A stretch of DNA of 64,000 bases. It comes from Myxococcales bacterium (GTDB lineage Bacteria; Myxococcota_A; Polyangia; Palsa-1104). Where the stretch lies: NCBI GenBank assembly GCA_028287105.1, contig JAQBQH010000154.1, positions 28,095 through 92,094 of the forward strand. The letters are read 5' to 3'. How positions within the stretch are numbered: the first letter of the stretch is position 1; each line of letters starts with the position of its first letter. The notes below the pieces were generated by a model. The model searched no databases and was not told the origin of the DNA. It saw only the letters and a program-made list of their open reading frames with translations. Positions 1 through 64,000 of the stretch are shown piece by piece. The position numbers were made by a program, and so were the translations under genes.

Positions 1-1075
1 AGGCCGAGACCATCGCCGGGTTGGAGCCGCCGGCCTGCAGGGCCACCGCCTCGAGTCGCCGCCAGAGCGCATCGGGCAGCGCGGCCGCCGCATAGAAGAC
101 GAGATCCAGGTCGGCGAAGAACTTTGCGCGCAGCGCCGGGTCGCGCTCCAGCGCCGGCAGGAGCATGTCGAACCCGCGCGGGACGTTGAAGTAGATCGTC
201 GGCGAGACCTCGCCGAGGTTGCGCACCGTCTCGGCGATCCCGTCGGGCGTCGGCTTGCCGCCGTCGATGTAGAGCGTGCCGCCGTGCCACAGGATCATGT
301 TGAAGTTGTGGTTGCCGCCGAAGGTGTGGCTAAAGGGCAGCCAGTCGACGGTGATGGGCGGGCGATCGCCGAGGAAGGGCCAGAGCTGCGCGATCATCTG
401 CTGGTTCGACGCCAGCATGCGCTGGCTGTTGACCACGCCTCTGGGCGCACCCGTCGAGCCGGAGGTGAACAGCACCTTGGCGACGGTGTCGGGGCCCACC
501 GCCGCGAAGGCGGCCTCGGCGCGCGCGTCGGGGGCCCGGCGCAGCGACGGCAGGGACGCGGAGTCGATCAGCGGCACCGTCACGCCGGCGGACGCGAGCA
601 CCTCGAGGGCGCGCTCGAACGGGGCGCGCTCGGCCGCGAACAGCGCACCGGGCGCGAGCTGCGTCACGACGTCGCGCAGCTTGCCGAAGTCGGCGGACTG
701 AAGCGAGTAGGCGGGCGAGATCGGTGCCGCGGGGATGCCGGCGTGCATCGCCGCCAGCGTCAGGAGCGCGTGGTCGACGCTGTTGCCGGACAAGATCGCC
801 AGCGGCCGCGACGGCGAGAGGCCGAGCGCGAGCAGCCCCGCCGCCAGCTCGCGCACCGCGCCGAGCGCCTCGCCGTATGAGACCCGCCGCCAACCGTCGA
901 GCCGCCGTTCGGCGAGGAACGTTCTTGCGGGCGCGCGCGCGGCCCACTCTGCCAGCCGCTGGCCCACCGAGCGCGGATAGGGCTCCGGAACGAGCGGCGA
1001 TTCCAGGACGATCGTCCCGTCGCTGCGGCGGCGGCAGTCGACCGCGGCGGGGGCGAAGCGGAGCGGACGCGGCAT
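1..1075 (-). CDS. AMP-dependent acyl-CoA synthetase/ligase. The start codon is inside the window; the 3' end runs off the window edge.
   Basis: Minus-strand frame from ATG (rev-comp of cat at 1073-1075) translates MPRPLRFAPAAV...KVLFTSGSTGAPRGVVNSQRML...WLPFSHTFGG. This carries the TSGSTGxPKG AMP-binding signature. The frame is absent from the ORF track because it has no stop codon in the window. Confidence 0.8.
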   Translation of the reverse strand, partial: MPRPLRFAPAAVDCRRRSDGTIVLESPLVPEPYPRSVGQRLAEWAARAPARTFLAERRLDGWRRVSYGEALGAVRELAAGLLALGLSPSRPLAILSGNSVDHALLTLAAMHAGIPAAPISPAYSLQSADFGKLRDVVTQLAPGALFAAERAPFERALEVLASAGVTVPLIDSASLPSLRRAPDARAEAAFAAVGPDTVAKVLFTSGSTGAPRGVVNSQRMLASNQQMIAQLWPFLGDRPPITVDWLPFSHTFGGNHNFNMILWHGGTLYIDGGKPTPDGIAETVRNLGEVSPTIYFNVPRGFDMLLPALERDPALRAKFFADLDLVFYAAAALPDALWRRLEAVALQAGGSNPAMVSA

Positions 1076-1216
1076 GACGCAATTGTGCACGCGGCACGGG
1101 CGTCGTGTGGAACCTCGTCGAATTTGCGCGTTTCAGATTGACTGACCGCTGGTCACTGACCTATGGTCACCGGCGTTCCCGAGTCCCGTCACGAACGGAT
1201 TTTGCGGAGGGTGGCG

Positions 1217-2458
1217 ATGAAACGCACGGTCCCCGGCCTGCTCCTCTCACTCTCGATCGCCGCAATCGCCCCAATTGCTTCGATCGCCTCGACCGGCTGC
1301 GCTGGCGCCGTCGCTGGCGGCGCGACCGGCGGCAACGGCGCCGTACCCGAAGCGGGCGACAGCGGCGGCACCACGCCGGCGGTGCCCGATCCGTGGGTCT
1401 CGACCTGTCACCCCGAGCTCAGCTTCACCGGCGCGCCGATCGACGCGCCCGCCGATCAGTGGACCTGGGTGCCGGTCCCCGAAGCGCGCTGTCGCGACGG
1501 CTCGTCGACGGGAATCGGGGTCCGCATCCATCCCGGCGCCACGCAGCTCGTCGTCTACTTCGAAGGTGGCGGCGCCTGCTTCCACGGCGCCTCCTGCCTG
1601 ATCAACGACGTCCTGCAGCGCTTCGGCGCCACCGAATTCGGCGTCTGGGCCGCGGCCACCGGAGCGGCTGGCATCTTCGATCCCGTGCGCGCCGACAACC
1701 CGCTGCGCGGCTGGAACTTCGTCTACGTGCCCTACTGCACCGGCGACGTCCACGCCGGCAATCGCGATCACGTCGACGTCCCCGGCGGGCCGACCAATCA
1801 GTCCTTCGTCGGCTTTCGCAACGTCGCCCACGATCTGCAGCGGCTGGTGCCGACCTTCAAGGACGTGCGCCACGTCGTGGTCACCGGCATCAGCGCCGGC
1901 GGCTTCGGCGCCGCCTTCAACTACGATCGCCTGGCGCAGGCGTTCTGCGGCTCGCGGGTCACGCTCGTGGACGACTCGGGACCGCCCATGGGTGACAAAT
2001 ATCTGTCGCCCTGCCTGCAGCGACGGTGGCGCGATCTGTGGAACCTCGATTCCACGCTGCCGGCCGACTGCAAGGACTGCCGCGGCGCCGACGGCGGCGG
2101 CATCGTCAACTACGTCTCGTACCTCGCGAACAAGTATCCCGACGCCGATCTGGGGCTCATCTCCGCCGATCAGGACAGCATCATCTCGCTCTTCTTCGGC
2201 TACGGCACCAACCAGTGCGCCGGTCTCGACGGCGTCTCGGCGGGCATGAGCGGCGCCACCTTCCGGCAGGGGCTCGAGGAGCTGCGCGACGGCTACTTCT
2301 CGCGACCGAACCTCGGCAGCTTCATCGTGCCGTCGGTGTCACACACGTTCACCACGGCGCTCACCTTCTACGGCACGACCGTCGACGGCATGACCTTGCC
2401 GGCGTGGGTCGACTACCTGGTCAACCAGCGACTGGCGACGCACGTCGGGCTTCCGTAG
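1217..2458 (+). CDS. Pectin acetylesterase (PAE/Notum-like) family secreted lipoprotein
   Basis: ATG at 1217 is preceded by GGAGGG. The signal peptide has lipobox IASTGC. Motifs YFEGGGACFHGASC, YCTGDVHAG and TGISAGG are typical of the PAE family. Confidence 0.7.
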   Translation: MKRTVPGLLLSLSIAAIAPIASIASTGCAGAVAGGATGGNGAVPEAGDSGGTTPAVPDPWVSTCHPELSFTGAPIDAPADQWTWVPVPEARCRDGSSTGIGVRIHPGATQLVVYFEGGGACFHGASCLINDVLQRFGATEFGVWAAATGAAGIFDPVRADNPLRGWNFVYVPYCTGDVHAGNRDHVDVPGGPTNQSFVGFRNVAHDLQRLVPTFKDVRHVVVTGISAGGFGAAFNYDRLAQAFCGSRVTLVDDSGPPMGDKYLSPCLQRRWRDLWNLDSTLPADCKDCRGADGGGIVNYVSYLANKYPDADLGLISADQDSIISLFFGYGTNQCAGLDGVSAGMSGATFRQGLEELRDGYFSRPNLGSFIVPSVSHTFTTALTFYGTTVDGMTLPAWVDYLVNQRLATHVGLP

Positions 2459-2463
2459 CGCGG

Positions 2464-4290
2464 TCAGTAGGGCGAAAAGCGCAGCTCGACGCGACGCGCG
2501 CCCGGGGGGACCGCCACGCCGAGGAGCGCACCGTCGACGCGCTCGATGGGCCGCGCGACGCCGTCGACGGTGGCGTGCCAGCCTGGATGCCAGACCTCGG
2601 CCACGCGCAAGACACCGTCGACGACGCGCCAGGGCCGGGCATTGTGATTGCGCATGAGCACGAGGCGCGTGCGCGCGACGCCTTTGTAGAGCTGGAAGGT
2701 TGGCTCGTCGTCGAAGGTCGCCACGGTCTCGAAGCGCGCATCGGCGGTGGGTGCGACGATCCACTGCACGTCGAGCGCGTCGGCCAGGTCGGCGCGCACG
2801 AGGCTGTCGAGCTGCAGCCAGACGCCGGCCTCGGTGGCGATGGGCGCGACGCCGGTGCGCATGCGCTCGAAGTAGTCACGGTAGTGCGCAAAGGCGTAGG
2901 CGTCGAAGCCGCCGACCTGGCGCAGCGACGGTGCCGGCCGCACCGGCCACACCGACTGCGGCGGCAATCCCACGACGGCGATGCGGCCGGGCTCGCCCGC
3001 CAGCCGCTCGGCGAGCGCCGACCGCGGCAGCGCTTCCGCGATCGGCTGCGTCGACAGGTAGCGGCGCGACAGAAGCACGCCTTCGCCGGCGACGAGCAGC
3101 AGCGCCAGGCCGAGCACGAGGCGACGGCGCGGCGCCGGCACGGTCTGGAGGAGCGCGTCGAAGCCGATGGCGCCGAGCGCGATCCCGAGCGTCGAGGTGA
3201 CGAAGGCGATGCGCGCCGGACAGCGAAAGAGGGCGTAACCGGGGACGATCGCATAGACCGCGCGCAGAAGCGGGGTATCGAACGCCAGCACGAGTGTCAG
3301 CGCGGCCGAGACGGCGAGGAGCCGCGCGTGCGGCCGGCGGCGAGCCACCGCAGCGACGGCAAACGCCAGCGGCACCAGCCCGAAGTAGAGCTGATCTTCC
3401 CACAGCTCGGTGCCGACGTAGGTGTGATCGACGGGCGAGCCGAGCGCCTCCGGGCGCACGAGCGTGGCCAGGTGACGCAGCCCGAGCGCATGGCCGCCGA
3501 GGAAAAATTCGTAGGAGACGTGCGCGCGCGTCAGCAGCGGCGCGTCGCGCGCGAGCGGAATCAGGAGCCAGGCCGCGGCGACGAGCGCGCCGATCCCCGC
3601 CGCCGCCATCGTCGCGGTGATCCGCAGCGCGACCCGATCGCGCAGGCGCAGCGCGCCGCGATCGCGCAGGCGCAGCACGTCGGCCGCCAGCCACGCCGCC
3701 GCCACCAGCCCCGCGTAGTAGACGAGCTGCAGCTGGCCGCCGTGGAGCATGAGCGCACCGACGATCCCCAGCGCGACCGCGGCACGCCAACCCGGCGCCG
3801 CCCGCGCGTGCAAGAGCGCGGCGAACAGCCACGGCAAAAGCGCGATGCTCGGCAAGACGCCGAGCCAGCCGGCATAGGTCGCCAGGATCAGCTTGGCCTG
3901 GAACAGCCCCGCCACCGACGCGAACACGCGCGCCGGCAGCCCCAGCCCGAGCGCCGCCGCCAGCGCCAGGTAGCCGAGCGCAGCGACGAGGATGAGGAGG
4001 AACAGCGTCGGTCCAGCCGCCCGCTCCGGCGGCATCAGCCAGAAGAGCGCGTGCAGCGGCTCCCCCCAGGCAGCTTGCGGATGGGTCAGCCCCGGCTGGC
4101 CGCCGAGCTGATCCTCGCGCCACAGCGGCACGCCCTCGCCGCGGCGAAGCGAGTCGTACAGCACCGCCTTGGCGCGCAGGTGATAGGCGATCAGATCGGA
4201 GTGCGGCGACGACGGCACGCGGCCGGGCACCAGCAGCTGACCGTAGCCGACCAGCGCCAGCAGCACCACGGCCAGCGCGGCCCCGCGCAA
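2464..4290 (-). CDS. Large polytopic integral membrane protein. Function unknown; possibly a YfhO/glycosyltransferase-like fold.
   Basis: A 608-aa ORF with more than 10 predicted hydrophobic helices and Leu/Ala-rich composition. It contains a 24-nt in-frame tandem duplication (LRLRDRGA/LRLRDRVA). Confidence 0.55.
   Translation of the reverse strand: MRGAALAVVLLALVGYGQLLVPGRVPSSPHSDLIAYHLRAKAVLYDSLRRGEGVPLWREDQLGGQPGLTHPQAAWGEPLHALFWLMPPERAAGPTLFLLILVAALGYLALAAALGLGLPARVFASVAGLFQAKLILATYAGWLGVLPSIALLPWLFAALLHARAAPGWRAAVALGIVGALMLHGGQLQLVYYAGLVAAAWLAADVLRLRDRGALRLRDRVALRITATMAAAGIGALVAAAWLLIPLARDAPLLTRAHVSYEFFLGGHALGLRHLATLVRPEALGSPVDHTYVGTELWEDQLYFGLVPLAFAVAAVARRRPHARLLAVSAALTLVLAFDTPLLRAVYAIVPGYALFRCPARIAFVTSTLGIALGAIGFDALLQTVPAPRRRLVLGLALLLVAGEGVLLSRRYLSTQPIAEALPRSALAERLAGEPGRIAVVGLPPQSVWPVRPAPSLRQVGGFDAYAFAHYRDYFERMRTGVAPIATEAGVWLQLDSLVRADLADALDVQWIVAPTADARFETVATFDDEPTFQLYKGVARTRLVLMRNHNARPWRVVDGVLRVAEVWHPGWHATVDGVARPIERVDGALLGVAVPPGARRVELRFSPY
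3628..3675 (-). repeat. 24-nt tandem duplication (two copies) inside the membrane-protein CDS
   Basis: cgcgacccgatcgcgcaggcgcag / cgcgccgcgatcgcgcaggcgcag, encoding LRLRDRGA-LRLRDRVA. Confidence 0.6.
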
Positions 4291-4294
4291 GCCG

Positions 4295-4510
4295 CTACAG
4301 CCCGTCGGGCGAAGGGCGGCGGAAGGTGAGCACTCCGCCGCAGTGCGGACAGGTGTGCCCCTCGAGGCCGAGCGCGCCGTTGAAGGCGCTCAAGGTGGCG
4401 CCGCTCGAGGTGAACGACTGCTTGCAGGTGGGGCAGACGCGCTCGCCGGGGACGATCTGCTTCTTGGCGTCCTCGAGCTCCTTCTTGTCGGTGGTCGTGA
4501 ACAGGGCCAT
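4295..4510 (-). CDS. Small zinc-ribbon protein (71 aa; CPTC...CPHCGG)
   Basis: ATG (cat 4508-4510) gives MALFTTTDKKELEDAKKQIVPGERVCPTCKQSF...GHTCPHCGGVLTF. Two CxxC pairs are present. It is the in-frame C-terminal part of track ORF 4295..4837 and is divergent from the DksA-like gene. Confidence 0.5.
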   Translation of the reverse strand: MALFTTTDKKELEDAKKQIVPGERVCPTCKQSFTSSGATLSAFNGALGLEGHTCPHCGGVLTFRRPSPDGL

Positions 4511-4532
4511 GGCGCGAGTGTAGACTGGGTGG

Positions 4533-4925
4533 ATGGACGAGACCAGGCGGCGAGGATTCGCCAAGCTGCTCGCCGATCGCAAAGCGCGCCTCCTGGCCGA
4601 CGGGCCCCAGAAGATCGAGCCCAATCGCCGGGACGAAGCGGCGGTCGGCGTGGCCGACGAGGACGAGCAGGCGCTGTCGGAGATGCTGCAGACGCTGGCG
4701 TCGACGCGCAATCGGGACAGCGCGCGCGAGCTGGGGCTGATCGATCGCGCGCTGCGCAAGCTCACCGAGGAGCCGGAGGAGTTCGGCGTGTGCGAGGACT
4801 GCGGCGACGACATCCCGACCAAGCGGCTCGAGGTCATGCCCTTCGCGCAGTATTGTGCCGAGTGTCAGGCGGCCCTCGACCCCAAGCGCAACGTCGCGCG
4901 CACCAAGGTCACCGACTATCAGTAG
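4533..4925 (+). CDS. DksA/TraR family C4-type zinc-finger protein
   Basis: The C-terminus CEDCGDDIPTKRLEVMPFAQYCAECQ is the DksA/TraR four-Cys zinc finger. The N-terminus is a coiled-coil with acidic residues. Confidence 0.8.
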   Translation: MDETRRRGFAKLLADRKARLLADGPQKIEPNRRDEAAVGVADEDEQALSEMLQTLASTRNRDSARELGLIDRALRKLTEEPEEFGVCEDCGDDIPTKRLEVMPFAQYCAECQAALDPKRNVARTKVTDYQ

Positions 4926-5134
4926 GCCTCAGCTGCCGTGGTGGTGGCAGCTCGGGTGTCCGCAGCCGCAGTCGTCACGCTCGGGCTTGGCCTGCGACGG
5001 TTGGGACCCGGCGCAGAACTCGGAGCAGAAGGCGTCGCCGCGGTTGGCGCGATCGCTGGGGATGGGGCAGTCACAACCTGGATGGGCGCAGCGTTTCATG
5101 CGGGAGAAGGTGGGGCGCCGCGTCGCGGCGGCAA

Positions 5135-5926
5135 CTACTCTTCGACTTCGGCGCGGTGCGAGGCGCGGATCTCGATGCGATTGCCTTCGACCTGCACATC
5201 GCCGTCCATGCCGCGCGCCTTGAGCTGCTTGACGATCTTGTCGCGCAGCTGTGCGTCGGTCATGCCGGGCTCGCGGCTGTCGTCGAGCGCGCCGACCTCG
5301 ACCTGCGCGTTCTTCTCCGCGCCGCCGCTCGTCGAGCGCACGATCTTCATCTTGCGGCCGTTGCCGTCGTCGGCGCCGATCTCGACGGTGGAGACGCCGT
5401 CGGCGCGCTTGACCTGCACCTCGCCTGCATTCCAGCCGGCTTCGTCGAGCTGACGGCGGATGTCAGCGGCCACCTCTTCGTCGGTCTTGCCGTCGAAGTC
5501 GACGTTGATGTGCAACAGCTTCTCCTTGGCCATGGCGAACACGCTCCCCCACACACGCTCGGTGCGCGGCTCGACGGTGACGGTGGTGCCGCTCTTGCGC
5601 AAGAGGGCGGCGCGCTGCTCGGCTGCCGCGCCGTTCCTGGTGTGGACGTGCAGCGTCGCGACCTGACCGCCCGCCTTGGCGACCTTGAGGTCATAGCCGA
5701 CGGTGCGCGAATAGGGGACCGGGAAGATCAGCACCGCAGCGACGGCGGCGAGGCCGGCGGCGGTGACATAGATGGGCTTGCGAATCGATTTCATGAGGCC
5801 TCCTTGTTGCTGTTGCGCCCGCGCCTGGGAGAGCGCGCGGGCGGTCTGGTCGTGGGTCGGTAGCCCGTCCGCCGAGGATTCGGCGAGCGCCTTCAGATCG
5901 GAATCGATCCGGCTATCCGTGCTCAT
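5135..5926 (-). CDS. Putative membrane-spanning anti-sigma factor. It has a short cytoplasmic N-terminus, one TM helix and a periplasmic domain with tandem repeats.
   Basis: The start ATG overlaps the sigma-gene stop (ATGA at 5923-5926). TM helix PIYVTAAGLAAVAAVLIFPV. The periplasmic part contains two similar ~40-aa repeats (EEVAADIRRQLDEAGW.../AQLRDKIVKQLKARGM...). An alternative internal start is MKSIRK at 5794, which has an AAGGAGG RBS. Confidence 0.55.
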   Translation of the reverse strand: MSTDSRIDSDLKALAESSADGLPTHDQTARALSQARAQQQQGGLMKSIRKPIYVTAAGLAAVAAVLIFPVPYSRTVGYDLKVAKAGGQVATLHVHTRNGAAAEQRAALLRKSGTTVTVEPRTERVWGSVFAMAKEKLLHINVDFDGKTDEEVAADIRRQLDEAGWNAGEVQVKRADGVSTVEIGADDGNGRKMKIVRSTSGGAEKNAQVEVGALDDSREPGMTDAQLRDKIVKQLKARGMDGDVQVEGNRIEIRASHRAEVEE

Positions 5927-6471
5927 GTTGCTTCTCCTCGAACCACGGGCTGGTCGGCCCGCTCGGCTCGTTCGTAATGACGGCGCAGCCTCGCTCGCGC
6001 GCGCACGAGCCGGGACTTCACCGCCGGGAGTGATTGGTCTTGCAAGGCGGCCACCTCGTCGAGCGTGAATCCCTCCAGCTCGAACAGGACGATCGCCTCT
6101 CGTTCTATCGGCGAGAGCGTGGCCAGCGCCCGCGCCATTCGTTGCGCTCCTGCTACCGCGTCGCCACCGCCGTCGACGACCGGCTCGCGACGCACTTCGG
6201 ACAGCGGCAGGAGGCGCCGCCAGAAGCTTCTGCGATGACGCGAACGGTGCACCGAGAGCAGCACCGCGTAGAACCACGAACGGAACTTCTCGACGTCACG
6301 CAGCTCGTCGAGATGGTCGAACGCGCGCAGGACGGCCTCGTGAAACAGATCGTCGCCGTCCGCGTGCGACCGACAGAGCCGCCGCGCGGTCGCGCGCGCC
6401 CGGTCGTGATGCGGTAGGAGCAGCGCCATCACCCGCGCCTGCCTCGCCGCCTCGTCGCTCGTCGCCATCAA
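5923..6471 (-). CDS. RNA polymerase sigma-70 factor, ECF subfamily
   Basis: Region 2 motif LFHEAVLRAFDHLDEL and region 4 motif EREAIVLFELEGFTLDEVAALQDQSLPAVKSRLVRAR are present. Size is 182 aa. Confidence 0.85.
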   Translation of the reverse strand: MMATSDEAARQARVMALLLPHHDRARATARRLCRSHADGDDLFHEAVLRAFDHLDELRDVEKFRSWFYAVLLSVHRSRHRRSFWRRLLPLSEVRREPVVDGGGDAVAGAQRMARALATLSPIEREAIVLFELEGFTLDEVAALQDQSLPAVKSRLVRARARLRRHYERAERADQPVVRGEAT

Positions 6472-6554
6472 GAAGAGGACACCGCTCGACGGCCCAAAAG
6501 TCGCAGGCTATTTTTGCGACGTGAAATGATGTGCGGTTTTGACGACTTGCGACT

Positions 6555-8178
6555 CTACTGCTTGCGACAGAGGCCGCTCATGACGGCGTCGCCGTTGGCC
6601 TCTGTGGTCATCTTGCCGGTGCCGCCGTAGCGGCTGCGCTGCGACGCGGTGAGCTTGCGCGCGCCGGCGACGGCGGCGAGCGTATCGGCACCGAGCGTGG
6701 CCGTGCGCGTGTAGCTCGAGCGATCGACGCTGAAGAGGCCGAACTGCGGGCCGAAGCCCTCGGCCCACTCGAAGTTGTCCATCAGGCTCCAGTGGTAGTA
6801 GCCGCGCACGTCGACGCCGGCGCCGCGGGCGCGCTCGATCTGCTCGAGCGAGCGGACCACGTTCTCGGCGCGGCGCGCACCGACGGTGGTGGCGATGCCC
6901 GACTCGGTGACGACGAGCGGGAGCTTGGGCCAGCGGCCGCCGAAGTCGTGCAGCACGTCGTAGAGCCCTTCGGCCCAATATTCGTAGCCCATCGTCGGCA
7001 CGCAGAAGCTCGGATCGTGCGGCGGCAGGCAGGAGCCGAGGTCGATCGGCGCGAAGCAGGGCGTGGCGTTGACGCCGGGGAAGAAGCCGGTGGGTGTACC
7101 CGAGACCCCGATGCGCGAGTAGTACTGCACGCCGAGCCAGTCGAGCTTTCCCGCCCAAGACGGATGCGACTCCTCGGCGACACCGTCGAGATCGGCGTCG
7201 AAGGTGCCGGCGAAGAGCGAGTCGGGCAGGAGGTAGTGATAGACGTAGACGAGCCGATCGCGCGCGGCGACGTCGGCGGGATCGGTCGAGGGCTCGTTGG
7301 CCTGCGACGCTTCGAAGGCGCCGACGTTGAGGCTGAGCCCGACCGCGGCCGCGACGCCGTCGCCGTCGGCGTCGACGAGATCGGCGGCCTTGATGGCGTC
7401 GTACATGCGCGCGTGCGCTTCGATGTAGTCGCGCACGACGCCGACGAAGCGCGGGAAATCGGAGAGCGCCCAGCCGTGGCCGGGCGGGAACTGCGCCACG
7501 CCGTAGGCGGCGAGGAGATAGTTGATCGGCTCGTTGACGGTGCCCCACTCGTCGACGCGATCGCCGAAGCGCGTGGCGAGGAGCTTGGCGAAGCTCGCCA
7601 TGGCGTCGATGACCAGCGGCCCGCCCTCGGGATGGCCGAGGCCGCACAGGTTGGCGTCGCTGGGGCCGCTCTTGCAATCGGGGTCGCGCGGATCGGCGAC
7701 CCAGACCGGGTTCGAAAAGTGGTGCACGGTCACGAGCGGCTTGATGCCGGCGGCGCGCAGCGCGTCGAGGACGTCGGCGTAGTGCTGCAGCGCGGCTTCG
7801 TCGTAGTGGCCGCGCGTCGGCTCGACGCGGGCCCACTCGATCGAGAAGCGATAGGAGTCGACGTGCAGAGACTGGAGCAGCGCGACGTCGGAGACTGCGA
7901 GCGTGTAGCCGCGCACGGCGTCACCGACGAAGGCCTTGCCATTGCCGAGCCCACCGTCGGCAGCGGGGCGCGTGAAGACGTACCAGTCGGTGTTGGGATC
8001 CTGATCTTCGATCTCCGTGGCCGCGGTGGCGACGCCGAAGCGGAAGCCGCCCTTGCCCGACGGCTGCGACAGGGAGCCCATCGGCGGATAGCTGACGTCG
8101 GCGGGACCGCAGCCGGCGACGGCGAGACCTGCGACCGCGGCGAAGGCGGCGACCGCGGCGAGGTACGTGAGGCGCATG
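6555..8178 (-). CDS. Glycoside hydrolase family 1 (beta-glucosidase-like) lipoprotein
   Basis: Start MRLTYLAAVAAFAAVAGLAVAGCG (lipobox). GH1 motifs are present: TVNEP (acid/base) and VTESG (nucleophile region), plus HWSLMDNFEWAEGF. The upstream part of track ORF 6555..8984 is an antisense-of-pntB artefact. Confidence 0.8.
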
Positions 8179-8203
8179 GGGCCCCGAAGATAGCCGATCG
8201 CGC

Positions 8204-9625
8204 TCAGACTTGCAGCGCGGCCAAAAGGCTCTGCACGGTCTTCTTGGCGTCGCCGAACAGCATCACGGTGTTCTCGCGATAGCAGAGCGGATTCTCGACG
8301 CCCGCGTAGCCGGCGGCCATCGAGCGCTTGAGCATCACCACGCGCGCCGCCTTCCACGCCTCGAGCACCGGCATGCCGTAGATGGGGCTGGCGCGATCGT
8401 CGACGGCGCTGGGGTTCACGATGTCGTTGGCGCCGATGACCACGACCACGTCGGTGTCGCTGAAGTCGTCGTTGATCTCGTCGAGCTCCTTGACGAGATC
8501 GTACGAGATGCCCGCTTCGGCGAGGAGCACGTTCATGTGCCCCGGCAGACGGCCGGCGACGGGATGGATGGCGAAGCGAACGTTGACGCCCTTCTTGCGC
8601 AGGACGTCGGTGACCTCGCGGATCGGATGCTGCGCCTGCGCCACCGCCATGCCGTAGCCGGGGATGATGATGACGTTGCGCGCGGTGCGCAGGAGCTCGG
8701 CGGTCTCGGCGACGTTGGTCTCGCGCACCTTGCCGGCGGGCGCCTGCGTCGCGGACGCCTTGGCCGGCTCGGCGCCGAAGCCGCCGAACACCACGTTCCA
8801 GATCGAGCGGTTCATGGCGCGACACATGATCGCGCTGAGGATGGCGCCCGACGAGCCCACGAGCGCGCCCGTGATGATCAAGAGATCGTTCGACAGCATG
8901 AAGCCCGCCGCCGCCGCCGCCCAGCCCGAGTAGCTGTTGAGCAACGACACGACCACCGGCATGTCGCCGCCGCCGATGGCCCACACGAGGTGCACGCCGA
9001 GCAGCGACGCGAGGCCCGTGACCCCGAGCAGATAGGAGAACGAGCGATCGGGCGGCGCGCCCCAGCCGAGGATCGCCAGCGCGAGGCAGCCACCGACGAG
9101 CGCGAGGTTGAGGACGTGGCGCCCCGGCAGGAGCAGCGGCCGGCTGCCGATGGTGCCGCGCAGCTTGGCGAACGCGACGACCGAGCCGGTGAAGGTGACC
9201 GCGCCGACGAGGACACCGAGCTGCACCTCGACGTAGTGCGCGAGGTCGATGTGGGCGCCCGCTTCCTGCAACGTGCCGAGGCCCACCAGCACCGCCGCCA
9301 CGCCGACGAAGCTGTGCAGCACCGCCACCAGCTCCGGCATCGCGGTCATCTGCACGCGCGCGGCGACGAATCCGCCGATGAGCGCGCCGAGCGCGATGGC
9401 GCCGCCGTAGACGGCGAGCACGTTGGTGGTCGCGCCCGCGGCCTCGGCCTCGCCACGCTCGAAGCCGAAGAGGCCGGCGACGCTGACCGCGACCGCCAGC
9501 ACCATGCCGATGATGCCGAGCCAGTTGCCCTTCTGCGCGCTCGCCTGCTCCGACAGGCCGCGCAAGCTCAGGATGAAGAGCAGCCCCGCGACGAGGTAGA
9601 CGACCGTGGCCACCGTCGGTGGCAT
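8204..9625 (-). CDS. pntB: NAD(P) transhydrogenase subunit beta
   Basis: 473 aa with an N-terminal multi-TM domain and a C-terminal NADP(H)-binding domain ([16 protein letters not shown]...GANDIVNP). Confidence 0.9.
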
Positions 9626-9653
9626 CAGCGGACCTCCGTCGAGCGCGGCGGCA

Positions 9654-11220
9654 TCAGTGGCGGAACATCTTGAGCATGCGCGCGGTGACGCGGAAGCCGC
9701 CGGCGACGTTGATCGAAGCCAGGAGCACCGCGACGGCGCCCAGGATCGTGGTCACGGTGAGGTCGCGCCCGCGTCCCAGCAGAAGTCCGCCAATCAAGAT
9801 GATGCCCGACACCGCGTTGGTCACGCTCATGAGCGGCGTGTGCAGCGCCGGCGTCACGTTCCAGATGACGTGCCAGCCGACGACGCAGGCCAGGAGGAAG
9901 ACCGTCATGTGCTCGAGCAGCGACGGCGAACCGAACAGCCCGAGAATGACCAGCAGCGGCAGCGCCAGCGCCACGCCAATGCGCATCGGCCACGGCGACA
10001 CCGGCTTCTCCTCTTTGGCCGTCTTGTGCGTTCCGGTCGGCCCCACCGCCGGCGCGCCCGCGCGAATCGCCAGCTTGGGCGGCGGCCAGGTGATCTTGCC
10101 CTCGTGGACGATGAGCGCGCCGCGCTGCACCTCGTCGTCGTAGTCGATGGTGACCTTACCGTCCTTGAGCACCAGCTCGAGCAGCTGCACCACGGTCGCC
10201 GCGTAGAGCTCGCTCGCCTGCGGCGCCATGCGGCTCGGCAGATCGGTGAAGCCGAGGATCTTCACGCCGAACTTCTCGACGGCGCTTCCCGGCTCGGTGA
10301 GCGCGCAGTTGCCGCCCTGCTCCGCCGCCAGATCGACGATGACCGAGCCGCGCGCCATCGACACGACCGCGCCCGAGGTGATGAGCTTCGGCGCCGGAAT
10401 GCCGGGGACGAGCGCGGTGGTGATGATGATGTCCGACTGCTTGGCGTACTGCGCGATGAAGGTCTGCTCGGCCTCGAGATAGGCGTCGGACATCTGGCGC
10501 GCGTAGCCGCCCTCGCCTTCCCCGGTCTCGTTCTTCCACTCGAACTGCAGGAAGGTGGCGCCCAGGCTCTGGATCTGCTCGCGCACCGTCGGGCGCGTGT
10601 CGAATGCGCTCACCACCGCGCCGAGCGCGCGCGCCGCGGCGATGGCGGCCAGCCCGGCCACGCCGGCGCCGATGATGAGGACCCGCGCCGGCTTGATGCG
10701 GCCGGCGGCCGTGGTCTGCGCGCCGAACGGGCGTCCGAAGTGCGCCGCCGCCTCGATGACCGCGCGATAGCCGGCCAGATTTGCCGTCGCTGACAGGGCG
10801 TCCATCCGCTGCGCGCGCGTGATGCGCGGGACCGCGTCCATGCCGAGGACGGTCGCCTTCTTGGCCTGCAGCCGCTCGAGGAGCTCGCGGTTCTGGGCCG
10901 GCCAGACGAACGAGACCAGCGTCGCGCCCTCCTTGAGCCGATCGACCTCGTGGCCGTGGTCGGTCTCGATCGGCGCGCGCACCTTGAGGACCAGGTCGGC
11001 CGCGGCGTAGAGCGCCGCCGCGTCGGCGACGATGGCCGTGCCCGCCTCGGCATAGGCGCCGTCGAGGAACGAGGCCGCTTCGCCGGCGCCGGACTCGATG
11101 ATGACGTCGACCCCGAGCTTGGCAATACGCGCGGCGGTCGTAGGCGTCGCCGCGACGCGACGCTCGCCGGGAAACGTCTCCTTCGGAATTCCAACCTTCA
11201 GACGGGGAGGAGCATCCATC
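9654..11220 (-). CDS. pntA: NAD(P) transhydrogenase subunit alpha (dI domain plus TM helices)
   Basis: Start [26 protein letters not shown] (ATG at 11220). The Rossmann motif [12 protein letters not shown] and C-terminal TM helices are present. It lies immediately upstream of pntB. Confidence 0.9.
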
Positions 11221-11276
11221 GCGAGCGGCGAAAGCCTAGCCCAACGCCGACGGCCCGTCCATGCGATAGTAGTCGC

Positions 11277-11852
11277 ATGCGCCGCGCGATCGTCGTGTCG
11301 TGCATCCTCGTCGCCGTCGCGGTCGCGGGGGCCGTGGCGCGTGGCGACGTCGCCACCCCGCCCGCCGCCAGGCTCGAGCATCTCGACGGCGCGCGCGTCC
11401 CGGCGGTGCTGATCAAGGAGTGGCGCAAGGCCGAGAACAAGAACCGCTGTGCGCCGGTCTGGTTCGACGACCTCGGCGACGCCAACGGCGGCCGCGTACG
11501 CGCCACCTACTTCAGCGGCGGCTGGGGCGTCGTCGTCGACAAATCAGGGCTGCCCGGCCGCGGCCAGGGCACCGGCGGCTGTCCGAGCTGCGGCCGCGCC
11601 GTCGTCGGCATGGCCGGCGCCGGAGTCATCGGCTCCGAGAGCGACACCGCGCGCTGGCCGCTCCACAAGACGTGGCCGTCGGGTATGCGCGCCGGCTACG
11701 GCCTCGAGGGCTTCACCATGGGCCCCGATTGGCTGGCCTACGTGCTCATTCCCGGGCAGTCCTGCCTGTATAATGTGTGGTCGTACGTCGGCCGCGAGCA
11801 CCTCGAGCACCTGTTGGATCATCTCCGCATCGTGGACCTGGGCCACCCGTAG
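11277..11852 (+). CDS. Secreted hypothetical protein (signal peptide)
   Basis: Start MRRAIVVSCILVAVAVAGAVARG. Composition is Gly/Trp/Cys-rich and there is no recognisable domain. Confidence 0.5.
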   Translation: MRRAIVVSCILVAVAVAGAVARGDVATPPAARLEHLDGARVPAVLIKEWRKAENKNRCAPVWFDDLGDANGGRVRATYFSGGWGVVVDKSGLPGRGQGTGGCPSCGRAVVGMAGAGVIGSESDTARWPLHKTWPSGMRAGYGLEGFTMGPDWLAYVLIPGQSCLYNVWSYVGREHLEHLLDHLRIVDLGHP

Positions 11853-11863
11853 CTGTCAGGAGG

Positions 11864-13006
11864 ATGAAGATGCTCGCTCGCGCCGCGTGCTTCATCGCCT
11901 TCGCCGCCTGCACGGCGGTCGCCCTGCCCGCCGTGGCGCAGACTGCGATCTTCACCGAGAGCTGGGAGTCGGGGGCGACCCGCTGGCGCACCAGCGACTC
12001 GGTCGCCATCAGCCTCGCGAGCGACAGCGCGCCCGTCTGCTCGACCAAGTTCCAGCGCGAGACCAGCGCCGTCGGTGGCGGCCGCGTCTTCACGCTCGGC
12101 ACCGCCGTCGCCAACCAGATCCCCGTCGTCGCCGGCATGCCGTACTGCGTGAGCGCCTGGATCCGCGGCGCCACCGGGACCGTGCCGTTCCTCGGCTTCA
12201 ACGTCGACGACGGCAGCGGTGCGGCCGCCGGGGTGCAGCACTGGATGATAGGCGACGCGGCCACGCCGAACGGCTACGGTCAGCCCGCGGTGCAGGTGAC
12301 CGCCGACGGCAAATGGCGCTGGTATGCCGCGCCGTTCACGCCCGAAGCGGGCGCCACGTTCATCGTGCTCACCGACGAGCTGTGGGAAGGCGGCGGCATG
12401 GGCGCCGCCGACTTCGACGACCTGCAGGTCTGGCAGGGCGCCTGCCCGACCGCGGCGCCCGGCGTCGACGCGCACGCCACCTGCGCGGGAGCGACGCCGT
12501 CGTGCAGCAGCGCGAGCGGCGCCTGCGTCGAGTGCACCAGCGGCTCGACCGGCGCCTGCGCGGCGGGCGGCAAGGGATCGATCTGCCTCCCCGCCGAGAG
12601 CTGCGGCTGCACCGCCGATGCGCACTGCGGCGGCGGCACCAGCGGCCGCATCTGCAACCTCGCGCTCAACGTCTGCGCGGCCGGCTGTCGCGGACCGGGC
12701 GGCAACGGCTGTCCGGCCGGCATGGTCTGCTCGTCCAGCGACTCGAGCGCCGGCAGTTGCGCCGCCGCTGTCGCGCCCGACCTCGGCGGCGTGCCCGACC
12801 TCGGCATGCCCATGCCCCAATTCGACGACCTTGGATACGGCGCCGACCTGGCGGTGCTCGATCCGGGCACGCACGGCGTTGCCGGGGGCGGCGGGTGCGA
12901 CGTGGGGCGCGGTGGCGACGGTGCCGCGGTCGCGCTGCTCGGCCTGGCCGCGCTTTTCGCGCTTTCGCGACGCCGCCGCCGCTGGCCTCGCTGCAGCGGC
13001 CGCTGA
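11864..13006 (+). CDS. Secreted Cys-rich protein with a MYXO-CTERM-type C-terminal sorting tail
   Basis: RBS CAGGAGG followed by ATG (alternative ATG at 11870). Signal peptide MKMLARAACFIAFAACTAVALPAVAQT. The N-terminal domain looks jelly-roll/CBM-like and is followed by many Cys pairs. The C-terminus GGGGCDVGRGGDGAAVALLGLAALFALSRRRRR matches the MYXO-CTERM pattern. Confidence 0.7.
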   Translation: MKMLARAACFIAFAACTAVALPAVAQTAIFTESWESGATRWRTSDSVAISLASDSAPVCSTKFQRETSAVGGGRVFTLGTAVANQIPVVAGMPYCVSAWIRGATGTVPFLGFNVDDGSGAAAGVQHWMIGDAATPNGYGQPAVQVTADGKWRWYAAPFTPEAGATFIVLTDELWEGGGMGAADFDDLQVWQGACPTAAPGVDAHATCAGATPSCSSASGACVECTSGSTGACAAGGKGSICLPAESCGCTADAHCGGGTSGRICNLALNVCAAGCRGPGGNGCPAGMVCSSSDSSAGSCAAAVAPDLGGVPDLGMPMPQFDDLGYGADLAVLDPGTHGVAGGGGCDVGRGGDGAAVALLGLAALFALSRRRRRWPRCSGR

Positions 13007-13051
13007 CCCGCGGTCGCTGATTTCGGCGCCCTGCTCGGGTATGCTCGCGCG

Positions 13052-13825
13052 GTGAAGCTCACCGACAAAGTCATCGTCGTCACCGGCGGCGCCCACGGCA
13101 TCGGACGCGCCATGGCAGAGCGCTTCTCGCGCGAGAAGCCCAAAGCGATCGTCATCGCCGACCGCGACCTCCCCGGCGCCGAAGCCGTCGCGCGCGAAGT
13201 CGGCGGCCTCGCCGTCGCCTGCGACGTCTCCCGCGAAGCCGACCTCAAAGCGCTCGTCGAGCGCGCCACGCACGACTACGGCGGCATCGATCTGTTCTGC
13301 TCGAACGCCGGCATCGCCATCGGCGGCGGCGTCGACGTCCCCGACGACGAGTGGCGCCGCATCATCGACATCAACCTCATGTCGCATGTCTGGGCCGCGC
13401 GCGCGCTCATGCCCGGCATGCTCGCCCGCGGCAGCGGCTACTTCCTCTCGACCGCGTCGGCCGCCGGCCTCTTGTCGATCGTCGGCTCCGCGCCCTACGC
13501 CGTCACCAAGCACGCCGCCGTCGCGCTCGCCGAGTGGCTGGCCATCACCTATCACGACCGCGGGATTCGCGTGTCGTGCCTCTGTCCGCTCTACGTCAAC
13601 ACCGAGCTCCTCAAGGGCGCGCTCGTCGAAGCGGCCGGCGCCTCGATCACGCTCTCGGGCAACGTCATCGAGCCGACCGCGGTCGCCGACGCCGTCGTCG
13701 CCGGCATCGAGGCCGAGCAGTTCCTCATCCTGCCCCACCCCGAGGTCAAGACCTACTTCGAGCGCAAGGCGAGCGACTACGATCGCTGGCTGTCCGGCAT
13801 GCGCCGCCTGCACGCCAACAAGTAG
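13052..13825 (+). CDS. SDR family oxidoreductase
   Basis: GTG start. [10 protein letters not shown] glycine motif and YAVTKHA (YxxxK) catalytic motif. Confidence 0.85.
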
Positions 13826-13827
13826 CC

Positions 13828-14457
13828 CTAGAACTTGACAAGCATGCCGTTGCCCGTCGGCGTGATCGACCAGGCCACGTTGCGCTCCAGCGTGCGCGAC
13901 TTGCCGACCGCGCCGACGATGACCATGGTCGTGCCGGCGAGCTGCAACACGAAGTCGACCGCCAGCACCGCGTAGGCCGCCTGCTGGATGGTGTTGTTCA
14001 CTTCGCTGATGCGCTGATTGGCCGGCACGTCGATCATCGGATTTCCCGTCGTCGACGGCTGCACCATCGCCCAGCTGTCGCCCATCTGCACCAGCGGCCC
14101 GACGAGCGGAATGAGCGAGGTCGCCGCCGGATCGTGGCCGAGCCCATAGCTGAGCCCGATGTCGAGCGCGTACCCGGCCGCGAACAGCGCGAGGCCGCCG
14201 CCGAGCAGCCCCCAGTGGCGCTCGCGTCCTCGATCCTCGCGCACACCGGGGGTCGGCATGGCGCGGGTCGGCTCGATCACCGCCGGCGGCGGCGCGGGCC
14301 GCAGGTCGAGGTTGACGCGCGCATCATCGGACCTTCGCGGCTCGTCGGCGCGCACCACCCGATGGCGCTGCGGCGCGGCCGACGCAGCGACGCTCCAACA
14401 GATCAACAAGACGGGGACGCAGCGCACCGATCGGATCCAAAGCACCGCGCGTGCCAC
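13828..14457 (-). CDS. Hypothetical secreted/membrane protein with C-terminal Phe
   Basis: Proposed GTG start gives signal peptide MARAVLWIRSVRCVPVLLICWSVAASA. The start is uncertain; the ORF track extends to 14523. The protein ends ...GNGMLVKF. Confidence 0.4.
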   Translation of the reverse strand: MARAVLWIRSVRCVPVLLICWSVAASAAPQRHRVVRADEPRRSDDARVNLDLRPAPPPAVIEPTRAMPTPGVREDRGRERHWGLLGGGLALFAAGYALDIGLSYGLGHDPAATSLIPLVGPLVQMGDSWAMVQPSTTGNPMIDVPANQRISEVNNTIQQAAYAVLAVDFVLQLAGTTMVIVGAVGKSRTLERNVAWSITPTGNGMLVKF

Positions 14458-14596
14458 GCCCGCCGCACGCGATTCTCGATAGCTACGCGGCCGCGAGTGG
14501 GGGCTCGGTTCCCATTTCGACAAAACAATTTCACATCCGTATCGGGTGCCGACGCGAGTAGCCGGGGGCCGATCGGATGTGGTCTAGTCCCGTTCC

Positions 14597-15358
14597 ATGA
14601 GTGAACGTCTGAAGGGAAAATTGGCGCTCGTCACCGGCGGCAGCCGCGGCATCGGCGCCGCCATCGCCGAGTCGTTCGCCGCCGCGGGCGCCCGCGTCAT
14701 CATCGCCTCGCGCAAGATCGATGAGCTCGAGGCGACCGCCGCGCGCATCAACGACAAGCACGCCGGCTCCACGCTCGCGCGCGCCTGCCACACCGGCCGC
14801 GTCGAGGCCATCGCCGAGCTGTTCAGCTGGATCGATCAGCAGGGGCCGCTCGACATCGCGGTCAACAACGCCGCGACCAACCCCTATTTCGGACCGCTCA
14901 TGAATGTCGAGTGGCCGGCGTGGGACAAAACCTTCGAGCTCAACGTGAAGGGCTACTTCGAGGTCGCGCGTCAGACCGCGAAGCGGCTGCTCGCGTCCAA
15001 TCGTCCGGGCTCGATCATCAACATCGCCAGCATCACGGGCCTGCGCGGCTCGCCGATGCAGGGCGTGTACGCGATGTCGAAGGCGGCGGTGATCTCGATG
15101 ACGCAGACGCTCGCGGTGGAGCTCGGCCGCGCGCGCATCCGCGTCAACGCCATCGCGCCTGGGCTCATCGAGACGCGGCTGGCGGCGGCGCTCATCCAGA
15201 ACGAAGAGGCGGCCAAGCTCTTCACCGATCGCGCGGCGCTCGGGCGCCACGGACAGCCGGAGGAGATCGCCGGCATCGTCACCTATCTCGCGTCCGACGA
15301 GGCTTCGTTCGTGACCGGACAAACCTTCCCCGTCGACGGCGGCTGGACCACGACCTGA
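14597..15358 (+). CDS. SDR family oxidoreductase (FabG-like 3-oxoacyl reductase fold)
   Basis: TGGSRGIGAAIA, NNAA and YAMSKAA (YxxxK) motifs. Size is 253 aa. Confidence 0.85.
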   Translation: MSERLKGKLALVTGGSRGIGAAIAESFAAAGARVIIASRKIDELEATAARINDKHAGSTLARACHTGRVEAIAELFSWIDQQGPLDIAVNNAATNPYFGPLMNVEWPAWDKTFELNVKGYFEVARQTAKRLLASNRPGSIINIASITGLRGSPMQGVYAMSKAAVISMTQTLAVELGRARIRVNAIAPGLIETRLAAALIQNEEAAKLFTDRAALGRHGQPEEIAGIVTYLASDEASFVTGQTFPVDGGWTTT

Positions 15359-15487
15359 TTCGCGCCGCGCGCCGCTGACACGGGCCACGTGGCCGCGCAG
15401 CCACGCGCACCTGTAAGTCCCGGCATCATCTCGCCTTTCAAAACGGCATCGACGTTGCTCTGACGGGGCTCAAACAGGAGTCCCCGC

Positions 15488-18190
15488 GTGCGCCATCTCG
15501 GAGTACTGACCCTCGTCGTCACAGTCAGCGCCTGCAACGCACCCTCACCGTCGGGCGGCAAGCCCGCGCCGAGCGACACGCCGACCCGCGCCTCGCGCGT
15601 CGAGGAGCTGATGGCGCGCGTCCACGCCCTCGGCGGCGACGCGCCCGTCGACGCCGACGGCACGCTGCCCGATGTGCGCAACCACGACGCCGCGTCGCTG
15701 GCGTCCAACGACGGCAAGACCGTGATCGAGTTTCCGCTCGCCCACACGAGCGTGCTCGCCGACGTGACCGGCAACATCGCGCGCGTCGAGGTGACCCAGC
15801 TCTATCAGAACCCGACCGAGCAGCGTCTCGAGGCGATCTACAAGTTCCCGCTGCCCCAGAACGCCGCCGTCACCGACATGATGTTCCGCATCGGCCGTCG
15901 CGTCGTCGTGAGCGAGGTGAAGCGGCGCGAAGAGGCGCGCCGGACCTACGAGATGGCGAAGCGCGAAGGGCACACCGCCGCGCTCACCGAACAGGAGCGT
16001 CCCAACCTGTTCACGCAGTCGGTGGCCAACATCCCGCCCGGCGAATCGGTCGAGGTGGTCATCCGCTACGTGCACGAGGTCGCGTTCGACGACGGCCGCT
16101 ATCAGTTCCATTTTCCGACGACGATCGGCCCGCGCTACAATCCGCGCGACGGGGTCGCCGACAAGGCGGCCATCACGCCGCCGGTGGTCGCGCCCGGCGT
16201 GCGCTCGGCGCACGACCTCGACATCGTCGTGCAGCTCGGCCCCGCCGACGCCTTCGCCGGCGTCGCAGCGCGCAGCCACCGCATCCTGAGCGCCGTCGAC
16301 CCGCGTCTCGGAAAGCGGCTGATCACGCTCGGCGACGGCGACCATCTGCCCAACAAAGACTTCATCCTCTCCTGGCGCCCGGCCGCCCAGGAGCCCGACG
16401 CGCGCATCTTGACCGCGCGCGATCGCGGCGACGACTACTTCATGCTCTTCGTGCAGCCGCCTGCCGACGTCGCGCCCGCGATGGTCCGCCCCAAGGAGCT
16501 GGTGTTCCTCGTCGACAAATCGGGATCGATGTGGGGTGAGCCGCTCGACACCGCCCGCCGCGTCATCATCGAGGCGCTGCACAAGATGGGACCGGAGGAC
16601 ACCTTCCAGATCATCACGTTCGACTCCACCACCGACTACATGACGAAGCAGGCGCTGCCCAACACGCCCGACAACGTGGCGGCGGCCGAGCGCTGGATGG
16701 CGAAGATCGAGGGCGGCGGCGGCACCGAGATGCTGGCCGGCATCCGCGCCGCGCTCGACCAGCCGTACGACCCGAAGCGCCTGCGCATGGTGGTCTTCTG
16801 CACCGACGGCTTCATCGGCAACGAGCGCGAGATCATCGAGCACATCGGCAAGATGCGCGGCCAGTCACGCGTCTTCGGCTTCGGCATCGGCTCGTCGGTG
16901 AATCGCTATCTCATCGAGGGCGTCGCGCACGCCGGTCGCGGCGCGGCCGAGATCGTGCGCCAGGGCGAGCCGGCCGACGAAGCGGTGGCGAGGCTCTACA
17001 AGCGGCTCGATCGCCCGGTGCTCACCGACGTAAGCTTGCGCTTCTCCGGCGTCGAGGTCGAGCAGATGATGCCGTCGCGCCTGCCCGACCTGTTCGCGGG
17101 CCAGCCGCTCGTCGTCGTCGGTAAGGTTCGCGGCAAGGGCCCCGCCACCGTCGAGCTGACCGGGCGCCTCGGATCGAAGCCGTACGCGCGCACGCTGCCG
17201 GTCACGACTAGGGGGGAGCGCGATCCGGTGCTCGGCACGCTCTGGGCGCGCCGTCGCATCGCCGAGCTGGACGACCTCGACGAGCGCGGCGCCGACGCCG
17301 GACAGAAGGACGAGATCATCGCGCTGGCGCTGCGCTGGAAGCTGATCACGCAGTACACCTCGTTCGTCGCCGTCGAGAAGCAGCTCAAGGTCGACACGCG
17401 CGTGCCGCTGGCGCAGCTGCTTGTGCCCAACGAGCTGCCCGAAGGCGTCGCCTACAAGGGCATCTTCGGCGAAGAGGTGGCCGCGGCCAACGCCGACATC
17501 ACGCCGGCGCGGGTCAAGCCGGGCGATCCCGAGGTGCGCGTGCAGGCGCCGCCGACGGCGCACGTGCGGGTCCTTCTGCCCTGGTCGCGCCGCCCGGTGC
17601 GCGCGCACTTCGACGCACCGACGGGCGACCACGTGGCGCGCTTCCTCGTGCCGGCCGGCTGGCCCGACGGCAGCTGGACCGCGCGCGTGATCATCGACCA
17701 CGCTCGCGGCGCGCGGGAGGAGCGCAGCGTCGAGCTCCACGTCGACACCCGCGCCGCCGCCATCGCCGTCGTGTCGGCACCAGCCACCGTGCACCCGGGT
17801 GAAGCGCTGACGCTGGCGCTCAAACCGGCGCTGCCGGTCGACCTCGTGGCCGAAGCGCTCGAGACTGCCACGCCCGGCGGCGCAGGCGCGGCGCTCAAGA
17901 GCGCCATGGACGTCAAAGAGATCTTCGTGCGCGCGCCATGGGGGGAGATCGGCCGCGCCCGCCTCGTTGGACCGCTCGGCCTCTACACGGTGACGCTACA
18001 CGTGCCGCGGCTCGCCGCCCGCGGAGCGACGAGCTTCGAGATCGTCGCCAGCGACACGGCGGGCAACGTCAGCCGTCGTCAGCTCGCCGTCGACGTGCAG
18101 CCGGCCTCGCGCACCGCCTACGCCGGCGCGGCGCTCCTCATGCTCCTCGCCGGCAGCCTCTTCGCGCGCCGCCGCCGGGTGCGCGCGTGA
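15488..18190 (+). CDS. VIT (vault/inter-alpha-trypsin) plus von Willebrand factor A domain lipoprotein with a C-terminal hydrophobic/Arg anchor
   Basis: AGGAG RBS followed by GTG. Lipobox VTVSAC. The VWA MIDAS motif DKSGSM is present with conserved T and D residues. The C-terminus is YAGAALLMLLAGSLFARRRRVRA (MYXO-CTERM-like but without Cys). Confidence 0.75.
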   Translation: MRHLGVLTLVVTVSACNAPSPSGGKPAPSDTPTRASRVEELMARVHALGGDAPVDADGTLPDVRNHDAASLASNDGKTVIEFPLAHTSVLADVTGNIARVEVTQLYQNPTEQRLEAIYKFPLPQNAAVTDMMFRIGRRVVVSEVKRREEARRTYEMAKREGHTAALTEQERPNLFTQSVANIPPGESVEVVIRYVHEVAFDDGRYQFHFPTTIGPRYNPRDGVADKAAITPPVVAPGVRSAHDLDIVVQLGPADAFAGVAARSHRILSAVDPRLGKRLITLGDGDHLPNKDFILSWRPAAQEPDARILTARDRGDDYFMLFVQPPADVAPAMVRPKELVFLVDKSGSMWGEPLDTARRVIIEALHKMGPEDTFQIITFDSTTDYMTKQALPNTPDNVAAAERWMAKIEGGGGTEMLAGIRAALDQPYDPKRLRMVVFCTDGFIGNEREIIEHIGKMRGQSRVFGFGIGSSVNRYLIEGVAHAGRGAAEIVRQGEPADEAVARLYKRLDRPVLTDVSLRFSGVEVEQMMPSRLPDLFAGQPLVVVGKVRGKGPATVELTGRLGSKPYARTLPVTTRGERDPVLGTLWARRRIAELDDLDERGADAGQKDEIIALALRWKLITQYTSFVAVEKQLKVDTRVPLAQLLVPNELPEGVAYKGIFGEEVAAANADITPARVKPGDPEVRVQAPPTAHVRVLLPWSRRPVRAHFDAPTGDHVARFLVPAGWPDGSWTARVIIDHARGAREERSVELHVDTRAAAIAVVSAPATVHPGEALTLALKPALPVDLVAEALETATPGGAGAALKSAMDVKEIFVRAPWGEIGRARLVGPLGLYTVTLHVPRLAARGATSFEIVASDTAGNVSRRQLAVDVQPASRTAYAGAALLMLLAGSLFARRRRVRA

Positions 18191-19299
18191 TCGCCCGCTC
18201 CACGATCCGCCGTCGCCGCTGGACCTGGCCGCGCCTCCTCGTCCTCGCGGTAGCGACGGTCGTCGGCTTCGTCGTGACGGTGCCGACGGCGCGGCTGCGC
18301 TACCTGGCGCTGCCGGTGCTGCATGACCCGAGCGTCCCGTCGGCCGCCGTGCCACGCGCGATCGCCGACGCCCCCCCGAGCGGCGCCACGCTGGTGACGC
18401 GCCTGCCGAGCCGCGTCAGCGCGGTCCTGCCGCGCAGCGATGGCAGCGTCTTCATCGGCACCTTCGACGAAGGGCTCTTCCGCTTCGACCCGGCGCGCGG
18501 CGGCGCCCCCGTCGCCGTCGGCGGCCTCGAAGGACGCGAGCGCTTCGTCGATGCGCTCGTCGAGCATGACGGCCGCGTCATCGCCGCCACCCATCGCGGC
18601 GCCGTGGTCGTCGGCGGCGACGGCACGCGTCTCGGCGTCCTCGCCCCCGGCGAAGCGATCTCGTCCCTCGCCGTCGTCGACGGCGCGCTCGTGGCCGGCA
18701 GCGCGCGCGGCCTGTGGACCGGCGCATCTACCGTGACCGGCTCGCCGGTGACCGGCTCGCCCCTCGGCGAGCGCGGCCCCACGGGCGAGATCCTGCGCGT
18801 CACCGCCCTCGCGGTCACACGCGCACGCCTTTACGTCGGCACGCCCGACGGCGTCTACGTGCTCCAGCGCCCGCTCACCGCCCAGGTCGCGCGCTGGCAG
18901 CCGCTCGTCTTCGGCGCGCCGCCCGCCGAGACCAACGTCGTCACCGCGCTGGCGCCGCTCGGCGACGGCGTCGTCGCCGGCACCGACGACGGCGGCCTGG
19001 TCCTGGTGCGCGACGACGGCGTGAGCGCGCTGCCGCTCACGGAGGCGCGCGCCAACGACGTCAACCCCGGCGCCATGGCCCACTTCGGCGGCACCATCTT
19101 CGTCGGCACCGAAGGCGCCGGCCTGCTCCAGCTCGCCGGCAGCGACGTCACCCGCCCCTCCGACTGGCGCCGCGCGCGCATCTCCGCCGTCGCCGCCGGT
19201 GCGCGCCTGTTCCTCGGCACCGAGGACGGCGAGCTCTGGGCCCTCCCTGCCGCTCAGCCGCTGGCGGCGTCGAGGATCTTCTGGATCAACGCGTCGTAG
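18187..19299 (+). CDS. Membrane-anchored beta-propeller repeat protein (two-component-regulator-propeller-like repeats)
   Basis: GTG start overlaps the upstream stop (GTGA at 18187-18190). N-terminal TM WPRLLVLAVATVVGFVVTV. Repeats of the GxWxG / (L/I)(Y/F)VGT(E/P)DG type occur at least five times. The 3' end overlaps the convergent ATP-grasp gene by 46 nt. Confidence 0.6.
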   Translation: MIARSTIRRRRWTWPRLLVLAVATVVGFVVTVPTARLRYLALPVLHDPSVPSAAVPRAIADAPPSGATLVTRLPSRVSAVLPRSDGSVFIGTFDEGLFRFDPARGGAPVAVGGLEGRERFVDALVEHDGRVIAATHRGAVVVGGDGTRLGVLAPGEAISSLAVVDGALVAGSARGLWTGASTVTGSPVTGSPLGERGPTGEILRVTALAVTRARLYVGTPDGVYVLQRPLTAQVARWQPLVFGAPPAETNVVTALAPLGDGVVAGTDDGGLVLVRDDGVSALPLTEARANDVNPGAMAHFGGTIFVGTEGAGLLQLAGSDVTRPSDWRRARISAVAAGARLFLGTEDGELWALPAAQPLAASRIFWINAS

Positions 19300-20255
19300 T
19301 CGGTGCCCACCGCCGCCGCCGACTGCGCGAAGTCGTCCTCGCGCGCCAGCGACGGATTGGGATTGGCCTCGATGACCACCACCTCGCCCGCCGGCGACAG
19401 CCGCACGTCGACGCGCCCGAGCCCCTTGATCTTGAGCACGCGATACACGGTGCGCGCGATCTTCTCCAGCTTGGGCGACAGCCCGTCGGGCAGCGGCGCG
19501 GTCGGCCCGTTCTTGATGCCCCACTTCTTGCGATAGACGTCGTCCCACTTGGCCTTCGAGGTCGCGAACTTCGGCGCGTCGTCGGCCAGCTTCTCGAAGA
19601 AGAGCTCGCGCGCGGGGAACACCGTGAGCCTCTTGTTGCCCATGACGCTGACGTAGATCTCGCGCCCCTCGATGTACTCCTCGATCATCACGTCGCCCTC
19701 GTAGCGCTCGTGCAGGAAGCGCACCCGCTCGAGCACCTCCGCCTCGTCGCGCGCGAACGACGCCTGCGCGATTCCGTCGGACGACTCCTCGCCGACGGGC
19801 TTGACGAACGCCGGATAGACGAAGCGCTTCAAGCTGCGCAGCGGCCGCGACCCCGACGACATGACGAAGCGCGCCACACGCACGCGGTGATACGACAAGA
19901 GCTTCTTGGCCAGCGACTTGTCCTTGCACAGCATGAGCGCGTCGGGCCCGGCGCCGGTATAGCGCACCTTCAAGAGCTCGAGCAGCGCCGGGATGTTGGG
20001 CTCGTTGGAGCGCTGCGCGTGGAACGACTCGGTCAGATTGAAGACGATGTCGGGCGCGAAGTTCTTGATCTTGTCGACGATGGCGACGACGTTGTCGAAG
20101 ACCGCCAGCGTATCGGTCTCGTGTCCGAGCCGCCGCAGACACTCGAGCACGTCGGCCTCGGTCGGCTTGTCCTCTTCCTTGCGCAGCGTCTCGGGCGAGA
20201 ACTCCTCGCCGTCGCGCGGCGCGCGATGCAGATCGAACAGGATGAGGATCTTCAT
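19254..20255 (-). CDS. ATP-grasp ligase, D-alanine--D-alanine-ligase-like
   Basis: 333 aa. Ddl-like N-domain (MLCKDKSLAKKLL) and ATP-grasp core (FVKPVGEESSDGI...IEEYIEGREIYVSVMG...GRVDVRL...VIEANPNPSL). The start ATG overlaps the stop of the upstream metallopeptidase gene (ATGA). Confidence 0.75.
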   Translation of the reverse strand: MKILILFDLHRAPRDGEEFSPETLRKEEDKPTEADVLECLRRLGHETDTLAVFDNVVAIVDKIKNFAPDIVFNLTESFHAQRSNEPNIPALLELLKVRYTGAGPDALMLCKDKSLAKKLLSYHRVRVARFVMSSGSRPLRSLKRFVYPAFVKPVGEESSDGIAQASFARDEAEVLERVRFLHERYEGDVMIEEYIEGREIYVSVMGNKRLTVFPARELFFEKLADDAPKFATSKAKWDDVYRKKWGIKNGPTAPLPDGLSPKLEKIARTVYRVLKIKGLGRVDVRLSPAGEVVVIEANPNPSLAREDDFAQSAAAVGTDYDALIQKILDAASG

Positions 20256-21322
20256 ACCGACCTCTTGAATCGTCCGGTATGCAGATGGTTGGTCACCAGC
20301 GCCGCCAGGTAGGCCGACAGATCCATCATCAAGCGCGGTTGATTGGTCGGCGTGGTCAGGCCGAGGCTCTCGCAGCGCAGCATCAATCGCCGCACCAGCT
20401 GGTCGACGGTGTACTTGTGCTCACCGGTCCAGCGCACCACCGACGGGACGATCACCTTGCGGCCGCGCCGCATGAAGCGCGCCGCCGACTCCTCGCCCGG
20501 CTCGCCGGAGAAGATGGCGACCAGATCGGCGTCGTAGAAATCGGGGTAGTCCTCGGCGTACTGCTTGCGGCGCTCGGCGTAATAGCGCGCCAGGGTCTTG
20601 CGCATGCGGCTCGCATCCGAGATGCGCCGCAACGGCACGCGCCTGGGCGGCATCCGCGTCGCCGCCGCCTCCTTCATCAGCTCGTCGACGTACTCGAGCT
20701 TCTCCAGCGCCTTCCAGCGACGGTAGCGCGCGCGCCACTCTTTTTCCGGCGTGCCGAGCCAGACCGCGAAGGTCTCGGCGAAGTCCTCGTCGGGATGCGC
20801 CTGCGCATACCAGTTGGCCAGATGGCGCACGAAGCTCTTCGAGTAGGCGCGCGGCCGGTAGATGTCCGGCGTCGCGTCGTTGTCGGTGTTGCCGAACAGC
20901 CGCCGCCATTTGCGGCGCCGCGAGAAGCGATAGACGTGATCGATCGCGTGCCCGCACTCGTGCCGCAAGAGCTGCAGGCACCACTCGGGCGTGCCGCCCT
21001 CGACCTCGAGCACCTGACGCAGCTCGAGCGCCTTGAGCCGCGGATGTGCCAGCCAGAACGGAATTGCGATGAGCGCCTGCTCGGTCGGCGTGAACCACTC
21101 GTCACCGAGGTAGCAGCCCGGGCGAAGCGCCAGCCCGCGCGCCTCCAGCTCCGCGTGCAGCTGCAGGATGAGCGGCTCCAGCTCGCTGCCTTCGACGCGC
21201 ACGCCGAGATCGCAGATGCGCATCGCCAGGAGCTCTTCGTCGCGCGCGTCCGCCCACGGCGGGTCGAAGAGGGGCGGCATCGGCGGCGCCGGCGCAGGGG
21301 CCGACGGCTCCGGAGCGTCCAT
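20252..21322 (-). CDS. Putative zinc metallopeptidase (HExxH: HECGHAIDH), uncharacterised family
   Basis: 356 aa. The single HExxH motif has a nearby third His/Asp. Composition is Arg/Trp/Tyr-rich. The gene is translationally coupled to the ATP-grasp gene downstream. It resembles the family annotated as putative zinc-binding metallopeptidase that co-occurs with ATP-grasp ligases; this is from recollection and was not searched. Confidence 0.65.
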   Translation of the reverse strand: MDAPEPSAPAPAPPMPPLFDPPWADARDEELLAMRICDLGVRVEGSELEPLILQLHAELEARGLALRPGCYLGDEWFTPTEQALIAIPFWLAHPRLKALELRQVLEVEGGTPEWCLQLLRHECGHAIDHVYRFSRRRKWRRLFGNTDNDATPDIYRPRAYSKSFVRHLANWYAQAHPDEDFAETFAVWLGTPEKEWRARYRRWKALEKLEYVDELMKEAAATRMPPRRVPLRRISDASRMRKTLARYYAERRKQYAEDYPDFYDADLVAIFSGEPGEESAARFMRRGRKVIVPSVVRWTGEHKYTVDQLVRRLMLRCESLGLTTPTNQPRLMMDLSAYLAALVTNHLHTGRFKRSV

Positions 21323-21363
21323 GACGTGAGAATAGCGCGGGATTCCCCAGAAGGGAACTTTCG

Positions 21364-21405
21364 GCCGTCGAGCCGCGGATCGCTCTCAGCCGTCGAGCCG
21401 CGGAT
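21364..21405. repeat. 17-nt perfect direct repeat x2 (gccgtcgagccgcggat) with an 8-nt spacer, straddling the stop codon of the small CDS
   Basis: The two copies are at 21364-21380 and 21389-21405. Confidence 0.7.
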
Positions 21406-21697
21406 GCAGCGACTCGACACTCTCGCGCCACACCTCGAGCGCGATCTCCGCGCGGGTCCGCGCGATCGCGCGGCGCGTGGAGGTCGTCGTCGCTTCTTGC
21501 AGCACCCGCTCGACGAAGTCACGCGAGCTGTCGAGCGCCACCGCGAGACGCGGCAGGCCAGCGTGCAGAGAGGCCTCGATGGCGCGACGTAGGTCACCAG
21601 CCAGCTGCTCGAGCTGTCGCCGTTCCAACAGCTCCGCGTCGGTGGACTCTACGATGTGCACGTGGACCAGATGCTTCAAGTGGCGTGCCGTAATCAC
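21386..21697 (-). CDS. Small helical hypothetical protein (103 aa) upstream of the metallopeptidase
   Basis: MITARHLKHLVHVHIVESTDAELLERRQLEQLAGDLRRAIEASLH... The composition is protein-like (E/L/R/A), unlike the antisense frame. A 17-nt perfect direct repeat flanks its stop codon. Confidence 0.45.
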   Translation of the reverse strand: MITARHLKHLVHVHIVESTDAELLERRQLEQLAGDLRRAIEASLHAGLPRLAVALDSSRDFVERVLQEATTTSTRRAIARTRAEIALEVWRESVESLHPRLDG

Positions 21698-21771
21698 CTG
21701 ACCCCCGCGGGTCGCAGCAGTGTGATCGACGCGACTTGCGGTCAGGCGACGTCGGCTTATGCCAGAGCAGG

Positions 21772-22230
21772 GTGAGTACCGTAGACACTAATGAAGGAGA
21801 CACGCTGGCCGCGCTGGCGCATGACCTGCGCAGCGCGACGGCCGCCGCGCTCTCGATCGGATCCTGGTTCGCGCCGACGCTCGACGACTGTCGCGTCGAC
21901 GTCGAGCGCCTCCTGGCGCTCGATCGAGATCACCGCCCGCCACACGACGTGCACCTGTTGCAGACGCGCGCGGAGCTGGCGCTACGCACCTGGAGCCGCA
22001 TCGTCGCCGTCACCGGTGCGAAGCTGCCGCGCTGTGGCGTGTGCGCGGGCGGGATCCTCGTCGAGATCGCCCGGCCGGGGCGCACGGTCCCCTTTCGCGG
22101 CGTTCAGATCGAGCTACCCGCGGACTTCGCCATTCCGACCTGCGACCACTGCGGCGCCGAGACGCTCGATGCCGCCGGCGGCGCGCGCCTCGACACGATG
22201 CTCATGACGGAGTATCTGCGCCGGACCTAG
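21772..22230 (+). CDS. Hypothetical protein with C-terminal MqsA/YgiT-type zinc ribbon (CGVCAGG...CDHCGAE)
   Basis: Frame of track ORF 21736..22230; the start is uncertain (GTG at 21772 or TTG at 21736). The C-terminal pattern CxxC-(~30 aa)-CxxCGxE matches the MqsA/YgiT zinc-finger layout. Confidence 0.5.
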   Translation: MSTVDTNEGDTLAALAHDLRSATAAALSIGSWFAPTLDDCRVDVERLLALDRDHRPPHDVHLLQTRAELALRTWSRIVAVTGAKLPRCGVCAGGILVEIARPGRTVPFRGVQIELPADFAIPTCDHCGAETLDAAGGARLDTMLMTEYLRRT

Positions 22231-22300
22231 TCAGCGAGCAGATGCGAGTGGCTCAGATGTGCCGCTCGCTCAGATGTGCCGCTCGCTCAGATGTGGCGTT
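22231..22300. repeat. Tandem 17-nt repeats (about 3 to 4 copies, decaying) in the convergent intergenic region; the last copy forms the 3' end of the response-regulator CDS
   Basis: The sequence ggctcagatgtgccgctc / gctcagatgtgccgctc / gctcagatgtggcgttc is preceded by the degenerate copy cgagcagatgcgagtg. Confidence 0.7.
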
Positions 22301-23063
22301 CGATGGTGTTGAGCAGGAGCGGCACGTCGAGCGGCTTGATGAGGTACTCGTTCACGCGCAGCTGCGCGGCGTGCCGCCGCACGTCGGTCGCCGCCGACAG
22401 GATGACGACGGGGATGGCCGCCAGCCGATCGTCGTCGAGCTGCGCGGCGCGAAACGCCCAGCCGTCCATCACGGGCATCATTAGATCGAGGAGGATGAGC
22501 CGCGGCGGCGCGTCGGTCTCGCGCAGATAGCGCAGCGCGGCCCCACCGTCGGAGGCGCCGATGACCTGGAAGCCCTCCTCCTGGAGGATGGTCGAGATGC
22601 TGTTGCGGATGTCGTCGTCGTCCTCGACGAGGAGCACGGTCCCGCCCGCGTGCGAGTCGATGGTCGGCTGCATGTGTCGCTTGACCTCGTCGAGGAGCGC
22701 GTCGATCGAGCAGGGCTTGGCGATGAACGCGTCGCAGCCGCTCTCCTTGGCGCGCTCGTAGTGTCGTCGGCTCACGTGGCCGGTGAGCATCACGACCGGA
22801 ATGTCGGCGGTGCGCGAGTCGCTCTTGAGTCGATGGGTCGCTTCGCAGCCGTCGACGCCTTTGAGCTCGTAGTCCATCACGATCAGATCGGGCGACATCG
22901 AGATGGCCAGCTCGTAGGCGTGCTCGCCGTTGTCGGCGCCGACGACGGCATAGCCGGCACCCGCGAGGACCTCGGAGTAGAGCTCGTAGCACTCGGCCGA
23001 GTCTTCGACGAGCAGCACGAGGCACTGGCGGGATGTAGGCGCACCATTGGCCATCGTATGCAT
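22287..23063 (-). CDS. Response regulator with two tandem receiver (REC) domains and no output domain
   Basis: REC1 LVLLVEDSAECYE...DLIVMDYELKGVDG...AKP and REC2 VLLVEDDDDIRNS...LILLDLMMPVMDG...IKP. Phospho-acceptor Asp residues are present in both. Confidence 0.8.
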   Translation of the reverse strand: MHTMANGAPTSRQCLVLLVEDSAECYELYSEVLAGAGYAVVGADNGEHAYELAISMSPDLIVMDYELKGVDGCEATHRLKSDSRTADIPVVMLTGHVSRRHYERAKESGCDAFIAKPCSIDALLDEVKRHMQPTIDSHAGGTVLLVEDDDDIRNSISTILQEEGFQVIGASDGGAALRYLRETDAPPRLILLDLMMPVMDGWAFRAAQLDDDRLAAIPVVILSAATDVRRHAAQLRVNEYLIKPLDVPLLLNTIERHI

Positions 23064-23172
23064 GATAGGTCGAACTCGTCAGACATGTTAGCGAAATGAT
23101 TGCACAAACCATGGAACCATCAGTGAGCTACCGTACGGATCTGGAGTCGCGTGCTTATGCCCCTATCAAACC

Positions 23173-24357
23173 GTGACCCGCACTCGATTCGCAGCCCTGT
23201 TGCCGCTGTTTGTCGCCGGATGCGCGGTATCCAGCCCGCATTTCGAGCTGGTAGGCCCGGTGCCGCCGCCGTCGGAGCGAGAGGCGTTCGCCGCCGCGCT
23301 CTTCCAGACCACCGACGCGCGGCTGACCGGCGGACATCGCTGGCAGCTCGAGGACAGCGGTAAGATTTTTACCGCCATCGTCGCCGCTATCGGCCAGGCG
23401 GAGCACAGCATCAACCTCGAGAGTTACATCTGGCACTCGGGCGAGCCGAGCAACGAGATCGTGGCCGCGCTGTCGAACCGCGCCCGCGGAGTGGCCTGTC
23501 GCATCGTGGTCGATCCGCTCGGGAGCCCCGACTTCGAGAGCAACGTCAAACCGCAGCTCGACGCCATGGGGTGCGAGAGCCACTTCTTCCGTCCCATGGC
23601 CCAGCATCCGATCGCCGAGCGCAACCATCGCAAGATCGTCGTCATCGACGGACGGATCGGCTTCGTGGGCGGGTTTGGCGTGCGGCAGGAGTGGGTCAAG
23701 TCGTCCGGCTCGTCCGATCCCGAGTGGCGCGACATCAACCTGCGCATCGAAGGGCCGGTGGTGCACGAGCTGCAGCGCGCGTTCGCGCAGAACTGGCAGG
23801 AGGCCGGCGGCGCGCTCCTACCGGCGAGCGATTTCCCGTCGCTGGCGAGCGGCGGCGCGGGCGGCGGCGCGGGCGCGGAAGGCGAGCCGCGTGCGGCGTT
23901 CGTCGCCAGCAGCTACAGCTACGTGACCAATGCCCAGCGGCTGGTGCTGTTGGCGGTGGCCTCCGCGCACAAGCGACTCTGGATCTGGAACGCCTACTTC
24001 GTGCCCGACGCGGTCTTGCGCGACCTTCTCTTGCGGAAGCGGCGCGAGGGCGTCGACGTGCGCATCCTCGTTCCCGGCGACAAGAACGACGTCACGGCTT
24101 CCAAGCTCGGCCAGCGCAACAGCTACCCGCCGCTCCTGGCCGCCGGGATTCGCATCTTCGAGTACCAACCGTCGATGATGCACGCCAAGACCATGATCGT
24201 CGACGATCGCGTCAGCCTGATCGGCTCGATCAACCTCGACGTCCTGTCGCTGAGGCGGCTCGAGGAGGACTCGGTGATCGTGGACGACCCGGCGCTCGTC
24301 GATGCGCTCGAGCGCGACTGGGTCCAGGACGTCGCGCACTGTCGCGAAGTTCACTGA
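23173..24357 (+). CDS. Phospholipase D / cardiolipin-synthase-like family lipoprotein (two HKD motifs)
   Basis: GTG start. Lipobox LFVAGCA. HKD motifs HRKIVVIDGRIGFVGG and HAKTMIVDDRVSLIGSINLD. Confidence 0.8.
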   Translation: MTRTRFAALLPLFVAGCAVSSPHFELVGPVPPPSEREAFAAALFQTTDARLTGGHRWQLEDSGKIFTAIVAAIGQAEHSINLESYIWHSGEPSNEIVAALSNRARGVACRIVVDPLGSPDFESNVKPQLDAMGCESHFFRPMAQHPIAERNHRKIVVIDGRIGFVGGFGVRQEWVKSSGSSDPEWRDINLRIEGPVVHELQRAFAQNWQEAGGALLPASDFPSLASGGAGGGAGAEGEPRAAFVASSYSYVTNAQRLVLLAVASAHKRLWIWNAYFVPDAVLRDLLLRKRREGVDVRILVPGDKNDVTASKLGQRNSYPPLLAAGIRIFEYQPSMMHAKTMIVDDRVSLIGSINLDVLSLRRLEEDSVIVDDPALVDALERDWVQDVAHCREVH

Positions 24358-24385
24358 CCGGAAGCGCACCGACGCGACGACACGC

Positions 24386-25000
24386 TCAGCGAATGCGCCA
24401 GCGCTCGGGGCCGCAGGCGATGATGAGCGGATCGGTCGCGGCCTCGAAGATCAGGCGCGTCGGCAGATCGCGGAAGGCGCTCGGAGCATAGGGATCGGCC
24501 TCGCGGCGGGCACGGCCGACGAGCGCGATCTCGTCGCCGGCCCCGAGCACCCCCTCGGAGAAGCTGTAGGGCAGCTCGCCGACCCAGTCGGTCGCGGGCA
24601 GGTCGTGCTTCTTCAAGAACGCGCGCGTCTCCGGCGTCGCCCGCACGTGGTCGGCCGCGGTGCGCGGCTCGCGGCCGCGCTCCCAGAAGATGCTGGCGTT
24701 GGCCGCGCGCACCACCACGAAGCCCGAGTCGTCGCGGAGCACGAAGTCGCGCGCCGCCGACTCGATGACCCGGACGAGCGAGTCGAACGTGGTCACCTTC
24801 TCCTGCAGCTTGACCGAATAGGCCGCGCAGGAGCGGTGCGCCAGCGGTGAGAGCAGCGGCTCGAGTAAATCGACCCGTCCCACCACCTTCAAGAGGCGCC
24901 CTTCGCGAACGTCGGACAACCGGGTGCGCGGCAGCTCGGTCAGCGCCGCCTGCGTGAGCTCTTCCGTCCTCCAACCAGCCATCCGCGGACCTTTAAACAT
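24386..25000 (-). CDS. Hypothetical protein
   Basis: Same frame as track ORF 24386..25201. The start is placed at MFKGPRMAGW (cat ~24998-25000); the alternative is MAGW at ~24984. No recognisable motifs. Confidence 0.4.
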   Translation of the reverse strand: MFKGPRMAGWRTEELTQAALTELPRTRLSDVREGRLLKVVGRVDLLEPLLSPLAHRSCAAYSVKLQEKVTTFDSLVRVIESAARDFVLRDDSGFVVVRAANASIFWERGREPRTAADHVRATPETRAFLKKHDLPATDWVGELPYSFSEGVLGAGDEIALVGRARREADPYAPSAFRDLPTRLIFEAATDPLIIACGPERWRIR

Positions 25001-25016
25001 TTTCTGAAAGATCGGT

Positions 25017-27263
25017 ATGATGCGCGTCACCATGCGCCTACCCGCGATCGCGATCTTCGCCTTTTGGGCCGTCGGCTGCAGCGACGGCAACGCGCGCTTC
25101 ATCGTGCGCGAGAGCGTCGAGCAGCTTTCCGTGACGCACGCCGAGCCGGGCGCCACGCTCGAGGTCCTCGACGGCAGCGGCAAGGCGATCCAGAGCGCCA
25201 CCGCCGATAAGCTCGGCAGCGCGCTCTTCCGCCACGTGCCGCCCGGCGACGGCTATGTCGTGCGCGCCGGGATGCTCGAGCGCTCGCGCCACTTGAAGGT
25301 CCTGTCGATCGACGGCTCGCTGCCGTCGCAGCGCTTCTACGATCACCAGGATCTGCAGCCCGGCTTCAACTACATCGCCACGCGCGACGGCACGCGCCTG
25401 TCGGCCTACGTCACGCTGCCGGGACCGATCGAGCTGGGCCCCTACCCGACGGTGGTGACCTACTCCGGCTACTCACCGTCCAAGCCCGGCGAGCCGCTCG
25501 GCAACTACGAATACCTGTGCGACAAGCTGCCCGTGCTCTGCGACGCGCCCAACGATCCGGGCGCCACCATCGCCGCCCTCTTCGGCTACGCCACCGTCGG
25601 CGTCAACGTGCGCGGCACCGGCTGCTCCGGCGGCGCCTACGACTTCTTCGAGACGCTGCAGCTCCTCGACGGCTACGACGTCATCGAGACGGCGGCGGCG
25701 CAACCGTGGGTCCAGGACCACAAGGTCGGCATGGTCGGCCTCTCTTATCCCGGCATCACGCAGATGTTCGTCGCCGCCGAGCGGCCGCCGAGCCTGGCGG
25801 CCATCACGCCCCTGTCGGTCATCGGCAACGCGCACACGACGATGCTGCCGGGCGGCATGCTCAACGACGGCTTCGCCATCGCCTGGGTCACGCAGGTGAT
25901 CAACACCGCGCAGCCGTACGGCCAGGGCTGGGAGCAGGCGCGCGTCGACGGCGGCGATACGCTGTGCGCGGAGAATCAGCTGCTCCACGGCCAGCTCGTC
26001 GACAACGTGGCGCAGGCGCGTACGACGCAGTACTACGATCCGGCGCAGCACGACCGCTACAACCCGGCCACCTTCGTCGGCAAGATCGACGTGCCGGTCT
26101 TCCTCGCCGGCGCGTGGCAGGACGAGCAGACCGGCCCCTACTTCTTCCCGCTGCTGTCGAAGTTCACGTCGTCGCCGTCGCGGCGCTTCACCATCTACAA
26201 CGGCGTGCACCCCGACGGATTTTCGCCCGACGTGCTCTCGGAGTGGGCGGCGTTCCTCGATCTCTTCGTCGCGCATCGCGTGCCGATGATCGATCCGCTG
26301 GTCTACGACCTGACGCCGCTGCTCATGGATCGCGTGTTCCATTCGCTCATGCACGTCGAGCCGACGAAGTGGTCGAAGTATGGCGACTTCGCGTCGGCGC
26401 TCGCCGATTGGAAGGCGGAGCCGGAGGTGCGCGCCATCTTCGAGAGCGGCGCCGGCCTGACCAGCGACCTCGGCGCGCCGCGCGGCACGTTCGAGCAGCA
26501 CTGGACGAGCTGGCCGCCGCCGGCGGTCGAGCCGATGCGCCTCTACTTCCGCGCCTCGGGCGCGCTGTCGGCGACGACACCGACGGAGAGCGCGGCCGCG
26601 TCGCAGTTCCAGCTCGACCCCGAAGCCGGTCAGCGCGGCAACCTCGCGCCGGGCGGCAACGTCTGGGACAAGCTGCCCGCCTACGACTGGCGTGCGCCGG
26701 CGGCCGGCAAGGCGGTCGGCTTCGAGTCGACCCCGCTGGCGGCCGATCTCATGATGGCCGGCAACGGGTCGGTCGATCTGTGGCTCCAGTCCCCCGTCGA
26801 CGATGCCGATCTGGAGGTCAACCTCATCGAGGTGCGCCCCGACGGCAAGGAGATGTACGTGCAGTCGGGCTGGCTGCGTGCGTCCTATCGCGGCAGCGGC
26901 CCCGATGCAACCGAGCTGTGGCCGTCGCCCACGTACATGCAGGCCGATTGGAAGGCGCTGGTTCCCGGCGAGTGGACCCAGGTGCGCGTCGGCTTCGCCG
27001 GCTTCCATCACGTCTTCCGCGCCGGCTCGCGCATCCGCGTCTTTGTCAACACGCCGGGCGGCAGCCGCGCCGAGTGGCGCTTCGCCTTGAAGCACTTCGA
27101 CACCGCGCCGAGCTACAGCATCGGTCACGACAGCGCGCATCCGTCGAGCGTCGTGCTGCCGGTCGTCCGCGGCGCGACGATTCCGTCACCTCTGCCTCCC
27201 TGCTCGCTTCGCGGTCAGCCGTGCCGCGACTACGCGCCGTACGCGAACACGCCCGCCAACTGA
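25017..27263 (+). CDS. CocE/NonD family hydrolase (S15 X-Pro dipeptidyl-peptidase fold) lipoprotein
   Basis: Lipobox FWAVGCS. Alpha/beta hydrolase nucleophile region MVGLSYPG. The GTGCSGG segment and large C-terminal beta-sandwich are typical of the CocE/NonD family. Size is 748 aa. Confidence 0.75.
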   Translation: MMRVTMRLPAIAIFAFWAVGCSDGNARFIVRESVEQLSVTHAEPGATLEVLDGSGKAIQSATADKLGSALFRHVPPGDGYVVRAGMLERSRHLKVLSIDGSLPSQRFYDHQDLQPGFNYIATRDGTRLSAYVTLPGPIELGPYPTVVTYSGYSPSKPGEPLGNYEYLCDKLPVLCDAPNDPGATIAALFGYATVGVNVRGTGCSGGAYDFFETLQLLDGYDVIETAAAQPWVQDHKVGMVGLSYPGITQMFVAAERPPSLAAITPLSVIGNAHTTMLPGGMLNDGFAIAWVTQVINTAQPYGQGWEQARVDGGDTLCAENQLLHGQLVDNVAQARTTQYYDPAQHDRYNPATFVGKIDVPVFLAGAWQDEQTGPYFFPLLSKFTSSPSRRFTIYNGVHPDGFSPDVLSEWAAFLDLFVAHRVPMIDPLVYDLTPLLMDRVFHSLMHVEPTKWSKYGDFASALADWKAEPEVRAIFESGAGLTSDLGAPRGTFEQHWTSWPPPAVEPMRLYFRASGALSATTPTESAAASQFQLDPEAGQRGNLAPGGNVWDKLPAYDWRAPAAGKAVGFESTPLAADLMMAGNGSVDLWLQSPVDDADLEVNLIEVRPDGKEMYVQSGWLRASYRGSGPDATELWPSPTYMQADWKALVPGEWTQVRVGFAGFHHVFRAGSRIRVFVNTPGGSRAEWRFALKHFDTAPSYSIGHDSAHPSSVVLPVVRGATIPSPLPPCSLRGQPCRDYAPYANTPAN

Positions 27264-27269
27264 CGCCGT

Positions 27270-28295
27270 CTACTTCGCGGGCTGGCGCTGTCCCGAGTAC
27301 TCGGCGCGATAGTCCGCCACCCAGCCGGTAATCCGATCGATCAGCTCGCCGGGGATGAGCTTGTTGCGTAGCGCGTCGCGCGCGGTTCGCGCCGCCTCGA
27401 AGAACTCGGACGCGAAGCTCGCCGACAGCGCGACCTTCTTGAGGCCCTGTCGCTCGAACAGCCCCCCGAGCAGCGCCGCGTCCTGCGTCCGGCCCATCTC
27501 CTCGATCGCCGCCTGCATCTTGCCGGTCGCCAGCATCAGCGCGCCTCGCGACTCGATCGGCAGCGCGTCGAACGCCGAGTTGGTCATCACCATGCACCCC
27601 GGCAAGAAGCCGAGCCTGAGCTCGCTCAGATAGCGGGTCTTGGCCGACCACTGATTGGCCAACGCAGCGACGGGGACCGCGAGAAAGCCGTCGATGCGCG
27701 ACTCGTCGTAGGCGCGACCGGCCTCCTCGAGCGGCAGGCCGACCGCGGCCGTGCCGAGCGCCTGCAGCTGCTTCTGCATCGCCTCGTCGAGGTTCCAGTA
27801 CCAGAACCTGGTCTTCTTGAGCTCCGCCATCGAGGTCACCGGCGCGCGGCTGAACAGCATGTCCGATCCCAGGCTCGCCTCGGCCATGTTGCGAAATCCA
27901 TGTTCGGCGAACTCGCGATCGATGGTCGGCCGCAAGCGACCGAGCACATACATCGCCTCCTCGCGCGACTGAAACAGCCCGAGAAGACGCAGCGCCCGCA
28001 TCGACGGCGACAGCTTCATGCACAGCATGCCGCCGGAGAAGACGGCGTCGAGCTGGCCGCGCTTCATGCGCTCGAGCGTCTGCACCTCATCGCCGGCGAT
28101 GCCGCCGAAGTAATACTTGATGGCCATCTCGCCGTGGCTCTCGGCGCCGAGATCGCGCGCCATCGCCCGCATGATGCGCGCCCACGCCGTACCGTCGGGC
28201 GCAGCGGTCGCCACGCGCAACGTCACCGGCTCGGCGCGTGCGCCGCCGGCGAGCGCCGCGATGATCGATAGTGCGCAGATCACGCGACTCGTCAC
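27270..28295 (-). CDS. TRAP transporter solute-binding protein (DctP family), orphan
   Basis: Signal peptide (M)TSRVICALSIIAALAGGARA from a GTG start (uncertain). DctP-like fold motifs are present. No dctQ/dctM genes are adjacent. Confidence 0.65.
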   Translation of the reverse strand: MTSRVICALSIIAALAGGARAEPVTLRVATAAPDGTAWARIMRAMARDLGAESHGEMAIKYYFGGIAGDEVQTLERMKRGQLDAVFSGGMLCMKLSPSMRALRLLGLFQSREEAMYVLGRLRPTIDREFAEHGFRNMAEASLGSDMLFSRAPVTSMAELKKTRFWYWNLDEAMQKQLQALGTAAVGLPLEEAGRAYDESRIDGFLAVPVAALANQWSAKTRYLSELRLGFLPGCMVMTNSAFDALPIESRGALMLATGKMQAAIEEMGRTQDAALLGGLFERQGLKKVALSASFASEFFEAARTARDALRNKLIPGELIDRITGWVADYRAEYSGQRQPAK

Positions 28296-28310
28296 GCGGG
28301 CGAGGTTAAC

Positions 28311-28946
28311 ATGCAGCCCATGCGACTGACGTTCTTGCCGCTGCTCTGCGCCGTCGCCGGTTGCGGCTACAGCTCGCAGTACACGGCGCCCACCGATGGC
28401 CGGCCGCGCGCGGTCTGGAAGAGCGACCACGTCGCGCTCGAGGCGGCCGGGGCGCCGCTCTCGGCGGCGTGCTTGCAGGAGATCGCCGCGTTCACCGACT
28501 CCGAAGCGCTGCACCTCGCGACCGGCGACTTCGCGCTGGCGCCGGCGCCGCGGCCGAACGTGGCGCCCTTCATCGTCGCTGCGGCGATTTGGACGCCGCG
28601 CTTCTACGGGCCGCGCATCGTGGTGCCGCGTCCAGGCCTGGCGCCGATCTTCCCGCATCCGCCGCTGTTCCTGCCGCCGCGTGCGCTCGTGGTGCCGGCG
28701 CCGCGACCGCTCGCCGTCGGTGCGCCGGCGGGCGGCTCCGGTGCGCGCATCGGCGACGGTGACGGCCGCATGTGGGCCATCCTCGCCGCGGTCGCGCTCG
28801 TCGTCATGCCCGCGGTGGCGCTCGGTCTGGCGCTCTCGCGCCCGGAGGACAGCGACACCAACGCCGAGGCGATCGATCAGGTCAACGTCTACAACGATCT
28901 GCTGCGCAGCGCCGGGTCGCCGTGCGCCGCCTGGGCTGGGTCGTGA
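28311..28946 (+). CDS. Pro-rich lipoprotein, hypothetical
   Basis: Lipobox LLCAVAGCG. A Pro-rich middle region, a C-terminal TM helix and a motif VNVYNDLLRSAG shared with the next gene. Confidence 0.5.
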   Translation: MQPMRLTFLPLLCAVAGCGYSSQYTAPTDGRPRAVWKSDHVALEAAGAPLSAACLQEIAAFTDSEALHLATGDFALAPAPRPNVAPFIVAAAIWTPRFYGPRIVVPRPGLAPIFPHPPLFLPPRALVVPAPRPLAVGAPAGGSGARIGDGDGRMWAILAAVALVVMPAVALGLALSRPEDSDTNAEAIDQVNVYNDLLRSAGSPCAAWAGS

Positions 28947-29500
28947 AGGCGCTCGCGCTCCTCCTCGTCGTCGCTGCCGGCTGCGCCGAGACGAGCTATC
29001 ACGCGCAAGTGGTCGCGCGCGGCGAGCTCACGCTCCAGTACCATCGCAACTACGAGATGTGGGCCGGCGGCCAGAAGGTCACGCGCGGCCTCGGCTGGCG
29101 CGGCCTCGAGGAGTACGTCGGCTGCGTCGGCGCCGCGCGCGAGCAGGCGATCCAGGCGCGCAGCCGCGGCCGGGCGAGCGTCGCGCTGGCAGCGACGAGC
29201 GGAGCCCTCGCGGTCGTGTCGCTCGGCGGCCTCGTTGGCTTCGCCGACACCGATCATCAGTGGCAGTGGCTCGGCAGCGGTCTCGCCGTCGCCGGCGTGG
29301 CGGTGATCCTCGCCGGCACCAGCCGCGCGCTGCGCAACCAGTCGAACGGCCACGCCGTCGACGCCATGAACTTCTACAACGACACGGTGGGCGCGCTCGG
29401 CGCCACCTGCGCCGACCTCAGCTATCCGGAGCCCGCTGCTGGCGGCCCACCGACGGAGATCAACCCCGCCAGTGAGTCGCCAGCGCCAGGTGACCGCTGA
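28943..29500 (+). CDS. Lipoprotein, hypothetical; paralog-like to the upstream gene
   Basis: GTG start overlaps the upstream stop (GTGA). Lipobox LLVVAAGCA. C-terminal motif MNFYNDTVGALG. Two TM-like segments. Confidence 0.5.
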   Translation: MKALALLLVVAAGCAETSYHAQVVARGELTLQYHRNYEMWAGGQKVTRGLGWRGLEEYVGCVGAAREQAIQARSRGRASVALAATSGALAVVSLGGLVGFADTDHQWQWLGSGLAVAGVAVILAGTSRALRNQSNGHAVDAMNFYNDTVGALGATCADLSYPEPAAGGPPTEINPASESPAPGDR

Positions 29501-29870
29501 CGTCGTCTTCGCGCGCGCGCACCTGCGCCTCGACGGTGGCCGCGACCCAGTCGCGCAACATCCGCAGGTGGCGCGAGGCCGCGGCGACGAGCCGCACGCC
29601 GGTGGTCCGCACGCCCGGCGCGCCCTCGGCGGCGCGGCGATAGCGGTCGAAGCAGACCTCGCCCTTGGCCCAGATGATCTCGTCGGCGCCGGGCAGCTCG
29701 AACTCGAGCTGCACGATGCGGCCGTCGCGGCGGCCGAGCAGCGGCCGCTCCAGGCGGACCCCACCGGGGGAGAGCTCGACGAGGACGCCGAAGTGCTCGC
29801 GGTCGTCCACCACCTCGCTGCACAGGGTCTCGACGGGGATTCGGGGATCGAGTCGTTTCCAGAGTTGCAT
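29460..29870 (-). CDS. PilZ-domain-like protein (c-di-GMP-binding fold), putative
   Basis: Start MQLWKRLDPRIP. The KRLDPR (RxxxR-like) and ELSPGG (D/N-x-S-x-G-G) signatures fit PilZ. The 3' end overlaps the convergent lipoprotein gene by ~41 nt. Confidence 0.45.
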   Translation of the reverse strand: MQLWKRLDPRIPVETLCSEVVDDREHFGVLVELSPGGVRLERPLLGRRDGRIVQLEFELPGADEIIWAKGEVCFDRYRRAAEGAPGVRTTGVRLVAAASRHLRMLRDWVAATVEAQVRAREDDVSGHLALATHWRG

Positions 29871-30071
29871 GTAGGTAATTGTAAGCGAGTGTGGGTGAGA
29901 GTTCAAGTTTCGCGCTCTTCTTCGACGACGGGCGCCGGCGTCTCGGGGCAACCGACCCTGGGGAGAGCCCCACCCGGTTCGCGGGATCACGTGTCAACGG
30001 ATCGCGACAATCCGACCAGTTAGCTCGCTCGAAGGGCTGGTACGGCGGCTGCTTTGGGAGCAGTCAATCCA

Positions 30072-31280
30072 ATGCGTCGTGTCCGGGTTTCACGTCGACT
30101 GAGCGCTCTGGCCACCATCGTGGTCGTGGCCTCGATCGTCCCGGCCTCGCTGGCGCTGCGCTCCAAACCCCCCGCCGACTGGCGCGCCGCCATCCGCACG
30201 CTGCAGCCGCGCGCCGAGGCCGGTCGCCTCGTGCAGCCGCTCTCCGACGGCGGCCGCGTCGAGCTCACGCTCATCCCCGAGTTGCAACGCGCCGCCGAGC
30301 GGCTCCTCGCCGAAGCCGATCCCATCCAGGGCTCGGCCGTCATGGTCTCGATCCACGATGGCCGCGTGCTGGCGCTGGCCGGCCGCAACCGCGCCACCGC
30401 CGGCACCAACGATCCCTCGCTCGCCACCACCGCGTGGGCGCCCGCCGCGTCGGTGTTCAAGCTCGTCACCACCGCGGCGCTGCTCGACGCCGGCCTCCAC
30501 GCCGACACGCGCGTCTGCTACCACGGCGGGGTCCACAGCGTCGAAGCCGACAACCTCGAAGATCATCCCGCCGCCGACGGCCGCTGCAAGTCGCTCGGCT
30601 ACGGCCTCGCAAAATCGCAGAACGCGATCATCGCGCGGCTCGCCCACGATTATCTGGACCCGGCGGCGCTCGAGCGCAGCGCCACCGCGTTCGGCTTCGG
30701 CACCGCTCCCGCGTTCGAGCTCCCGACGGCGGCGTCGACGCTGACCCTGCCGGCGGATGGGCTCGGCTTCGCGCGCACCGCCGCCGGATTCTGGAACTCC
30801 AAGCTCTCGGCGCTCCACGGTGCGATGGTCGCCGCGACGATCGCCCGCGGCGGCGAGAGCGTCGATCCGCGCCTCGTCGAGCGCGTCCTCGACGGCAACG
30901 GCCGCGTCATGCCGCTGCCCGCCGCCGCTGCCCCGCGCCGCGCGCTCGACGCCGACACGGCGCGCGAGCTGGGGCTCATGATGGTCGGCACCACCGAGTG
31001 GGGCTCGGCCACGCGCGCCTTCCGCGATCCTTCGACGCACCGCCGCCGCCTCGCCGGCGTGCGCGTCGCCGGCAAGACCGGCACGCTCACCGGCAAGGAT
31101 CCCGCGCTCGCCTACTCGTGGTTCGTCGGCTTCGCGCCGGCCGACAAGCCGGAGGTCGCATTCGCGGTGCTGCTCGGCCGCGCCGACGAGGCCGACATCC
31201 GCGCCGCCGAGGTCGCCCGCGCGCTGCTTGCGACCTGGCTCACTACCGAAAGCATTTCTCCGCTCGTCGCCGCTCGCTGA
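30072..31280 (+). CDS. Membrane-anchored penicillin-binding-protein transpeptidase / serine beta-lactamase fold protein
   Basis: N-terminal TM LSALATIVVVASIV. Active-site triad motifs SVFK (SxxK), SQN (SxN) and KTGT (KTG) occur at canonical spacing. Confidence 0.7.
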   Translation: MRRVRVSRRLSALATIVVVASIVPASLALRSKPPADWRAAIRTLQPRAEAGRLVQPLSDGGRVELTLIPELQRAAERLLAEADPIQGSAVMVSIHDGRVLALAGRNRATAGTNDPSLATTAWAPAASVFKLVTTAALLDAGLHADTRVCYHGGVHSVEADNLEDHPAADGRCKSLGYGLAKSQNAIIARLAHDYLDPAALERSATAFGFGTAPAFELPTAASTLTLPADGLGFARTAAGFWNSKLSALHGAMVAATIARGGESVDPRLVERVLDGNGRVMPLPAAAAPRRALDADTARELGLMMVGTTEWGSATRAFRDPSTHRRRLAGVRVAGKTGTLTGKDPALAYSWFVGFAPADKPEVAFAVLLGRADEADIRAAEVARALLATWLTTESISPLVAAR

Positions 31281-31300
31281 TCTGTTAGTGTCCGCGACCC

Positions 31301-32092
31301 ATGCGCTATACGATTGTTGCGTTTCTCGTCGCTGCCGGCTGCAGCGTGGCCAAGGTTCCCGTCGACGATGACGTCACCGCCGCGTTCACGGCCGACGTAA
31401 AGGCCGATCTGCCGACCAACACGAAGTTCCTCGGCGATCTCGGTCGCTCGCCGGCGCCGCAGTTCCCCGTGCTCTATACGAAGAAGCCGAAGTATCGGTC
31501 GGTCGCCTTCTGGGCCACGGCCGGCGACGTCTACGACATCTGGGTCACGTCGACGGACGGCGACGCCATCGTCTGGCTGATGGACTTCCAGGGCAACGTC
31601 ATCGCGTCGGACGACGACGCGTCGAGCGACACGACCGACGCGCACATCCACGCGACGCTCGGTCCGTCGAACGGCCACTACTTCATCTACTTTCGCGAGT
31701 ACGCGGGCCGGCGCGCGCACCTGAGCGTCACGGCGACGGGCGGCCATCCGGCCGACGCGACCGGCGAGGCCGAGCGCGCGTGGGACGCCGCCTCCACCGA
31801 CGACGCAACGCTCGCCGCCGACGCCGTCGCAGCGACCTCGCTGCCGGCCGTGGCCAAGGTGCGCTACGACAAGCTCGCCGCGAAGTTCGGCGGCGCGCAC
31901 TCGTGGAAGATGAAGAGCATCGACGGCCGCGCGAGCTACTTCGTCATCGGCGCCAGCGTCGAAGAGATCTTCTGGATCGACATCTACGACGCCGCCGGCG
32001 CGTTCGTCGTGCACGGCGCGAGTGGCGATGGCGGCTGGCAGATGACCTTCTGGGGCGCACCGCAGCCGTGGGATCCGAGCGGCTCCATCTAG
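31301..32092 (+). CDS. Lipoprotein, hypothetical
   Basis: Lipobox FLVAAGCS. Asp/Ser-rich acidic segments. No recognisable catalytic motif. Confidence 0.5.
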   Translation: MRYTIVAFLVAAGCSVAKVPVDDDVTAAFTADVKADLPTNTKFLGDLGRSPAPQFPVLYTKKPKYRSVAFWATAGDVYDIWVTSTDGDAIVWLMDFQGNVIASDDDASSDTTDAHIHATLGPSNGHYFIYFREYAGRRAHLSVTATGGHPADATGEAERAWDAASTDDATLAADAVAATSLPAVAKVRYDKLAAKFGGAHSWKMKSIDGRASYFVIGASVEEIFWIDIYDAAGAFVVHGASGDGGWQMTFWGAPQPWDPSGSI

Positions 32093-32178
32093 ATCGCAAT
32101 CCCCGCCTCGACTTCGCCGCCTCGCCCATAAGATAGAACCCGCGCGCGACCGAAGTGTCGATATTGTTGCGTGAAAAA

Positions 32179-32207
32179 CCAATTCAACAGCGATTATTTC
32201 GAATTGG
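32179..32207. promoter_or_regulatory. Perfect 7-bp inverted repeat CCAATTC-N15-GAATTGG in an AT-rich island upstream of the ilv-leu operon
   Basis: The local AT-rich stretch (32150-32270) stands out against GC-rich surroundings. The palindrome is a candidate regulator-binding site. Confidence 0.4.
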
Positions 32208-32237
32208 TAAATTCGTGATCCTTTCGCACGGCCCAGC

Positions 32238-32265
32238 TTGACGCCATGCGTAAACTGGCTAAGAT
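32238..32265 (+). promoter_or_regulatory. Candidate sigma70-type promoter (TTGACG, 16-nt spacer, TAAGAT)
   Basis: Hexamers at 32238-32243 and 32260-32265. This is tentative because there are several alternative hexamers in the AT-rich island. Confidence 0.3.
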
Positions 32266-32407
32266 TAGCCCCGTGAGCGAGGCAGCCTTCAGCCGCAACT
32301 TCTTCGGGCTCCCCGTCGGGCAGTGCGCCGCGACGGGTTCGCTGCTTTCGATTATTGGGCTCGTACTTATTGGCGACATCGTCGCCAGGTGCGGGCCGCC
32401 GACTTAA
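32246..32407 (+). CDS. Putative ilv-leu leader peptide (53 aa from ATG 32246; in-frame alternative GTG 32273). It ends with a Leu/Ile/Val-rich run.
   Basis: ...TGSLLSIIGLVLIGDIVARCGPPT*. The tail contains 11 branched-chain codons out of 16. The stop is 24 nt before the hairpin-plus-T-run. It is absent from the ORF track because it is shorter than about 60 aa. Confidence 0.45.
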   Translation: MRKLAKISPVSEAAFSRNFFGLPVGQCAATGSLLSIIGLVLIGDIVARCGPPT

Positions 32408-32430
32408 CCAAGTCCTCGGAAACCTGATTC

Positions 32431-32470
32431 AGCCCCCGCCCTGGTGATACGGAGCGGGGGCTTTTTTTTG
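32431..32470 (+). terminator. Intrinsic terminator / attenuator hairpin (gcccccgc...gcgggggc plus T8)
   Basis: 8-bp GC stem with a 14-nt loop followed by tttttttt. It lies between the leader ORF and the ilvD start. Confidence 0.6.
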
Positions 32471-32491
32471 GGCTCGATTCGGAGGTTCGGT

Positions 32492-34138
32492 TTGCGTAGC
32501 GATGTGTTGAAGAAGGGACTCTCGAGAGCGCCGGCGCGCGCGATGTTGCGCGCCACCGGCCTCGACGACGCCGATCTCGAGAAGCCGCTGGTGGCGGTGG
32601 TCTCGACGTGGACCGACGTCATGCCGTGCAACCTGCACCTGCGCGAGCTGCAGGCGGCGGTGTGCGAAGGCGTGCGCGCGGCGGGTGCCACGCCGGTGCA
32701 GTTCAACACCATCGCGGTGTCGGACGGCATCGCCATGGGCACCGACGGCATGGAGGCGTCGCTGGTCTCGCGCGAGGTCATCGCCGATTCGATGGAGCTG
32801 GTCGCGCTCGGCCACATGGTCGACGGCATCGTCGGGCTGACCGGGTGCGACAAGACCATCCCCGCCGCCGCGATGGCGATGGCGCGCCTCGATCTGCCAT
32901 CGGTGCTGCTCTACGGCGGACCGATCCAGCCCGGCCGCTGGCAGGGGCGGGACGTCACCATCCAGGACGTCTTCGAGGCCGTCGGAGCGTGCGCGGCGGG
33001 CAAGCTCGACGAGAAGGAGCTCTGTGAGCTCGAGCGCAGCGCCTGTCCGGGCGCCGGCGCGTGCGGCGGTCAGTTCACCGCCAACACGATGGCGCTGGCG
33101 ATGACGATGATGGGCCTGTCGCCGTTCGGCGCCAACGAAGTCCCCGCCACCGCCGAGGACAAGCGCGCGCAGGCGCGCCGCTGCGGCGAGCTGGTCGTCG
33201 GGCTCGTCCAGCGCCAGGAAGGGGCGCGCAAGTTCATCACGCGCGCCTCCTTGACCAACGCCGTTGCCGCCGCCGCCGCCAGCGCCGGATCGACGAACGC
33301 GGTCCTGCATCTCTTGGCCATCGCGGCCGAGGCCGAGGTCGAGCTGTCGCTCGAGGACATCGACGCCGCGGCCGCGCGCACGCCGGTCATCGCCGATCTG
33401 AAGCCGGGCGGCCGGTACACCGCGGTCGATCTGTGGCGCACCGGCGGCGCGGCCACGATGACGCGCACGCTCCTCGAGGGCGGCTTCGTCAGCGACGTCC
33501 CGACGGTGACCGGGCGCAGCCTCGCCGCCGAGGCCGCCGAAGCGCCGCGCGGTGTGTTGTCGCCCGAGGTGGTGCGCCCGCTCGACCGCGCGCTCAAGCC
33601 GCGCGGCGGCTTCGCCATCTTGCGCGGCTCGTTGTCGCCCGACGGCTGCGTCGTCAAGCTCGCCGGTGCCGGCCGGCAGAGCTTCGAGGGTCCGGCGCGG
33701 GTCTTCGATCGCGAAGAGGCTGCCTTCGCCGCGGTGCAGGCGGGCACGATCCAGAAGGGCGACGTCATGGTCATCCGCGGCGAAGGTCCCGTCGGTGGGC
33801 CCGGCATGCGCGAGATGCTGGGCGTGACGGCGGCGCTGGTCGGCCGCGGCCTCGGCGACGACGTGGCGCTGGTGACCGACGGTCGCTTCTCGGGCGCCAC
33901 GCACGGGCTCATGGTCGGTCACATCTCGCCCGAGGCGGCGCTCGGCGGACCGATCGCGCGCATCAAGGACGGCGACCGCGTGCGCATCGATGTCGAATCG
34001 CGACGGCTCGACGTCGACGCCGATCTGTCGGCGCGCCGCGACGCCTATCACGGCCGGGCCCGCCCGCGCGGGGTGCTCGGCAAGTACGCAGCAACGGTCT
34101 CTTCGGCGTCACTAGGCGCCGTTACCACCCGGAGGTGA
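32492..34138 (+). CDS. ilvD: Dihydroxy-acid dehydratase
   Basis: GGAGG-N6-TTG start gives [23 protein letters not shown], which aligns with the IlvD N-terminus. CNLHL / TGCDKT (Cys ligand region) motifs. Confidence 0.9.
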
Positions 34139-34140
34139 GC

Positions 34141-34284
34141 CATGAGCGATGAAGACGACAAGCAGGGTCGCGACCACGAAGACACCGCACCGTTTGCCCG
34201 CGAAGAGGAGCTCAGGCGGGAGCAGGAGCACGAGCCCCTGAGCGGCTGTGACGTCGAGCATTGCCAACGGATGCACGAGTAAAG
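34141..34284 (+). CDS. Small acidic ORF (47 aa) with strong RBS between ilvD and ilvB
   Basis: GGAGG 5 nt upstream of the ATG. MSDEDDKQGRDHEDTAPFAREEELRREQEHEPLSGCDVEHCQRMHE. The C-terminus is C-x3-H-C-x3-H. GC3 is lower than in neighbouring genes. Confidence 0.35.
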
Positions 34285-34291
34285 GCGACGT

Positions 34292-35996
34292 GAGCCAACC
34301 CACCATGAAACGCACGGGCGCGCAGATCGTTTGGGAAGTGTTGACCGAGGAGAAGGTCGACGTCGTCTTCGGATATCCGGGCGGCGCGATCATGCCGGTA
34401 TACGACGCGATGCTCGGCTACCAGGTGCACCACGTGCTGGTGCGCCACGAGCAGGGCGCCGCGCACATGGCCGACGGCTACGCGCGGGCGTCGGGTCGGG
34501 TCGGCGTGGCGCTGGCGACGTCGGGGCCGGGGGCGACCAACCTCGTCACCGGGATCGCGACGGCGATGCTCGATTCGTCGCCGATCGTCTGCATCACGGG
34601 GCAGGTGCCGTCGAAGCTGCTCGGGTCGGACGCGTTTCAGGAGACCGACATCACCGGCGTGACGCTGCCGATTACGAAGCACAACTTCCTGGTGACGCGG
34701 GTCGACGAGATCGCGCCGACCTTGCGGCAGGCGTTCGCCATCGCACGCAGCGGACGGCCGGGGCCGGTGCTGGTCGACATCACCAAGGATGCGCAGCAGG
34801 CGACGTGCGAGTACGAGGCGCCGACGGTGGCGGTGCAGACAGGGCGCGCGTTGACCCGGGAGCTCGAGCAGGAGCTCTTGCGCGCCCAGGAGATGATCGA
34901 CGCGGCGGAGCGTCCGCTCCTGCTCGTCGGTCAGGGTGTCGTGCAGTCGGGCGCGGCGCTGGCGGTCAAGGCGCTCGCCGAGAAGGGCGACATTCCCGTC
35001 GCTGCCACGCTGCTGGGGCTGGGCGCCTTTCCCGCGACCCATCCGCTGGCGCTCGGCATGATGGGCATGCACGGCGAGGCGTGGGTCAACCACGCGATCC
35101 AGGAAGCCGACCTCATCGTGGCGCTCGGCATGCGCTTCGACGATCGCGTGACCGGCGATCCCAAGAAGTTCGCCGCCAACGCCAAGAAGATTCACGTCGA
35201 GATCGATCGCGCCGAGATCAACAAGACGGTGCGCGTCGATCTGCCGATCGTCGCCGACCTGCGCAGCGTCGCGGGGCAGCTCATGGAGCGGGTGGCGACG
35301 CGCACGCGCTCAGAGTGGCGCGCGCGCATCGGCGCGATGCGGGCCGCGGCCGCCGATCGCGACATCTTGAAGCGCGACGACGACGGCCGGCTGCACGCGG
35401 CGCACGTCATCGACGAGCTGTGGCGCTCGACCGCGGGCGGCGCGCTCGTCGTCACCGACGTCGGGCAGCACCAGATGTGGGAGGCGCAGTACTACAAGCA
35501 CGAGCGGCCGCGGTCGCTGGTCACCTCGGGCGGCCTCGGCACGATGGGCTTCGCGCTGCCGGCGGCGATCGGCGCCCGCTTCGCGCGGCCCGACGACGAG
35601 ATCTGGGTGGTCGTCGGTGACGGCGGCTTTCAGATGACCGCCTGCGAGCTGTCGACCTGCGCGCAGGAGGGGCTGAAGATCAACATCGCGATCATCAACA
35701 ACGGCTTTCTCGGCATGGTGCGGCAGTGGCAGGAGATGTTCTACGACCGCCGCTACGCCGCCACGCCGATGCTGAGCCCCGACTTCGTCAAGCTGGCCGA
35801 AGCGCATGGCCTCGCGGGACTGCGCGCGTCGGAGCGCAAGGATCTGGTCGGCGTCATCGCCGAGGCGCGCCAGAAGCCAGGCACCGTGGTGGTCGACTTC
35901 CGCGTCTCCGCCGAGGAGAACGTCTACCCGATGGTCCCGTCGGGCGGCGACATCGGCGAGATGATCCGCCGGCCGCAGCACGCGAGGGTCGCATGA
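34292..35996 (+). CDS. ilvB: Acetolactate synthase large subunit
   Basis: TPP enzyme motifs [28 protein letters not shown] and GDGGFQMT. The start is uncertain (GTG 34292 or ATG 34307). Confidence 0.9.
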
Positions 35997-36349
35997 GCGC
36001 CAAGGGATCCGCTCAACCGGCGCCGGCAGCGCCGGCGACACCGCAGGCGCAGTCGCTGCGCACGTTCATCCTGTACGTCGCCGACAAGCCGGGCGTCCTC
36101 GATCGCGTGGCGTCGCTGTTCCGCCGCCGCGCCTTCAACATCGAAGCGCTGACCGTCGCGCGCACCGAGCGCAGCGGCATCTCGCGCATGCTCGTCGAAG
36201 TGCGCGCCACCGACGACGAGGCCCGTCGCCTCGTCGCCAATATGTACAAGCTCTACGACGTCGTCTCAGTCACCGACATCACGCTCACCGAAGAGGAGAA
36301 TTCCAAATGGCACAAGTCTTCTACGACAACGACGCGGACCTCGAGCTAG
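35993..36349 (+). CDS. ilvN: Acetolactate synthase small (regulatory) subunit, short ACT-domain form
   Basis: ATGA overlap with the ilvB stop. ACT-domain sequence [33 protein letters not shown]. The 3' end overlaps ilvC by 43 nt. Confidence 0.75.
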
Positions 36350-37320
36350 TCAAGGCGCGCAAGGTCGCGGTCGTCGGCTACGGCTCGCAAGGCCACGCCC
36401 ACGCGCTGAACCTCCGCGACTCCGGCGTCGACGTACGCGTCGCGCTCCTGCCGGGATCGCGCCGCCGCCCCGTCGCCGAGAAGCTCGGCTTCACCGTCGA
36501 GACGCCGGCCGCGGCCGCGGCCTGGGCCGACGTCATCGTCATCCTGGCGCCCGACACCGCGCAGCCGACGCTGTGGGCGGAGTCGATCGCGCCGCAGCTG
36601 CGCCCGGGGCAGACCATCGTCTTCGCGCATGGCTTCAACATCCGCTTCGGCGGCATCGTTCCGCCGCCCAAGGTCGACGTCGTCCTCGTCGCTCCCAAGG
36701 GTCCCGGACATCGCGTGCGCGAGACCTACGCCGAAGGCGGCGGTGTGCCGGCGCTCGTCGCGGTCCATCAGGATGCCAGCGGCCAGGCGCACCAGATGGC
36801 GCTCTCGTACGCCAAGGGCATCGGCGCCACCCGCGCCGGCGCGCTCGCGACCACGTTCGCGGAGGAGACCGAGACCGATCTCTTCGGCGAGCAGGCCGTC
36901 CTGTGCGGCGGGCTCTCGGAGCTGGTCAAGGCCGGCTTCCAGACGCTGACCGAAGCGGGCTACCAGCCCGAGGTCGCCTACTTCGAGTGCCTCCACGAGC
37001 TCAAGCTGATCGTCGATCTCATGTATCGCGGCGGGCTCAACTACATGCGCCACTCGGTGAGCGACACCGCCGAATGGGGTGACTACGTCGCCGGCAAGCG
37101 CCTGATCGACAAGAACGTGCGCGCCGAGATGAAGAAGCTGCTCGAGGAGATCCAGTCGGGCAAGTTCGCCAAGGAGTGGATGGCCGAGCACCAGACGGGC
37201 CGAAAGCAGTTCGAAGCGACACGCAACAGCGAGCGGGAGCAGCCGGTCGAGGTCGTGGGACGGAAGCTTCGCAAGATGATGCCGTTCCTCGACGCTGTGA
37301 CCCTGACGCCCGGAGACTGA
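36307..37320 (+). CDS. ilvC: Ketol-acid reductoisomerase (class I)
   Basis: GAGGAG RBS. The N-terminus [40 protein letters not shown] is canonical for class I KARI. Confidence 0.95.
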
Positions 37321-37325
37321 TCACC

Positions 37326-38960
37326 ATGGAAGCGTCCGACTACGTACGTATCTTCGACACGACCCTGCGCGACGGCGAGCAATCGCCGGGCGCCACCATG
37401 AACGCCGCCGAGAAGCTGGAGATCGCCCGTGCGCTCGCCCGGCTCGGCGTCGACATCATCGAGGCGGGATTTCCCGCGGCGTCACCGGATGATCTGGCAG
37501 CGGTGCGCAGCGTCGCCGAGCAGGTGGGCCGGAGCGATCGCGCGCCGGTCATCTGCGCGCTGGCGCGGGCGTCCGCCCACGACATCGACCTCGCGTGGGA
37601 AGGCGTGCGGCTGGCCATCCGGCCGCGCATCCACACCTTCATCGCCACGAGCGAGCTGCACATGCGCCACAAGCTGCGCATGTCGCGCGCCGAGGTGGTC
37701 GAGCGAGTACGCAAGACCGTACGTCACGCGCGCAACCTGTGCGACGACGTCGAGTTCAGCGCCGAGGACGCGGGGCGCAGCGACCACGAGTTCTTGTGGA
37801 CCGTCGTCGAGGCGGCCATCGAGGCCGGCGCCACCACCATCAACATCCCCGACACCGTCGGCTACACCGTCCCCGACGAGTTCGGGGCGCTCATCGCCGG
37901 GATCATCTCGCACGTTCCCAACGTCGACAAGGCGATCCTCTCGGTCCACTGCCACGACGATCTCGGGCTCGCCAACGCCAACACGCTCGCGGGCCTGAGG
38001 GCCGGTGCGCGCCAGGCGGAGGTGACCATCAACGGCATCGGCGAACGTGCCGGCAACTGCGCGCTCGAGGAGCTGGTGATGGGGCTGCATACGCGCTTCT
38101 GGCTGCATCGGTTGCGCTCGGGCATCGACACCACGCAGCTCGTGCGCACCTCGCGGCTGGTGGCGAGCGTGACGGGAATTCCGGTGCCGCCCAACAAGGC
38201 GGTCGTCGGCGCCAACGCGTTCGCGCACGAGTCGGGCATCCATCAGGACGGCATGATCAAGAACGCCGAGACCTACGAGATCATGTCGCCGGCGACGGTG
38301 GGCGCGGGCGCGACGCAGCTGGTGCTCGGCAAGCACTCGGGGCGGCACGCGTTCGCCAAGCGCCTCGGGGAGCTGGGGTACCTGCTCGAGGACGCGCAGC
38401 TCGACTCGGCGTTCGCGCGCTTCAAGCACACGGCCGAGCGCAAGAAGTCGGTCACCGATGCGGAGCTCGAGGCGCTCATCGCCGCCGAGCTGCCGGAGCG
38501 CGCCGATCTCTGGTCGCTCGAAGCGCTGCAGGTCGGCTGCGGGACGCTCAGCCTGGCGACGGCGTCGGTGCGGCTACGCGCGCCCGACGGCACGACCCGC
38601 GTCGCGGCGGCCGTCGGTACCGGGCCCGTCGATGCCGCTTACCGCGCCATCGATGATCTGGTGTGCCGTCCGGCGCAGCTGGTCGATTACAGCGTGCGCT
38701 CGGTGACGGGCGGGATCGACGCGCTCGCCGAAGTGTCGGTGCGCGTGGTGTCGAACGAGAACGCCACCGTGCGCCCGCTGCACCCGCAACATGACGCGCT
38801 GCCCGAGTCGTCGACGTGGCGTGGACACGGTGCCGATACCGACATCGTGGTGGCCAGCGTCAAGGCGTACCTGGCGGCGCTCAATCGCATGATGGCGGCG
38901 GCGGTCGCCTTTCGCGCAGTGGCGGCGGCCGTAGCCGTCGAGGAGGTCTCGAGTCGATGA
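37326..38960 (+). CDS. leuA: 2-isopropylmalate synthase
   Basis: [22 protein letters not shown], the [13 protein letters not shown] motif and a C-terminal LeuA regulatory domain. Confidence 0.9.
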
Positions 38961-40348
38961 AGTCCCCGACGTTGCCCCAAACACTATTCGACAAGATCTG
39001 GCAGGAGCACGTCGTCGCGCATGACGACGGCTGCCCGGCCGTCCTGTACGTCGATCTGCACCTCGTGCACGAGGTGACCTCGCCGCAGGCGTTCGCCGGA
39101 TTGCGGGCGCGCGGGCTCGGGCTGCGGCGGCCGGAGAAGACCGTCGCCACGATGGATCACTCGACGCCGACGACGCCGGGGCTCGTCATCGTCGACGACC
39201 AGGCGCGGGCGCAGCTGCAGCAGCTGGCCAAGAACTGCGTCGACTTCGGCGTGCAGTGCTACGGGCTCGACTCCGATCAGCGCGGCATCGTCCACGTGAT
39301 CGGACCCGAATTGGGGCTCACGCAGCCGGGCATGACCATCGTCTGCGGCGACAGCCACACCGCCACCCACGGCGCCTTCGGGGCGCTCGCGTTCGGCATC
39401 GGCTCGTCGGAGGTCGAGCATGTGCTGGCGACGCAGTGCCTCCTCCAGAAGCGGCCCACGTCGCTCGAGGTGCGCGTCGACGGCATGCTGCCGCGCGGCG
39501 TGACGGCCAAGGATCTGATCCTGGCGGTCATCGCGCGCATCGGCGTCGACGGCGGCAACGGCGCGGTCATCGAGTACACCGGAGACGCCATCCGCGCGCT
39601 CGACATGGAGGCGCGGATGACCGTGTGCAACATGTCGATCGAAGCGGGCGCGCGTGCGGGCCTCGTCGCGCCCGACGACACGACGTACCAGTACCTGGCC
39701 AAGCGGCAGTTCGCGCCCAAGGGCGCGGACTGGGAACGCGCGGTCGCCAACTGGCGGCAGCTCCCCAGTGACGAGGGCGCCGAGTATGACGTGAGCGTCG
39801 TCCTCGACGCGCAGGCGCTGCAGCCGATGATCACCTGGGGCACCAATCCCGGGCAGGGCATCCCGATCAACGACAACCTACCCGACGCGCGCTCGGGCGC
39901 CGAGGAGAAGGCGTTCAAGTACATGGCGCTCGAGCCGGGCAAGCCGCTCGTCGGCCATCCGATCGACGTCGTCTTTGTCGGGTCGTGCACCAACGGGCGC
40001 ATCGCCGATCTGCGGCAGGCAGCGCGCATCTTCGACGGACGTCGCGTCGCCACCGGCGTGCGCACGCTGGTGGTGCCGGGCTCGTACGCGGTCAAGCGGC
40101 AGGCCGAGGCCGAGGGTCTCGACCGCATCTTCCGCGACGCCGGCGCCGAGTGGCGCGAGCCGGGCTGCTCGATGTGCATCGCCATGAACGGCGATCAGAT
40201 CGAGGCCGGCCAGTACGCGGTGTCGACGTCGAATCGCAACTTCGAAGGACGGCAGGGGCGCGGCGGTCGCACCTTCCTCGCCTCACCGCTCACCGCCGCC
40301 GCCGCTGCCGTCACCGGCAAGGTCACCGATCCGAGGGCGCTCCTATGA
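38957..40348 (+). CDS. leuC: 3-isopropylmalate dehydratase large subunit
   Basis: AGGAGG RBS. ATGA overlap with leuA. Aconitase-family motifs VCGDSHT, GSCTNGR and CSMCIAMN. Confidence 0.9.
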
Positions 40349-40905
40349 AGAAGGTCGAGATCATCCGCTCGCGTCTGAACCCGCTGCTCGTCGACGACGT
40401 CGACACCGACCAGATCATTCCGGCGCGCTTTCTGAAGACGATCGGCCGCGTGGGGCTCGGTGCCAACCTCTTCGCCGATTGGCGCGGCGCGCGCTTCGAC
40501 GCTTCGTCCGACGCGCGCATCCTCCTGGCCGGAAACAACTTCGGCTGCGGCTCGTCACGCGAGCACGCGGTCTGGGCGCTGGCCGACTTCGGGTTCCAGG
40601 CGGTGATCGCACCGTCGTTCGCGGACATCTTCCAGGCCAACGCGCTCAAGAACGGCCTCGTGCCGGTGGCGGTCGAAGCTGCGGTGCACCGCCACCTCGT
40701 CGCCGCGCGCGCGCAGGATGCGGAGCTGACGGTGCGAATCGACGTGCGTAAGTCGACGCTGGTGTTGCCCGATCAGGAGGAGGTGCCGTTTCCTCTCGAT
40801 CCGTTCGCGCGCCGCTGCCTGACCGACGGCATCGACGAGCTGGACTATCTGCGACAGCACGAGGGCCAGATCGCCGAGTGGGAGGCGCGTCATGCTCGAG
40901 GTTGA
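40345..40905 (+). CDS. leuD: 3-isopropylmalate dehydratase small subunit
   Basis: ATGA overlap with leu[14 protein letters not shown] motif. Size is 186 aa. Confidence 0.9.
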
Positions 40906-42493
40906 GATCTTCGACACCACCTTGCGCGACGGCACGCAGCGCGAGGGGCTGTCGCTCTCGGCGGCGGACAAGATGCGCATCGCCGAGCGGCTCGATCAGC
41001 TCGGCGTGGCCTATATCGAGGGCGGCTGGCCGGGCTCGAACCCGAAGGACGTGGAGTTCTTCGCACGCGCGCGCGAACGGGCGTGGCAGCGGGCCGAGAT
41101 CGTCGCCTTCGGATCGACGCGGCGCGCCGACACGGCGGTCGAGAAGGACCCGGGGTTGCGCGCGCTCGTCGACGCCGGCACCAACGTCTGCGCGATCTTC
41201 GGCAAGAGCTGGACGCTTCACGTCGAGCGGGTGTTGCGCACCACACGCGACGAGAATCTGAAGATGATCGAAGAGAGCGTGCGCTTCTTGCGGCTGTCGG
41301 GCCGGCGCGTCATCTACGACGCCGAGCACTTCTTCGACGGCTGGCGCAACGACGCGGCCTATGCGCTGGCGACGCTGGCCGCGGCCGCGCGTGGCGGCGC
41401 CGAGACGGTCGTCTTGTGCGACACCAACGGCGGCTCCTTGCCGTGGGAGATCACCGAAGCGGTGCTGTCGGCGAAGGCGGCGCTGCCGGACGTGCGCCTC
41501 GGCATTCACGCGCACGACGACGCCGGCTGCGCGGTCGCCAACACGCTCGCGGCGGTGCGCGCGGGCGCCCGCCACGTGCAGGGGACGATCAACGGCTGGG
41601 GCGAGCGCTGCGGCAACGCCAACCTGTGCGCCGTGATGCCCGACCTCGAGCTGAAGCTGGGGATGCGCTGTCTGCCGACGGGGGCGCTGATGGAGCTCTG
41701 CGAGCTGTCGCGCTTCGTGTGCGACGTCGCCAACCTGATGCCCGACGATCACATGCCCTACGTCGGGCGCAGCGCGTTCGCGCACAAAGGCGGCGTGCAC
41801 GTGGCGGCGATGCGCCTGGCGCCCGGCGCCTACGAGCATGTCGAGCCGGCGCGCGTCGGCAACCAGACTCGCGCGGTGGTGAGCGAGCTCTCCGGTCGCG
41901 CGACGCTGTTGCAGAAGGCCGACGAGCACGGCGTGACGCTCGATGCGGCCGACGCGGCCATCTTGATCCGCAGCATCAAGGATCGCGAGGCGGACGGTTA
42001 CGCGTTCGAGTCGGCCGAGGCGTCGGTGGAGCTGATGATGCGACGGACGGCGGCCGACTACGTGGCGCCCTTCCGGCTCATCGGCTATCGCATCACCGTC
42101 GGACAGCAGCAGCACGAGCCGCCGGTCTCGGAGGCGACGCTCATGATCGACGTGGCCGGGCGCATCCTGCATACGGCGGCGACGGGCGACGGTCCGGTGC
42201 ATGCGCTGGACGGCGCGCTGCGCCGCGCGCTCGAGCCGGCCTTTCCGCAGATCGCGTCGATCCGGCTGGTCGACTACAAGGTGCGCATCGTCGACGGGCG
42301 CGACGGCACGGCGGCGACGACGCGCGTGCTGCTCGATGCCACCGACGGGACGCGGCGCTGGAGCACGCTGGGCGCGTCGCCCAACATCGTCGAGGCGTCG
42401 TGGCACGCGCTCGCCGATTCGATCGAGTGGGCAGTGGCGGCGCGACCGGCCGTGCAGGTGCGCTCGCTCGCGACGCCGGCGGTGGCGACGTGA
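40892..42493 (+). CDS. cimA: (R)-citramalate synthase-like LeuA-family enzyme
   Basis: [36 protein letters not shown] and a C-terminal LeuA_dimer-like domain. It is ~530 aa, shorter than LeuA and of the CimA type. It overlaps leuD by 14 nt and leuB by 4 nt (GTGA). Confidence 0.7.
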   Translation: MLEVEIFDTTLRDGTQREGLSLSAADKMRIAERLDQLGVAYIEGGWPGSNPKDVEFFARARERAWQRAEIVAFGSTRRADTAVEKDPGLRALVDAGTNVCAIFGKSWTLHVERVLRTTRDENLKMIEESVRFLRLSGRRVIYDAEHFFDGWRNDAAYALATLAAAARGGAETVVLCDTNGGSLPWEITEAVLSAKAALPDVRLGIHAHDDAGCAVANTLAAVRAGARHVQGTINGWGERCGNANLCAVMPDLELKLGMRCLPTGALMELCELSRFVCDVANLMPDDHMPYVGRSAFAHKGGVHVAAMRLAPGAYEHVEPARVGNQTRAVVSELSGRATLLQKADEHGVTLDAADAAILIRSIKDREADGYAFESAEASVELMMRRTAADYVAPFRLIGYRITVGQQQHEPPVSEATLMIDVAGRILHTAATGDGPVHALDGALRRALEPAFPQIASIRLVDYKVRIVDGRDGTAATTRVLLDATDGTRRWSTLGASPNIVEASWHALADSIEWAVAARPAVQVRSLATPAVAT

Positions 42494-43557
42494 GCGCGCA
42501 CGCGCATAGGATTGTCGTCCTCGGTGGCGACGGCATCGGGCCCGAGGTCTGCGCGGCGGCGCGCTCGGTGCTCGAGGCCGTCGCCGCCAAGGACAGCTTC
42601 ACGCTGACGTTCGAGGACAAACTGCTCGGCGGCTGCGCCATCGACGCGCACGGCACTGCGCTGCCCGACGATACGCTGGAGGCGTGCAAGCGCGCCGACG
42701 CGGTGCTGCTCGGCGCGGTCGGCGGTCCCAAGTGGGACGACCCGACGGCGAAGGTGCGACCGGAGCAGGGGCTGCTCGGCTTGCGGCGTGCGCTCGGGCT
42801 CTACGCGAACTTGAGGCCGGTGCGGCCGCATGCGGCGCTGGCCGACGTCTCGCCGCTCAAGGCCGACCGGCTCGCCGGGGTCGACATCATCGTCGTGCGC
42901 GAGCTGACCGGCGGCATCTACTTCGGCCAGCCGCGGCGGCGCGAGACCGTCGACGGCGTCGAGAAGGCCATCGACACGCTCGAGTACACCGACGTCGAGA
43001 TCCGGCGCGTCGTGCGGCTGGCGTTCCGGCTGGCGAGCGAGCGGAAGCAGCATGTCACGTCGATCGACAAGGCCAACGTGCTCGAGTCGTCGCGGCTGTG
43101 GCGCCAGGTGGCCACCGCCGTCGGCGCCGAATTCCCGTCGGTGAGCCTGGACCATCAGCTGGTCGATTCGGCGGCGATGCGGCTCATCACCGAGCCGGCG
43201 CGTTACGACGTCATCGTCACCGAGAACATGTTCGGCGACATCCTCACCGACGAGGCGGCGGTATTGGCCGGGTCGCTGGGGCTGTGCCCGTCGGCGTCGC
43301 TGGGAGATGGGCGCGCGGGTCTGTACGAGCCGATCCACGGCTCGGCGCCGGACATCGCCGGACGCGGCATCGCCAATCCGATCGGGACCATCGCCTCGGC
43401 GGCGATGCTGCTGCGCCATTCACTCGGCGCGCCGGCGTCGGCGGCGCGTATCGAGCGCGCGATCGATTCGGCGCTGGCCGATGGCCTGCGCACCAAGGAT
43501 ATCGGTGGCGGATTGGGGAGCGATGCGATGACGGAGGCGATCCTGAAGCGACTGTGA
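42490..43557 (+). CDS. leuB: 3-isopropylmalate dehydrogenase
   Basis: GTG start. RIVVLGGDGIGPEV and NMFGDILTDEAAVLAGSLGL motifs. Confidence 0.9.
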   Translation: MSAHAHRIVVLGGDGIGPEVCAAARSVLEAVAAKDSFTLTFEDKLLGGCAIDAHGTALPDDTLEACKRADAVLLGAVGGPKWDDPTAKVRPEQGLLGLRRALGLYANLRPVRPHAALADVSPLKADRLAGVDIIVVRELTGGIYFGQPRRRETVDGVEKAIDTLEYTDVEIRRVVRLAFRLASERKQHVTSIDKANVLESSRLWRQVATAVGAEFPSVSLDHQLVDSAAMRLITEPARYDVIVTENMFGDILTDEAAVLAGSLGLCPSASLGDGRAGLYEPIHGSAPDIAGRGIANPIGTIASAAMLLRHSLGAPASAARIERAIDSALADGLRTKDIGGGLGSDAMTEAILKRL

Positions 43558-43559
43558 TG

Positions 43560-44189
43560 CTACGAGCAGGGCCCCGGCGTGGTCACGTCAGCGGCGATCT
43601 TGCTGTGCACGCAGTGCGTGCTCGGGTCGGCGGCGGCGGCGCTGAGGTGATAGATGCGGCACTGGACGGTGTTGCCGCTGGTGTCGCCGGCCTTGCCGCC
43701 GGTCGGAATGCCGGTGCACTTGGTCATGCACATTGCCGCGTCGTAGACGGCGTTGGCGCCGGTGCAGTTCTTGGCCATGAGCTGGCAGTAGTTCTCGCAG
43801 TACGTCCCGCAGACGTTGCCGCCGGTGGGGCCGGCGTGCGGACAGTGGAGAACCGGATCGGCCGCGGCGGCGCCCGCGTGATAGGTGCGGCACGCGATGG
43901 TGTTGCCGCTGGTGGCGCCGGTGGTGCCGGCGGTCCATCCGGCCGAGGCGGTGCAATAGGTGTTGCAGGCCGCGGTGCTCGTGTATTGCACGTTGCCGCC
44001 GCCGCCGTCGCCCGAGGTGCAGTTCATGGCGATCTTGGCGCAATAGTCGGTGCAGGTCGGGCCGCCGCCGGTCGTCGCGAGATCGCGCGGCATCGACATG
44101 TCGCTGCCGCCACCGGTCGTTGTGTCATCGCCGCAACCGCCGGCGAGCATCATGGTGCCGAGCATTGCGAGCGCGAACGAAGTGCGCAT
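43560..44189 (-). CDS. Cys-rich lipoprotein with internal tandem domain duplication
   Basis: Lipobox MMLAGGCG. Two ~80-aa repeats each contain C..YC..NC...GNTxxCRxYHxxAAAADPxxHCxH. Confidence 0.55.
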   Translation of the reverse strand: MRTSFALAMLGTMMLAGGCGDDTTTGGGSDMSMPRDLATTGGGPTCTDYCAKIAMNCTSGDGGGGNVQYTSTAACNTYCTASAGWTAGTTGATSGNTIACRTYHAGAAAADPVLHCPHAGPTGGNVCGTYCENYCQLMAKNCTGANAVYDAAMCMTKCTGIPTGGKAGDTSGNTVQCRIYHLSAAAADPSTHCVHSKIAADVTTPGPCS

Positions 44190-44230
44190 ACGGCCTCCCC
44201 TTGGTTTGAACGAATAAGGGTCTCATCATA

Positions 44231-44426
44231 GATTCGGAGTGCCATGCGAGCCAGATTTCTCGCTATTGCCACCGCGGCAACGCCTGTTGCGCGCGCGGCA
44301 TGTTGCGGCGGCGTCGAATCCCGATAGAGTCGGAGTGGCATGCGAGCGAGAATGATCGGTATTGCCGTCGCGGCGTCAGCGATTGCGCTGGCGGCAGGTT
44401 GCGGCGGATCGTCGAATCCCGCGCCG
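44231..44426 (+). repeat. Imperfect ~95-nt direct duplication of the 5' end (RBS, start and signal peptide) of the downstream lipoprotein gene
   Basis: Copy 1 (44231-44324) encodes a truncated MRARFLAIATAATPVARAACCGGVESR*. Copy 2 (44328-44426) is the real gene start, with an 18-nt insertion relative to copy 1. Confidence 0.6.
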
Positions 44427-44771
44427 GCGGACATGTCGATGGCGGCGGACATGACGCTCATCATCAATGGCTGTCCGAGCTATCCGGATCCAGTCGCCAA
44501 GGCCGGCGACAACATCGGCGGCGACACGTACAACAGCTACGCCAAGGGCTTCTTCGCGATGTGGTGCACCCGCTGCCACTCGACGACGGCGACCAACCGG
44601 CAAGGCGCGCCCGCGGGCTACAACTGGGACGACGAAGCGTCGGTGCGCGCGCACCTGGCGATGATCCGCAACGCCGTCGGCGTGCAGAACTTCATGCCGT
44701 TCACGCCGCCCAATCCGGCGTGCGACGAGCGCCGACGGTTGGTGCGCTGGATCGACGCCGCCGCTCCGTAG
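44340..44771 (+). CDS. Small lipoprotein with a single CxxCH (c-type heme-binding-like) motif
   Basis: Lipobox ALAAGCG. The motif MWCTRCHS is present. Size is 143 aa. Confidence 0.5.
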   Translation: MRARMIGIAVAASAIALAAGCGGSSNPAPADMSMAADMTLIINGCPSYPDPVAKAGDNIGGDTYNSYAKGFFAMWCTRCHSTTATNRQGAPAGYNWDDEASVRAHLAMIRNAVGVQNFMPFTPPNPACDERRRLVRWIDAAAP

Positions 44772-45021
44772 ACAGGCGCGGCAAGGCGGTCGAGGGAGCC
44801 TGCGCGGGAGCGGGCGCGCTACGCCGGCGGCCCTACGGGCCGGCGGCACGTCCGCGCCCTCGGCTCGCCGCTGGCATCGCCCTGCGGGCGAGCGCGCCTC
44901 GACGTCCCGCTCGGCTCCCTCGACCGCCTCGCCGCTGCGTCTGGTCGCTCTGCTGTTTTGGAGGCTGGGCGTCGCGCGCCCAGGGGCGCGATGCGCCTTC
45001 GTCGGGGATATCATCGAGGCG

Positions 45022-45210
45022 ATGCGATTCACTTGGGGCGACTCGGTGCGAATCAAGGATGAAGCGCCTGCCGAGTTACGGCCGGGCGCGTTCGCTGCTG
45101 TTGTCGGGTTGCCCTTGAGCACCGATGCATCCGCTCGCTATATCGTCGAGTATGGCGACGGCTCGGATGCCCGGGTGCCCGAACACTTCTTGGAAGCCGC
45201 GCCGGGCTGA
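45022..45210 (+). CDS. Small hypothetical protein (62 aa), DUF4926-like small beta-barrel
   Basis: MRFTWGDSVRIKDEAPAELRPGAFAAVVGL...YIVEYGDGSDARVPEHFLEAAPG. Third-codon positions are noticeably A/T-richer than elsewhere in the window. Confidence 0.4.
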   Translation: MRFTWGDSVRIKDEAPAELRPGAFAAVVGLPLSTDASARYIVEYGDGSDARVPEHFLEAAPG

Positions 45211-45242
45211 CAGACTGTCTGAGGTTACATGAGGCCGGGCGG

Positions 45243-45557
45243 TCAGCGGGGATAGCCGGCTTGCCACTGCTCGCGCTCGAGCGCCGCGAGATCGCCGGTC
45301 GCGACGGCCTTCATCATGCGAATGACTTCGTTCCTCGCGACCGCGGGGAGGTGGCGGAGCGCGCCATCGGTTTCGACGTTCTCCCAGACGATGCTGCCGT
45401 TGGCGTACGCCGTCAGGGTCCATCCGGAGTCGTCGCTGACCGAGACGTCGAAGTGCTGGTCGTCCGCCGCGTCGAGCTCCGCGGCGAGCGCGGCGAGAGA
45501 CTCCAATGGAGGATTGTTCTTCATCGATCCGAGCCGATGCGTCACGACGTAACCCAT
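45243..45557 (-). CDS. Small hypothetical protein (~95 to 105 aa)
   Basis: Start MGYVVTHRLGSMKNNPPLESL...; alternative start MKNN at 45524. Convergent with the DUF4926-like ORF. Confidence 0.4.
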   Translation of the reverse strand: MGYVVTHRLGSMKNNPPLESLAALAAELDAADDQHFDVSVSDDSGWTLTAYANGSIVWENVETDGALRHLPAVARNEVIRMMKAVATGDLAALEREQWQAGYPR

Positions 45558-45703
45558 GCCTGACAGCGTACGCCGTCGCTTCGCGCGCCACCAGCCGTGT
45601 ACGCACGGTTCACGACGAGGTCGGTTTTCGTTCCTGGACCGCGTGTTTCCCGTCGCTACGCGACACACTGTACAACGCGTACGGGGTGCTTACGACCTCC
45701 TCG

Positions 45704-46312
45704 ATGCTGGCTGATCTGCGCGCCGATCTCCAACGCTACACCGGTCTCGTCAACGAGCCGATCAGCAAGCTGCGGCTGTGGCGCAGCCTGCTCGAGACCC
45801 AGGGCGTCTGGGCGCTGACGATGTATCGCTTCGGCCGCTGGGCCAACGACGAGGCACCCGTGCCGCTGCGCAAGCCGGCCAAGGCGGCGTACCTCGTCGG
45901 CTTCAAGCTCGTCGAGATCATGGCCGGCGTGTCGTTGCCGTCGCACGCGCGCATCGGCAAGGGGCTCTACATCGGCCACTTCGGCAACATCATCGTGCAC
46001 CCCGACACCGTCATGGGCGAGCGCTGCAGTCTGTCGCAGGGCGTCACCATCGGCGTCCTCGGCGGCGAGCGCCAGGGCGTGCCGCACTTCGGCAACGACG
46101 TCTACATCGGCGCCGGCGCCAAGATCCTCGGCGGCGTCACCGTCGGTGACGGCGCAGTCATCGGCGCCAACGCCGTCGTCATCCACGACGTGCCGGCAGG
46201 CGCCACCGCAGTCGGCGTTCCGGCGCGAAATATCATGAAAGAGACGGAAAAAGAAAAAGGCTCACAGCTCTCAGCTGTCAGCTCTCAGCCTGAAACCAGA
46301 ACCGGGACCTGA
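45704..46312 (+). CDS. Serine O-acetyltransferase-like hexapeptide-repeat acetyltransferase
   Basis: LADLRADLQRYTG...RLWRSLLETQGVWALTMYRFGRW followed by hexapeptide repeats (GKGLYIGHFGNIIVHPDTVMGERCSLSQGVTIG). Confidence 0.75.
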   Translation: MLADLRADLQRYTGLVNEPISKLRLWRSLLETQGVWALTMYRFGRWANDEAPVPLRKPAKAAYLVGFKLVEIMAGVSLPSHARIGKGLYIGHFGNIIVHPDTVMGERCSLSQGVTIGVLGGERQGVPHFGNDVYIGAGAKILGGVTVGDGAVIGANAVVIHDVPAGATAVGVPARNIMKETEKEKGSQLSAVSSQPETRTGT

Positions 46313-46334
46313 ATCAGGCTCGACTGGTATTGGC

Positions 46335-47390
46335 TTACCGATACCGCTTTTGCAGCTTGGCCAGCGTCGCGGCGCCCGGCACCAGCTCTTCGTACGGCAC
46401 CTCGGTGAGCGGCTTCTTCACCGTCTTGTTGTTGTCGTGCAGGTCCAGCGAATCGGGCGACACGTACAAGAGCCCGGTCACCACCTCGCCCGACTTGGCG
46501 CGCTCGCGCAGATACGAATAGGCGCGGTCCTTGTCGGTCGGGTCGTAGTTGCCGTCGATGCGGCGGAAGCGGATGACGCTGCCGTCGTGCAGCCGCACCT
46601 CGGGCGTCGAGCCCGCGTCGGCCGGCAGCGAGATCTCCTTGCGCAGCGGCACGAAGTCGACGTCGTCCACCTCGTGCAGATGCTCGCGCGTGTGCGCGTA
46701 GCTCTTGGTCGACCCGTCGTGATCGTTGAACGTCACGCACGGCGAGATGACGTCGACGAAGGCGAAGCCCTTGTGCTTGAGGCCCGCCTTCAAGATCGGC
46801 ACCAGCTGCTCTTTGTCGCCCGAGAAGCTGCGCGCCACGAACGTCGCGCCCAGCGTCAGCGCCAGCATCGCCCCGTCGATGGCCTCGAACGGATTGGCCT
46901 CGCCGCGCTTGGCCAACGAGCCGCGATCCGCCGACGCCGAAAACTGTCCCTTGGTCAGGCCATACACGCCGTTGTTCTCGAGAACGTAGAGCATGTTCAC
47001 GTTGCGGCGGATGATGTGGCACAGCTGCCCGAGGCCGATCGACAACGAGTCGCCGTCGCCGCTGATGCCGATGTACGTCAGATCCTGGTTGGCCGCGTTG
47101 GCCCCCGTCGCGATGGACGGCATGCGCCCGTGCACGCTGTTGAACCCGTGCGCGTTCTTCAGGAAGTAGGTCGGCGTCTTCGACGAGCAGCCGATGCCCG
47201 ACAGCTTGGCCACGCGATGCGGCTCGAGGTCGAGCTCCCAGAACGCGTGGATGAGCGCGCCCGTGACCGAGTCGTGCCCGCAGCCCGCGCACAGCGTCGA
47301 CATCGCGCCTTCGTAATCGCGCCGCGTCAGCCCAATCGCGTTCTTCTGCAGGCTGGGATGGTGAACCTTCGGCTTGGCGATGTAGGTCAC
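46335..47390 (-). CDS. korB: 2-oxoacid:ferredoxin oxidoreductase beta subunit (TPP-binding)
   Basis: GGGAGG RBS followed by a GTG start. CAGCGH, GIGCSS and GDGDSLSIG (TPP GDG) motifs. GTGA overlap with the korA stop. Confidence 0.85.
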   Translation of the reverse strand: MTYIAKPKVHHPSLQKNAIGLTRRDYEGAMSTLCAGCGHDSVTGALIHAFWELDLEPHRVAKLSGIGCSSKTPTYFLKNAHGFNSVHGRMPSIATGANAANQDLTYIGISGDGDSLSIGLGQLCHIIRRNVNMLYVLENNGVYGLTKGQFSASADRGSLAKRGEANPFEAIDGAMLALTLGATFVARSFSGDKEQLVPILKAGLKHKGFAFVDVISPCVTFNDHDGSTKSYAHTREHLHEVDDVDFVPLRKEISLPADAGSTPEVRLHDGSVIRFRRIDGNYDPTDKDRAYSYLRERAKSGEVVTGLLYVSPDSLDLHDNNKTVKKPLTEVPYEELVPGAATLAKLQKRYR

Positions 47391-49210
47391 GACTGCGCCT
47401 CCCGCGCGACGACCTGCGGCTTCAGATGCGCGGTCACGCCCGAAACGATGTGGTGGCTCGACATCGGGAAGCCGCCGTAATAGCGGATCGACTTCAGCTT
47501 CTCGACGGGAATGCCGGTCTCGATCTGGATCATCGTGCGCAGCTGTCCGTCGCGGTTCGACTCGACGATGAACACCGAGTCGTGCGCGTCGATGAAGTCG
47601 CGCACCGACTTCGCGAACGGGAAGGCGCGCACGCGCAGGTAGTCGACGCCGATGCCCTGACGTCCCAGGTCCTCGAGCGCTTCGCGACACGCGCCGTCGT
47701 TCGACCCGACGGTGATGATGCCGAGCTTGTGCCCCTTGCCGATGATGACCGGCTGCGGCAACGCCTCCGCCGCGCTGTTGATCTTGCGCGCGATGCGGTC
47801 CACGACCTCGACGTACTCGCCGCCGTCCTCGGTGTAGCCGCCGAGCTTGTTGTGGCCGGAGCCGCGCGTGAAGTAGGCGCCCTTGGCGCTGGTCCCCGGC
47901 AGCGTGCGCGCCGCGATGCCGTCGCCGTCGACGTCGAGGTAGCGATGGAACGCCTGCATCTTGTCGAGCTCGGCCGCGGTGAAGACCTTGCCGCGATCGG
48001 GACGATAGGCGTCGTCCCAGGTGAGCTCCTTGACCATCCAGTCGTTCATGCCGATGTCGAGATCAGACAGCACGAACACCGGCGTCTGGAAGCGATCGGC
48101 CGCGTCGAACGCCTGCACCGCGAGGTGGAAGCACTCCTCGGGATTGGCCGGGAAGATGACGAGGTGCTTGGTATCGCCGTGCGACGCATACGCGCACAGC
48201 ATGAGGTCGCCCTGCTGCGTGCGGGTCGGCATCCCCGTCGACGGACCGGTGCGCTGCACGTCGAAGATGACCGCCGGAATCTCCGCGTAGTAGGCGAGCC
48301 CGATGAACTCCGACATGAGCGAGATGCCGGGGCCGCTGGTCGGCGTGAACGAGCGCGCGCCCATCCACGACGCGCCGATGACCATGCCGATGGCGGACAG
48401 CTCGTCTTCCGCCTGCAAAATCGCGTAGCGCTTGGTTCCGTCGGGGTTCTCGCGGAACTGCTGGCAGAACGACTTGAACCCCTCCATCAGCGACGTGGCC
48501 GGCGTGATCGGATACCACGCGCCCACCGTCGCGCCGGCATACACGCAGCCGAGCGCCGCCGCGGTGTTGCCGTCGATCAAGATGTGGCCCGCGGTCTTGT
48601 CCATCTTCGCCAGCCGAATCGGCAGCGGACACGAGAAGTGCTTCTTGGCGTAATCGAACCCGAGCGCCAGCGCCTTTTCGTTCGACGCCAGCAGCGCCGC
48701 CTTCCGCCCGTAGGTCGCCTTGATGAGCTCGGCGATGATCTCCATGTCGAGATCGAGCAGCGCCGCCAGCGCCCCGGCGTAGGCGATGTTCTTCATGAGG
48801 ATGCGCTCGCGCCCGCCGGCGAACGCTTCGTTCACCATGTGCGCCAGCGGAATGCCGAGGATGGTCACATCCTCGCGCATCAGCTCCGCCGCCAGCGGCC
48901 AGGTCGAGTCATACAAGAGCCAGCCGCCCGAGCGCACCTCGGCCACGTCCTTCTTGTAGGTCGCCGGATTGAGCGCGACGAACAGATCGAAGTCGGGCGT
49001 GCGGGCGGTGTGGCCGTCCTTGTTGACGCGGATCTCGTACCACGTCGGCAGTCCCTGGATGTTCGACGGGAACACATTCTTCCCCGACACCGGAATGCCC
49101 ATGCGGAAGATCGCCTGCATGATGAGGCCGTTCGCGCTCGCGGATCCCGACCCGTTGGGAGTCGCGATCTTGAAAGCGAAGGCGTTGACGCGTTCTGGGA
49201 AGTTGATCAC
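47387..49210 (-). CDS. korA: 2-oxoacid:ferredoxin oxidoreductase alpha subunit with fused gamma-like N-domain
   Basis: Start (GTG) MINFPERVNAFAFKIATPNGSG (gamma/POR_C-like), followed by the alpha domain (GNTAAALGCVYAGATVGAWYPITP). The track ORF's N-terminal extension is antisense overlap with the upstream gene. Confidence 0.85.
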   Translation of the reverse strand: MINFPERVNAFAFKIATPNGSGSASANGLIMQAIFRMGIPVSGKNVFPSNIQGLPTWYEIRVNKDGHTARTPDFDLFVALNPATYKKDVAEVRSGGWLLYDSTWPLAAELMREDVTILGIPLAHMVNEAFAGGRERILMKNIAYAGALAALLDLDMEIIAELIKATYGRKAALLASNEKALALGFDYAKKHFSCPLPIRLAKMDKTAGHILIDGNTAAALGCVYAGATVGAWYPITPATSLMEGFKSFCQQFRENPDGTKRYAILQAEDELSAIGMVIGASWMGARSFTPTSGPGISLMSEFIGLAYYAEIPAVIFDVQRTGPSTGMPTRTQQGDLMLCAYASHGDTKHLVIFPANPEECFHLAVQAFDAADRFQTPVFVLSDLDIGMNDWMVKELTWDDAYRPDRGKVFTAAELDKMQAFHRYLDVDGDGIAARTLPGTSAKGAYFTRGSGHNKLGGYTEDGGEYVEVVDRIARKINSAAEALPQPVIIGKGHKLGIITVGSNDGACREALEDLGRQGIGVDYLRVRAFPFAKSVRDFIDAHDSVFIVESNRDGQLRTMIQIETGIPVEKLKSIRYYGGFPMSSHHIVSGVTAHLKPQVVAREAQS

Positions 49211-49221
49211 GTTGTTTCCTG

Positions 49222-51003
49222 TTACTTGCTGCACGACTGTTTCTCGCCTGCGTGGGGATGGAACAGCTCGAACTTCACCATGTCCCACGCATGCGTGGGG
49301 CAACGCTCGGCGCAGAGGCCGCAGTGCAGGCAGACGTCCTCGTCTTTGACCATGACGCGGCCGGTCTGCTTGAGATCGAACGACAGGAACAGCTCCTGCT
49401 TCTGATTCTTCGCCGGCGCGAGCAGCCGCGTGCGCAGCTCCGGCTCCTCGCCGTTCTTGGTGATCGTCAGGCAGTCCATCGGGCAGACGTCGATACACGC
49501 GTCGCACTCGATGCACGCCTTGGTCACGAAGCCGGTCTGGATGTCACAGTTGAGGCAGCGCTCGACCTCGGCCTTGGTCTGCTCGATCGAGAAGCCGAGC
49601 TCCACTTCCATCGTCAAGCTGGTGAGGCGCTTGGTCAGATCGACGTGCTCCATCTTGGCGCGCGCCGCGCCCGAGTAGTCGTTGGAGTACGACCACTCGT
49701 GCAGCCCCATCTTCGTCGACGACAGGTTCTGCCCCTGCTTCGGGCGATCGGTCACCGCCACGCCCTGGCAGTGGTTGTGGATCGAGATGGCCGCCTGGTG
49801 CCCATGCTCGACGGCCCAGATGATGTTCTCCGGTCCCCACGCCGCGTCGCCGCCGAAGAACACGCCCGGCCGCGTCGACATGAACGTCGCCTTGTCGACG
49901 ACCGGCATGTTGTCTTTGAACTCGAGCCCGATGTCGCGCTCGATCCAGGGGAACGCGTTCTCCTGACCGATGGCGAGAACGACCACGTCGGCCGGCAGGA
50001 TGATGTTGTCGATCTTCTCCTGCCTGAGCTTGCCGTCCTTCTCGACCGACTTGAAGCGCTCGAACTCCATGCCGCTGAGCTTGCCGTCCTCGTAGACGAA
50101 GCGCACCGGCGAGAGGTCCTCGAGGATGTCGACCTTCTCCTCTTCGGCGTCCTCGAGCTCCCACGGCGACGCCTTGAAGTACTTGCGCGGCTTTCGACCG
50201 ATGACCTTGACGCTGGTGGCGCCGAGGCGCTTGGCCGAGCGGCAGCAGTCCATGGCGGTGTTGCCGACGCCGATGATGAGCACCGTCGGCTCGACCTTGG
50301 TCGTGTGGCCGAAGTGGATCGACTCGAGCCAGTCGATGCCGATGAAGATCTTGTCCGAGTCGTAGCGCCCGGGGACGTCGAGGTTCTTGCCGCGCGGCGC
50401 GCCCGAGCCGACGAACACCGCGTCGAAGCCGCCGTCGTCGAGCAGCTTCTTCAGGCTGGCGACCGGCGTCGAGTAGCGGATGTCGACGCCCATGTTGATG
50501 ATGTAGCCGCACTCCTCGTCGAGCACCTTGGCCGGCAGGCGGAACGACGGGATGTTGGTGCGCATGAGACCACCCGGACGATCGAGCTTCTCGAAGATCG
50601 TGACGTGATAGCCGAGCGGCACCAGATCGTTGGCGACCGTGAGCGACGCCGGGCCGGCGCCGATGAGCGCCACACGCTTGCCGTTCTTCTGCGTGGGCGC
50701 GGTCGGCAGGTACGGCGTCACGTCGTCGCGATAATCGGCGGCGACGCGCTTGAGCCTGCAGATGGCGACCGGCTTACCGTCGACGCGACCGCGGCGACAC
50801 GCGGGCTCGCACGGACGATCGCAGGTACGGCCGAGGATTCCCGGAAACACGTTGCTCTTGCGATTCAACATGTACGATTCGGTGAATCGCCCTTGAGCGA
50901 TCAACCGGATGTATTCCGGAATATTGGTGTGCGCCGGACAAGCCCACTGGCAGTCGACGACCTTGTGGAAGTAGCGCGGGTCCGAAACGTCCGTGGGCTG
51001 CAT
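49222..51003 (-). CDS. GltD-like (glutamate-synthase small-chain fold) NAD(P)H flavoprotein with C-terminal 2x[4Fe-4S] ferredoxin domains
   Basis: AAGGAG RBS. N-terminal Cys cluster. FAD/NAD Rossmann motifs VALIGAGPASL and VLIIGVGNTAMD. C-terminal CIECDACIDVCP and CLHCGLCAERCP. Confidence 0.8.
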   Translation of the reverse strand: MQPTDVSDPRYFHKVVDCQWACPAHTNIPEYIRLIAQGRFTESYMLNRKSNVFPGILGRTCDRPCEPACRRGRVDGKPVAICRLKRVAADYRDDVTPYLPTAPTQKNGKRVALIGAGPASLTVANDLVPLGYHVTIFEKLDRPGGLMRTNIPSFRLPAKVLDEECGYIINMGVDIRYSTPVASLKKLLDDGGFDAVFVGSGAPRGKNLDVPGRYDSDKIFIGIDWLESIHFGHTTKVEPTVLIIGVGNTAMDCCRSAKRLGATSVKVIGRKPRKYFKASPWELEDAEEEKVDILEDLSPVRFVYEDGKLSGMEFERFKSVEKDGKLRQEKIDNIILPADVVVLAIGQENAFPWIERDIGLEFKDNMPVVDKATFMSTRPGVFFGGDAAWGPENIIWAVEHGHQAAISIHNHCQGVAVTDRPKQGQNLSSTKMGLHEWSYSNDYSGAARAKMEHVDLTKRLTSLTMEVELGFSIEQTKAEVERCLNCDIQTGFVTKACIECDACIDVCPMDCLTITKNGEEPELRTRLLAPAKNQKQELFLSFDLKQTGRVMVKDEDVCLHCGLCAERCPTHAWDMVKFELFHPHAGEKQSCSK

Positions 51004-51083
51004 CGGCTCCTTCTAAGAGAAGTGCCCGCATATACTAATGATCGACGGACGCCGCGTCCACCCTGGTTTGCGAGAGCCGGGCG

Positions 51084-52205
51084 CTACGGAAAGACGTAGC
51101 GCGTCACGGTAAGACCGTTGTCACCGCCGGCCATGACGAAGACGGTGCCGTCGTCGTCGACGGTGACGGGCCGGAAGCTCTCGTCCGCCGCCGGGAGCGG
51201 TGGAGTTTCCAAAACGCCGCGAGGAGCGCCGCCGCCGCCCAGGCGGGCGATGACCAGCTTCTCGTCGACGAGCGCGTAGGGCGGCGTGGGCGCCTCGTGG
51301 CCGACGTCGACGGCGAGGTAGATCATGCCGCGGCGATCGGAGTCGAGCGCCACGATGTGGACGATCGGCGCGCCGAGCCGGATGGCCTGCTCCCACGCGG
51401 GCAACCCAGTGGAGCGATCGACCGCGCGCACCACCACGTCACCGGTGGAGCGATCGCCGATGGCCGCCGCCAGGAGCAGGCGGCCGTCGCGCGAGGGGCG
51501 CCCGAGCAGCTCGGGCCGGGCCGGATCGGCCCGACCACTGGCGTCGGCGATGCGCACCACGCTCTCGTGATCGCGCTCGACGTAGATGCCGTCGTCGTCG
51601 GTGAAGAGGCCGGTGACGCCCCCGTTGTCGGTGACGCCCTTGCCGCCGAGTGACAGGGTGTCGAGCAATTTGCCGTCGGGGCCGTAGCTCTGCACGTTAC
51701 CGTCGGCGAGGCGGTCGAGCACCAGGAGGCGCCCGTCCCTGGTCAGCGTCAGATCCTGCACCGTGTCGCCGCCGAGATCGACGGTGCCGCTGAGCTTGCC
51801 GTTCTTGTAGCGCAGGATGCGGCGGTTGACCTGATCGACGACCGCGAGCTGGCCGGCGGGACCGGCCGCTACCGCCATCGGCGCTTCCGGATTCGACTCC
51901 GGATCGCGACGCCGTCCGAACTGGCCCGGCGCCCCGCCCCACGCGCCCTGGACCACGACGGTACCGGCGGCGCTGGTGCGCGCTGCCGTCGGCAGCATCG
52001 GCCCCGCCGGTGGGGTAGGGACCTCGCTCGCCGCCGCCGTCGCCGGCGCCCCCGATTGACCGGGGGAGCCGGGGACCGTCGACGGCGGCGCCGAAGAGCG
52101 CACGCTCGCGCCGCGAAGCGCGAAGCCGACCAAGAGGGTCGCAATCAGGAGCGCACCCACCACGAGCCCGCGCTGCCAACTGAACACGGAAGAGAGCGCC
52201 TTCAT
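51084..52205 (-). CDS. Membrane-anchored hypothetical protein, possible beta-propeller
   Basis: N-terminal TM LVVGALLIATLLVGFAL, a Pro-rich linker, then repeated DG-containing beta segments. It lies 1 nt downstream of the SH3b/CHAP lipoprotein gene. Confidence 0.5.
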   Translation of the reverse strand: MKALSSVFSWQRGLVVGALLIATLLVGFALRGASVRSSAPPSTVPGSPGQSGAPATAAASEVPTPPAGPMLPTAARTSAAGTVVVQGAWGGAPGQFGRRRDPESNPEAPMAVAAGPAGQLAVVDQVNRRILRYKNGKLSGTVDLGGDTVQDLTLTRDGRLLVLDRLADGNVQSYGPDGKLLDTLSLGGKGVTDNGGVTGLFTDDDGIYVERDHESVVRIADASGRADPARPELLGRPSRDGRLLLAAAIGDRSTGDVVVRAVDRSTGLPAWEQAIRLGAPIVHIVALDSDRRGMIYLAVDVGHEAPTPPYALVDEKLVIARLGGGGAPRGVLETPPLPAADESFRPVTVDDDGTVFVMAGGDNGLTVTRYVFP

Positions 52206-52206
52206 C

Positions 52207-53031
52207 TCAATAGCCGTCGCGCCGGATGACCTTGTAGGCCGACGACGCCATGCGCGTGTCGTGCTGGATGCCGTACGAGCAGCCCTTGGCCTCGTACACC
52301 TTCATCCAGCCCCAGCGATCGCCGGAGTCATAGATGAAGATGTGGCCCGAGCCGGCCGAGTGATGCACGAACGCGTCGCCGCGCTTGGCGCTCGAGCGCG
52401 CCACGTTTCCCCAGTGCTGGCTCTCGTTGTAGAAGTTGTACGTCGAGTACGGATGCGAGCAGCTCGACACCGCCGCCGCGCCCGGGACCTGCCACACCTT
52501 GGCGACGTAACCGGAGCAGTCGGCGCCCCACGTTCCCGAGTGCGAGCAGTTGGGGCACGAGCCGTAGCAGGCGCCGTGTGCCGACGAGCCCGGGCTCCAG
52601 CAGCCGCCGCCCCAATGATACGAGAAGCCGACGCCGGACTGCGCGCGCGCGATGGCGTTGTCGACCGCCGAGCTGCCGCCGGGCGAGCCGCCGCCGCCGA
52701 CGTCGGGCGTGAGATAGAGGCCCGAGCACCAGCCGACGTGGCCGGCGTAGCTGACCTTGTACCAGCCGCCCGAGGCGCCCTGCACGCTGACGGTCGCGCC
52801 GTGCGGCATCGTGACGATGACGGCGTGCGCGGTCGACGCGCCGGTGCGCAGGTTCAGCCCGTCGGTGGCCGTGACCTTCGCGTTCTTGCCGACGACGGCG
52901 CTGTCGAGCTGCACCTCGGTCGTGTTCTCTTGCGAGTCCCCCTCTCCGTCCTGTGCGTTGGAAACCTGGCCGGCGCCGCAGCCTGCGAGCAGCAGCGCCA
53001 GCATGAAGTGCCTCGTTCCGTGGATTCGCAT
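52207..53031 (-). CDS. SH3b domain plus CHAP/NlpC-P60-like cysteine-peptidase lipoprotein (putative cell-wall hydrolase)
   Basis: Lipobox LLLAGCG. SH3b-like GWYKVSYAGHVGWCSGLYL. Papain-like Cys (GADCSGYV) with downstream His residues. The upstream part of track ORF 52207..53871 is rejected. Confidence 0.6.
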   Translation of the reverse strand: MRIHGTRHFMLALLLAGCGAGQVSNAQDGEGDSQENTTEVQLDSAVVGKNAKVTATDGLNLRTGASTAHAVIVTMPHGATVSVQGASGGWYKVSYAGHVGWCSGLYLTPDVGGGGSPGGSSAVDNAIARAQSGVGFSYHWGGGCWSPGSSAHGACYGSCPNCSHSGTWGADCSGYVAKVWQVPGAAAVSSCSHPYSTYNFYNESQHWGNVARSSAKRGDAFVHHSAGSGHIFIYDSGDRWGWMKVYEAKGCSYGIQHDTRMASSAYKVIRRDGY

Positions 53032-53151
53032 GCGGGCGCCCATTTGCCAGCGGCGTGCCGACGGTAACTGCCGCAAATGCACGGGTAGGTCGAGGTCGTA
53101 TGCGATCGATCGTTCGCAAGACTGCGGTCGATCGTTTGCTATGCTCGCAGC

Positions 53152-54327
53152 GTGAAACGCATCGCGTATTTGATTGCGCTCGCGTCGATGGGCTGCGGCT
53201 CGAGCGGCTCGAACGGCGCGGGCGACAGCGACCTGGCCGTGAACAGCGACGGTGGCAGCCTCGACGATCTGGCGAGCGGGTCCGGCGATCTGGCGCCGCC
53301 CGATCTTTTGCCTCCGCCGCCGTCGTGGGTCTACGTCAGCGGCAACAGCGCGACCATCACGCGCTACACGCTCGATCTGCAGAGCGGCGCGCTGACGCAA
53401 AAAGGCACCACGACGACGACGGGGCAGACCTCGTTTCTCGCCATCGATGCGCCGCGCCGCCACCTCTTTGCCGTCGACGAGCAGAACAGCAAAGTCGAGG
53501 CGTTCACCGTCGATGCGTCGACAGGGGCGCTCACCCACGTGGGCACCGATCCCGGCTCGGGCGGCACGGGCCCGGCGCACCTCGCCGTCGACGCCACCGG
53601 CAAGTGGGTGCTCACCGCCAACTACGGCTCCGGCGACGTGGCGGTGCTCGCCGTCGCCGCCGACGGCTCGCTCGGCGCGCCGACCGCCCTGGCAACTGCG
53701 CCCGGAGCCAACGCCCATCAGATCCTGCTCGACCGAACCAATGCGTTCGCCTGGGTCCCGTGTCTCGGGTCGAGCCACATCGCGCAGTTCACCTTCGACG
53801 CGGCGACCGGAGTGCTGGCGCCGCACATGCCCGTCAACGTGATGACCGCGAGCGGTGGCGGCCCGCGCCATCTGGCGCTCACGCCGGATGGAAAGTTCGC
53901 CTATCTAATGGAAGAGACGGCCAGCACGATGAGCAACTACAGCGTCGACGCCGGTGGAAACCTCGTCGTGGCCGGGCAGCGGTTGAGCACGCGCGCGCCC
54001 AACCCGACCGGCACCAACAGCGGCGCCGAGGTGCAGGTCCACCCGTCGGGGAAGTTCCTCTACGGCTCCAATCGCGGCGACAACGACATCGTGCTCTTCG
54101 CGCTCGCCAGCGACGGCAGCATGACCTATGTGGCCAACAAGTCGACCGGCGGGCAGACGCCGCGCCACTTCTCGATCGACCCCGGCGGCAAGTGGCTCCT
54201 CGTCGGCAACCAGGGCTCCAACGACGTGCGCGTCTTCGCCATCGACGGCACCGCCGGCACGCTGACCCCCGTGGGAACGCCGATGACGGTGACGGCTCCG
54301 ACCTTCGTCGGCATCACCTCGTTCTAG
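53152..54327 (+). CDS. Lactonase family beta-propeller lipoprotein (6-phosphogluconolactonase-like)
   Basis: GTG start. Lipobox ALASMGCG. Repeating blades of the pattern ...HLAVDATGKWVLTANYGSGDVAVL... typical of the 7-bladed lactonase family. Confidence 0.7.
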   Translation: MKRIAYLIALASMGCGSSGSNGAGDSDLAVNSDGGSLDDLASGSGDLAPPDLLPPPPSWVYVSGNSATITRYTLDLQSGALTQKGTTTTTGQTSFLAIDAPRRHLFAVDEQNSKVEAFTVDASTGALTHVGTDPGSGGTGPAHLAVDATGKWVLTANYGSGDVAVLAVAADGSLGAPTALATAPGANAHQILLDRTNAFAWVPCLGSSHIAQFTFDAATGVLAPHMPVNVMTASGGGPRHLALTPDGKFAYLMEETASTMSNYSVDAGGNLVVAGQRLSTRAPNPTGTNSGAEVQVHPSGKFLYGSNRGDNDIVLFALASDGSMTYVANKSTGGQTPRHFSIDPGGKWLLVGNQGSNDVRVFAIDGTAGTLTPVGTPMTVTAPTFVGITSF

Positions 54328-54381
54328 TCGCCATCGTCGCGTAGCGCATCGACCGGGCGTTTGGTATACGTTCGCCCTTCC

Positions 54382-56439
54382 ATGAGCGGCAAAGAGACAC
54401 CGGCCACGACGGCGCCGAGCAACTTCATTCGCGAGCGCATCCTCGAGGATCAGGCCTCGGGGAAGTTCCAGGGGCGCGTCGCGACGCGCTTTCCGCCCGA
54501 GCCCAACGGCTACCTCCACATCGGCCACGCCAAGGCGATCTGGGTCGACTTCGGGCTGGCGAAGGAGTTCGGCGGCACCTGCAACCTGCGCTTCGACGAC
54601 ACCAACCCGACCACCGAAGATGTCGAGTACGTCGACGCCATCCAGCACGACATCCGCTGGCTCGGATACGAGTGGTCGAGCCTCCATTTCGCGTCCGACT
54701 ACTTCGAGGAGCTCTATCAGCTCGCCGAGAAGCTGATCCAAAAGGGCGATGCCTACGTCGACAGCCTCGACGCCGAGCAGATCCGCGAGTACCGCGGCGA
54801 CTACTACAAGAAGGGGAAGGCGAGCCCCTATCGCGACCGCTCCGTCGCCGAGAACCTCGAGCTGTTCCGCGGCATGCGCGCGGGCAAGTTCAAGGAGGGC
54901 GAGCACGTCCTGCGCGCCAAGATCGATCTCGAGACGCAGAACATGAACCTGCGCGATCCGATCTTGTATCGCATCCGCTACGCGCACCATCACCGTACCG
55001 GCGACAAGTGGTGCATCTATCCGCTCTACGATTTTGCGCACCCGCTGTCGGACGCGAGCGAGAAGATCACCCACTCGATCTGCACGCTCGAGTTCGAGTC
55101 GCACCGCCCGCTCTACGACTGGTGCATCGGCGAGGCCGAGGTCTTCCCGTCGCAGCAGATCGAGTTCGCGCGGCTGAACCTGACCTACACCATCATGTCG
55201 AAGCGGAAGTTCATCGAGCTGGTCGACAAGAAGATCGTCGACGGCTGGGATGACCCGCGCATGCCGACGCTGGCGGGCATGCGGCGGCGCGGTTACACGC
55301 CCAAGGCGATCCGCAACCTGTGCGAGCGCACCGGCGTGGCCAAGGCCAACTCGACCGTCGACGTCGGGCTCCTCGAGCACTGCCTGCGCGAAGATCTCAA
55401 CGCCAGCGCCAAGCGCGTCATGGCGGTGTTGAAGCCGCTCAAGGTGGTCATCGAGAACTTCCCCGAGGGCCAGACGCGGGAGCTCGAGGCGCCGCTTCAT
55501 CCCGACGACGCGACGCGCGGCACGCGCAAGCTGCCCTTCTCGCGCGTGGTCTACATCGAGCAGGACGACTTCCGCGAAGATCCGCCCAAGGAGTTCTTCC
55601 GCCTGGCGCCGGGCAAGGAGGTGCGGCTGCGCTACGCGTGCCTGCTCACCTGCACCGACGTCATCAAGGACGCGAACGGCGAGGTGGTCGAGCTGCGCTG
55701 CAAGATGGACCCCGAGTCGTGGGGCGGGACCTCGCCCGACGGCCGCGTGGTGCGCGGCACCTTGCACTGGGTCTCGGCGGCGCACGCCGTCGACGCCGAG
55801 GTGCGCCTGTACGACCGACTGTTCGCGGTCGAGTTTCCCGGCACCACCGAGGGCAAATCGTTCCTCGAGGAGATCAATCCGCACTCGCTCGTGCGCGTGC
55901 AGGCCAAGCTCGAGCCGTGGCTGGCGACGGCGCCGCGCGGCGAGACGGTGCAGTTCGAACGGCTCGGATATTTCCGCCACGACGAGGCGGGCGGCTGGAA
56001 TCGCGCCGTCACGTTGAAAGACACGTGGGCCAAGATCGAGAAGAAGCTGCCGGCCCCGCCGCCCAAGAAATCGGAGAAGAAGAAAGTGGAGACGACAACG
56101 CCGGCCGCGCCCGCCAACGCGAGCGAGATTGGCATCGAAGAGTTTGCGAAAGTGGACCTGCGCGTCGGCCTCGTCAAAGAGGCGGGCCTCGTCGAAGGCG
56201 CCGATAAGCTGATCCGCGTCGTCGTCGATCTCGGCGAAGGGCGCGACCGGCAGATCTTCGCCGGGCTGCGCGCGAGCTATCCCGATCCGGCGGTGCTCGT
56301 CGGACAGCGCGTGGTCGTCGTCGCCAACTTGAAGCCGCGCCAGATGAAGTTCGGCCTGTCCGAGGGGATGATCCTCGCCGCCGGCAAGATGGTGCTCGCC
56401 GCCGACGCGTCGGCCAAGCCGGGCGACAAAGTCTCGTGA
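54382..56439 (+). CDS. glnS: Glutaminyl-tRNA synthetase with an appended C-terminal tRNA-binding (EMAP/Trbp111-like) OB domain
   Basis: HIGH (GYLHIGHAK) and KMSKS-like (IMSKR) motifs. There is near-collinear similarity to E. coli GlnRS across the catalytic and anticodon-binding domains. The last ~110 aa ([11 protein letters not shown]...ADKL...[21 protein letters not shown]) form a tRNA_bind OB fold. Confidence 0.85.
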
Positions 56440-57980
56440 CCGTACGCACGCGGTTCGCGCCGTCGCCGACGGGCTTTCTGCACATCGGCGGCGTCCGCAC
56501 CGCCCTCTTCAACTATCTGTTCGCCAAGCAGCAGGGCGGCCGGTACATCTTGCGCATCGACGACACCGACCAGGAGCGCAACGTCGAGTCGGCGCTGGCG
56601 CCCATCCTCCACGGCTTTCGCTGGCTCGGGATCGAGTGGAACGAAGGGCCCGAGGTCGGCGGTCCGCACGCGCCCTACTTCCAGTCCAAGCGCGGCGCGC
56701 GTTACCAGGAGGCGGTCGATGCGCTGCTCGCATCGGGGCACGCCTATCGCGACTACGCGCGGCCCGAGGAGCTCGACGTCGAGCGCAAGGCGGCCGAGGC
56801 CGAGAAGCGACAGTTTCAATATTCCCGTCGCTGGATGGCGTCGAGCGCCGAAGATCGCGCGCGCTTCGAAGGCGAGGGGCGCAAGTGGGTGGTGCGGCTC
56901 AAGATGCCGCGCGAAGGCAAGCTGGTGCTGCCCGACCTGGTCCGCGGCGACGTCGAGTTCCAGTGGGCGCAGGAGGCCGACCACGTCATCCAGCGCGGCG
57001 ACGGCAGCTTCATCTACCACCTGGCCAACGTCGTCGACGATCGCGACTTCGAGATCTCGCACGTCATCCGCGCCGAGGAGCATCTGTCGAACACGCCGCG
57101 GCAGCTGTTCATGGTGCAGGCGCTCGGCTATCCGATGCCGAAGTACGCGCACCTCCCCGTCGTCGCCGAGCCGGGCTCGAAGCGCAAGCTGTCGAAGCGC
57201 AAGCTCGAGCAGTACTTGAAGAACCCCGACTTCAAGAAGGTGCACGACCACGGCACGCAGATCGCGCAGGCGATGAGGCTGACGACGGCGGCCGAGACCT
57301 TCAACCCGGTCATCGTCGACTTCTACGAGCAGGTCGGCTATCTGCCCGACGCCATCGTCAACTACCTCCTGCTGCTCGGCTGGTCGCTCGACGACAAGAC
57401 CGAGTTCTTCACGCGCGACGAGATGGTCAAGAGCTTCTCGCTCGAGCGCGTGCAGGGCGCGCCGGCCAGCTTCGATCCGATGAAGCTGCAGGCGTTCCAG
57501 ATGCGCTACATGCAAGAGCTGCCGCTCGCCGAGAAGGTGGCGCGGGCGCGGCCGTTCGTCGACAAGGCCGGCCTCACCGTCGACGACGCAAAGCTGGCGC
57601 GCGTGGTCGAGGCGCTCGGCGATCGCATCAAGGTGTTCGGTGACATCCTCATCCAGGGCGCCTTCTTCTTCGGCGAAGACGTCAGCTACGACGAGAAGGC
57701 CTGGCAGAAGCGCGTCATGGCGCCGGGCGCGGTCGACAAGCTGGCCGAGTACCGCGGCTGGCTCGCCGGGCGCGAGGCGTTCGACGCGGCGTCGCTCGAC
57801 CGGGACACGCAGGCGTGGCTGGCCGAGCGCGGCTGGGCGCTCGGCGACATCGTTCACGCCGTACGCGTCGCAGCGACCGGCGCCGCCGGGGGACCGGGCC
57901 TCTTCGAGTGCCTCGCGCTCATTGGCAAGGCCACCTGCATTCACCGTCTCGACCGCGCGCTCGCTCGCGCGCGCGGCTGA
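56436..57980 (+). CDS. gltX: Glutamyl-tRNA synthetase
   Basis: GTGA overlap with the glnS stop. [19 protein letters not shown] (HIGH) and LSKRK (KMSKS) motifs. Confidence 0.9.
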
Positions 57981-57984
57981 TCGT

Positions 57985-58890
57985 CTACGCCGTCTTCGAC
58001 AGACCCTCGACGCGGCCGGGCTGCATGAAGTCGACCGCGTCGCGGATGACGTGGAGGTCGGCGAGCAGCCGGCGATGGCCGAGCTTCTCGACGGTGCGCA
58101 GCTGCGCATCGGGCCAGGCCAGCGCCAGCGCGGCGGCCTGCGCGTAGGGCGCCTCGCGATCGCGCGGGTCGTGGATGATGAGCCCGGCCGAGCTGAACGA
58201 GGGCGCGCGCGTGCGGACGTCGAAGGAATCGAAGGGGCCGATCTCGGCCTCGGCGCGGGCGAGGACGCCGTCGATGCGGCGTGGCGTGAGGCCGAGCGAG
58301 GCGGCGAAGCCGCGCACGAAGAAGCTGAGCTCGACGGCGGGCGCGAGCAGCGCGAGGCGGTCGGCGGTGAGACCGTGTCCGAGCGCCAGGAGCGCGGCGG
58401 TGGCGCCGAGTGAGTGGCCGATGACGCCGTGCACGCGATAGGCTTTGGCGGCGACGGCGGCCGTCGCGGCGGCGAAGTCGCGCACGGTGGCGCGGCGGCC
58501 GGCGGAGGAGCCGTGCGCGGGCTGGTCGTAGGCGAGGACGTGGAAGCCGGCGTCGAGGAGCGGACGAACGAAGCCGCTCATCTGCGCGGCGGTGCCGCCC
58601 CAGCCGTGGGCGAGCAGCACCGTCGGGCCGGAGTCGCCCCAGTCGTAGGCGCACAGGCGGCCGACGGGGCCGTCGATCCAGAACTGGTGCGTCTTGACGC
58701 CGCTGACCTCGGGCGCGGCGGGCGAGGTGTGCGGCGCGGTGACGAAGCGCGCGAGGGCGGCGCGCTCGACCCACGGCGCGGCCACATAGGAGCCGACGGT
58801 CCAACCCGCAGTCCAGCCTGCGGCCCGACTACGGACACGAACGTTCGTACTTTTATGCGACGGCGAGGCAGGGGAGGTGGCGGCGCTCAT
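57985..58890 (-). CDS. Alpha/beta hydrolase fold protein
   Basis: AGGAG RBS. HGWGG oxyanion region and GHSLGA nucleophile elbow. Confidence 0.75.
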   Translation of the reverse strand: MSAATSPASPSHKSTNVRVRSRAAGWTAGWTVGSYVAAPWVERAALARFVTAPHTSPAAPEVSGVKTHQFWIDGPVGRLCAYDWGDSGPTVLLAHGWGGTAAQMSGFVRPLLDAGFHVLAYDQPAHGSSAGRRATVRDFAAATAAVAAKAYRVHGVIGHSLGATAALLALGHGLTADRLALLAPAVELSFFVRGFAASLGLTPRRIDGVLARAEAEIGPFDSFDVRTRAPSFSSAGLIIHDPRDREAPYAQAAALALAWPDAQLRTVEKLGHRRLLADLHVIRDAVDFMQPGRVEGLSKTA

Positions 58891-58902
58891 GTGCTGCTCC
58901 TG

Positions 58903-59497
58903 TCAAAGGGCCTTGCTGCTCTGGACCAGCCGATCGAAGGCCCGGCGCGCCCGCGTCAGCGCCTTGGGATCCCGCAACAGCCGATGGGCATGATTGAAGG
59001 CGAGGACGATGCCATACATCTCGAACGCGAGCTGCTCGCAGTCGGTGCCGGCGACGAGGTGGCCGACGTCGACGCCGAGCCGCACCGTCCTGGCCAGCGT
59101 GGTCAGGAGGTCCTTCTGGGTGGCGGCGAGGAAGTCGCGCGCGCGGCCCGGCTTGTCGTCGAGCTCCGCGCTGGCAGCGACGAAGACGCAGCCGCCTGGC
59201 AGCGACGGATCGGTGACCCAGGAGAGCCAGTTCTCGAAGACCTTGCGCAAGCGGGGCAGGCCGCGCGGCGCGACGAATCCCTTCTTCAACACGTGGTCCT
59301 GGAAATACTCGGCGGCGGCGCGCAGCACTTCGACCTGCAGCTCCTCCTTCGATCCGAAGTGCGCGAAGAGGCCGCTCTTGGAGAGACCGAGATCGGCGGC
59401 GAGGGTGCCGACCGTGAGCCCGTTGAGACCGTCGCGACTGGCAAGCCGGAAGGCCCGCTCGACGATGCGCTCCCGGGTCTCTTCGCCCTTGCTGCTC
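58903..59497 (-). CDS. TetR/AcrR family transcriptional regulator
   Basis: Start MSSKGEETRERIVERAFRLASRDGLNGLTVGTLAADLGLSKSGLFAHFGSKEELQ (TetR HTH). Size is 198 aa. It lies upstream of the hydrolase on the same strand. Confidence 0.85.
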
Positions 59498-59530
59498 ATG
59501 ATTGAAAAGTACGACCGTTCGTTTTCTTTG

Positions 59531-60604
59531 TCAAGGGACGTTGTGCGCGCCGCCCCGCCCGTCGCGGCGAAAGGTCCCGGGCGGCTTGCCCGTCCAGCGC
59601 TTGAAGGCACGGCTGAAGGTGGCCAGATCGGCGAATCCGAGGCGCCAGCCGATCTCCGCCAGCGGCAGCTCGCCCTCGACGAGCGCGCGCCTCGCCTCGT
59701 CGGCGCGCACGGCGTCGAGCACCTCGGAGAACTGCGCGCCCGTCTCGCCGAGCCGCCGCTGCAGCGTGCGCGCGCTCATGTGCAGCGCCGCCGCCACCGC
59801 CTCGACGCCGGCGCTGTCGGGCAGGAGGGCCCGGATGCGCGCCGCCACCTCGTCGGCGAAGTCGCGCGCCGGCGGCTGCGCCCGCAGCGCCGCCTCCGCC
59901 AGCGGCTCCACCGTCGCCAATAGTCGCGGGTCCCCCTCGGTCATGGGCAGCGCGAGGAGCGCCGCGTCGAAGGCGTAGCCGTTGTCGTCGCAGCCGAAGT
60001 CGAGCTCACGGGTGCCGAAGAAACGGTGATAAGGCGCGAGGTCGCGCGGGCGCGCGTGAACGAACCAGACCCGCGTCGCCACCGTCGCGCGCTCGACCGC
60101 GCGCCCGAGGTGCCACGCCGCCGAGCCGAGGCCGTACTCGTGCGTCGCGCGACCGATGCCGCGGGGATAGCCGCGCATCCGCTGCCGCCAGCGCGCCTCC
60201 GTGCCGGCCACCTCGAGCGTCAGCTCCAGGCGCGGATGGATCAAGGAGGCGTAGCGCGTCGTGCGCTCGAGCGCCTCCTGCACCGTGCCGGCGGCGCGCG
60301 CGGCCACCTCGTGCAGCCCGTAGCGACGGAACGGCAGCTCCGCGGGCAGGCGCAGCGCCAGGAAGGGATCGCCGACCAGCGCCGCCGCCTCCTGCATCAT
60401 CTCGTCGGCCCGCGACGGCGTGATGAGCACCTCGTCGCGCTCGGCCGCGTCGGCCGGCAGCCCCACGCGCGCCGCCACGAGCGAGGCATCGAGGCCGCGC
60501 GCCGCCAGCCAGCGCAAGAGCGCCGGCGGCAGCGGCGACGACGACGGCACCTCCTTCGACGTCACGCGCCCCGCCTCGAGCTCACCCTTCACGAGACCAA
60601 GCAT
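59531..60604 (-). CDS. AraC family transcriptional regulator
   Basis: C-terminal AraC HTH (AAALHMSARTLQRRLGETG...IGWRLGFADLATFSRAFKRWTGKPP). Start MLGLVKGELEAG. The longer track ORF extension is antisense to the pentapeptide-repeat gene. Confidence 0.8.
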   Translation of the reverse strand: MLGLVKGELEAGRVTSKEVPSSSPLPPALLRWLAARGLDASLVAARVGLPADAAERDEVLITPSRADEMMQEAAALVGDPFLALRLPAELPFRRYGLHEVAARAAGTVQEALERTTRYASLIHPRLELTLEVAGTEARWRQRMRGYPRGIGRATHEYGLGSAAWHLGRAVERATVATRVWFVHARPRDLAPYHRFFGTRELDFGCDDNGYAFDAALLALPMTEGDPRLLATVEPLAEAALRAQPPARDFADEVAARIRALLPDSAGVEAVAAALHMSARTLQRRLGETGAQFSEVLDAVRADEARRALVEGELPLAEIGWRLGFADLATFSRAFKRWTGKPPGTFRRDGRGGAHNVP

Positions 60605-60716
60605 ACCCGCCCGCGCCAGCCCGCGGCGGCCTGGCGCGATCGGCAAAACCCTTTGGCACGACCGGCGATGGCGCTGCGGCTCGCCCCCCGCTAGGTTCAT
60701 CTGAGGAGGCAGCGTG

Positions 60717-61523
60717 ATGGAGCTCGAGATCAAGCACCGCGACGGCCAGGTCCTCTGGCGCGGCGACGCCCACGACATGTGCGACGCGATTACCCGCGCG
60801 GTGCATGACGCGGTGGACCTCGCCGGCGCCATGCTCGTCGACGCCGATCTCACGGGCGCGAACCTCGAAGAGGCGCGCCTCGCCGGCGCCCAGCTCATGC
60901 GCGCCAACCTGCGCAACGCCAACCTCGAGGAGGCCGACCTGCGCGACGCCGACCTCACCGGCGCGCAGCTCACCGGCGCCAACTTCGAGGAGTGCGATCT
61001 CTGCCGCGCCGTCCTCGTCGACACCCAGGCGCGCGGCGCCAACTTCGAGGAGAGCCTGCTCGAAGGCGCCGACCTGACGCGCGCGCACGCCGAAGGGTGC
61101 AACTTCGAGGAGGCCGATCTGCGCGGCACGACGCTCGAGGGCGCGACCTTCCGCCGCAGCAACTTCGAGGAGGCGCGCATCGAGGGCGCGCACGGCGTGG
61201 GCGCGTCGTTCAGCGGCTGCAACTTCGAGAAGGCGTCGCTGCAGAAGGTCGACCTCGCCGGCGCCGATCTGTCGAGCTGCAACCTGGAGAAGTGCGATCT
61301 GCGCAATGCGCGCCTGTGGGGGGCCAACTTGTCGGGGTCGAACCTGGAGCGGTCGGATCTGCGTGGCGCCGATCTGACCGACGCCGATCTGCGCGAGTCG
61401 AACCTCGACCGCTGCGACGTCGACGAGGCCAAGCTCGACGGGGCCAAGCTCGAGTCGGCCAACGTCTCGCGCCTGCGCGGCCGCCCGGCCAGCGGTGGGC
61501 CGCGGTCGGGACCCTATCGCTAA
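60717..61523 (+). CDS. Pentapeptide-repeat protein
   Basis: GAGGAGG RBS. About 35 consecutive A(D/N)LxG/E-type pentapeptide repeats (DLTGANLEEARLAGAQLMRANLRNANLEEADL...). Confidence 0.85.
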   Translation: MELEIKHRDGQVLWRGDAHDMCDAITRAVHDAVDLAGAMLVDADLTGANLEEARLAGAQLMRANLRNANLEEADLRDADLTGAQLTGANFEECDLCRAVLVDTQARGANFEESLLEGADLTRAHAEGCNFEEADLRGTTLEGATFRRSNFEEARIEGAHGVGASFSGCNFEKASLQKVDLAGADLSSCNLEKCDLRNARLWGANLSGSNLERSDLRGADLTDADLRESNLDRCDVDEAKLDGAKLESANVSRLRGRPASGGPRSGPYR

Positions 61524-61532
61524 GGCTTCAGC

Positions 61533-62342
61533 TCAGGCGGGCGCGACGCCGGTGCGCGCGAGGCTCATCTCGTAACAGCGCTGCTGCAGCGTCCCATCGT
61601 GGGAGTCGCGCGAGGAGCGTGATTCCTCGGTCTGGTCGTAGTAGCGCCCCGTGACGCCCTCCAGCGCCGGATCGGCAGCCAGCTTGGCCTCGGCCTCGCC
61701 GCCCGCGTCGGCGTCGTCGCCACCCATGCTGCCGAATCCCTGACGCAGGAGCTTGGTGCCGATGACGCCCGGATGCATCGCGTTCACCGTCACGCCGCGC
61801 CCATCGAGGCGGCGCGCCAATTCGTAGGTGAAGAGGACGTTCATCAGCTTCGAGCCGCCGTACGCGGCGTAGCCATCGAAGTCGCGCGTGCGATCGAGGT
61901 CGTCCCAGTCGATGCTGGCGCGCATGTGAACCATCGAGCTGACGTTGACGACGCGCGCCGCGCCCGCCGCCAGCAGCGACGGCAACAGCAGATGCGTCAA
62001 CGCGAACGGCGCGAGGTGGTTGACGGCCAGCGTCAGCTCGAAGCCGTCGTCGCTGGTGAGGCGCTCGCGCGTGAAGATGCCGGCGTTGTTGACGAGCGCG
62101 TCGAGCCGCGGCGCCTGTTGCACGACGTCGGCGGCGAGCGCGCGCACCTCGTCGAGCCGCGCGAAATCTCCGGCCACCGGCGCGAACACGCCGCCCGTCT
62201 CGTTCGCGAGCGCCTTCGCCGCCGCCTCCGCTTTGGCCATGGTGCGGCCGTGCACCAGGATGCGCGTTCCTGCCCTGCCCAGCCGCGCTGCCGCGGCCCG
62301 TCCAATGCCGTCGGTCGCACCGGTCACCAAGATCGTCTTCAT
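61533..62342 (-). CDS. SDR family oxidoreductase (retinol-dehydrogenase-like)
   Basis: GGAGG RBS. Start MKTILVTGATDGIGRAAA. The motif is YGGSKLMN (YxxxK). Confidence 0.85.
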   Translation of the reverse strand: MKTILVTGATDGIGRAAAARLGRAGTRILVHGRTMAKAEAAAKALANETGGVFAPVAGDFARLDEVRALAADVVQQAPRLDALVNNAGIFTRERLTSDDGFELTLAVNHLAPFALTHLLLPSLLAAGAARVVNVSSMVHMRASIDWDDLDRTRDFDGYAAYGGSKLMNVLFTYELARRLDGRGVTVNAMHPGVIGTKLLRQGFGSMGGDDADAGGEAEAKLAADPALEGVTGRYYDQTEESRSSRDSHDGTLQQRCYEMSLARTGVAPA

Positions 62343-62353
62343 GACGCCTCCGC

Positions 62354-62779
62354 TCATCCCAGCGCCTTGTCCTCGGCGATGCAAAGCAGCCGCACCGTGC
62401 CGCGCGCCACCAGCTTCTCCTCGGCGTCGTAGATCCAGCCTTCCCACACCTGCGAGCTCTTGCCGCGCGTCACCGGTCGGGCCACGCCGCGTAGCTTGCC
62501 CGTGCGCACCGCGCGAATGAACGAGGTGTGGTTCTCGAGCCCGACGGTACGCTGACCGCGCGACATGGCCACCAGATGCGCGCCAATCGACGCCAGCGTC
62601 TCGATGACGCCGCAGTGCACACCGCCGTGCACGATGCCGTAGCCCTGCTGGTGGCGCTCGCCCACCTCCCACTCGCACTCCACTTCCTCGACGGTGGCGC
62701 GCGTGATGCGGATGCCCATCGCCTGGACCCAGCCATTGCCCGGCATGTTGTTGATCATCGCTGCGAAGTCTTCGGCCAT
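62354..62779 (-). CDS. PaaI/hotdog-fold thioesterase
   Basis: GAGGAG RBS. Start MAEDFAAMINNMPGNGWVQAMGIRI. The motif is HGGVHCGVIETLAS. Confidence 0.75.
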   Translation of the reverse strand: MAEDFAAMINNMPGNGWVQAMGIRITRATVEEVECEWEVGERHQQGYGIVHGGVHCGVIETLASIGAHLVAMSRGQRTVGLENHTSFIRAVRTGKLRGVARPVTRGKSSQVWEGWIYDAEEKLVARGTVRLLCIAEDKALG

Positions 62780-62894
62780 CGCTTCTCCTCTTTTGCAATT
62801 ATGACCGAACAATCGGCCCGTACCGGTGTTGCCGTCGGGATTGGTTGACGCAGGCGTCGAGCTGGTCTACGCCTGCCACACCGTGGAGGTGCCC

Positions 62895-64000
<1,106 letters not shown>

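Follow-up and report, generated by a model that had tools for sequence, protein, structure and literature searches.

Ligase and hydrolase pairs that work on one bond are known from several systems, including glutathionylspermidine synthetase/amidase, VanA/VanX, cyanophycin synthetase/cyanophycinase, and RimK with RimB. These pairs follow a logic like that of the genes described here, in which the gene of an ATP-dependent amide ligase lies with, or is fused to, that of a hydrolase acting on the same product or on a competing one. For the ligase of our locus, the described relatives with the same three-domain ATP-grasp fold are the D-Ala-D-Ala ligases (Ddl, e.g., DdlB, PDB 2dln) and the VanA-type ligases. 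For the peptidase, which belongs to family PF15887, a near system is PF15890 Peptidase_Mx1 (Bacteroides BACCAC_01431, PDB 4l7a). According to the NCBIfam description of TIGR04549, a weak match, the related proteins of the Bacteroides type are lipoproteins with a link to the TonB-dependent import of substrates.

The locus

The window, by which we mean the whole stretch of 64,000 nucleotides of Myxococcales DNA that was analyzed, contains the following features.

19254..20255, minus strand: Ddl-like ATP-grasp ligase gene, 333 aa; predicted complete Ddl fold with a non-Ddl substrate site
20252..20255, minus strand: ATGA stop/start overlap of the peptidase and ligase genes; translational coupling as read from the sequence
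20252..21322, minus strand: zinc peptidase-like gene, 356 aa; predicted cytoplasmic protein of the PF15887 (Peptidase_Mx) family
21358..21405, no strand: tandem duplication of a 23-nt unit with a 25-nt period around the stop of the 103-aa ORF; the 17-nt repeat of the preliminary description
21386..21697, minus strand: 103-aa ORF with a GTG start; real coding gene outside the peptidase-ligase module
21736..22230, plus strand: 164-aa ORF, divergent from the 103-aa ORF and outside the peptidase-ligase module

The junction of the two enzyme genes reads ggtcggtATGAag, so that the TGA stop of the peptidase and the ATG of the ligase have 4 nt in common, and the ligase ATG is preceded by the Shine-Dalgarno-like motif AAGAGG. 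The preliminary description had reported this overlap, a 356-aa protein with one HECGHAIDH motif, and a 103-aa ORF 63 nt upstream on the same strand. All three were borne out by the sequence, in which the HExxH motif occurs in a single copy (H121-E122-x-x-H125) and 63 nt separate the stop of the 103-aa ORF from the peptidase ATG.

A two-gene unit in at least 10 phyla

The peptidase and the ligase form a self-contained, tightly linked two-gene unit that is found in at least 10 phyla. The peptidase gene is followed directly by the ligase gene in 79 of the 83 loci with room for the pair, a count made up of 75 of 79 loci when starting from the peptidase (same strand) and all four when starting from the ligase. 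The earlier claim that the peptidase co-occurs with ATP-grasp enzymes is thus upheld. The estimated intergenic spacer has a median of 10 nt across 75 homologous loci, being at most 30 nt in 65 of them and zero or less in 16, and the 4-nt overlap recurs in loci L093, L094, and L096. Across loci, the identity of the peptidase to the window copy is correlated with that of the ligase (r = 0.92). A peptidase with no adjacent ligase was found in four Acidobacteriota loci. The genomic context of the pair differs between lineages, and the 65–70% identity between Polyangia and Bryobacteraceae copies, high for two phyla, suggested horizontal transfer.

Clustering of every ORF of 90 aa or more across 82 loci revealed no third conserved partner, only shadow ORFs and generic neighbors; a nearby 7TM or transglutaminase partner, as envisaged in the preliminary description, was not among the conserved flanking ORFs of this size. 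Of the small ORFs of 20–110 aa that lie up to 900 nt from the pair, none is conserved across 82 loci, no riboswitch accompanies the pair in the window region or in the 11 diverse loci scanned, and a promoter/terminator consensus scan gave no match. The RNA scan yielded only unrelated cobalamin riboswitches about 5 kb off, tRNAs, a CRISPR array, and a sub-threshold sRNA match. PADLOC defense-system models gave no match, and tblastn with the peptidase found none in 72,556 plasmid or 50,697 phage records; among phage protein families, the only match was a non-significant one to the ligase (E = 0.054). Nothing relevant was found in the literature on PF15887 or Peptidase_Mx, nor on a zinc-binding metallopeptidase, MtfA, or lethal factor together with ATP-grasp, a search that lay outside Iyer et al. 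2009 (Mol Biosyst). Collectively, the window copy is an ordinary member of an already catalogued family pair.

The ligase

The ligase matches Pfam PF07478 Dala_Dala_lig_C with 98.3 bits against a cut-off of 24. It reaches 128.1 bits against NCBIfam NF002378 (cut-off 243) and 114.8 bits against TIGR01205 (cut-off 245.65), and each of the 25 Ddl and Van models among the NCBIfam matches listed gives a score below its cut-off. In a Foldseek search of the PDB with its AF2 model (pLDDT 90.6), all 50 matches listed were D-Ala-D-Ala or D-Ala-D-lactate ligases, with TM scores of 0.66–0.75 and identities of 18–25%, and the predicted three-domain Ddl-like fold is complete.

Residues were mapped onto E. 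coli DdlB, whose sequence was verified against PDB 2dln. DdlB K97, K144, E180, E187, and K215 correspond to K113, K152, E192, E199, and K236 of the ligase, and R255, D257, E270, and N272 to R281, D283, E296, and N298, all of which are invariant, as is the counterpart of S151. The residues of Ddl for ATP, Mg, and acyl-phosphate are therefore retained. The D-Ala-specific residues, namely the S150-Y216-E15 triad and the S281/L282 carboxylate site, are not kept: S150 is replaced by alanine in the family consensus (serine in the window protein), Y216 by W237, S281 by E/D307, and L282 by an invariant D308. The sole exception is the E15-like Glu33, the probable counterpart of DdlB Glu15, which was placed by its helix position and an E-x-x-V motif, as the N-terminal domains gave no significant alignment. 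In addition, M259 is replaced by an invariant arginine, the family has specific insertions, one of about 20 residues following strand 1 and another that lengthens the omega-loop, and further invariant arginines occur at R198, R209, and R285. The RimK-type Pfam signature is absent from the window ligase.

The preliminary description had asked whether the enzyme might be a housekeeping Ddl. Its scores are far below the curated Ddl cut-offs, and no cell-wall genes (mur/fts cluster) are among its neighbors in the window or in L001, L002, and L093–L096. Judged by sequence and gene context, the ligase is not a true housekeeping Ddl.

The peptidase

The peptidase matches Pfam PF15887 with 33.2 bits (cut-off 27) over residues 119–189 only, and its homologues bear precomputed matches to the same family. 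The resemblance proposed earlier, to a family named putative zinc-binding metallopeptidase, was therefore correct and above threshold. H121, E122, and H125 show no variation among 34 homologues with 31–89% identity. Further along, the protein carries the motif Y172-A-Q-A-H-P-D-E179-D-F-A-E183, in which Y172, D180, and E183 do not vary and conservation of E179 reaches at least 90%. This is a motif of the Y-x6-E-x-F-A-E type, which would supply the third zinc ligand (glutamate) and the catalytic tyrosine, and we take its positions to match the numbering of lethal factor (LF) and PPEP-1. The predicted catalytic core spans approximately residues 60–205 and is followed by a helical, less conserved C-terminal domain (about 205–350). 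The predicted core probably resembles anthrax lethal factor, the Pro-Pro endopeptidases (PPEP), and MtfA in fold, and the predicted zinc active site is of the lethal-factor/MtfA type. No significant Pfam match to the LF, PPEP, or MtfA families was found, and a PDB sequence search gave no match. Judged by eye alone, an obvious N-terminal signal peptide is absent from both peptidase and ligase. Both proteins of the pair are under purifying selection (dN/dS 0.15 and 0.28).

The neighboring small genes and the direct repeat

The 103-aa ORF is a real coding gene (GC3 0.82, dN/dS about 0.26). Its product shares 40% identity with the N-terminus of the 164-aa protein, which consists of a paralogue of the 103-aa protein plus a C-terminal CxxC...CxxC zinc ribbon and whose true start is probably a GTG at about 21772. 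Homologues of the 103-aa protein occur in L084 (about 73–75% amino-acid identity) and L088, and the gene is missing from 86 of the 87 other pair loci checked, including the syntenic L002, L085, and L086; no homologue lies beside the pair in 82 loci or in L085–L087 and L093–L096. Relatives of the 164-aa ORF were found in five metagenome loci that lack the peptidase-ligase pair, and the cassette is missing from slightly more distant syntenic relatives. The two ORFs are a lineage-specific cassette of two divergent small paralogues and a recent local addition.

The grouping of the 103-aa protein with the ligase and peptidase in the preliminary description thus does not hold, as the gene is half of a separate cassette; of the proposed trio, only the peptidase-ligase pair is conserved. 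We rejected the idea that the 103-aa protein serves as a substrate, a scaffold, or a precursor, since it is missing from all but one related locus and is found elsewhere without the pair. The HxxHxH reported near its N-terminus is present in the sequence but not conserved in the closest homologue, that of L084, and the true start may be downstream of it. The 164-aa ORF has a sole family match, to TIGR03830 (MqsA-type ribbon), at 15.5 bits against a cut-off of 61.8 and in the zinc-ribbon part only; a PDB sequence search gave no match. We rejected an MqsA-type antitoxin because of this score and because its partner is a paralogue of its own N-terminal domain rather than an MqsR-like toxin.

The repeat ATCCGCGGCTCGACGGC has exactly two copies, at 21364–21380 and 21389–21405. 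In shuffled sequence, the mean was 0.2 matches, and two matches were reached in 2 of 100 shuffles. The full repeat is a 23-nt unit of 91% identity, and it is not found at the orthologous position in L084, the closest relative. It is a recent strain-specific tandem duplication. The 17-nt repeat reported at the stop of the 103-aa ORF is real as sequence but not part of the module, and we rejected a regulatory or recombination site.

Proposed function and alternatives

We give about even chances to a cytoplasmic, co-translated make-and-break enzyme pair that acts on an aminoacyl amide. The ligase would activate a carboxylate, probably an amino-acid carboxylate with the amino group held by the conserved Glu33, as an acyl-phosphate, and would then join the acyl group to an amine acceptor other than D-alanine. 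The acidic E/D307 and the invariant D308 stand where Ser281-Leu282 of Ddl bind the carboxylate of the second D-alanine, which suggests an acceptor with no carboxylate there, possibly a cationic one. The peptidase may hydrolyze the ligase-made bond or a closely related amide, the linkage of the genes being the sole reason to place both on one bond. Between them, the two enzymes would control how much of a small aminoacyl-amide or dipeptide-like compound, or of an aminoacyl mark, is present, and the 103-aa gene and the repeats would take no part. A more specific form of this proposal, which we consider rather unlikely, is a phylum-spanning reversible aminoacylation in which the ligase adds an amino acid to a cationic amine and a lethal-factor-like zinc amidase removes it; candidate amines would be a polyamine-like metabolite, or a lysine or the N-terminal amine of a conserved protein.

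LF, PPEP, and MtfA act on polypeptides, which makes a protein or peptide a likelier substrate than a small molecule and argues against the make-and-break reading in its small-molecule form. The ligase might instead add one or more amino acids to a terminus or side chain of a conserved cellular protein from which the peptidase trims them, as with RimK on ribosomal protein S6 or tubulin tyrosine ligase and its carboxypeptidases. This is a less probable but substantial alternative. The lack of conserved transporter or biosynthetic neighbors would be expected if the target were a housekeeping protein encoded elsewhere, and the insertions and invariant arginines of the ligase family are consistent with it. 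However, the ligase resembles Ddl from end to end and conserves the lid lysine K236 and the putative amino-group-binding Glu33, as is typical of small-substrate enzymes, it has no RimK-type signature, and no candidate target gene is linked to the pair.

The best sequence and structure matches of the ligase are Ddl and Van enzymes, and its pairing with a zinc hydrolase recalls VanA-VanX, in which case the ligase would make a non-canonical D-Ala-X terminus and the peptidase destroy the canonical dipeptide. Such cell-wall chemistry is improbable given the scores far under every Ddl and Van cut-off, the acidic residues at the D-Ala2 carboxylate site, and the loss of the S150/Y216 triad. VanX is a member of the M15 family, and the peptidase has an HExxH core predicted to be LF-like. 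Clustering of the flanking ORFs, as opposed to a search for mur/fts, VanH, and VanRS by name, gave no conserved neighbor. A peptide natural product, ribosomal or non-ribosomal, in line with the peptide-like metabolite of the preliminary description, would make the ligase a graspetide-type cyclase or an L-amino-acid ligase, the peptidase a maturation protease, and the 103-aa protein a precursor or scaffold. ATP-grasp enzymes are frequently paired with proteases in graspetide clusters, according to PMC8939145. This alternative is very improbable, as the ligase is of the Ddl and not the microviridin type, no conserved precursor-like small ORF adjoins the pair, the 103-aa ORF is shared with one related locus and otherwise occurs without the pair, and the absence of any conserved neighbor implies that of a conserved transporter or tailoring enzyme. 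The lineage-dependent context, the suggested horizontal transfer, and the adjoining cassette with its weak MqsA-like ribbon match could also speak for a mobile defense or toxin-antitoxin-like module. We consider this scarcely credible, because neither the PADLOC models nor the plasmid and phage records gave a match and the cassette is a lineage-specific neighbor rather than a partner.

Significance

Clustered at 90% identity, the peptidase family comprises at least 8000 clusters; clustered at 50%, it has 552 with E < 1e-30. Both families are abundant and strongly conserved, and their database names are just putative zinc-binding metallopeptidase and, misleadingly, D-alanine–D-alanine ligase. 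A ligase that is not a true Ddl, is almost always co-translated with the peptidase, and has no other conserved partner corrects this annotation error and points to a minimal two-protein system that could be reconstituted in vitro. Once the substrate is identified, thousands of genes from little-studied phyla (Planctomycetota, Verrucomicrobiota, Nitrospirota, Acidobacteriota, Myxococcota, and Bdellovibrionota) would gain a function. Reversible aminoacylation, if true, would be a new writer/eraser pair in bacterial physiology.

Comparison with known systems

Compared to Ddl and VanA-type ligases, the window ligase has the same fold and keeps the catalytic residues from K97 to N272 of DdlB, with E33 as the probable E15. 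It differs in its low identity and in scores about half the curated cut-offs, in the replacements at S150, Y216, M259, and S281-L282, in its insertion and longer omega-loop, and in lying outside a cell-wall gene cluster, almost always paired with the peptidase. Compared to LF, PPEP, and MtfA, the window peptidase is predicted to be cytoplasmic and has a helical C-terminal domain of about 150 residues with no clear structural relative. Unlike the Bacteroides-type lipoproteins, its clade has no obvious signal peptide, as judged by eye alone, and is linked to an ATP-grasp ligase. Relative to the known ligase/hydrolase pairs, the hydrolase families differ, and the likeness, drawn here from the genes alone, lies in the joining of an amide-forming ligase to a hydrolase.

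Organization of the locus

The locus is an ordinary member of a known, uncharacterised two-gene module, in which a zinc peptidase gene is paired with a gene for a Ddl-like ATP-grasp ligase. Both families are already present in Pfam and in NCBI annotation, and the source databases name both proteins only generically. The pairing may already be listed in Iyer et al. 2009. A literature search found no experimental work on either family. The present analysis adds that the module is confined to two genes, that the ligase is mislabelled in its specificity, and that a neighbouring small ORF and its repeats are incidental.

Features of the locus (window coordinates unless a comparison locus from another genome, L002 to L088, is named)
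19254-20255, minus strand: ligase ORF, 333 aa (ORF call)
20252-21322, minus strand: peptidase ORF, 356 aa (ORF call)
21386-21697, minus strand: small ORF, 103 aa, GTG-initiated (ORF call)
21386-22230: divergent small-gene cassette; also L084 2492-3322 and L088 291-1143
22287-23063, minus strand: response regulator, 258 aa, two receiver domains, without an output domain
L002 7186-7962, L085 4221-4994, L086 5194-5982: response regulator upstream of the peptidase

The window derives from a metagenome-assembled genome of a Polyangia-like member of the Myxococcales. The sequence-level statements of the preliminary description were all confirmed. The peptidase gene ends, and the ligase gene begins, within a common ATGA, the 356-aa protein contains a single HExxH motif (HECGH), 63 nt separate the end of the small ORF from the peptidase ATG, and the 17-nt sequence ATCCGCGGCTCGACGGC occurs exactly twice, flanking the small ORF stop. 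A Shine-Dalgarno-like AAGAGG is found upstream of the ATGA overlap at the peptidase/ligase junction.

On the plus strand, an ORF of about 360 aa (approximately 18190-19299), with weak, sub-threshold Pfam matches to the beta-propeller-type SGL and Reg_prop, runs towards the ligase gene and shares 46 nt with the 3′ end of that gene; this convergent overlap is also present in L002 and L083-L085. A 900-aa ORF (15488-18190, plus strand) occupies the site of a VIT-VWA domain protein in the syntenic loci L002 and L085; it belongs to a conserved Polyangia neighbourhood and has no link to the pair in other phyla. An SDR gene (14597-15358) lies beyond it.

Linkage and distribution of the pair

The peptidase alignment was scanned against GTDB with one genome per species, yielding more than 542 relatives, and the 80 best loci were examined. 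These loci span Acidobacteriota, Myxococcota, Bdellovibrionota, Planctomycetota, Verrucomicrobiota, Omnitrophota, Nitrospirota, Dormibacterota, and Methylomirabilales, among others. An ATP-grasp gene lies directly downstream of the peptidase on the same strand in 75 of 82 loci; three others are cut off by a contig edge, and the remaining four, all from Acidobacteriota and mostly from Vicinamibacterales, have no ATP-grasp gene within the flank. When the ligase was used as the starting point, the peptidase was found upstream in each of four additional loci, some of them from Binatia and Margulisiibacteriota, and three of the four have the same 4-nt overlap as the window. Candidatus Nitrospira allomarina, a cultured host, also carries this clade of the pair (WP_312640457.1). 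The co-occurrence with ATP-grasp enzymes stated in the preliminary description is borne out from both directions. The estimated spacer between the two genes (median 10 nt) does not exceed 30 nt in 65 of the 75 loci, and the identities of peptidase and ligase to the window copies correlate across loci (r = 0.92). Collectively, these results show that the pair is co-translated and phylogenetically co-inherited.

In the Acidobacteriota lineage of the ligase-less loci, the peptidase may serve another purpose. In two of them an M28 peptidase with a PA domain follows the peptidase (L038 1401-2948, L059 7337-8815), and in two a TonB-dependent receptor lies upstream (L059 3690-5933, L064 3621-5864). 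In L095 (3984-4981), the peptidase upstream of the ligase is frameshifted and split over three reading frames, which points either to a pseudogene or to a faulty assembly.

No third conserved gene emerged when the flanking ORFs of the 82 loci were clustered, as only shadow ORFs and generic neighbours recur. Likewise, no short ORF of 20-110 aa recurs within 900 nt of the pair in these loci, and no riboswitch precedes it in the window region or in 11 diverse loci. The module is strictly two genes. A tblastn search with the peptidase gave no match among 72,556 plasmid and 50,697 phage records, and neither protein matched defence-system models. In one Nitrospirales genome, a long CRISPR array (Rfam CRISPR-DR9 repeats; L040 8158-10827) begins some 170 nt downstream of the two genes, probably by coincidence.

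The peptidase

With 33.2 bits against a Pfam threshold of 27, the 356-aa protein belongs to PF15887, Peptidase_Mx, the "putative zinc-binding metallo-peptidase" family that the preliminary description had mentioned. The family comprises at least 8000 clusters at 90% identity; at 50% identity there are 2230 clusters with E <= 1e-3, and 552 of these reach E <= 1e-30. The architecture is conserved over the whole ~340 residues. Residues that do not vary across 34 homologues (31-89% identity) include H121, E122, and H125 of the HExxH motif as well as Y172, D180, and E183, which fall inside the motif YAQxHPDEDFAETFAVWL.

A sequence search of the PDB with the peptidase found no relative. Structural comparison ranked anthrax lethal factor highest (7.3), followed by the Pro-Pro endopeptidase PPEP-3 (6.9), the Bacteroides "putative zinc-binding metallo-peptidase" BACCAC_01431 (4l7a; 6.8), the Pro-Pro endopeptidase PPEP-2 (6.7), and MtfA (4.9). 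The same set occupied the top ranks in Foldseek, but non-significantly. The seven-residue spacing of Tyr172 and Glu179 matches that of the catalytic tyrosine and third zinc ligand in lethal factor and PPEP-1. Because of this ranking and spacing, the catalytic core is predicted to be that of a lethal-factor-type zinc peptidase. The helical C-terminal domain of about 150 residues gave no clear structural relative.

The ligase

The ligase has the same sequence as NCBI protein JWN44_2787 and matches Pfam Dala_Dala_lig_C with 98 bits. Its scores are about half of the curated NCBIfam Ddl cut-offs (128 against 243, and 115 against 246). Among the matches listed, each of the 25 Ddl and Van models falls below its cut-off. 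The AlphaFold2 model (pLDDT 90.6) aligns over the full three-domain fold of D-Ala-D-Ala and D-Ala-D-lactate ligase structures, with TM scores of 0.66-0.75 at 18-25% identity.

For residue mapping, E. coli D-alanine–D-alanine ligase (DdlB) was aligned to the ligase family profile; the DdlB sequence used agreed with PDB 2dln over all 306 residues. Every counterpart of the ATP, Mg, and acyl-phosphate residues of DdlB is invariant in the ligase family: K97 corresponds to K113, K144 to K152, S151 to S159, E180 to E192, E187 to E199, R255 to R281, D257 to D283, E270 to E296, and N272 to N298. The DdlB lid Lys215 has its counterpart in the invariant K236. Residues specific for D-alanine are altered: Y216 is replaced by W237, and S150 by Ala in the family consensus. 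In Ddl, Ser281-Leu282 holds the D-Ala2 carboxylate; in the ligase this pair becomes E/D307 and the invariant D308, and the stretch of alignment around them has no gaps and is anchored at either end. An invariant R285 stands at the position of DdlB M259.

The alignment of the N-terminal domains is non-significant. The first long helix of the ligase opens with an invariant E33-x-x-V36 that resembles E15-x-x-V18 of Ddl, in which E15 binds the D-Ala1 amino group, and E33 may be the equivalent of E15. Since the ATP, Mg, and acyl-phosphate residues are kept and those specific for D-alanine are changed, the enzyme is predicted to be a functional ligase of the Ddl fold that does not make D-Ala-D-Ala, and the database label "D-alanine–D-alanine ligase" is wrong in specificity.

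The small-gene cassette and tandem repeats

In the syntenic Polyangia loci L002, L085, and L086, the gene preceding the peptidase encodes a dual-receiver response regulator, and the 15-38 nt between the two hold nothing else. In the window and its closest relative, L084 (peptidase 87% identical), and only there, about 900 bp encoding two divergently transcribed small genes is inserted at this point. This arrangement suggests a lineage-specific three-gene operon that the cassette interrupts in the window; the association of response regulator and peptidase was not seen in other phyla.

The 103-aa ORF shares 40% identity over 70 residues (E = 5e-5) with the N-terminal half of its neighbour, the 164-aa ORF, which carries an additional C-terminal CxxC...CxxC ribbon and whose sole family match is a weak, sub-threshold one to an MqsA-type zinc ribbon. 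With GC3 of 0.82-0.85 and dN/dS against L084 of 0.26 and 0.38, both appear to be genuine genes. Five metagenome loci that contain neither peptidase nor ligase encode relatives of the 164-aa protein; among them, L088 has the same divergent small-gene pair beside an unrelated response regulator and an epimerase. The cassette may have a regulatory role.

The 17-nt repeat belongs to a 23-nt unit that recurs at 91% identity with a period of 25 nt, and is therefore a tandem duplication. A second repeat (22251-22301), three copies of the 17-nt unit GCTCAGATGTGCCGCTC at 100%, 100%, and 88% identity, spans the response regulator stop codon. L084 has neither repeat, at the small ORF stop or at the response regulator stop. 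Both are recent slippage-type duplications, and short tandem duplications at the ends of genes seem to arise readily in the genome from which the window comes.

The 103-aa protein had been proposed as a member of the module, and no homologue stands beside the pair in the 82 loci or in seven others (L085-L087, L093-L096). L084 does not conserve the N-terminal HxxHxH that the protein has in the window. Both the small ORF and the repeats therefore lie outside the feature and are incidental to the pair.

Proposed function of the pair

The ligase possesses a complete acyl-phosphate apparatus and the peptidase a complete lethal-factor-type zinc site. The ligase would activate an amino-acid-like carboxylate, with the amino group held by E33, and would couple it to an amine acceptor lacking a carboxylate at the D-Ala2 carboxylate position; this acceptor is possibly cationic because of E/D307 and D308. 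The peptidase would then hydrolyse the bond made by the ligase, or a competing amide.

The main rival explanation, that the pair writes and erases a peptide tag on some protein, draws on the fact that the structural relatives of the peptidase act on polypeptides. The small-substrate features of the ligase count against it, and we consider it the less likely reading. Cell-wall, RiPP, and defence readings were each contradicted by the features tested.

In the main reading, the pair would control how much of a small aminoacyl-amide, or of an aminoacyl mark, is present. This proposed logic would match that of glutathionylspermidine synthetase/amidase and of VanA/VanX.

What the first reader, a model, noticed from the sequence alone, without database searches (positions are those of the whole stretch)
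32150..32492. Probable leader-peptide transcription attenuator in front of the ilv-leu supraoperon
An AT-rich island contains a short ORF (ATG 32246 or in-frame GTG 32273, stop 32405-32407). Its last third is LLSIIGLVLIGDIVA, with 11 Leu/Ile/Val codons out of 16. A GC-rich hairpin (gcccccgc / gcgggggc) followed by T8 lies 24 nt downstream, and ilvD starts at 32492. The ggcgacatcgtcgcc segment inside the regulatory codons is itself a hairpin (ggcgac-atc-gtcgcc), as expected for alternative antiterminator pairing. This is the classical architecture of branched-chain amino-acid attenuation in enterobacteria, and here it sits in a very GC-rich myxobacterial-type genome.
Basis: seen in the sequence. 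Interest (0 to 1): 0.6.

Follow-up and report, generated by a model that had tools for sequence, protein, structure and literature searches.

The report
Leaderless Leu/Ile/Val attenuator before ilvD
This is very probably a classical leader-peptide transcription attenuator that lets the bacterium switch on its branched-chain amino-acid operon when Leu, Ile or Val run short; the mechanism is ordinary, but I found no description of it in myxobacteria, and here the peptide is probably translated from the very first base of the transcript.

Summary
The conserved start is GTG 32273, not ATG 32246, which lies inside the promoter spacer. The Leu/Ile/Val count is 10 of 15, not 11 of 16.

A sigma-70-like promoter (-35 at 32238, -10 at 32260) puts the transcription start on the GTG, so the 44-codon ORF (32273-32407) is probably leaderless. 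Its Leu/Ile/Val run uses codons that are rare in this genome. The only run of 7 or more T in the 64-kb window ends a -24.9 kcal/mol hairpin 22 nt before ilvD (TTG 32492). ilvD is followed by ilvB, ilvN, ilvC, leuA, leuC, leuD and a second leuA-like (HMGL-family) gene.

Thirteen related loci from Polyangia and Haliangiales genomes and from metagenomes carry the same element, always directly before ilvD, behind at least four different upstream sequences. The frame stays open in all 11 scored. The stop codon sits 8 nt after segment 2 in 10 of 11. Both the terminator state and the antiterminator state show compensatory changes.

Folding with a simulated ribosome makes the antiterminator form only when the A site is on the Leu/Ile/Val codons.

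Verdict: supported; a new member of a known kind, not in Rfam. No experimental evidence exists yet.

The parts
32194..32215 (+). Conserved AT-rich box TTATTTCGAATTGGTAAATTCG, about 22-45 nt upstream of the -35. Possibly a regulator or UP-like site; function unknown.
   Evidence: Recognisable in window, L001, L116, L003, L035, L002, L081 and L148, although the sequence upstream of the element differs among loci. Its function is inferred only.
32238..32265 (+). Sigma-70-type promoter: -35 TTGACG 32238-32243, 16-nt spacer, -10 TAAGAT 32260-32265.
   Evidence: It is the only promoter-like hit in 31500-33000. The -35 is TTGACG in 10 of 11 relatives and TTGACA in one. The -10 is TAAGAT, TATGAT, TATGCT, TAAAGT or TATTGT in 9 of 11; L192 and L004 have no clear -10.
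32273..32407 (+). Leader-peptide ORF of 44 codons: GTG start at the predicted +1 (leaderless), stop TAA 32405-32407. Peptide VSEAAFSRNFFGLPVGQCAATGSLLSIIGLVLIGDIVARCGPPT.
   Evidence: A start codon lies 6-10 nt after the -10 in the 9 members where a -10 is recognisable, with no SD before it. The frame is open in 11 of 11, while the other two frames are interrupted in 10 and 8 of 11. The stop lies 8 nt after segment 2 in 10 of 11 and uses TAA, TGA or TAG. 31 protein clusters exist, all named 'hypothetical' and without Pfam domains.
32312..32337 (+). Upstream hairpin P0 inside the ORF (CCCGUCG ... CGACGGG). Candidate pause or timing hairpin.
   Evidence: Present in the minimum-energy folds of window, L001, L002, L003, L035 and L116. 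The 5' arm is conserved, while the loop varies from about 4 to 12 nt and the 3' arm shifts with it. The pausing role is inferred.
32342..32386 (+). Regulatory codon run CTG CTT TCG ATT ATT GGG CTC GTA CTT ATT GGC GAC ATC GTC GCC (LLSIIGLVLIGDIVA); 10 of 15 codons are Leu, Ile or Val, and 6 of those are rare codons.
   Evidence: In this window's genes ATT is 6.2% of Ile codons, CTT 2.0% of Leu codons and GTA 2.3% of Val codons. The 24-nt core ATTATTGGGCTCGTACTTATTGGC is identical in 6 relatives whose ilvD third codon positions are only 64-74% identical.
32358..32397 (+). Anti-antiterminator. Segment 1 GGCUCGUACU (32358-32367) pairs with segment 2 GGUGCGGGCC (32388-32397), capped by the inner hairpin UGGCGAC-AUC-GUCGCCA (32371-32387).
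   Evidence: and RNAalifold. The 1:2 stem is 99% paired. The inner hairpin has 4 pairs with changes on both sides, for example GGCGAC/GUCGCC against GGCCUC/GAGGCC.
32382..32447 (+). Antiterminator. UCGCCAGG-U-GCGGG (32382-32395) pairs with CCCGCCCUGGUGA (32435-32447), which is the terminator's 5' arm and loop.
   Evidence: Duplex energy -26.5 kcal/mol. The stretch 32381-32449 folds into it at -32.1 kcal/mol, z = -4.8. It is 94% paired across 11 sequences, and one pair is G-C in 6 and A-U in 5 with no mismatch.
32431..32469 (+). Intrinsic terminator: stem 32431-32462 (9 + 3 bp), then T8 at 32462-32469.
   Evidence: Energy -24.9 kcal/mol, z = -4.25. It holds the only run of 7 or more T in the window. 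It is conserved in all relatives.
32481..34138 (+). SD GGAGG (32481-32485) and ilvD (TTG 32492 to 34138), the first gene of the ilvD-ilvBN-ilvC-leuA-leuCD operon.
   Evidence: Pfam ILVD_EDD_N and ILV_EDD_C at 5.5e-113 and 6.9e-68. Only 11 nt separate the T-run from the SD, so there is no room for a separate ilvD promoter.

Best explanation
This is a ribosome-mediated (leader-peptide) transcription attenuator that controls the ilvD-ilvBN-ilvC-leuA-leuCD operon in response to charged Leu, Ile and Val tRNAs.

How it most likely works:
1. Transcription starts at about 32273, from the promoter at 32238-32265. The first three bases, GUG, are the start codon, so a ribosome loads on the 5' end without a Shine-Dalgarno sequence.
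2. When Leu, Ile and Val are plentiful, the ribosome runs through the codon run and reaches the stop at 32405. There it covers segment 2 (32388-32397). After release, segment 1 re-pairs with segment 2. In both cases the 5' arm of the terminator stays free. The terminator (32431-32462 plus T8) forms and RNA polymerase stops 22 nt before ilvD, leaving a transcript of about 197 nt.
3. When any of the three amino acids is scarce, the ribosome stalls on the run ATT ATT GGG CTC GTA CTT ATT, which is built largely from codons that are rare in this genome. The stalled ribosome covers segment 1, so segment 2 is free. Segment 2, together with the 3' arm of the inner hairpin, pairs with CCCGCCCUGGUGA as that sequence emerges. 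This happens before the terminator's 3' arm is made, and transcription reads through into ilvD.

Shown here: the sequence elements, their conservation and covariation, and the computed alternative folds.
Inferred: the transcription start, translation of the ORF, the stalling, and the kinetic competition between the two folds.
For: Anatomy.

The T8 is the only run of 7 or more T in 64 kb.

The same element sits directly before ilvD in L001, L002, L003, L004, L035, L081/L086, L114/L133, L116, L148, L192, L201 and L202/L203. The sequence upstream of it differs among loci.

Evidence that the ORF is read:
- The frame is open in 11 of 11, while the other frames are interrupted in 10 and 8 of 11.
- The stop lies exactly 8 nt after segment 2 in 10 of 11, although it is TAA, TGA or TAG.
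- Length differences in the variable N-terminal part keep the frame.

A run rich in Leu, Ile and Val is present in every member, with 7-10 of the best 12 residues.

Rare codons are held fixed even at synonymous sites, where ilvD itself has diverged.

Structure: the terminator-state pairs are 96% paired and 5 of them have changes on both sides. The antiterminator is 94% paired, with one pair switching cleanly between G-C and A-U. RNAalifold recovers the 1:2 stem and the terminator on its own.

Ribosome-mask folding on RNA cut before the terminator's 3' arm: the 5' arm pairs upstream with P = 0.73-0.87 when the A site is on S-I-I-G-L-V-L-I-G-D. Without a ribosome P is 0.04-0.47 in 7 of 11 members (0.25 in the window), and 0.3-0.5 on later codons. 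One search shows the three states directly.

Precedent for leader peptides that start at the transcription start: C. glutamicum ilvBNC (PMC11857589, citing Morbach 2000) and D. deserti (PMC4007540).
Against: - There is no experimental evidence: no mapped transcription start, no short transcript, no ribosome occupancy.
- At equilibrium the full-length leader keeps the terminator at almost every simulated ribosome position. In the window, P(terminator) never falls below 0.84. The switch therefore has to be kinetic.
- In L002 and L192 the antiterminator already dominates in the truncated RNA without a ribosome; in L081 and L004 it is also above 0.5.
- A 5'-terminal GUG is a poor initiator in E. 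coli (my own knowledge); whether it works well in Myxococcota is not known.
- Segments 1 and 2 are almost invariant, so the 1:2 stem rests on conservation rather than covariation.
- Open frames are common by chance in DNA of 70% GC.
Confidence: 0.85

Rival explanations
1. The region is an independent small transcript (an sRNA or a small-protein gene) with its own promoter and terminator. It merely lies in front of ilvD, and ilvD is expressed by unregulated leak-through or from another promoter.
For: The unit has a complete promoter and terminator and would give an RNA of about 197 nt. Rfam's best sub-threshold matches are terminator-bearing sRNAs: NsiR1 at 28.5 bits against a gathering score of 39.
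Against: Only 11 nt separate the T-run from the ilvD SD, so ilvD can only be transcribed through this terminator. The unit is tied to ilvD in all 13 related loci although the sequence upstream of it differs. The Rfam matches cover only the terminator hairpin. An antiterminator that overlaps the terminator and co-varies with it has no role in a plain sRNA.
Confidence: 0.04
2. The ORF encodes a functional small hydrophobic peptide, for example a membrane micropeptide. Its conservation would then reflect peptide function rather than attenuation, or peptide function in addition to attenuation.
For: The C-terminal 16 residues IIGLVLIGDIVARCGP are invariant in 31 protein clusters. A trans-acting role of an attenuator leader peptide has been reported (peTrpL; PMC7298713, abstract seen).
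Against: Conservation goes down to synonymous third positions, including AT-ending rare codons, where ilvD has diverged. The conserved residues coincide exactly with segment 1, the inner hairpin and segment 2. In the hairpin the amino acids change (GDIVA to GLIEA or GLLEA) while base pairing is kept. The N-terminal two thirds are variable. The hydrophobic stretch is too short and is interrupted by Asp or Glu. No Pfam family matches.
Confidence: 0.07
3. The terminator/antiterminator switch is set by a trans factor that binds the leader: a protein, a tRNA as in T-box elements, or a small molecule as in riboswitches. The ORF would be incidental.
For: The core is strongly conserved at the nucleotide level. 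An AT-rich box is conserved upstream of the promoter. T-box control of leu genes occurs in some Deltaproteobacteria (my own knowledge).
Against: No T-box, riboswitch or other Rfam family matches, even at E up to 10. The structure is a plain set of hairpins with no conserved multi-stem junction or bulge to form a pocket. The fixed stop-codon position, the frame conservation and the Leu/Ile/Val codon content are not needed in this model.
Confidence: 0.04

Closest known systems
E. coli / Salmonella ilvGMEDA leader (ilvL) and ilvBN leader (ivbL): multivalent Leu/Ile/Val attenuators
   Same: A short ORF rich in Leu, Ile and Val codons, the four-segment logic (1:2, 2:3, 3:4), and an intrinsic terminator just before the first ilv gene. 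Mixed Leu, Val and Ile codons imply multivalent control. The enterobacterial details are from my own knowledge; the features here are.
   Different: There is no sequence or Rfam similarity. The start codon here is GUG at the predicted 5' end, with no SD. The Leu/Ile/Val codons are interleaved with Gly codons rather than forming long uninterrupted runs. The controlled operon joins ilvD, ilvBN, ilvC and the leu genes.
Corynebacterium glutamicum ilvBNC attenuator (leader peptide IlvL, MTIIRLVVVTARRLP)
   Same: Translation-dependent attenuation of an ilv operon in a GC-rich bacterium. The transcription start is one nucleotide from the leader peptide's start codon and there is no ribosome-binding site. 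It follows a three-hairpin model of anti-antiterminator, antiterminator and terminator (PMC11857589).
   Different: The phylum differs (Actinomycetota). That peptide has 15 residues against 44 here, that leader is 292 nt long, and the first gene is ilvB rather than ilvD. No sequence similarity was found: the Rfam search, which I expected to include the Corynebacterium ilvB-II motif (membership not verified), gave no hit.
Salmonella / E. coli leu operon leader (leuL)
   Same: It uses rare codons as the regulatory codons: CUA there, CUU, AUU and GUA here. The leu example is from my own knowledge (Carter, Bartkus and Calvo, 1986).
   Different: The leu leader senses only Leu through four consecutive codons and has an SD. 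Here single or double codons of three amino acids are used.
Leaderless leader peptides of Deinococcus deserti and the polycysteine uORFs of mycobacteria
   Same: A short regulatory ORF that begins with 5'-AUG or 5'-GUG at the transcription start, upstream of amino-acid genes (PMC4007540; bioRxiv 10.1101/834739, abstract).
   Different: The lineages and the amino acids sensed are different. I did not read how the mycobacterial elements act, so I make no claim about whether they use an intrinsic terminator switch.
ilvD leaders of Lysobacterales and Acidobacteriota found here (L006, L016, L027, L031, L058; L014-L022)
   Same: They sit directly before an ilvD that is 60-65% identical. In the Lysobacterales leaders the peptide is rich in Leu, Ile and Val, the codon core is GTA-CTT-(CTT)-ATT, segment 2 (GGTGCGGG) copies the terminator's 3' arm, and the start codon lies 7-9 nt after a -10-like hexamer; the Acidobacteriota peptides are Val/Ile-containing (best 4-6 of 10), built on GTA and ATC codons, and their start spacing was not resolved. 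Acidobacterial peptides end in ...GPPS*/GPPV*, like CGPPT* here.
   Different: They match the covariance model of the Polyangia family only weakly (E about 0.001-0.4, 15-25 bits, against 69-143 bits for family members). Common descent versus convergence is therefore not settled.

Membership tests
Ribosome-mediated (leader-peptide) transcription attenuators of amino-acid biosynthetic operons | A short ORF in the 5' leader of a biosynthetic operon | tested here: met
   A 44-codon ORF at 32273-32407, 85 nt before ilvD. It is conserved in 13 related loci.
Ribosome-mediated (leader-peptide) transcription attenuators of amino-acid biosynthetic operons | The ORF is enriched in codons for the end-product amino acids of the pathway | tested here: met
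   10 of 15 codons are Leu, Ile or Val in the window. Every one of the 11 members has 7-10 in its best 12 residues. The run is invariant in 31 protein clusters.
Ribosome-mediated (leader-peptide) transcription attenuators of amino-acid biosynthetic operons | An intrinsic terminator between the ORF and the first structural gene | tested here: met
   A -24.9 kcal/mol hairpin plus T8, ending 22 nt before the ilvD start. It is the only long T-run in the window and is conserved.
Ribosome-mediated (leader-peptide) transcription attenuators of amino-acid biosynthetic operons | An antiterminator pairing that excludes the terminator | tested here: met
   32382-32395 pairs with 32435-47 at -26.5 kcal/mol. 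Forms in RNA lacking segment 1 and the 3' arm. 94% paired, with a G-C/A-U switch. Computational only.
Ribosome-mediated (leader-peptide) transcription attenuators of amino-acid biosynthetic operons | An anti-antiterminator that overlaps the regulatory codons, so that ribosome position selects the fold | tested here: met
   Segment 1 is the codons GGG CTC GTA CT. Ribosome-mask folding switches the 5' arm from P 0.04-0.47 (7 of 11 members) to 0.73-0.87 only on the Leu/Ile/Val run. Stem 99% paired. L002, L192, L081 and L004 depart from this.
Ribosome-mediated (leader-peptide) transcription attenuators of amino-acid biosynthetic operons | A stop codon placed so that a terminating ribosome masks segment 2 | tested here: met
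   The stop lies 8 nt after the end of segment 2 in 10 of 11 members and 11 nt after it in one. The codon identity varies among TAA, TGA and TAG.
Ribosome-mediated (leader-peptide) transcription attenuators of amino-acid biosynthetic operons | The ORF is translated, and read-through rises when the cognate amino acids are scarce | not testable with these tools
   This needs 5'-RACE or Term-seq, ribosome profiling and reporter fusions.
Rfam leader families and other Rfam cis-regulators (Leu_leader, T-box and the rest of release 15) | A match to the family's covariance model at or near its gathering score | tested here: not met
   No such family appears even at E up to 10 in 31900-32800. Nothing reaches a gathering score anywhere in the window.
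Leaderless mRNAs | The transcription start coincides with the start codon and there is no SD | tested here: inconclusive
   Prediction only. GTG lies 7 nt after the -10. A start codon lies 6-10 nt after the -10 in the 9 members with a recognisable -10. No purine-rich SD precedes it. The start is not mapped.

The most novel reading that the evidence does not exclude
The element may belong to a cross-phylum family that has not been recognised: leaderless, multivalent Leu/Ile/Val attenuators that travel with this type of ilvD through Myxococcota, Xanthomonadales/Lysobacterales and perhaps Acidobacteriota.

The family would be built around one rare-codon triad, GUA-CUU-AUU (Val-Leu-Ile). The 5'-terminal start codon would later be sequestered by pairing with the first regulatory codons (GAGGCAGC with GCUGCUU in the window; a different complementary pair in L002). 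That would allow only one pioneer ribosome per transcript to read out tRNA charging.
Probability: 0.3. Interest if true: 0.5.

Novelty: new member of a known kind. Interest (0 to 1): 0.35.

Why it matters
It gives a concrete and testable regulatory model for branched-chain amino-acid biosynthesis in Polyangia. These are GC-rich, secondary-metabolite-rich myxobacteria, many known only from metagenomes, and I found no published attenuator for them and no Rfam family for this element.

It adds a proteobacteria-like lineage to the short list of bacteria in which a leader peptide seems to be translated from a leaderless 5'-GUG.

It also shows regulatory codons kept as rare synonymous variants against a genome with about 91% GC at third codon positions.

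On the practical side:
- Gene callers annotate the ORF as a 'hypothetical protein' with inconsistent start codons.
- The covariance model built here could annotate the element across genomes.
- Branched-chain precursors feed myxobacterial polyketide and iso-fatty-acid pathways (my own knowledge), so deleting the terminator is an obvious engineering handle.

The mechanism itself is textbook, so the gain is in annotation and phylogenetic breadth, not in concept.

Tried and rejected
- Rfam at a permissive threshold over the region, and at gathering threshold over the whole window, gave only sub-threshold, terminator-shaped sRNA matches.
- The simple terminator scan found nothing, probably because this bulged two-part stem does not fit its stem/loop definition; this says nothing against the hairpin.
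- Equilibrium folding of the full leader with a masked ribosome barely displaces the terminator: the window minimum of P(terminator) is 0.84, and only L001, L004, L148 and L192 switch. I therefore do not use it as evidence and rely on the co-transcriptional (truncated) version.
- The one metagenome scan, with pattern GGGCTCGTACT-N(8-38)-GGTGCGGGC, returned 120 stretches. Only 7 (5 distinct) were true leaders; the rest were chance matches inside coding regions.
- My first automatic extraction of segments 2 and 3 for the duplex calculation picked the wrong sites in L003 and L114. Those two rows are disregarded.
- ATG 32246 as the start is rejected. It lies in the promoter spacer, and L081 and L148 have in-frame stops between it and the GTG.
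- The Pro-Pro before the stop as an essential arrest motif is rejected as a general feature. L002, L116, L148 and many protein clusters have PL, LP or LT there instead.
- The covariance model found only weak matches outside Polyangia and Haliangiales, so I do not claim homology with the Lysobacterales or Acidobacteriota leaders.
- Literature searches for an attenuator in Myxococcota or Xanthomonas found none. Vitreschak et al. 2004 (FEMS Microbiol Lett) did not turn up in any of my searches; I did not look it up directly, and I recall no delta-proteobacterial ilv attenuator in it.
Full report
**1. The observation**

- GC drops to 0.46-0.56 between 32100 and 32300, in a window that averages 0.695.
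- An ORF runs from ATG 32246 or GTG 32273 to TAA 32405-32407 and ends ...LLSIIGLVLIGDIVARCGPPT*.
- A hairpin, gcccccgc 32432-32439 with gcgggggc 32454-32461, is followed by T8 at 32462-32469.
- ilvD begins at TTG 32492 behind GGAGG 32481-32485.

Pfam confirms the downstream operon ilvD, ilvB, ilvN, ilvC, leuA, leuC, leuD and a second leuA-like (HMGL/LeuA_dimer) gene.

The T8 is the only run of 7 or more T or A in the whole 64 kb. The hairpin alone folds at -24.9 kcal/mol, z = -4.25. The 206-nt leader folds with z = -3.9.

Small corrections: the Leu/Ile/Val count is 10 of 15, not 11 of 16. The pattern-based terminator scan reported no site, probably because this bulged two-part stem does not fit its stem/loop definition.

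**2. Promoter and start codon**

The only sigma-70-like site in 31500-33000 is TTGACG (32238), a 16-nt spacer, then TAAGAT (ending at 32265). This puts +1 at about 32272-32273.

ATG 32246 therefore lies inside the promoter spacer, and GTG 32273 lies at the very 5' end of the transcript. No purine-rich SD precedes the GTG.

**3. Relatives**

A scan of one genome per species with the ilvD protein gave five loci that share the leader:
- L001 and L035, labelled Polyangia, with ilvD 83-84% identical.
- L003, 86% identical. It is labelled Terriglobales, which may be a binning error.
- L002, an 'uncultured delta proteobacterium', 73% identical.
- L004, Haliangiales, 67% identical.

A DNA-pattern scan of metagenomes added L081/L086, L114/L133, L116, L148 and L192. 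The other 113 of its 120 hits were chance matches. A search with the peptide found 31 protein clusters, all 'hypothetical' and without Pfam domains. Their contigs (L201-L203) show the order leader ORF, ilvD, ilvB, ilvN, ilvC.

In every case the element lies directly before ilvD. The sequence just upstream of it differs: a 263-aa protein with a weak, sub-threshold PPC-domain match here, a transpeptidase-domain gene in L201 (called gene), and unrelated sequence whose reading I made by eye in L001/L003 and in L004. The hairpin is therefore not the terminator of the upstream gene.

**4. Evidence that the ORF is read**

- In the 9 members with a recognisable -10, a start codon (GTG in eight, ATG in L114) lies 35-39 nt after the first base of the -35, which is 6-10 nt after the -10. 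L192 and L004 have no clear -10; L004 has its ATG further downstream behind a weak SD.
- L081 and L148 have in-frame stops upstream of that codon.
- The frame is open to the stop in 11 of 11. The other two frames are interrupted in 10 and 8 of 11.
- The N-terminal two thirds vary in sequence and length, but always in multiples of three.
- The stop lies exactly 8 nt after the end of segment 2 in 10 of 11, and 11 nt after it in L114, although it is TAA, TGA or TAG. A fixed position with changing identity is what selection on the site of translation termination would give.

**5. The regulatory codons**

The run is CTG CTT TCG ATT ATT GGG CTC GTA CTT ATT GGC GAC ATC GTC GCC.

In about 3,700 codons of this window's genes, ATT is 6.2% of Ile codons, CTT 2.0% of Leu codons and GTA 2.3% of Val codons, and third-position GC is about 0.91 in seven of the eight ORFs used (0.59 in 29891-31288). 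The leader uses ATT three times, CTT twice and GTA once.

The 24-nt core ATTATTGGGCTCGTACTTATTGGC is identical in six relatives. In those same relatives, ilvD third positions at identical amino acids are only 64-74% identical. So the constraint acts on the nucleotides or on codon choice, not only on the peptide.

Rare regulatory codons are known from the Salmonella leu leader (my own knowledge).

**6. RNA structures**

The minimum-energy fold of the leader and an independent RNAalifold consensus give the same picture:
- A stem between segment 1 (GGCUCGUACU, 32358-32367) and segment 2 (GGUGCGGGCC, 32388-32397).
- This stem is capped by the inner hairpin UGGCGAC-AUC-GUCGCCA (32371-32387).
- The terminator follows at 32431-32462.

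On the 11-sequence alignment A1, this structure is 96% paired, against 36-51% when the partners are slid by 1-3 columns. The inner hairpin has four pairs with changes on both sides, for example GGCGAC/GUCGCC against GGCCUC/GAGGCC or GGCCUU/GAGGCC. In those variants the peptide changes from GDIVA to GLIEA or GLLEA while the pairing is kept.

The alternative pairing joins UCGCCAGG-U-GCGGG (32382-32395) with CCCGCCCUGGUGA (32435-32447). That second strand consumes five pairs of the main terminator stem and all of its upper stem. The duplex energy is -26.5 kcal/mol. Across the family it is 94% paired, and one pair is G-C in six sequences and A-U in five, with no mismatch.

Segment 2 is in effect a copy of the terminator's 3' arm.

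A further hairpin, P0 (CCCGUCG ... CGACGGG, 32312-32337), is kept in most members. Its loop ranges from about 4 to 12 nt and its 3' arm moves with the loop. I take it to be a pause or timing hairpin; that is an inference.

**7. Does ribosome position choose the fold?**

With the full leader at equilibrium, the terminator wins almost everywhere. In the window P(terminator) is at least 0.84, and a switch appears only in L001, L004, L148 and L192. As in the trp attenuator, the decision therefore has to be kinetic.

I then cut the RNA just before the terminator's 3' arm and masked a footprint from 15 nt before to 12 nt after the first base of the A-site codon. The results were:
- The terminator's 5' arm pairs upstream with P = 0.73-0.87 only while the A site is on S-I-I-G-L-V-L-I-G-D.
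- Without a ribosome, P is 0.04-0.47 in 7 of 11 members (0.25 in the window).
- With the ribosome on later codons or on the stop, P is 0.3-0.5.
- L002 and L192 are exceptions: their antiterminator dominates (0.81, 0.87) even without a ribosome. L081 (0.58) and L004 (0.52) are also above 0.5.

One search shows the states directly:
- 32381-32449 (segment 1 absent, 3' arm not yet made) folds into the antiterminator at -32.1 kcal/mol, z = -4.8.
- 32355-32449 (segment 1 present) forms the 1:2 stem and leaves the 5' arm free.
- 32381-32470 ends in the terminator.

**8. Mechanism**

The best explanation is a classical leader-peptide attenuator with four segments plus an upstream hairpin, started by a leaderless GUG.
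- When Leu, Ile and Val are plentiful, the ribosome reaches the stop and covers segment 2, or has already left so that 1:2 forms. The terminator then forms, giving an RNA of about 197 nt.
- When any of them is scarce, the ribosome stalls on the rare-codon run and covers segment 1. The 2:3 antiterminator forms first, and transcription reads through into ilvD, ilvBN, ilvC and the leu genes.
- Mixed Leu, Val and Ile codons imply multivalent control.

Shown here: the elements, their conservation, the covariation and the computed folds.
Inferred: the transcription start, translation, stalling and the kinetics.

Rivals (an independent sRNA, a functional micropeptide, a trans-factor switch) are weakened by four findings:
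- The gap between the T-run and the SD is only 11 nt.
- The element is tied to ilvD.
- Synonymous sites in the core are conserved.
- The stop position is fixed, and nothing in Rfam matches.

**9. Comparison with what is known**

The element works like the enterobacterial ilvGMEDA, ilvBN and leu leaders. It works most like the C. glutamicum ilvBNC attenuator, where the transcription start is one nucleotide from the leader peptide's start codon and no ribosome-binding site exists (PMC11857589). Leaderless leader peptides have also been predicted in D. deserti (PMC4007540).

It matches no Rfam family. My searches found no paper on an attenuator in Myxococcota.

Other ilvD loci show that leaders of this kind are widespread:
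- Lysobacterales: for example ...LVLVLLISRSQCGMAT* and ...IVVVVLLITSLTGAGST*. These share the GTA-CTT-ATT core and have a start codon 7-9 nt after a -10-like hexamer.
- Acidobacteriota: ...VYVTIGWGPPS*.
- A delta-proteobacterial MAG, L020: MYFRHIALITDTIIDPSPIIIPGVRA*.

The covariance model of the Polyangia family hits these only weakly, at 15-25 bits against 69-143 bits for family members. Homology across phyla is therefore open.

**10. Verdict**

The start codon is corrected to GTG 32273, and the role of the inner hairpin is refined.

The element is a new member of a known kind. It is useful for annotation and for understanding and engineering branched-chain amino-acid supply in Polyangia, but it is not conceptually surprising. 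Interest: 0.35.

Noticed in passing
window 34142-34282 (+): A conserved 46-residue acidic small ORF lies between ilvD (stop at 34138) and the real ilvB start (ATG at about 34305). Its SD, GGAGG, overlaps the end of ilvD. The peptide is MSDEDDKQGRDHEDTAPFAREEELRREQEHEPLSGCDVEHCQRMHE and ends in C-x3-HC-x3-H. It is also called as a gene in L201 and L202 (76-93% identical). No Pfam family matches.
   Followed up: partly
window 32125-32217: Conservation extends about 110 nt upstream of the -35, although the sequence beyond it differs among loci. It includes CCCATAAGATAGAAC, GATATTGTTGCGTGAAAAACC and the AT-rich box TTATTTCGAATTGGTAAATTCG (32194-32215), which contains the inverted repeat CCAATTC...GAATTGG. 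This could be a regulator-binding or UP-like region, or a second promoter.
   Followed up: partly
whole window: Apart from the attenuator's T8 there is no run of 7 or more T or A in 64 kb. No Rfam family reaches its gathering score. Canonical intrinsic terminators with long U-tracts appear to be very rare in this genome.
   Followed up: partly
L027 2377-2495 (-), L031 2414-2551 (-): The Lysobacterales loci carry a second attenuator on the opposite strand, about 500 nt upstream of ilvD. Its peptides are Leu-rich (...VLLGLLLIPPTLRDGAFST* and ...VSVLGLLLMPPTSREGAAAG*) and are followed by a terminator. In L031 it precedes a leuA-like gene that begins [23 protein letters not shown].
   Followed up: partly
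L014-L022 (about 2800-2945), L008 2522-2623: Acidobacteriota ilvD leaders encode peptides such as MTRPARPPVLSGVYVTIGWGPPS* and MTRRIHPVIVVAIIRSGPPV*, followed by a terminator. Their ending, Gly-Pro-Pro-x-stop, resembles CGPPT* of the window. In L008, about 400 nt containing tandem GTTTTT-type repeats separate the terminator from ilvD.
   Followed up: no
window 32273-32356: In the minimum-energy fold, the 5' end of the leader, including the GUG start (GUGAGCGAGGCAGC), pairs with GCUGCUUUCGAUUAU, which are the first regulatory codons. L002 has a different but still complementary pair (ACGCUGGC with GCCGGCGU). This stem could close the leaderless start after the first ribosome has loaded.
   Followed up: no
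L003 (CAZLIE010000116.1): This contig is labelled 'uncultured Terriglobales'. Yet it carries the ilvD closest to the window (86% identical) and a near-identical Polyangia-type leader. It has probably been placed in the wrong genome bin.
   Followed up: no

Follow-up and report, generated by a model that had tools for sequence, protein, structure and literature searches.

Textbooks describe glutaminyl-tRNA synthetase (GlnRS) as a monomer in which even the activation of glutamine depends on bound tRNA. Among synthetases, a classic route to higher tRNA affinity is to append a Trbp/EMAPII OB domain. The free-standing, dimeric Trbp111 of Aquifex aeolicus (PDB 1pyb, 8vtz/8vu0) is such an OB protein and binds the 3'-CA. 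Its residues K33, R75, I77, F78, S82 and M85 form the pocket for the 3'-terminal C75-A76 of tRNA, mutation of these residues impairs binding, and the Trbp111 interface is unusually stable and thought to dimerise certain MetRSs (PMC11286949). A synthetase to which such an OB domain is fused has a lower Km for tRNA, and Arc1p requires a basic middle domain in addition to the OB fold; protection of the 3' end and chaperoning of tRNA are discussed as further roles (PMC11286949). The direct synthetase fusions named there are MetRS, PheRS and TyrRS plus examples from Entamoeba, and GlnRS is not among them (PMC11286949).

That GlnRS can carry a C-terminal appendix for tRNA affinity has a precedent in the YqeY domain of Deinococcus (PMC1865053, PMC3927822). 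It raises the affinity for tRNA (PMC1865053) and is also borne by the GlnRS of Anaeromyxobacter, a member of the Myxococcota (PMC3927822). YqeY was the only GlnRS appendix that we found described in the literature searched, and no description of a GlnRS-tRNA_bind fusion was found there. The glnS gene analysed here lies in a 64-kb window, i.e. the whole stretch of DNA that was analysed (64,000 nucleotides), and encodes such a fusion directly upstream of gltX.

GlnRS core, linker and OB domain

The features of the locus are as follows.

54382..56439, + strand: glnS coding sequence, a fusion of GlnRS core, linker and tRNA_bind domain (open reading frame, Pfam and NCBIfam matches; 685 aa plus TGA)
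54478..55401, + strand: class I catalytic (Rossmann-fold) domain with HIGH and MSK motifs (aa 33-340; PF00749, 344 bits)
55408..55983, + strand: GlnRS-type anticodon-binding beta-barrel domains (aa 343-534; PF03950 and PF20974)
56038..56130, + strand: Lys/Pro/Ala-rich linker, predicted to be flexible (about aa 553-583; pLDDT, length variation, low identity)
56131..56436, + strand: C-terminal OB-fold domain of Trbp111/MetRS-C type, predicted to bind tRNA (aa 584-685; PF01588)
56332..56370, + strand: L45 loop motif with the equivalents of Trbp111 R75, I77, F78, S82 and M85 (aa 651-663; alignment to Trbp111 and residue list of PMC11286949)
56436..56439, + strand: GTGA overlap in which the GTG of gltX shares two bases with the TGA of glnS (sequence; ATGA in the relatives L083 and L084)
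56436..57980, + strand: gltX coding sequence, a bacterial GluRS with a discriminating-type signature (514 aa; TIGR00464, PF00749, PF19269)

The reading frame of glnS spans 54361/54382..56439 on the plus strand, and the ATG at 54382 yields a protein of 685 aa whose Met1 does not vary among 49 aligned sequences. A database protein 100% identical to the product (P0001) is titled 'glutaminyl-tRNA synthetase [Myxococcales bacterium]'. The glnS equivalog model TIGR00440 matches over its full length (680.8 bits, cutoff 425.8, profile positions 1-524 of 524). Among the Pfam families, tRNA-synt_1c (PF00749, aa 33-340), tRNA-synt_1c_C (PF03950, aa 343-443, 111 bits) and tRNA-synt_1c_C2 (PF20974, aa 460-534, 71.9 bits) all score above their cutoffs. 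The HIGH signature is located at aa 46-49 and the MSK motif reads IMSKRK at about aa 271-276.

The canonical GlnRS core proposed in the initial annotation is borne out by 53-55% identity to GlnRS structures from E. coli and P. aeruginosa, and the AlphaFold model superimposes on E. coli GlnRS with a TM-score of 0.92 and an rmsd of 2.7 A. When aligned to the P. aeruginosa enzyme, the protein retains the motifs TRFPPEPNG and CIYPxYDF, which bear Arg30 and Tyr211 in E. coli GlnRS. Judged by these matches, aa 1-552 are a standard bacterial GlnRS, for which specificity for glutamine is predicted.

The core is followed by a lysine-rich linker of about 30 residues that is disordered according to the structure model (pLDDT <50 at aa 564-583). 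Over 124 fusions the linker is 15-71 aa long (median 32) with ~25% K+R. Its mean identity to 48 relatives is only 0.28, compared to 0.82 for the catalytic domain and 0.83 for the OB core. The Lys/Pro-rich linker had been described correctly at the outset; it starts near aa 553, and the size of the module behind it is revised from ~110 to ~100 aa.

A domain HMM check on the C-terminal region returned the tRNA_bind module that had been suspected there, with PF01588 matching aa 593-682 at 76.9 bits (cutoff 27, E 1.3e-21, profile positions 1-95 of 96). The AlphaFold pLDDT of this domain is 86-93. Its best PDB match is the C-terminal domain of a MetRS (6wq6, E 1e-27), and the MetRS C-terminal model TIGR00399 (metG_C_term) scores 115.3 bits, just under its cutoff of 116.65. 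The CsaA models of NCBIfam match weakly (27-29 bits vs cutoffs of 120-171). The same module subtype is thus found in those bacterial MetRS that end in a Trbp111-like domain (PDB 6wq6, 38li; P. abyssi 1mkh). Their domains are 53-58% identical to that of GlnRS, share the L45 loop KPR(K/Q)M(K/R)FG(I/L/V)SEGM and likewise sit C-terminally after a linker with no pseudo-dimer extension. The host differs, being here GlnRS, a class Ib enzyme and canonically monomeric. In a tree of OB domains, a node with 88% bootstrap support separates the window-type GlnRS domains from those of MetRS-C and Trbp111.

Trbp111 (1pyb) shares the fold and aligns end to end over its residues 7-110 with 48% identity (E 2.5e-19), so that both its N- and C-terminal flanking segments are present in GlnRS; it is free-standing, whereas the OB domain of GlnRS is fused. 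The L45 loop of Trbp111 reads KPRKIFGIESQGM, and that of GlnRS is shifted by one residue. Equivalents of all pocket residues are found, namely K609, R653, M655, F657, S660 and M663. Four of them, which correspond to K33, R75, S82 and M85 of Trbp111, are invariant in 124/124 fusions; M655 is present in 122 and F657 in 119 of the 124.

The eukaryotic EMAPII-type proteins (AIMP1/p43, Arc1p, the C-terminal domain of human TyrRS) have the PF01588 OB core in common with GlnRS, and the basic middle domain plus OB fold of Arc1p resembles the basic linker plus OB fold seen here. EMAPII structures match the OB domain weakly (28-37 bits) and, unlike GlnRS, continue after the OB fold with an extension of ~60-70 aa that mimics a second protomer. 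The GlnRS protein ends at aa 685, directly past the OB fold. The label 'EMAP-type' of the initial annotation is therefore to be dropped, and by its matches the module is of Trbp111/MetRS-C type, not of EMAPII type.

The glnS-gltX overlap

The stop/start region reads ...GTCTCGTGACC..., with the TGA of glnS at 56437-56439 and the GTG of gltX at 56436-56438. The proposed overlap of the gltX start with the glnS stop is hence present as GTGA at 56436-56439. This GTG is the sole start codon ahead of an essential motif of the gltX product. The latter matches TIGR00464 at 448.3 bits (cutoff 290), and the Pfam scan revealed no tRNA_bind half-domain in it. Its Arg397 aligns with Arg358 of Thermus thermophilus GluRS, a residue reported to recognise C36 and to be substituted in GluRS of the non-discriminating kind. 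From this one aligned residue a discriminating-type GluRS is predicted.

A 4-nt overlap of glnS and gltX, there ATGA, also exists in the relatives L083 and L084 (81% and 72% identical), whose flanks differ from those of the window. The gltX product is 82% and 73% identical to those encoded downstream of glnS in these two loci. The overlap is thus conserved in a subclade. At most fusion loci (L003-L006, L085-L087) no gltX is found near glnS. As judged from the conserved stop/start overlap, glnS and gltX would form a two-gene operon, and the 4-nt overlap would couple their translation.

It had also been considered that glnS was acquired recently beside gltX. This is not supported, since the GC3 of glnS (0.92) and gltX (0.93) falls within the range of the other window genes (0.81-0.95) and the overlap is kept in L083 and L084 despite their different flanks. 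Around glnS-gltX the search for a leader RNA, promoter or terminator gave no Rfam match and nothing above shuffled background. Neither gatCAB nor metG is present among the 30 high-GC3 open reading frames of the window. A tRNA(Gln) gene is likewise absent from it, ARAGORN having found no tRNA genes there.

Distribution of GlnRS C-terminal modules

Each of the 120 best-matching database clusters, at 68-91% identity, has PF01588 on GlnRS. A contig scan with GlnRS patterns, all of them within the GlnRS core, yielded at least 4 fusion loci. Fusions of the window type also occur in Desulfobacterota and KSB1, and some Myxococcia MAGs carry a tRNA_bind subtype other than that of the window. Hence the fusion, at first called unusual, is so only when set against textbook lists. 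Plain GlnRS is encoded by the cultured Myxococcia Archangium, Cystobacter and Melittangium, with 70-79% identity to the module-bearing versions of MAGs, and by the two Desulfobacterota loci L057 and L060. The occurrence of plain GlnRS in close relatives indicates that the module is dispensable to the core enzyme in some lineages.

The Deinococcus-type GlnRS-YqeY (PDB 2hz7, NF011291) follows the same logic of core, long flexible linker and C-terminal tRNA-affinity domain. Its appendage is the helical YqeY, whereas the window GlnRS bears an unrelated OB barrel and, in the Pfam scan, no PF02637 (YqeY/GatB-like). A replacement of YqeY by the OB fold in a Deinococcus-type core was considered but is not established. 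It was raised by two observations: NF011291 is the top match of GlnRS (841 bits, cutoff 681), yet at profile positions 5-582 of 769 only, and the nearest representative by core similarity among the 50%-identity clusters is a YqeY fusion (P0241, 61% identical). It is countered by the PDB scores, which are higher for the GlnRS of P. aeruginosa (669 bits) and E. coli (652 bits) than for that of Deinococcus (485 bits), and by a neighbour-joining tree of the core in which the window clade falls outside the group of YqeY fusions (deep nodes with bootstrap <30%). NF011291 tags many such proteins as 'GlnRS/YqeY domain fusion' although they are OB-bearing or plain.

With OB subtypes and YqeY attached to GlnRS in various lineages, its C-terminus seems to gain tRNA-binding modules repeatedly. 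The phylum offers matched natural pairs of plain and OB-bearing enzymes (70-79% identical) together with YqeY-bearing versions, so that the contribution of each appendix is directly measurable.

Proposed function of the OB domain

By analogy to the described systems, the glnS product is probably a working GlnRS with a tethered tRNA-capture module, for which a lower Km for tRNA is predicted and which perhaps dimerises. The OB fold would bind tRNA non-specifically, as the MetRS module and Arc1p do, and would grip the universal 3'-terminal CA, as seen when Trbp111 was co-crystallised with tRNA (2024). Further contacts, to the body of the tRNA, probably come from the basic linker. With both elements tRNA would be more concentrated locally and the Km for tRNA(Gln) lower, and a modest affinity would let the 3' end pass to the active site. 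An affinity-boosting module, as guessed early on, is still the best functional reading because the residues that contact the 3'-CA in Trbp111 are invariant. A simple Km benefit for GlnRS is assumed from the cases of MetRS and Arc1p, since an OB domain gripping the 3'-CA competes for the very end needed in the active site. A tethered domain acting on this end raises a sharp question of the hand-over mechanism. The OB domain would also turn the normally monomeric GlnRS into a homodimer, which is probable given that the segments of the dimer interface are present and that an EMAPII-type pseudo-dimer partner is missing.

It is fairly unlikely that the module is chiefly a protein-protein or dimerisation device with tRNA capture being secondary. 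It would then make GlnRS a homodimer or tie it to the co-translated GluRS or to the C-terminal domain of MetRS in a small multi-synthetase assembly. The N- and C-terminal interface segments of Trbp111, the absence of an EMAPII-type extension after the OB fold, the unusually stable interface suggested as the basis of MetRS dimerisation (PMC11286949) and the predicted translational coupling to gltX, conserved in a subclade, are consistent with such a role. However, the absolutely conserved residues are those of the 3'-CA pocket and not just of the interface, and GluRS has no tRNA_bind half-domain of its own. Moreover, since gltX is absent near most fusion loci, a GlnRS-GluRS complex cannot explain the fusion in general.

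A further, more speculative scenario appears quite unlikely. Here the GlnRS C-terminus would be a hot spot with at least 3 independent recruitments in the former 'Deltaproteobacteria', namely of YqeY and of two OB folds, one like MetRS-C and one like Trbp111, because the GlnRS of this lineage by itself binds tRNA(Gln) weakly. The window-type OB fold would in addition homodimerise GlnRS and hold the 3'-CCA of a tRNA that is arriving or has just been charged, for use by the active site of the partner; for the subclade with adjoining glnS and gltX, GluRS could be the target instead, resulting in a minimal bacterial multi-synthetase hand-off device.

That the appendage is near-neutral or lineage-specific with little effect on aminoacylation, either as a leftover of domain shuffling or in a non-translational role (CsaA-like chaperoning, 3'-end protection or trafficking), seems decidedly improbable. 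Plain GlnRS in close relatives, with the module being repeatedly gained or lost, would fit this explanation. So would the CsaA proteins, which have this fold and match weakly in NCBIfam, and the 3'-end protection and tRNA chaperoning treated in PMC11286949. Neutrality is argued against, and selection on the fusion indicated, by an OB core as conserved as the catalytic domain (0.83 vs 0.82 over 48 relatives) and by the pocket residues that are invariant in 124/124. As to CsaA, its models stay far below their cutoffs, whereas the MetRS C-terminal model comes close to its own (115.3 vs 116.65 bits).

The idea that the fusion is an artefact, be it a chimeric assembly of glnS with the 3' end of metG or with a stand-alone Trbp gene or a merging frameshift, can practically be dismissed, since the architecture recurs in all 120 top clusters, which stem from independent samples, the frame is continuous with a GC3 of 0.92, and the linker varies in length while both flanking domains are conserved. 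The chimeric assembly named as an alternative in the initial annotation is refuted by these points and by the conserved OB core and the occurrence of the fusion on contigs of 299, 699 and 788 kb. In an HMM scan of 82 loci no stand-alone Trbp-like donor was found beside glnS; tRNA_bind occurred only inside GlnRS open reading frames and in one MetRS. No stand-alone close relative of the OB domain was found either, all candidates checked being fragments of fusions. At first, short entries titled 'methionine--tRNA ligase subunit beta' that match the OB domain with up to 90% identity could hint at a separate gene, but nothing positive was found for an artefact. Every such entry checked is a piece of the GlnRS-OB fusion, and a split gene in place of the fusion is ruled out by this and by the universal architecture in close relatives. 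L001 and L002 have broken gene calls with synteny as in fusion loci, and in L086 and L087 tblastn aligns GlnRS residues 3-685 and 13-685, respectively, in a single frame.

Domain architecture of the window GlnRS

The sequence and its Pfam and NCBIfam matches bear out the initial annotation of a GlnRS with a C-terminal tRNA_bind module, followed by a gltX gene whose start overlaps the glnS stop. The features are as follows (nucleotide positions refer to the window, aa to the GlnRS).

54361 (TTG) or 54382 (ATG) to TGA 56437-56439, + strand: glnS reading frame, 685 aa from the ATG
aa 33-340: class I Glu/Gln catalytic domain (Pfam, 344 bits)
aa 343-443 and 460-534: two GlnRS anticodon-binding beta-barrel domains (Pfam)
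aa 593-682: C-terminal tRNA_bind domain PF01588 (Pfam, 76.9 bits; gathering score 27)
GTG 56436 to 57980, + strand: gltX, 514-aa bacterial GluRS (TIGR00464, 448 bits)

Met1 and the N-terminus line up in an alignment of 48 relatives. The protein reaches 680.8 bits with the NCBIfam glnS equivalog (cutoff 425.8), and besides PF01588 the MetRS C-terminal domain model TIGR00399 matches the last 125 aa with 115.3 bits, just under its cutoff of 116.65. The core of the AlphaFold2 model and E. coli GlnRS superpose with a TM-score of 0.92. The pLDDT is mostly 80-97 in the core and 86-93 in the OB fold and falls below 50 at aa 564-583; the prediction thus agrees with two confident folds joined by a tether. 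Mean identities of the 48 relatives to the window protein are 0.82 in the catalytic domain, 0.83 in the OB core and 0.28 in the linker. Across 124 fusions the linker has a median length of 32 residues (range 15-71) and ~25% Lys+Arg. Such conservation of both domains around a variable linker marks them as two domains under selection, held together by a flexible tether.

A chimeric assembly, as considered in the initial annotation, is ruled out. The same four Pfam domains occur in every one of the best 120 clusters (68-91% identical), which come from many independent metagenomes; there are examples on contigs of 299, 788 and 699 kb, and the GC3 of glnS (0.92) and gltX (0.93) is within the range of the other window genes (0.81-0.95). 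Moreover, a database protein from a Myxococcales MAG is 100% identical.

Used alone as a query, the C-terminal domain retrieves many short "methionine--tRNA ligase subunit beta" proteins with up to 90% identity. Four of these matches were examined. Two stem from broken gene calls in long-read assemblies with the same lactonase-glnS-gltX synteny (L001, L002), while the other two (L086, L087) are the ends of unbroken GlnRS-OB frames, for which tblastn gave single-frame alignments over residues 3-685 and 13-685 (61-62% identity). Hence all four are pieces of GlnRS-OB fusions, and no stand-alone donor gene for the module was found among them. In ERZ25039552 and ERZ25039489, the two long-read assemblies from ENA (L001 4634-7398, L002 4842-8025), glnS and gltX are split into several short calls, and these frameshift errors are the source of false database entries for a "stand-alone tRNA_bind" protein or a "MetRS beta subunit".

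A further naming problem concerns NF011291 ("glutamine--tRNA ligase/YqeY domain fusion protein"): the window GlnRS scores 841 bits (cutoff 681) yet has no YqeY domain. The same name stands on NCBI Myxococcia GlnRS records (P0395-P0507), whether with an OB domain (~690 aa) or without any appendix (~560 aa), and is a systematic misnomer there.

The C-terminal OB fold and its putative role in tRNA capture

Among solved structures, the C-terminal domains of bacterial MetRS give the best matches to the last 105 aa (6wq6, 99.6 bits; 38li, 90.9 bits). Aquifex Trbp111 (1pyb, 8vtz) gives 73 bits over its residues 7-110, EMAPII and AIMP1 only ~28-37 bits. EMAPII and Arc1p carry an extension of their own that mimics the Trbp111 dimer interface, whereas the window protein stops right after the OB fold and lacks an EMAPII-type pseudo-dimer extension. 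Hence the module is of Trbp111/MetRS-C type, and from the earlier label "EMAP/Trbp111-type" the Trbp111 part holds, with MetRS-C scoring higher, while the EMAP part has to be dropped.

The view of how this fold binds tRNA was revised in 2024 by a Trbp111-tRNA co-crystal structure, in which only the 3'-terminal C75-A76 is gripped and not the elbow (PMC11286949). The pocket is formed by K33, R75, I77, F78, S82 and M85, and mutations there weaken binding (PMC11286949). By alignment to Trbp111 the window equivalents are K609, R653, M655, F657, S660 and M663, with R653 to M663 set within a 13-residue loop. K609, R653, S660 and M663 are kept in 124 of 124 GlnRS-OB fusions, M655 in 122 and F657 in 119 of the 124.

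The most economical reading is that the OB module would be a tRNA-capture device acting in cis, comparable to those of MetRS and Arc1p. The OB fold would hold the universal CCA end of the tRNA, and the Lys-rich linker may be the counterpart of the basic middle domain of Arc1p. Together they would raise the local tRNA concentration and lower Km, and micromolar affinity would let the tRNA pass on to the active site (PMC11286949, discussion). A precedent on GlnRS itself is the YqeY appendix of Deinococcus; tethered by a long flexible linker, it raises tRNA(Gln) affinity (PMC1865053, PMC3927822). The fusion joins two known designs: a Trbp-type domain that acts in cis on a synthetase, and a tRNA-affinity appendix at the C-terminus of GlnRS.

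In Trbp111, segments 1-15 (N-terminal) and 90-111 (C-terminal) form an unusually stable dimer interface, which is mimicked by EMAPII and Arc1p and is thought to dimerise some MetRSs (PMC11286949). As both segments are present in the window protein with no pseudo-partner after them, the OB domain probably also dimerises GlnRS.

Overlap with gltX and further content of the window

The GTGA at 56436-56439 contains both the gltX start and the glnS stop, and no alternative gltX start codon exists upstream of the essential PSPTG/HIGH region. The same gene order with a 4-nt ATGA overlap is found in two relatives with other flanking genes, L083 (GlnRS 81%, GluRS 82% identical) and L084 (72% and 73%). 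A recent acquisition of glnS next to gltX, as initially proposed, is therefore not borne out. The arrangement is absent from the fusion loci L085, L003-L006, L086 and L087; it represents a two-gene operon conserved in one Polyangia subclade and is not general to the fusion.

The opposite order, with gltX directly upstream of glnS on the same strand, occurs in L011, L016, L025, L031, L036, L044, L051-L053, L058, L066 and L081, covering Planctomycetota, Acidobacteriota, Nitrospirota, Spirochaetota and other phyla. GluRS-GlnRS adjacency thus seems recurrent. Of all fetched loci, the Pirellulaceae MAG L011, which has this reversed order, encodes the closest GluRS (657 bits, aligned end to end).

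Arg397 of the window GluRS lines up with Arg358 of T. thermophilus GluRS, a residue that, according to Sekine et al. in 2001, reportedly marks discriminating enzymes. This single aligned residue fits a GluRS of the discriminating type, in keeping with a genome that has GlnRS. Compared with T. thermophilus and T. maritima, the GluRS carries an insertion of ~35 residues (aa 256-293) right after KLSKR.

Neither gatA, gatB, gatC and metG nor tRNA genes were found in the window (Pfam on 30 high-GC3 ORFs; ARAGORN). Most delta-proteobacteria, including Myxococcus xanthus, retain GatCAB beside AsnRS and GlnRS (PMC4206432), so GatCAB is likely present in this organism. A branched-chain amino-acid biosynthesis cluster spans 32444-44231 and includes:

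32444-34138: ilvD-like gene
34248-35996: acetolactate synthase large subunit
36307-37320: ilvC
37176-38960 and 40892-42493: two LeuA/CimA-like genes
38816-40348: leuC-like aconitase-family gene

At 8204-11381 (-) and 46335-51003 (-) lie pntB and a fused pntA transhydrogenase, as well as a set of 2-oxoacid:ferredoxin oxidoreductase genes together with a Fer4/Pyr_redox partner. The oxidoreductase set is upstream of glnS in L083 too, hence synteny is partly conserved. Two high-GC3 ORFs, 51084-52205 (-; 373 aa) and 24386-25201 (-; 271 aa), gave no Pfam hit at E <= 1e-4; in the former, a hydrophobic segment at the N-terminus precedes low-complexity sequence rich in Pro and Ala.

Distribution and evolution of GlnRS appendices

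The contig scan revealed at least four fusion loci among the matches listed, namely a Myxococcota chromosome (L003), a Desulfatiglandaceae MAG (L004) and Myxococcus and Archangium MAGs (L005, L006). Further fusions are present in a Desulfomonilia MAG (L087), a Thermodesulfobacteriota MAG (L086) and a KSB1 protein (P0511). In a neighbour-joining tree of GlnRS cores the window clade (100% bootstrap) joins L003 at 70%, and the two together form the sister group (76%) of Desulfobacterota sequences, of which L004 carries the OB fold and L057 and L060 lack it; deeper nodes lack resolution. Sister to the OB-bearing L004, these two plain enzymes (L057, 1088-2872; L060, 4432-6237) terminate in short stretches rich in Lys, KIDKAQKQKKSSDRRR and KIEKKEKSGGS. 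The tails may be what is left of a former linker, or else a basic appendix of minimal size.

Myxococcia fusions have an OB domain of another subtype, whose loop reads KPRALKGIESRGM. Its best PDB match is Trbp111 (97.8 bits) before MetRS 6wq6 (64 bits), the reverse of the window type. In the OB-domain tree the window-type domains stand apart from Trbp111, MetRS-C and the Myxococcia type (88% bootstrap), and several more loop variants occur on other GlnRS fusions. In the cultured genera Archangium, Cystobacter and Melittangium GlnRS is plain, with a length of 556-570 aa and 70-79% identity to the OB-bearing MAG versions, and in the Myxococcia core tree OB-bearing sequences are nested among plain ones with low internal support. 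When cluster representatives at 50% identity are ranked by core similarity, the one nearest to the window protein is a YqeY fusion (61% identical), and Anaeromyxobacter GlnRS was reported as YqeY type (PMC3927822). Taken together, the OB subtypes, plain and YqeY forms indicate that the GlnRS C-terminus gained tRNA-binding modules several times and probably also lost them several times, the event count being provisional given the simple tree methods.

No description of a GlnRS-tRNA_bind fusion was found in the literature searched, including two surveys of bacterial GlnRS/GluRS evolution and the 2024 OB-fold paper; only YqeY appendices and one unexplained Flavobacterium extension are noted on GlnRS (PMC3927822). 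Precomputed Pfam annotations already show the architecture for hundreds of database proteins, which makes it unstudied rather than undiscovered.

Four GlnRS-like proteins (P0263, 856 aa; P0309, 924 aa; P0298; P0337) combine tRNA_bind with extra C-terminal sequence. P0263, an MMETSP transcript, derives from the transcriptome of a marine microbial eukaryote, and P0309 is extended at the N-terminus in the manner of eukaryote-type GlnRS; these fusions are apparently distinct from those of bacteria.
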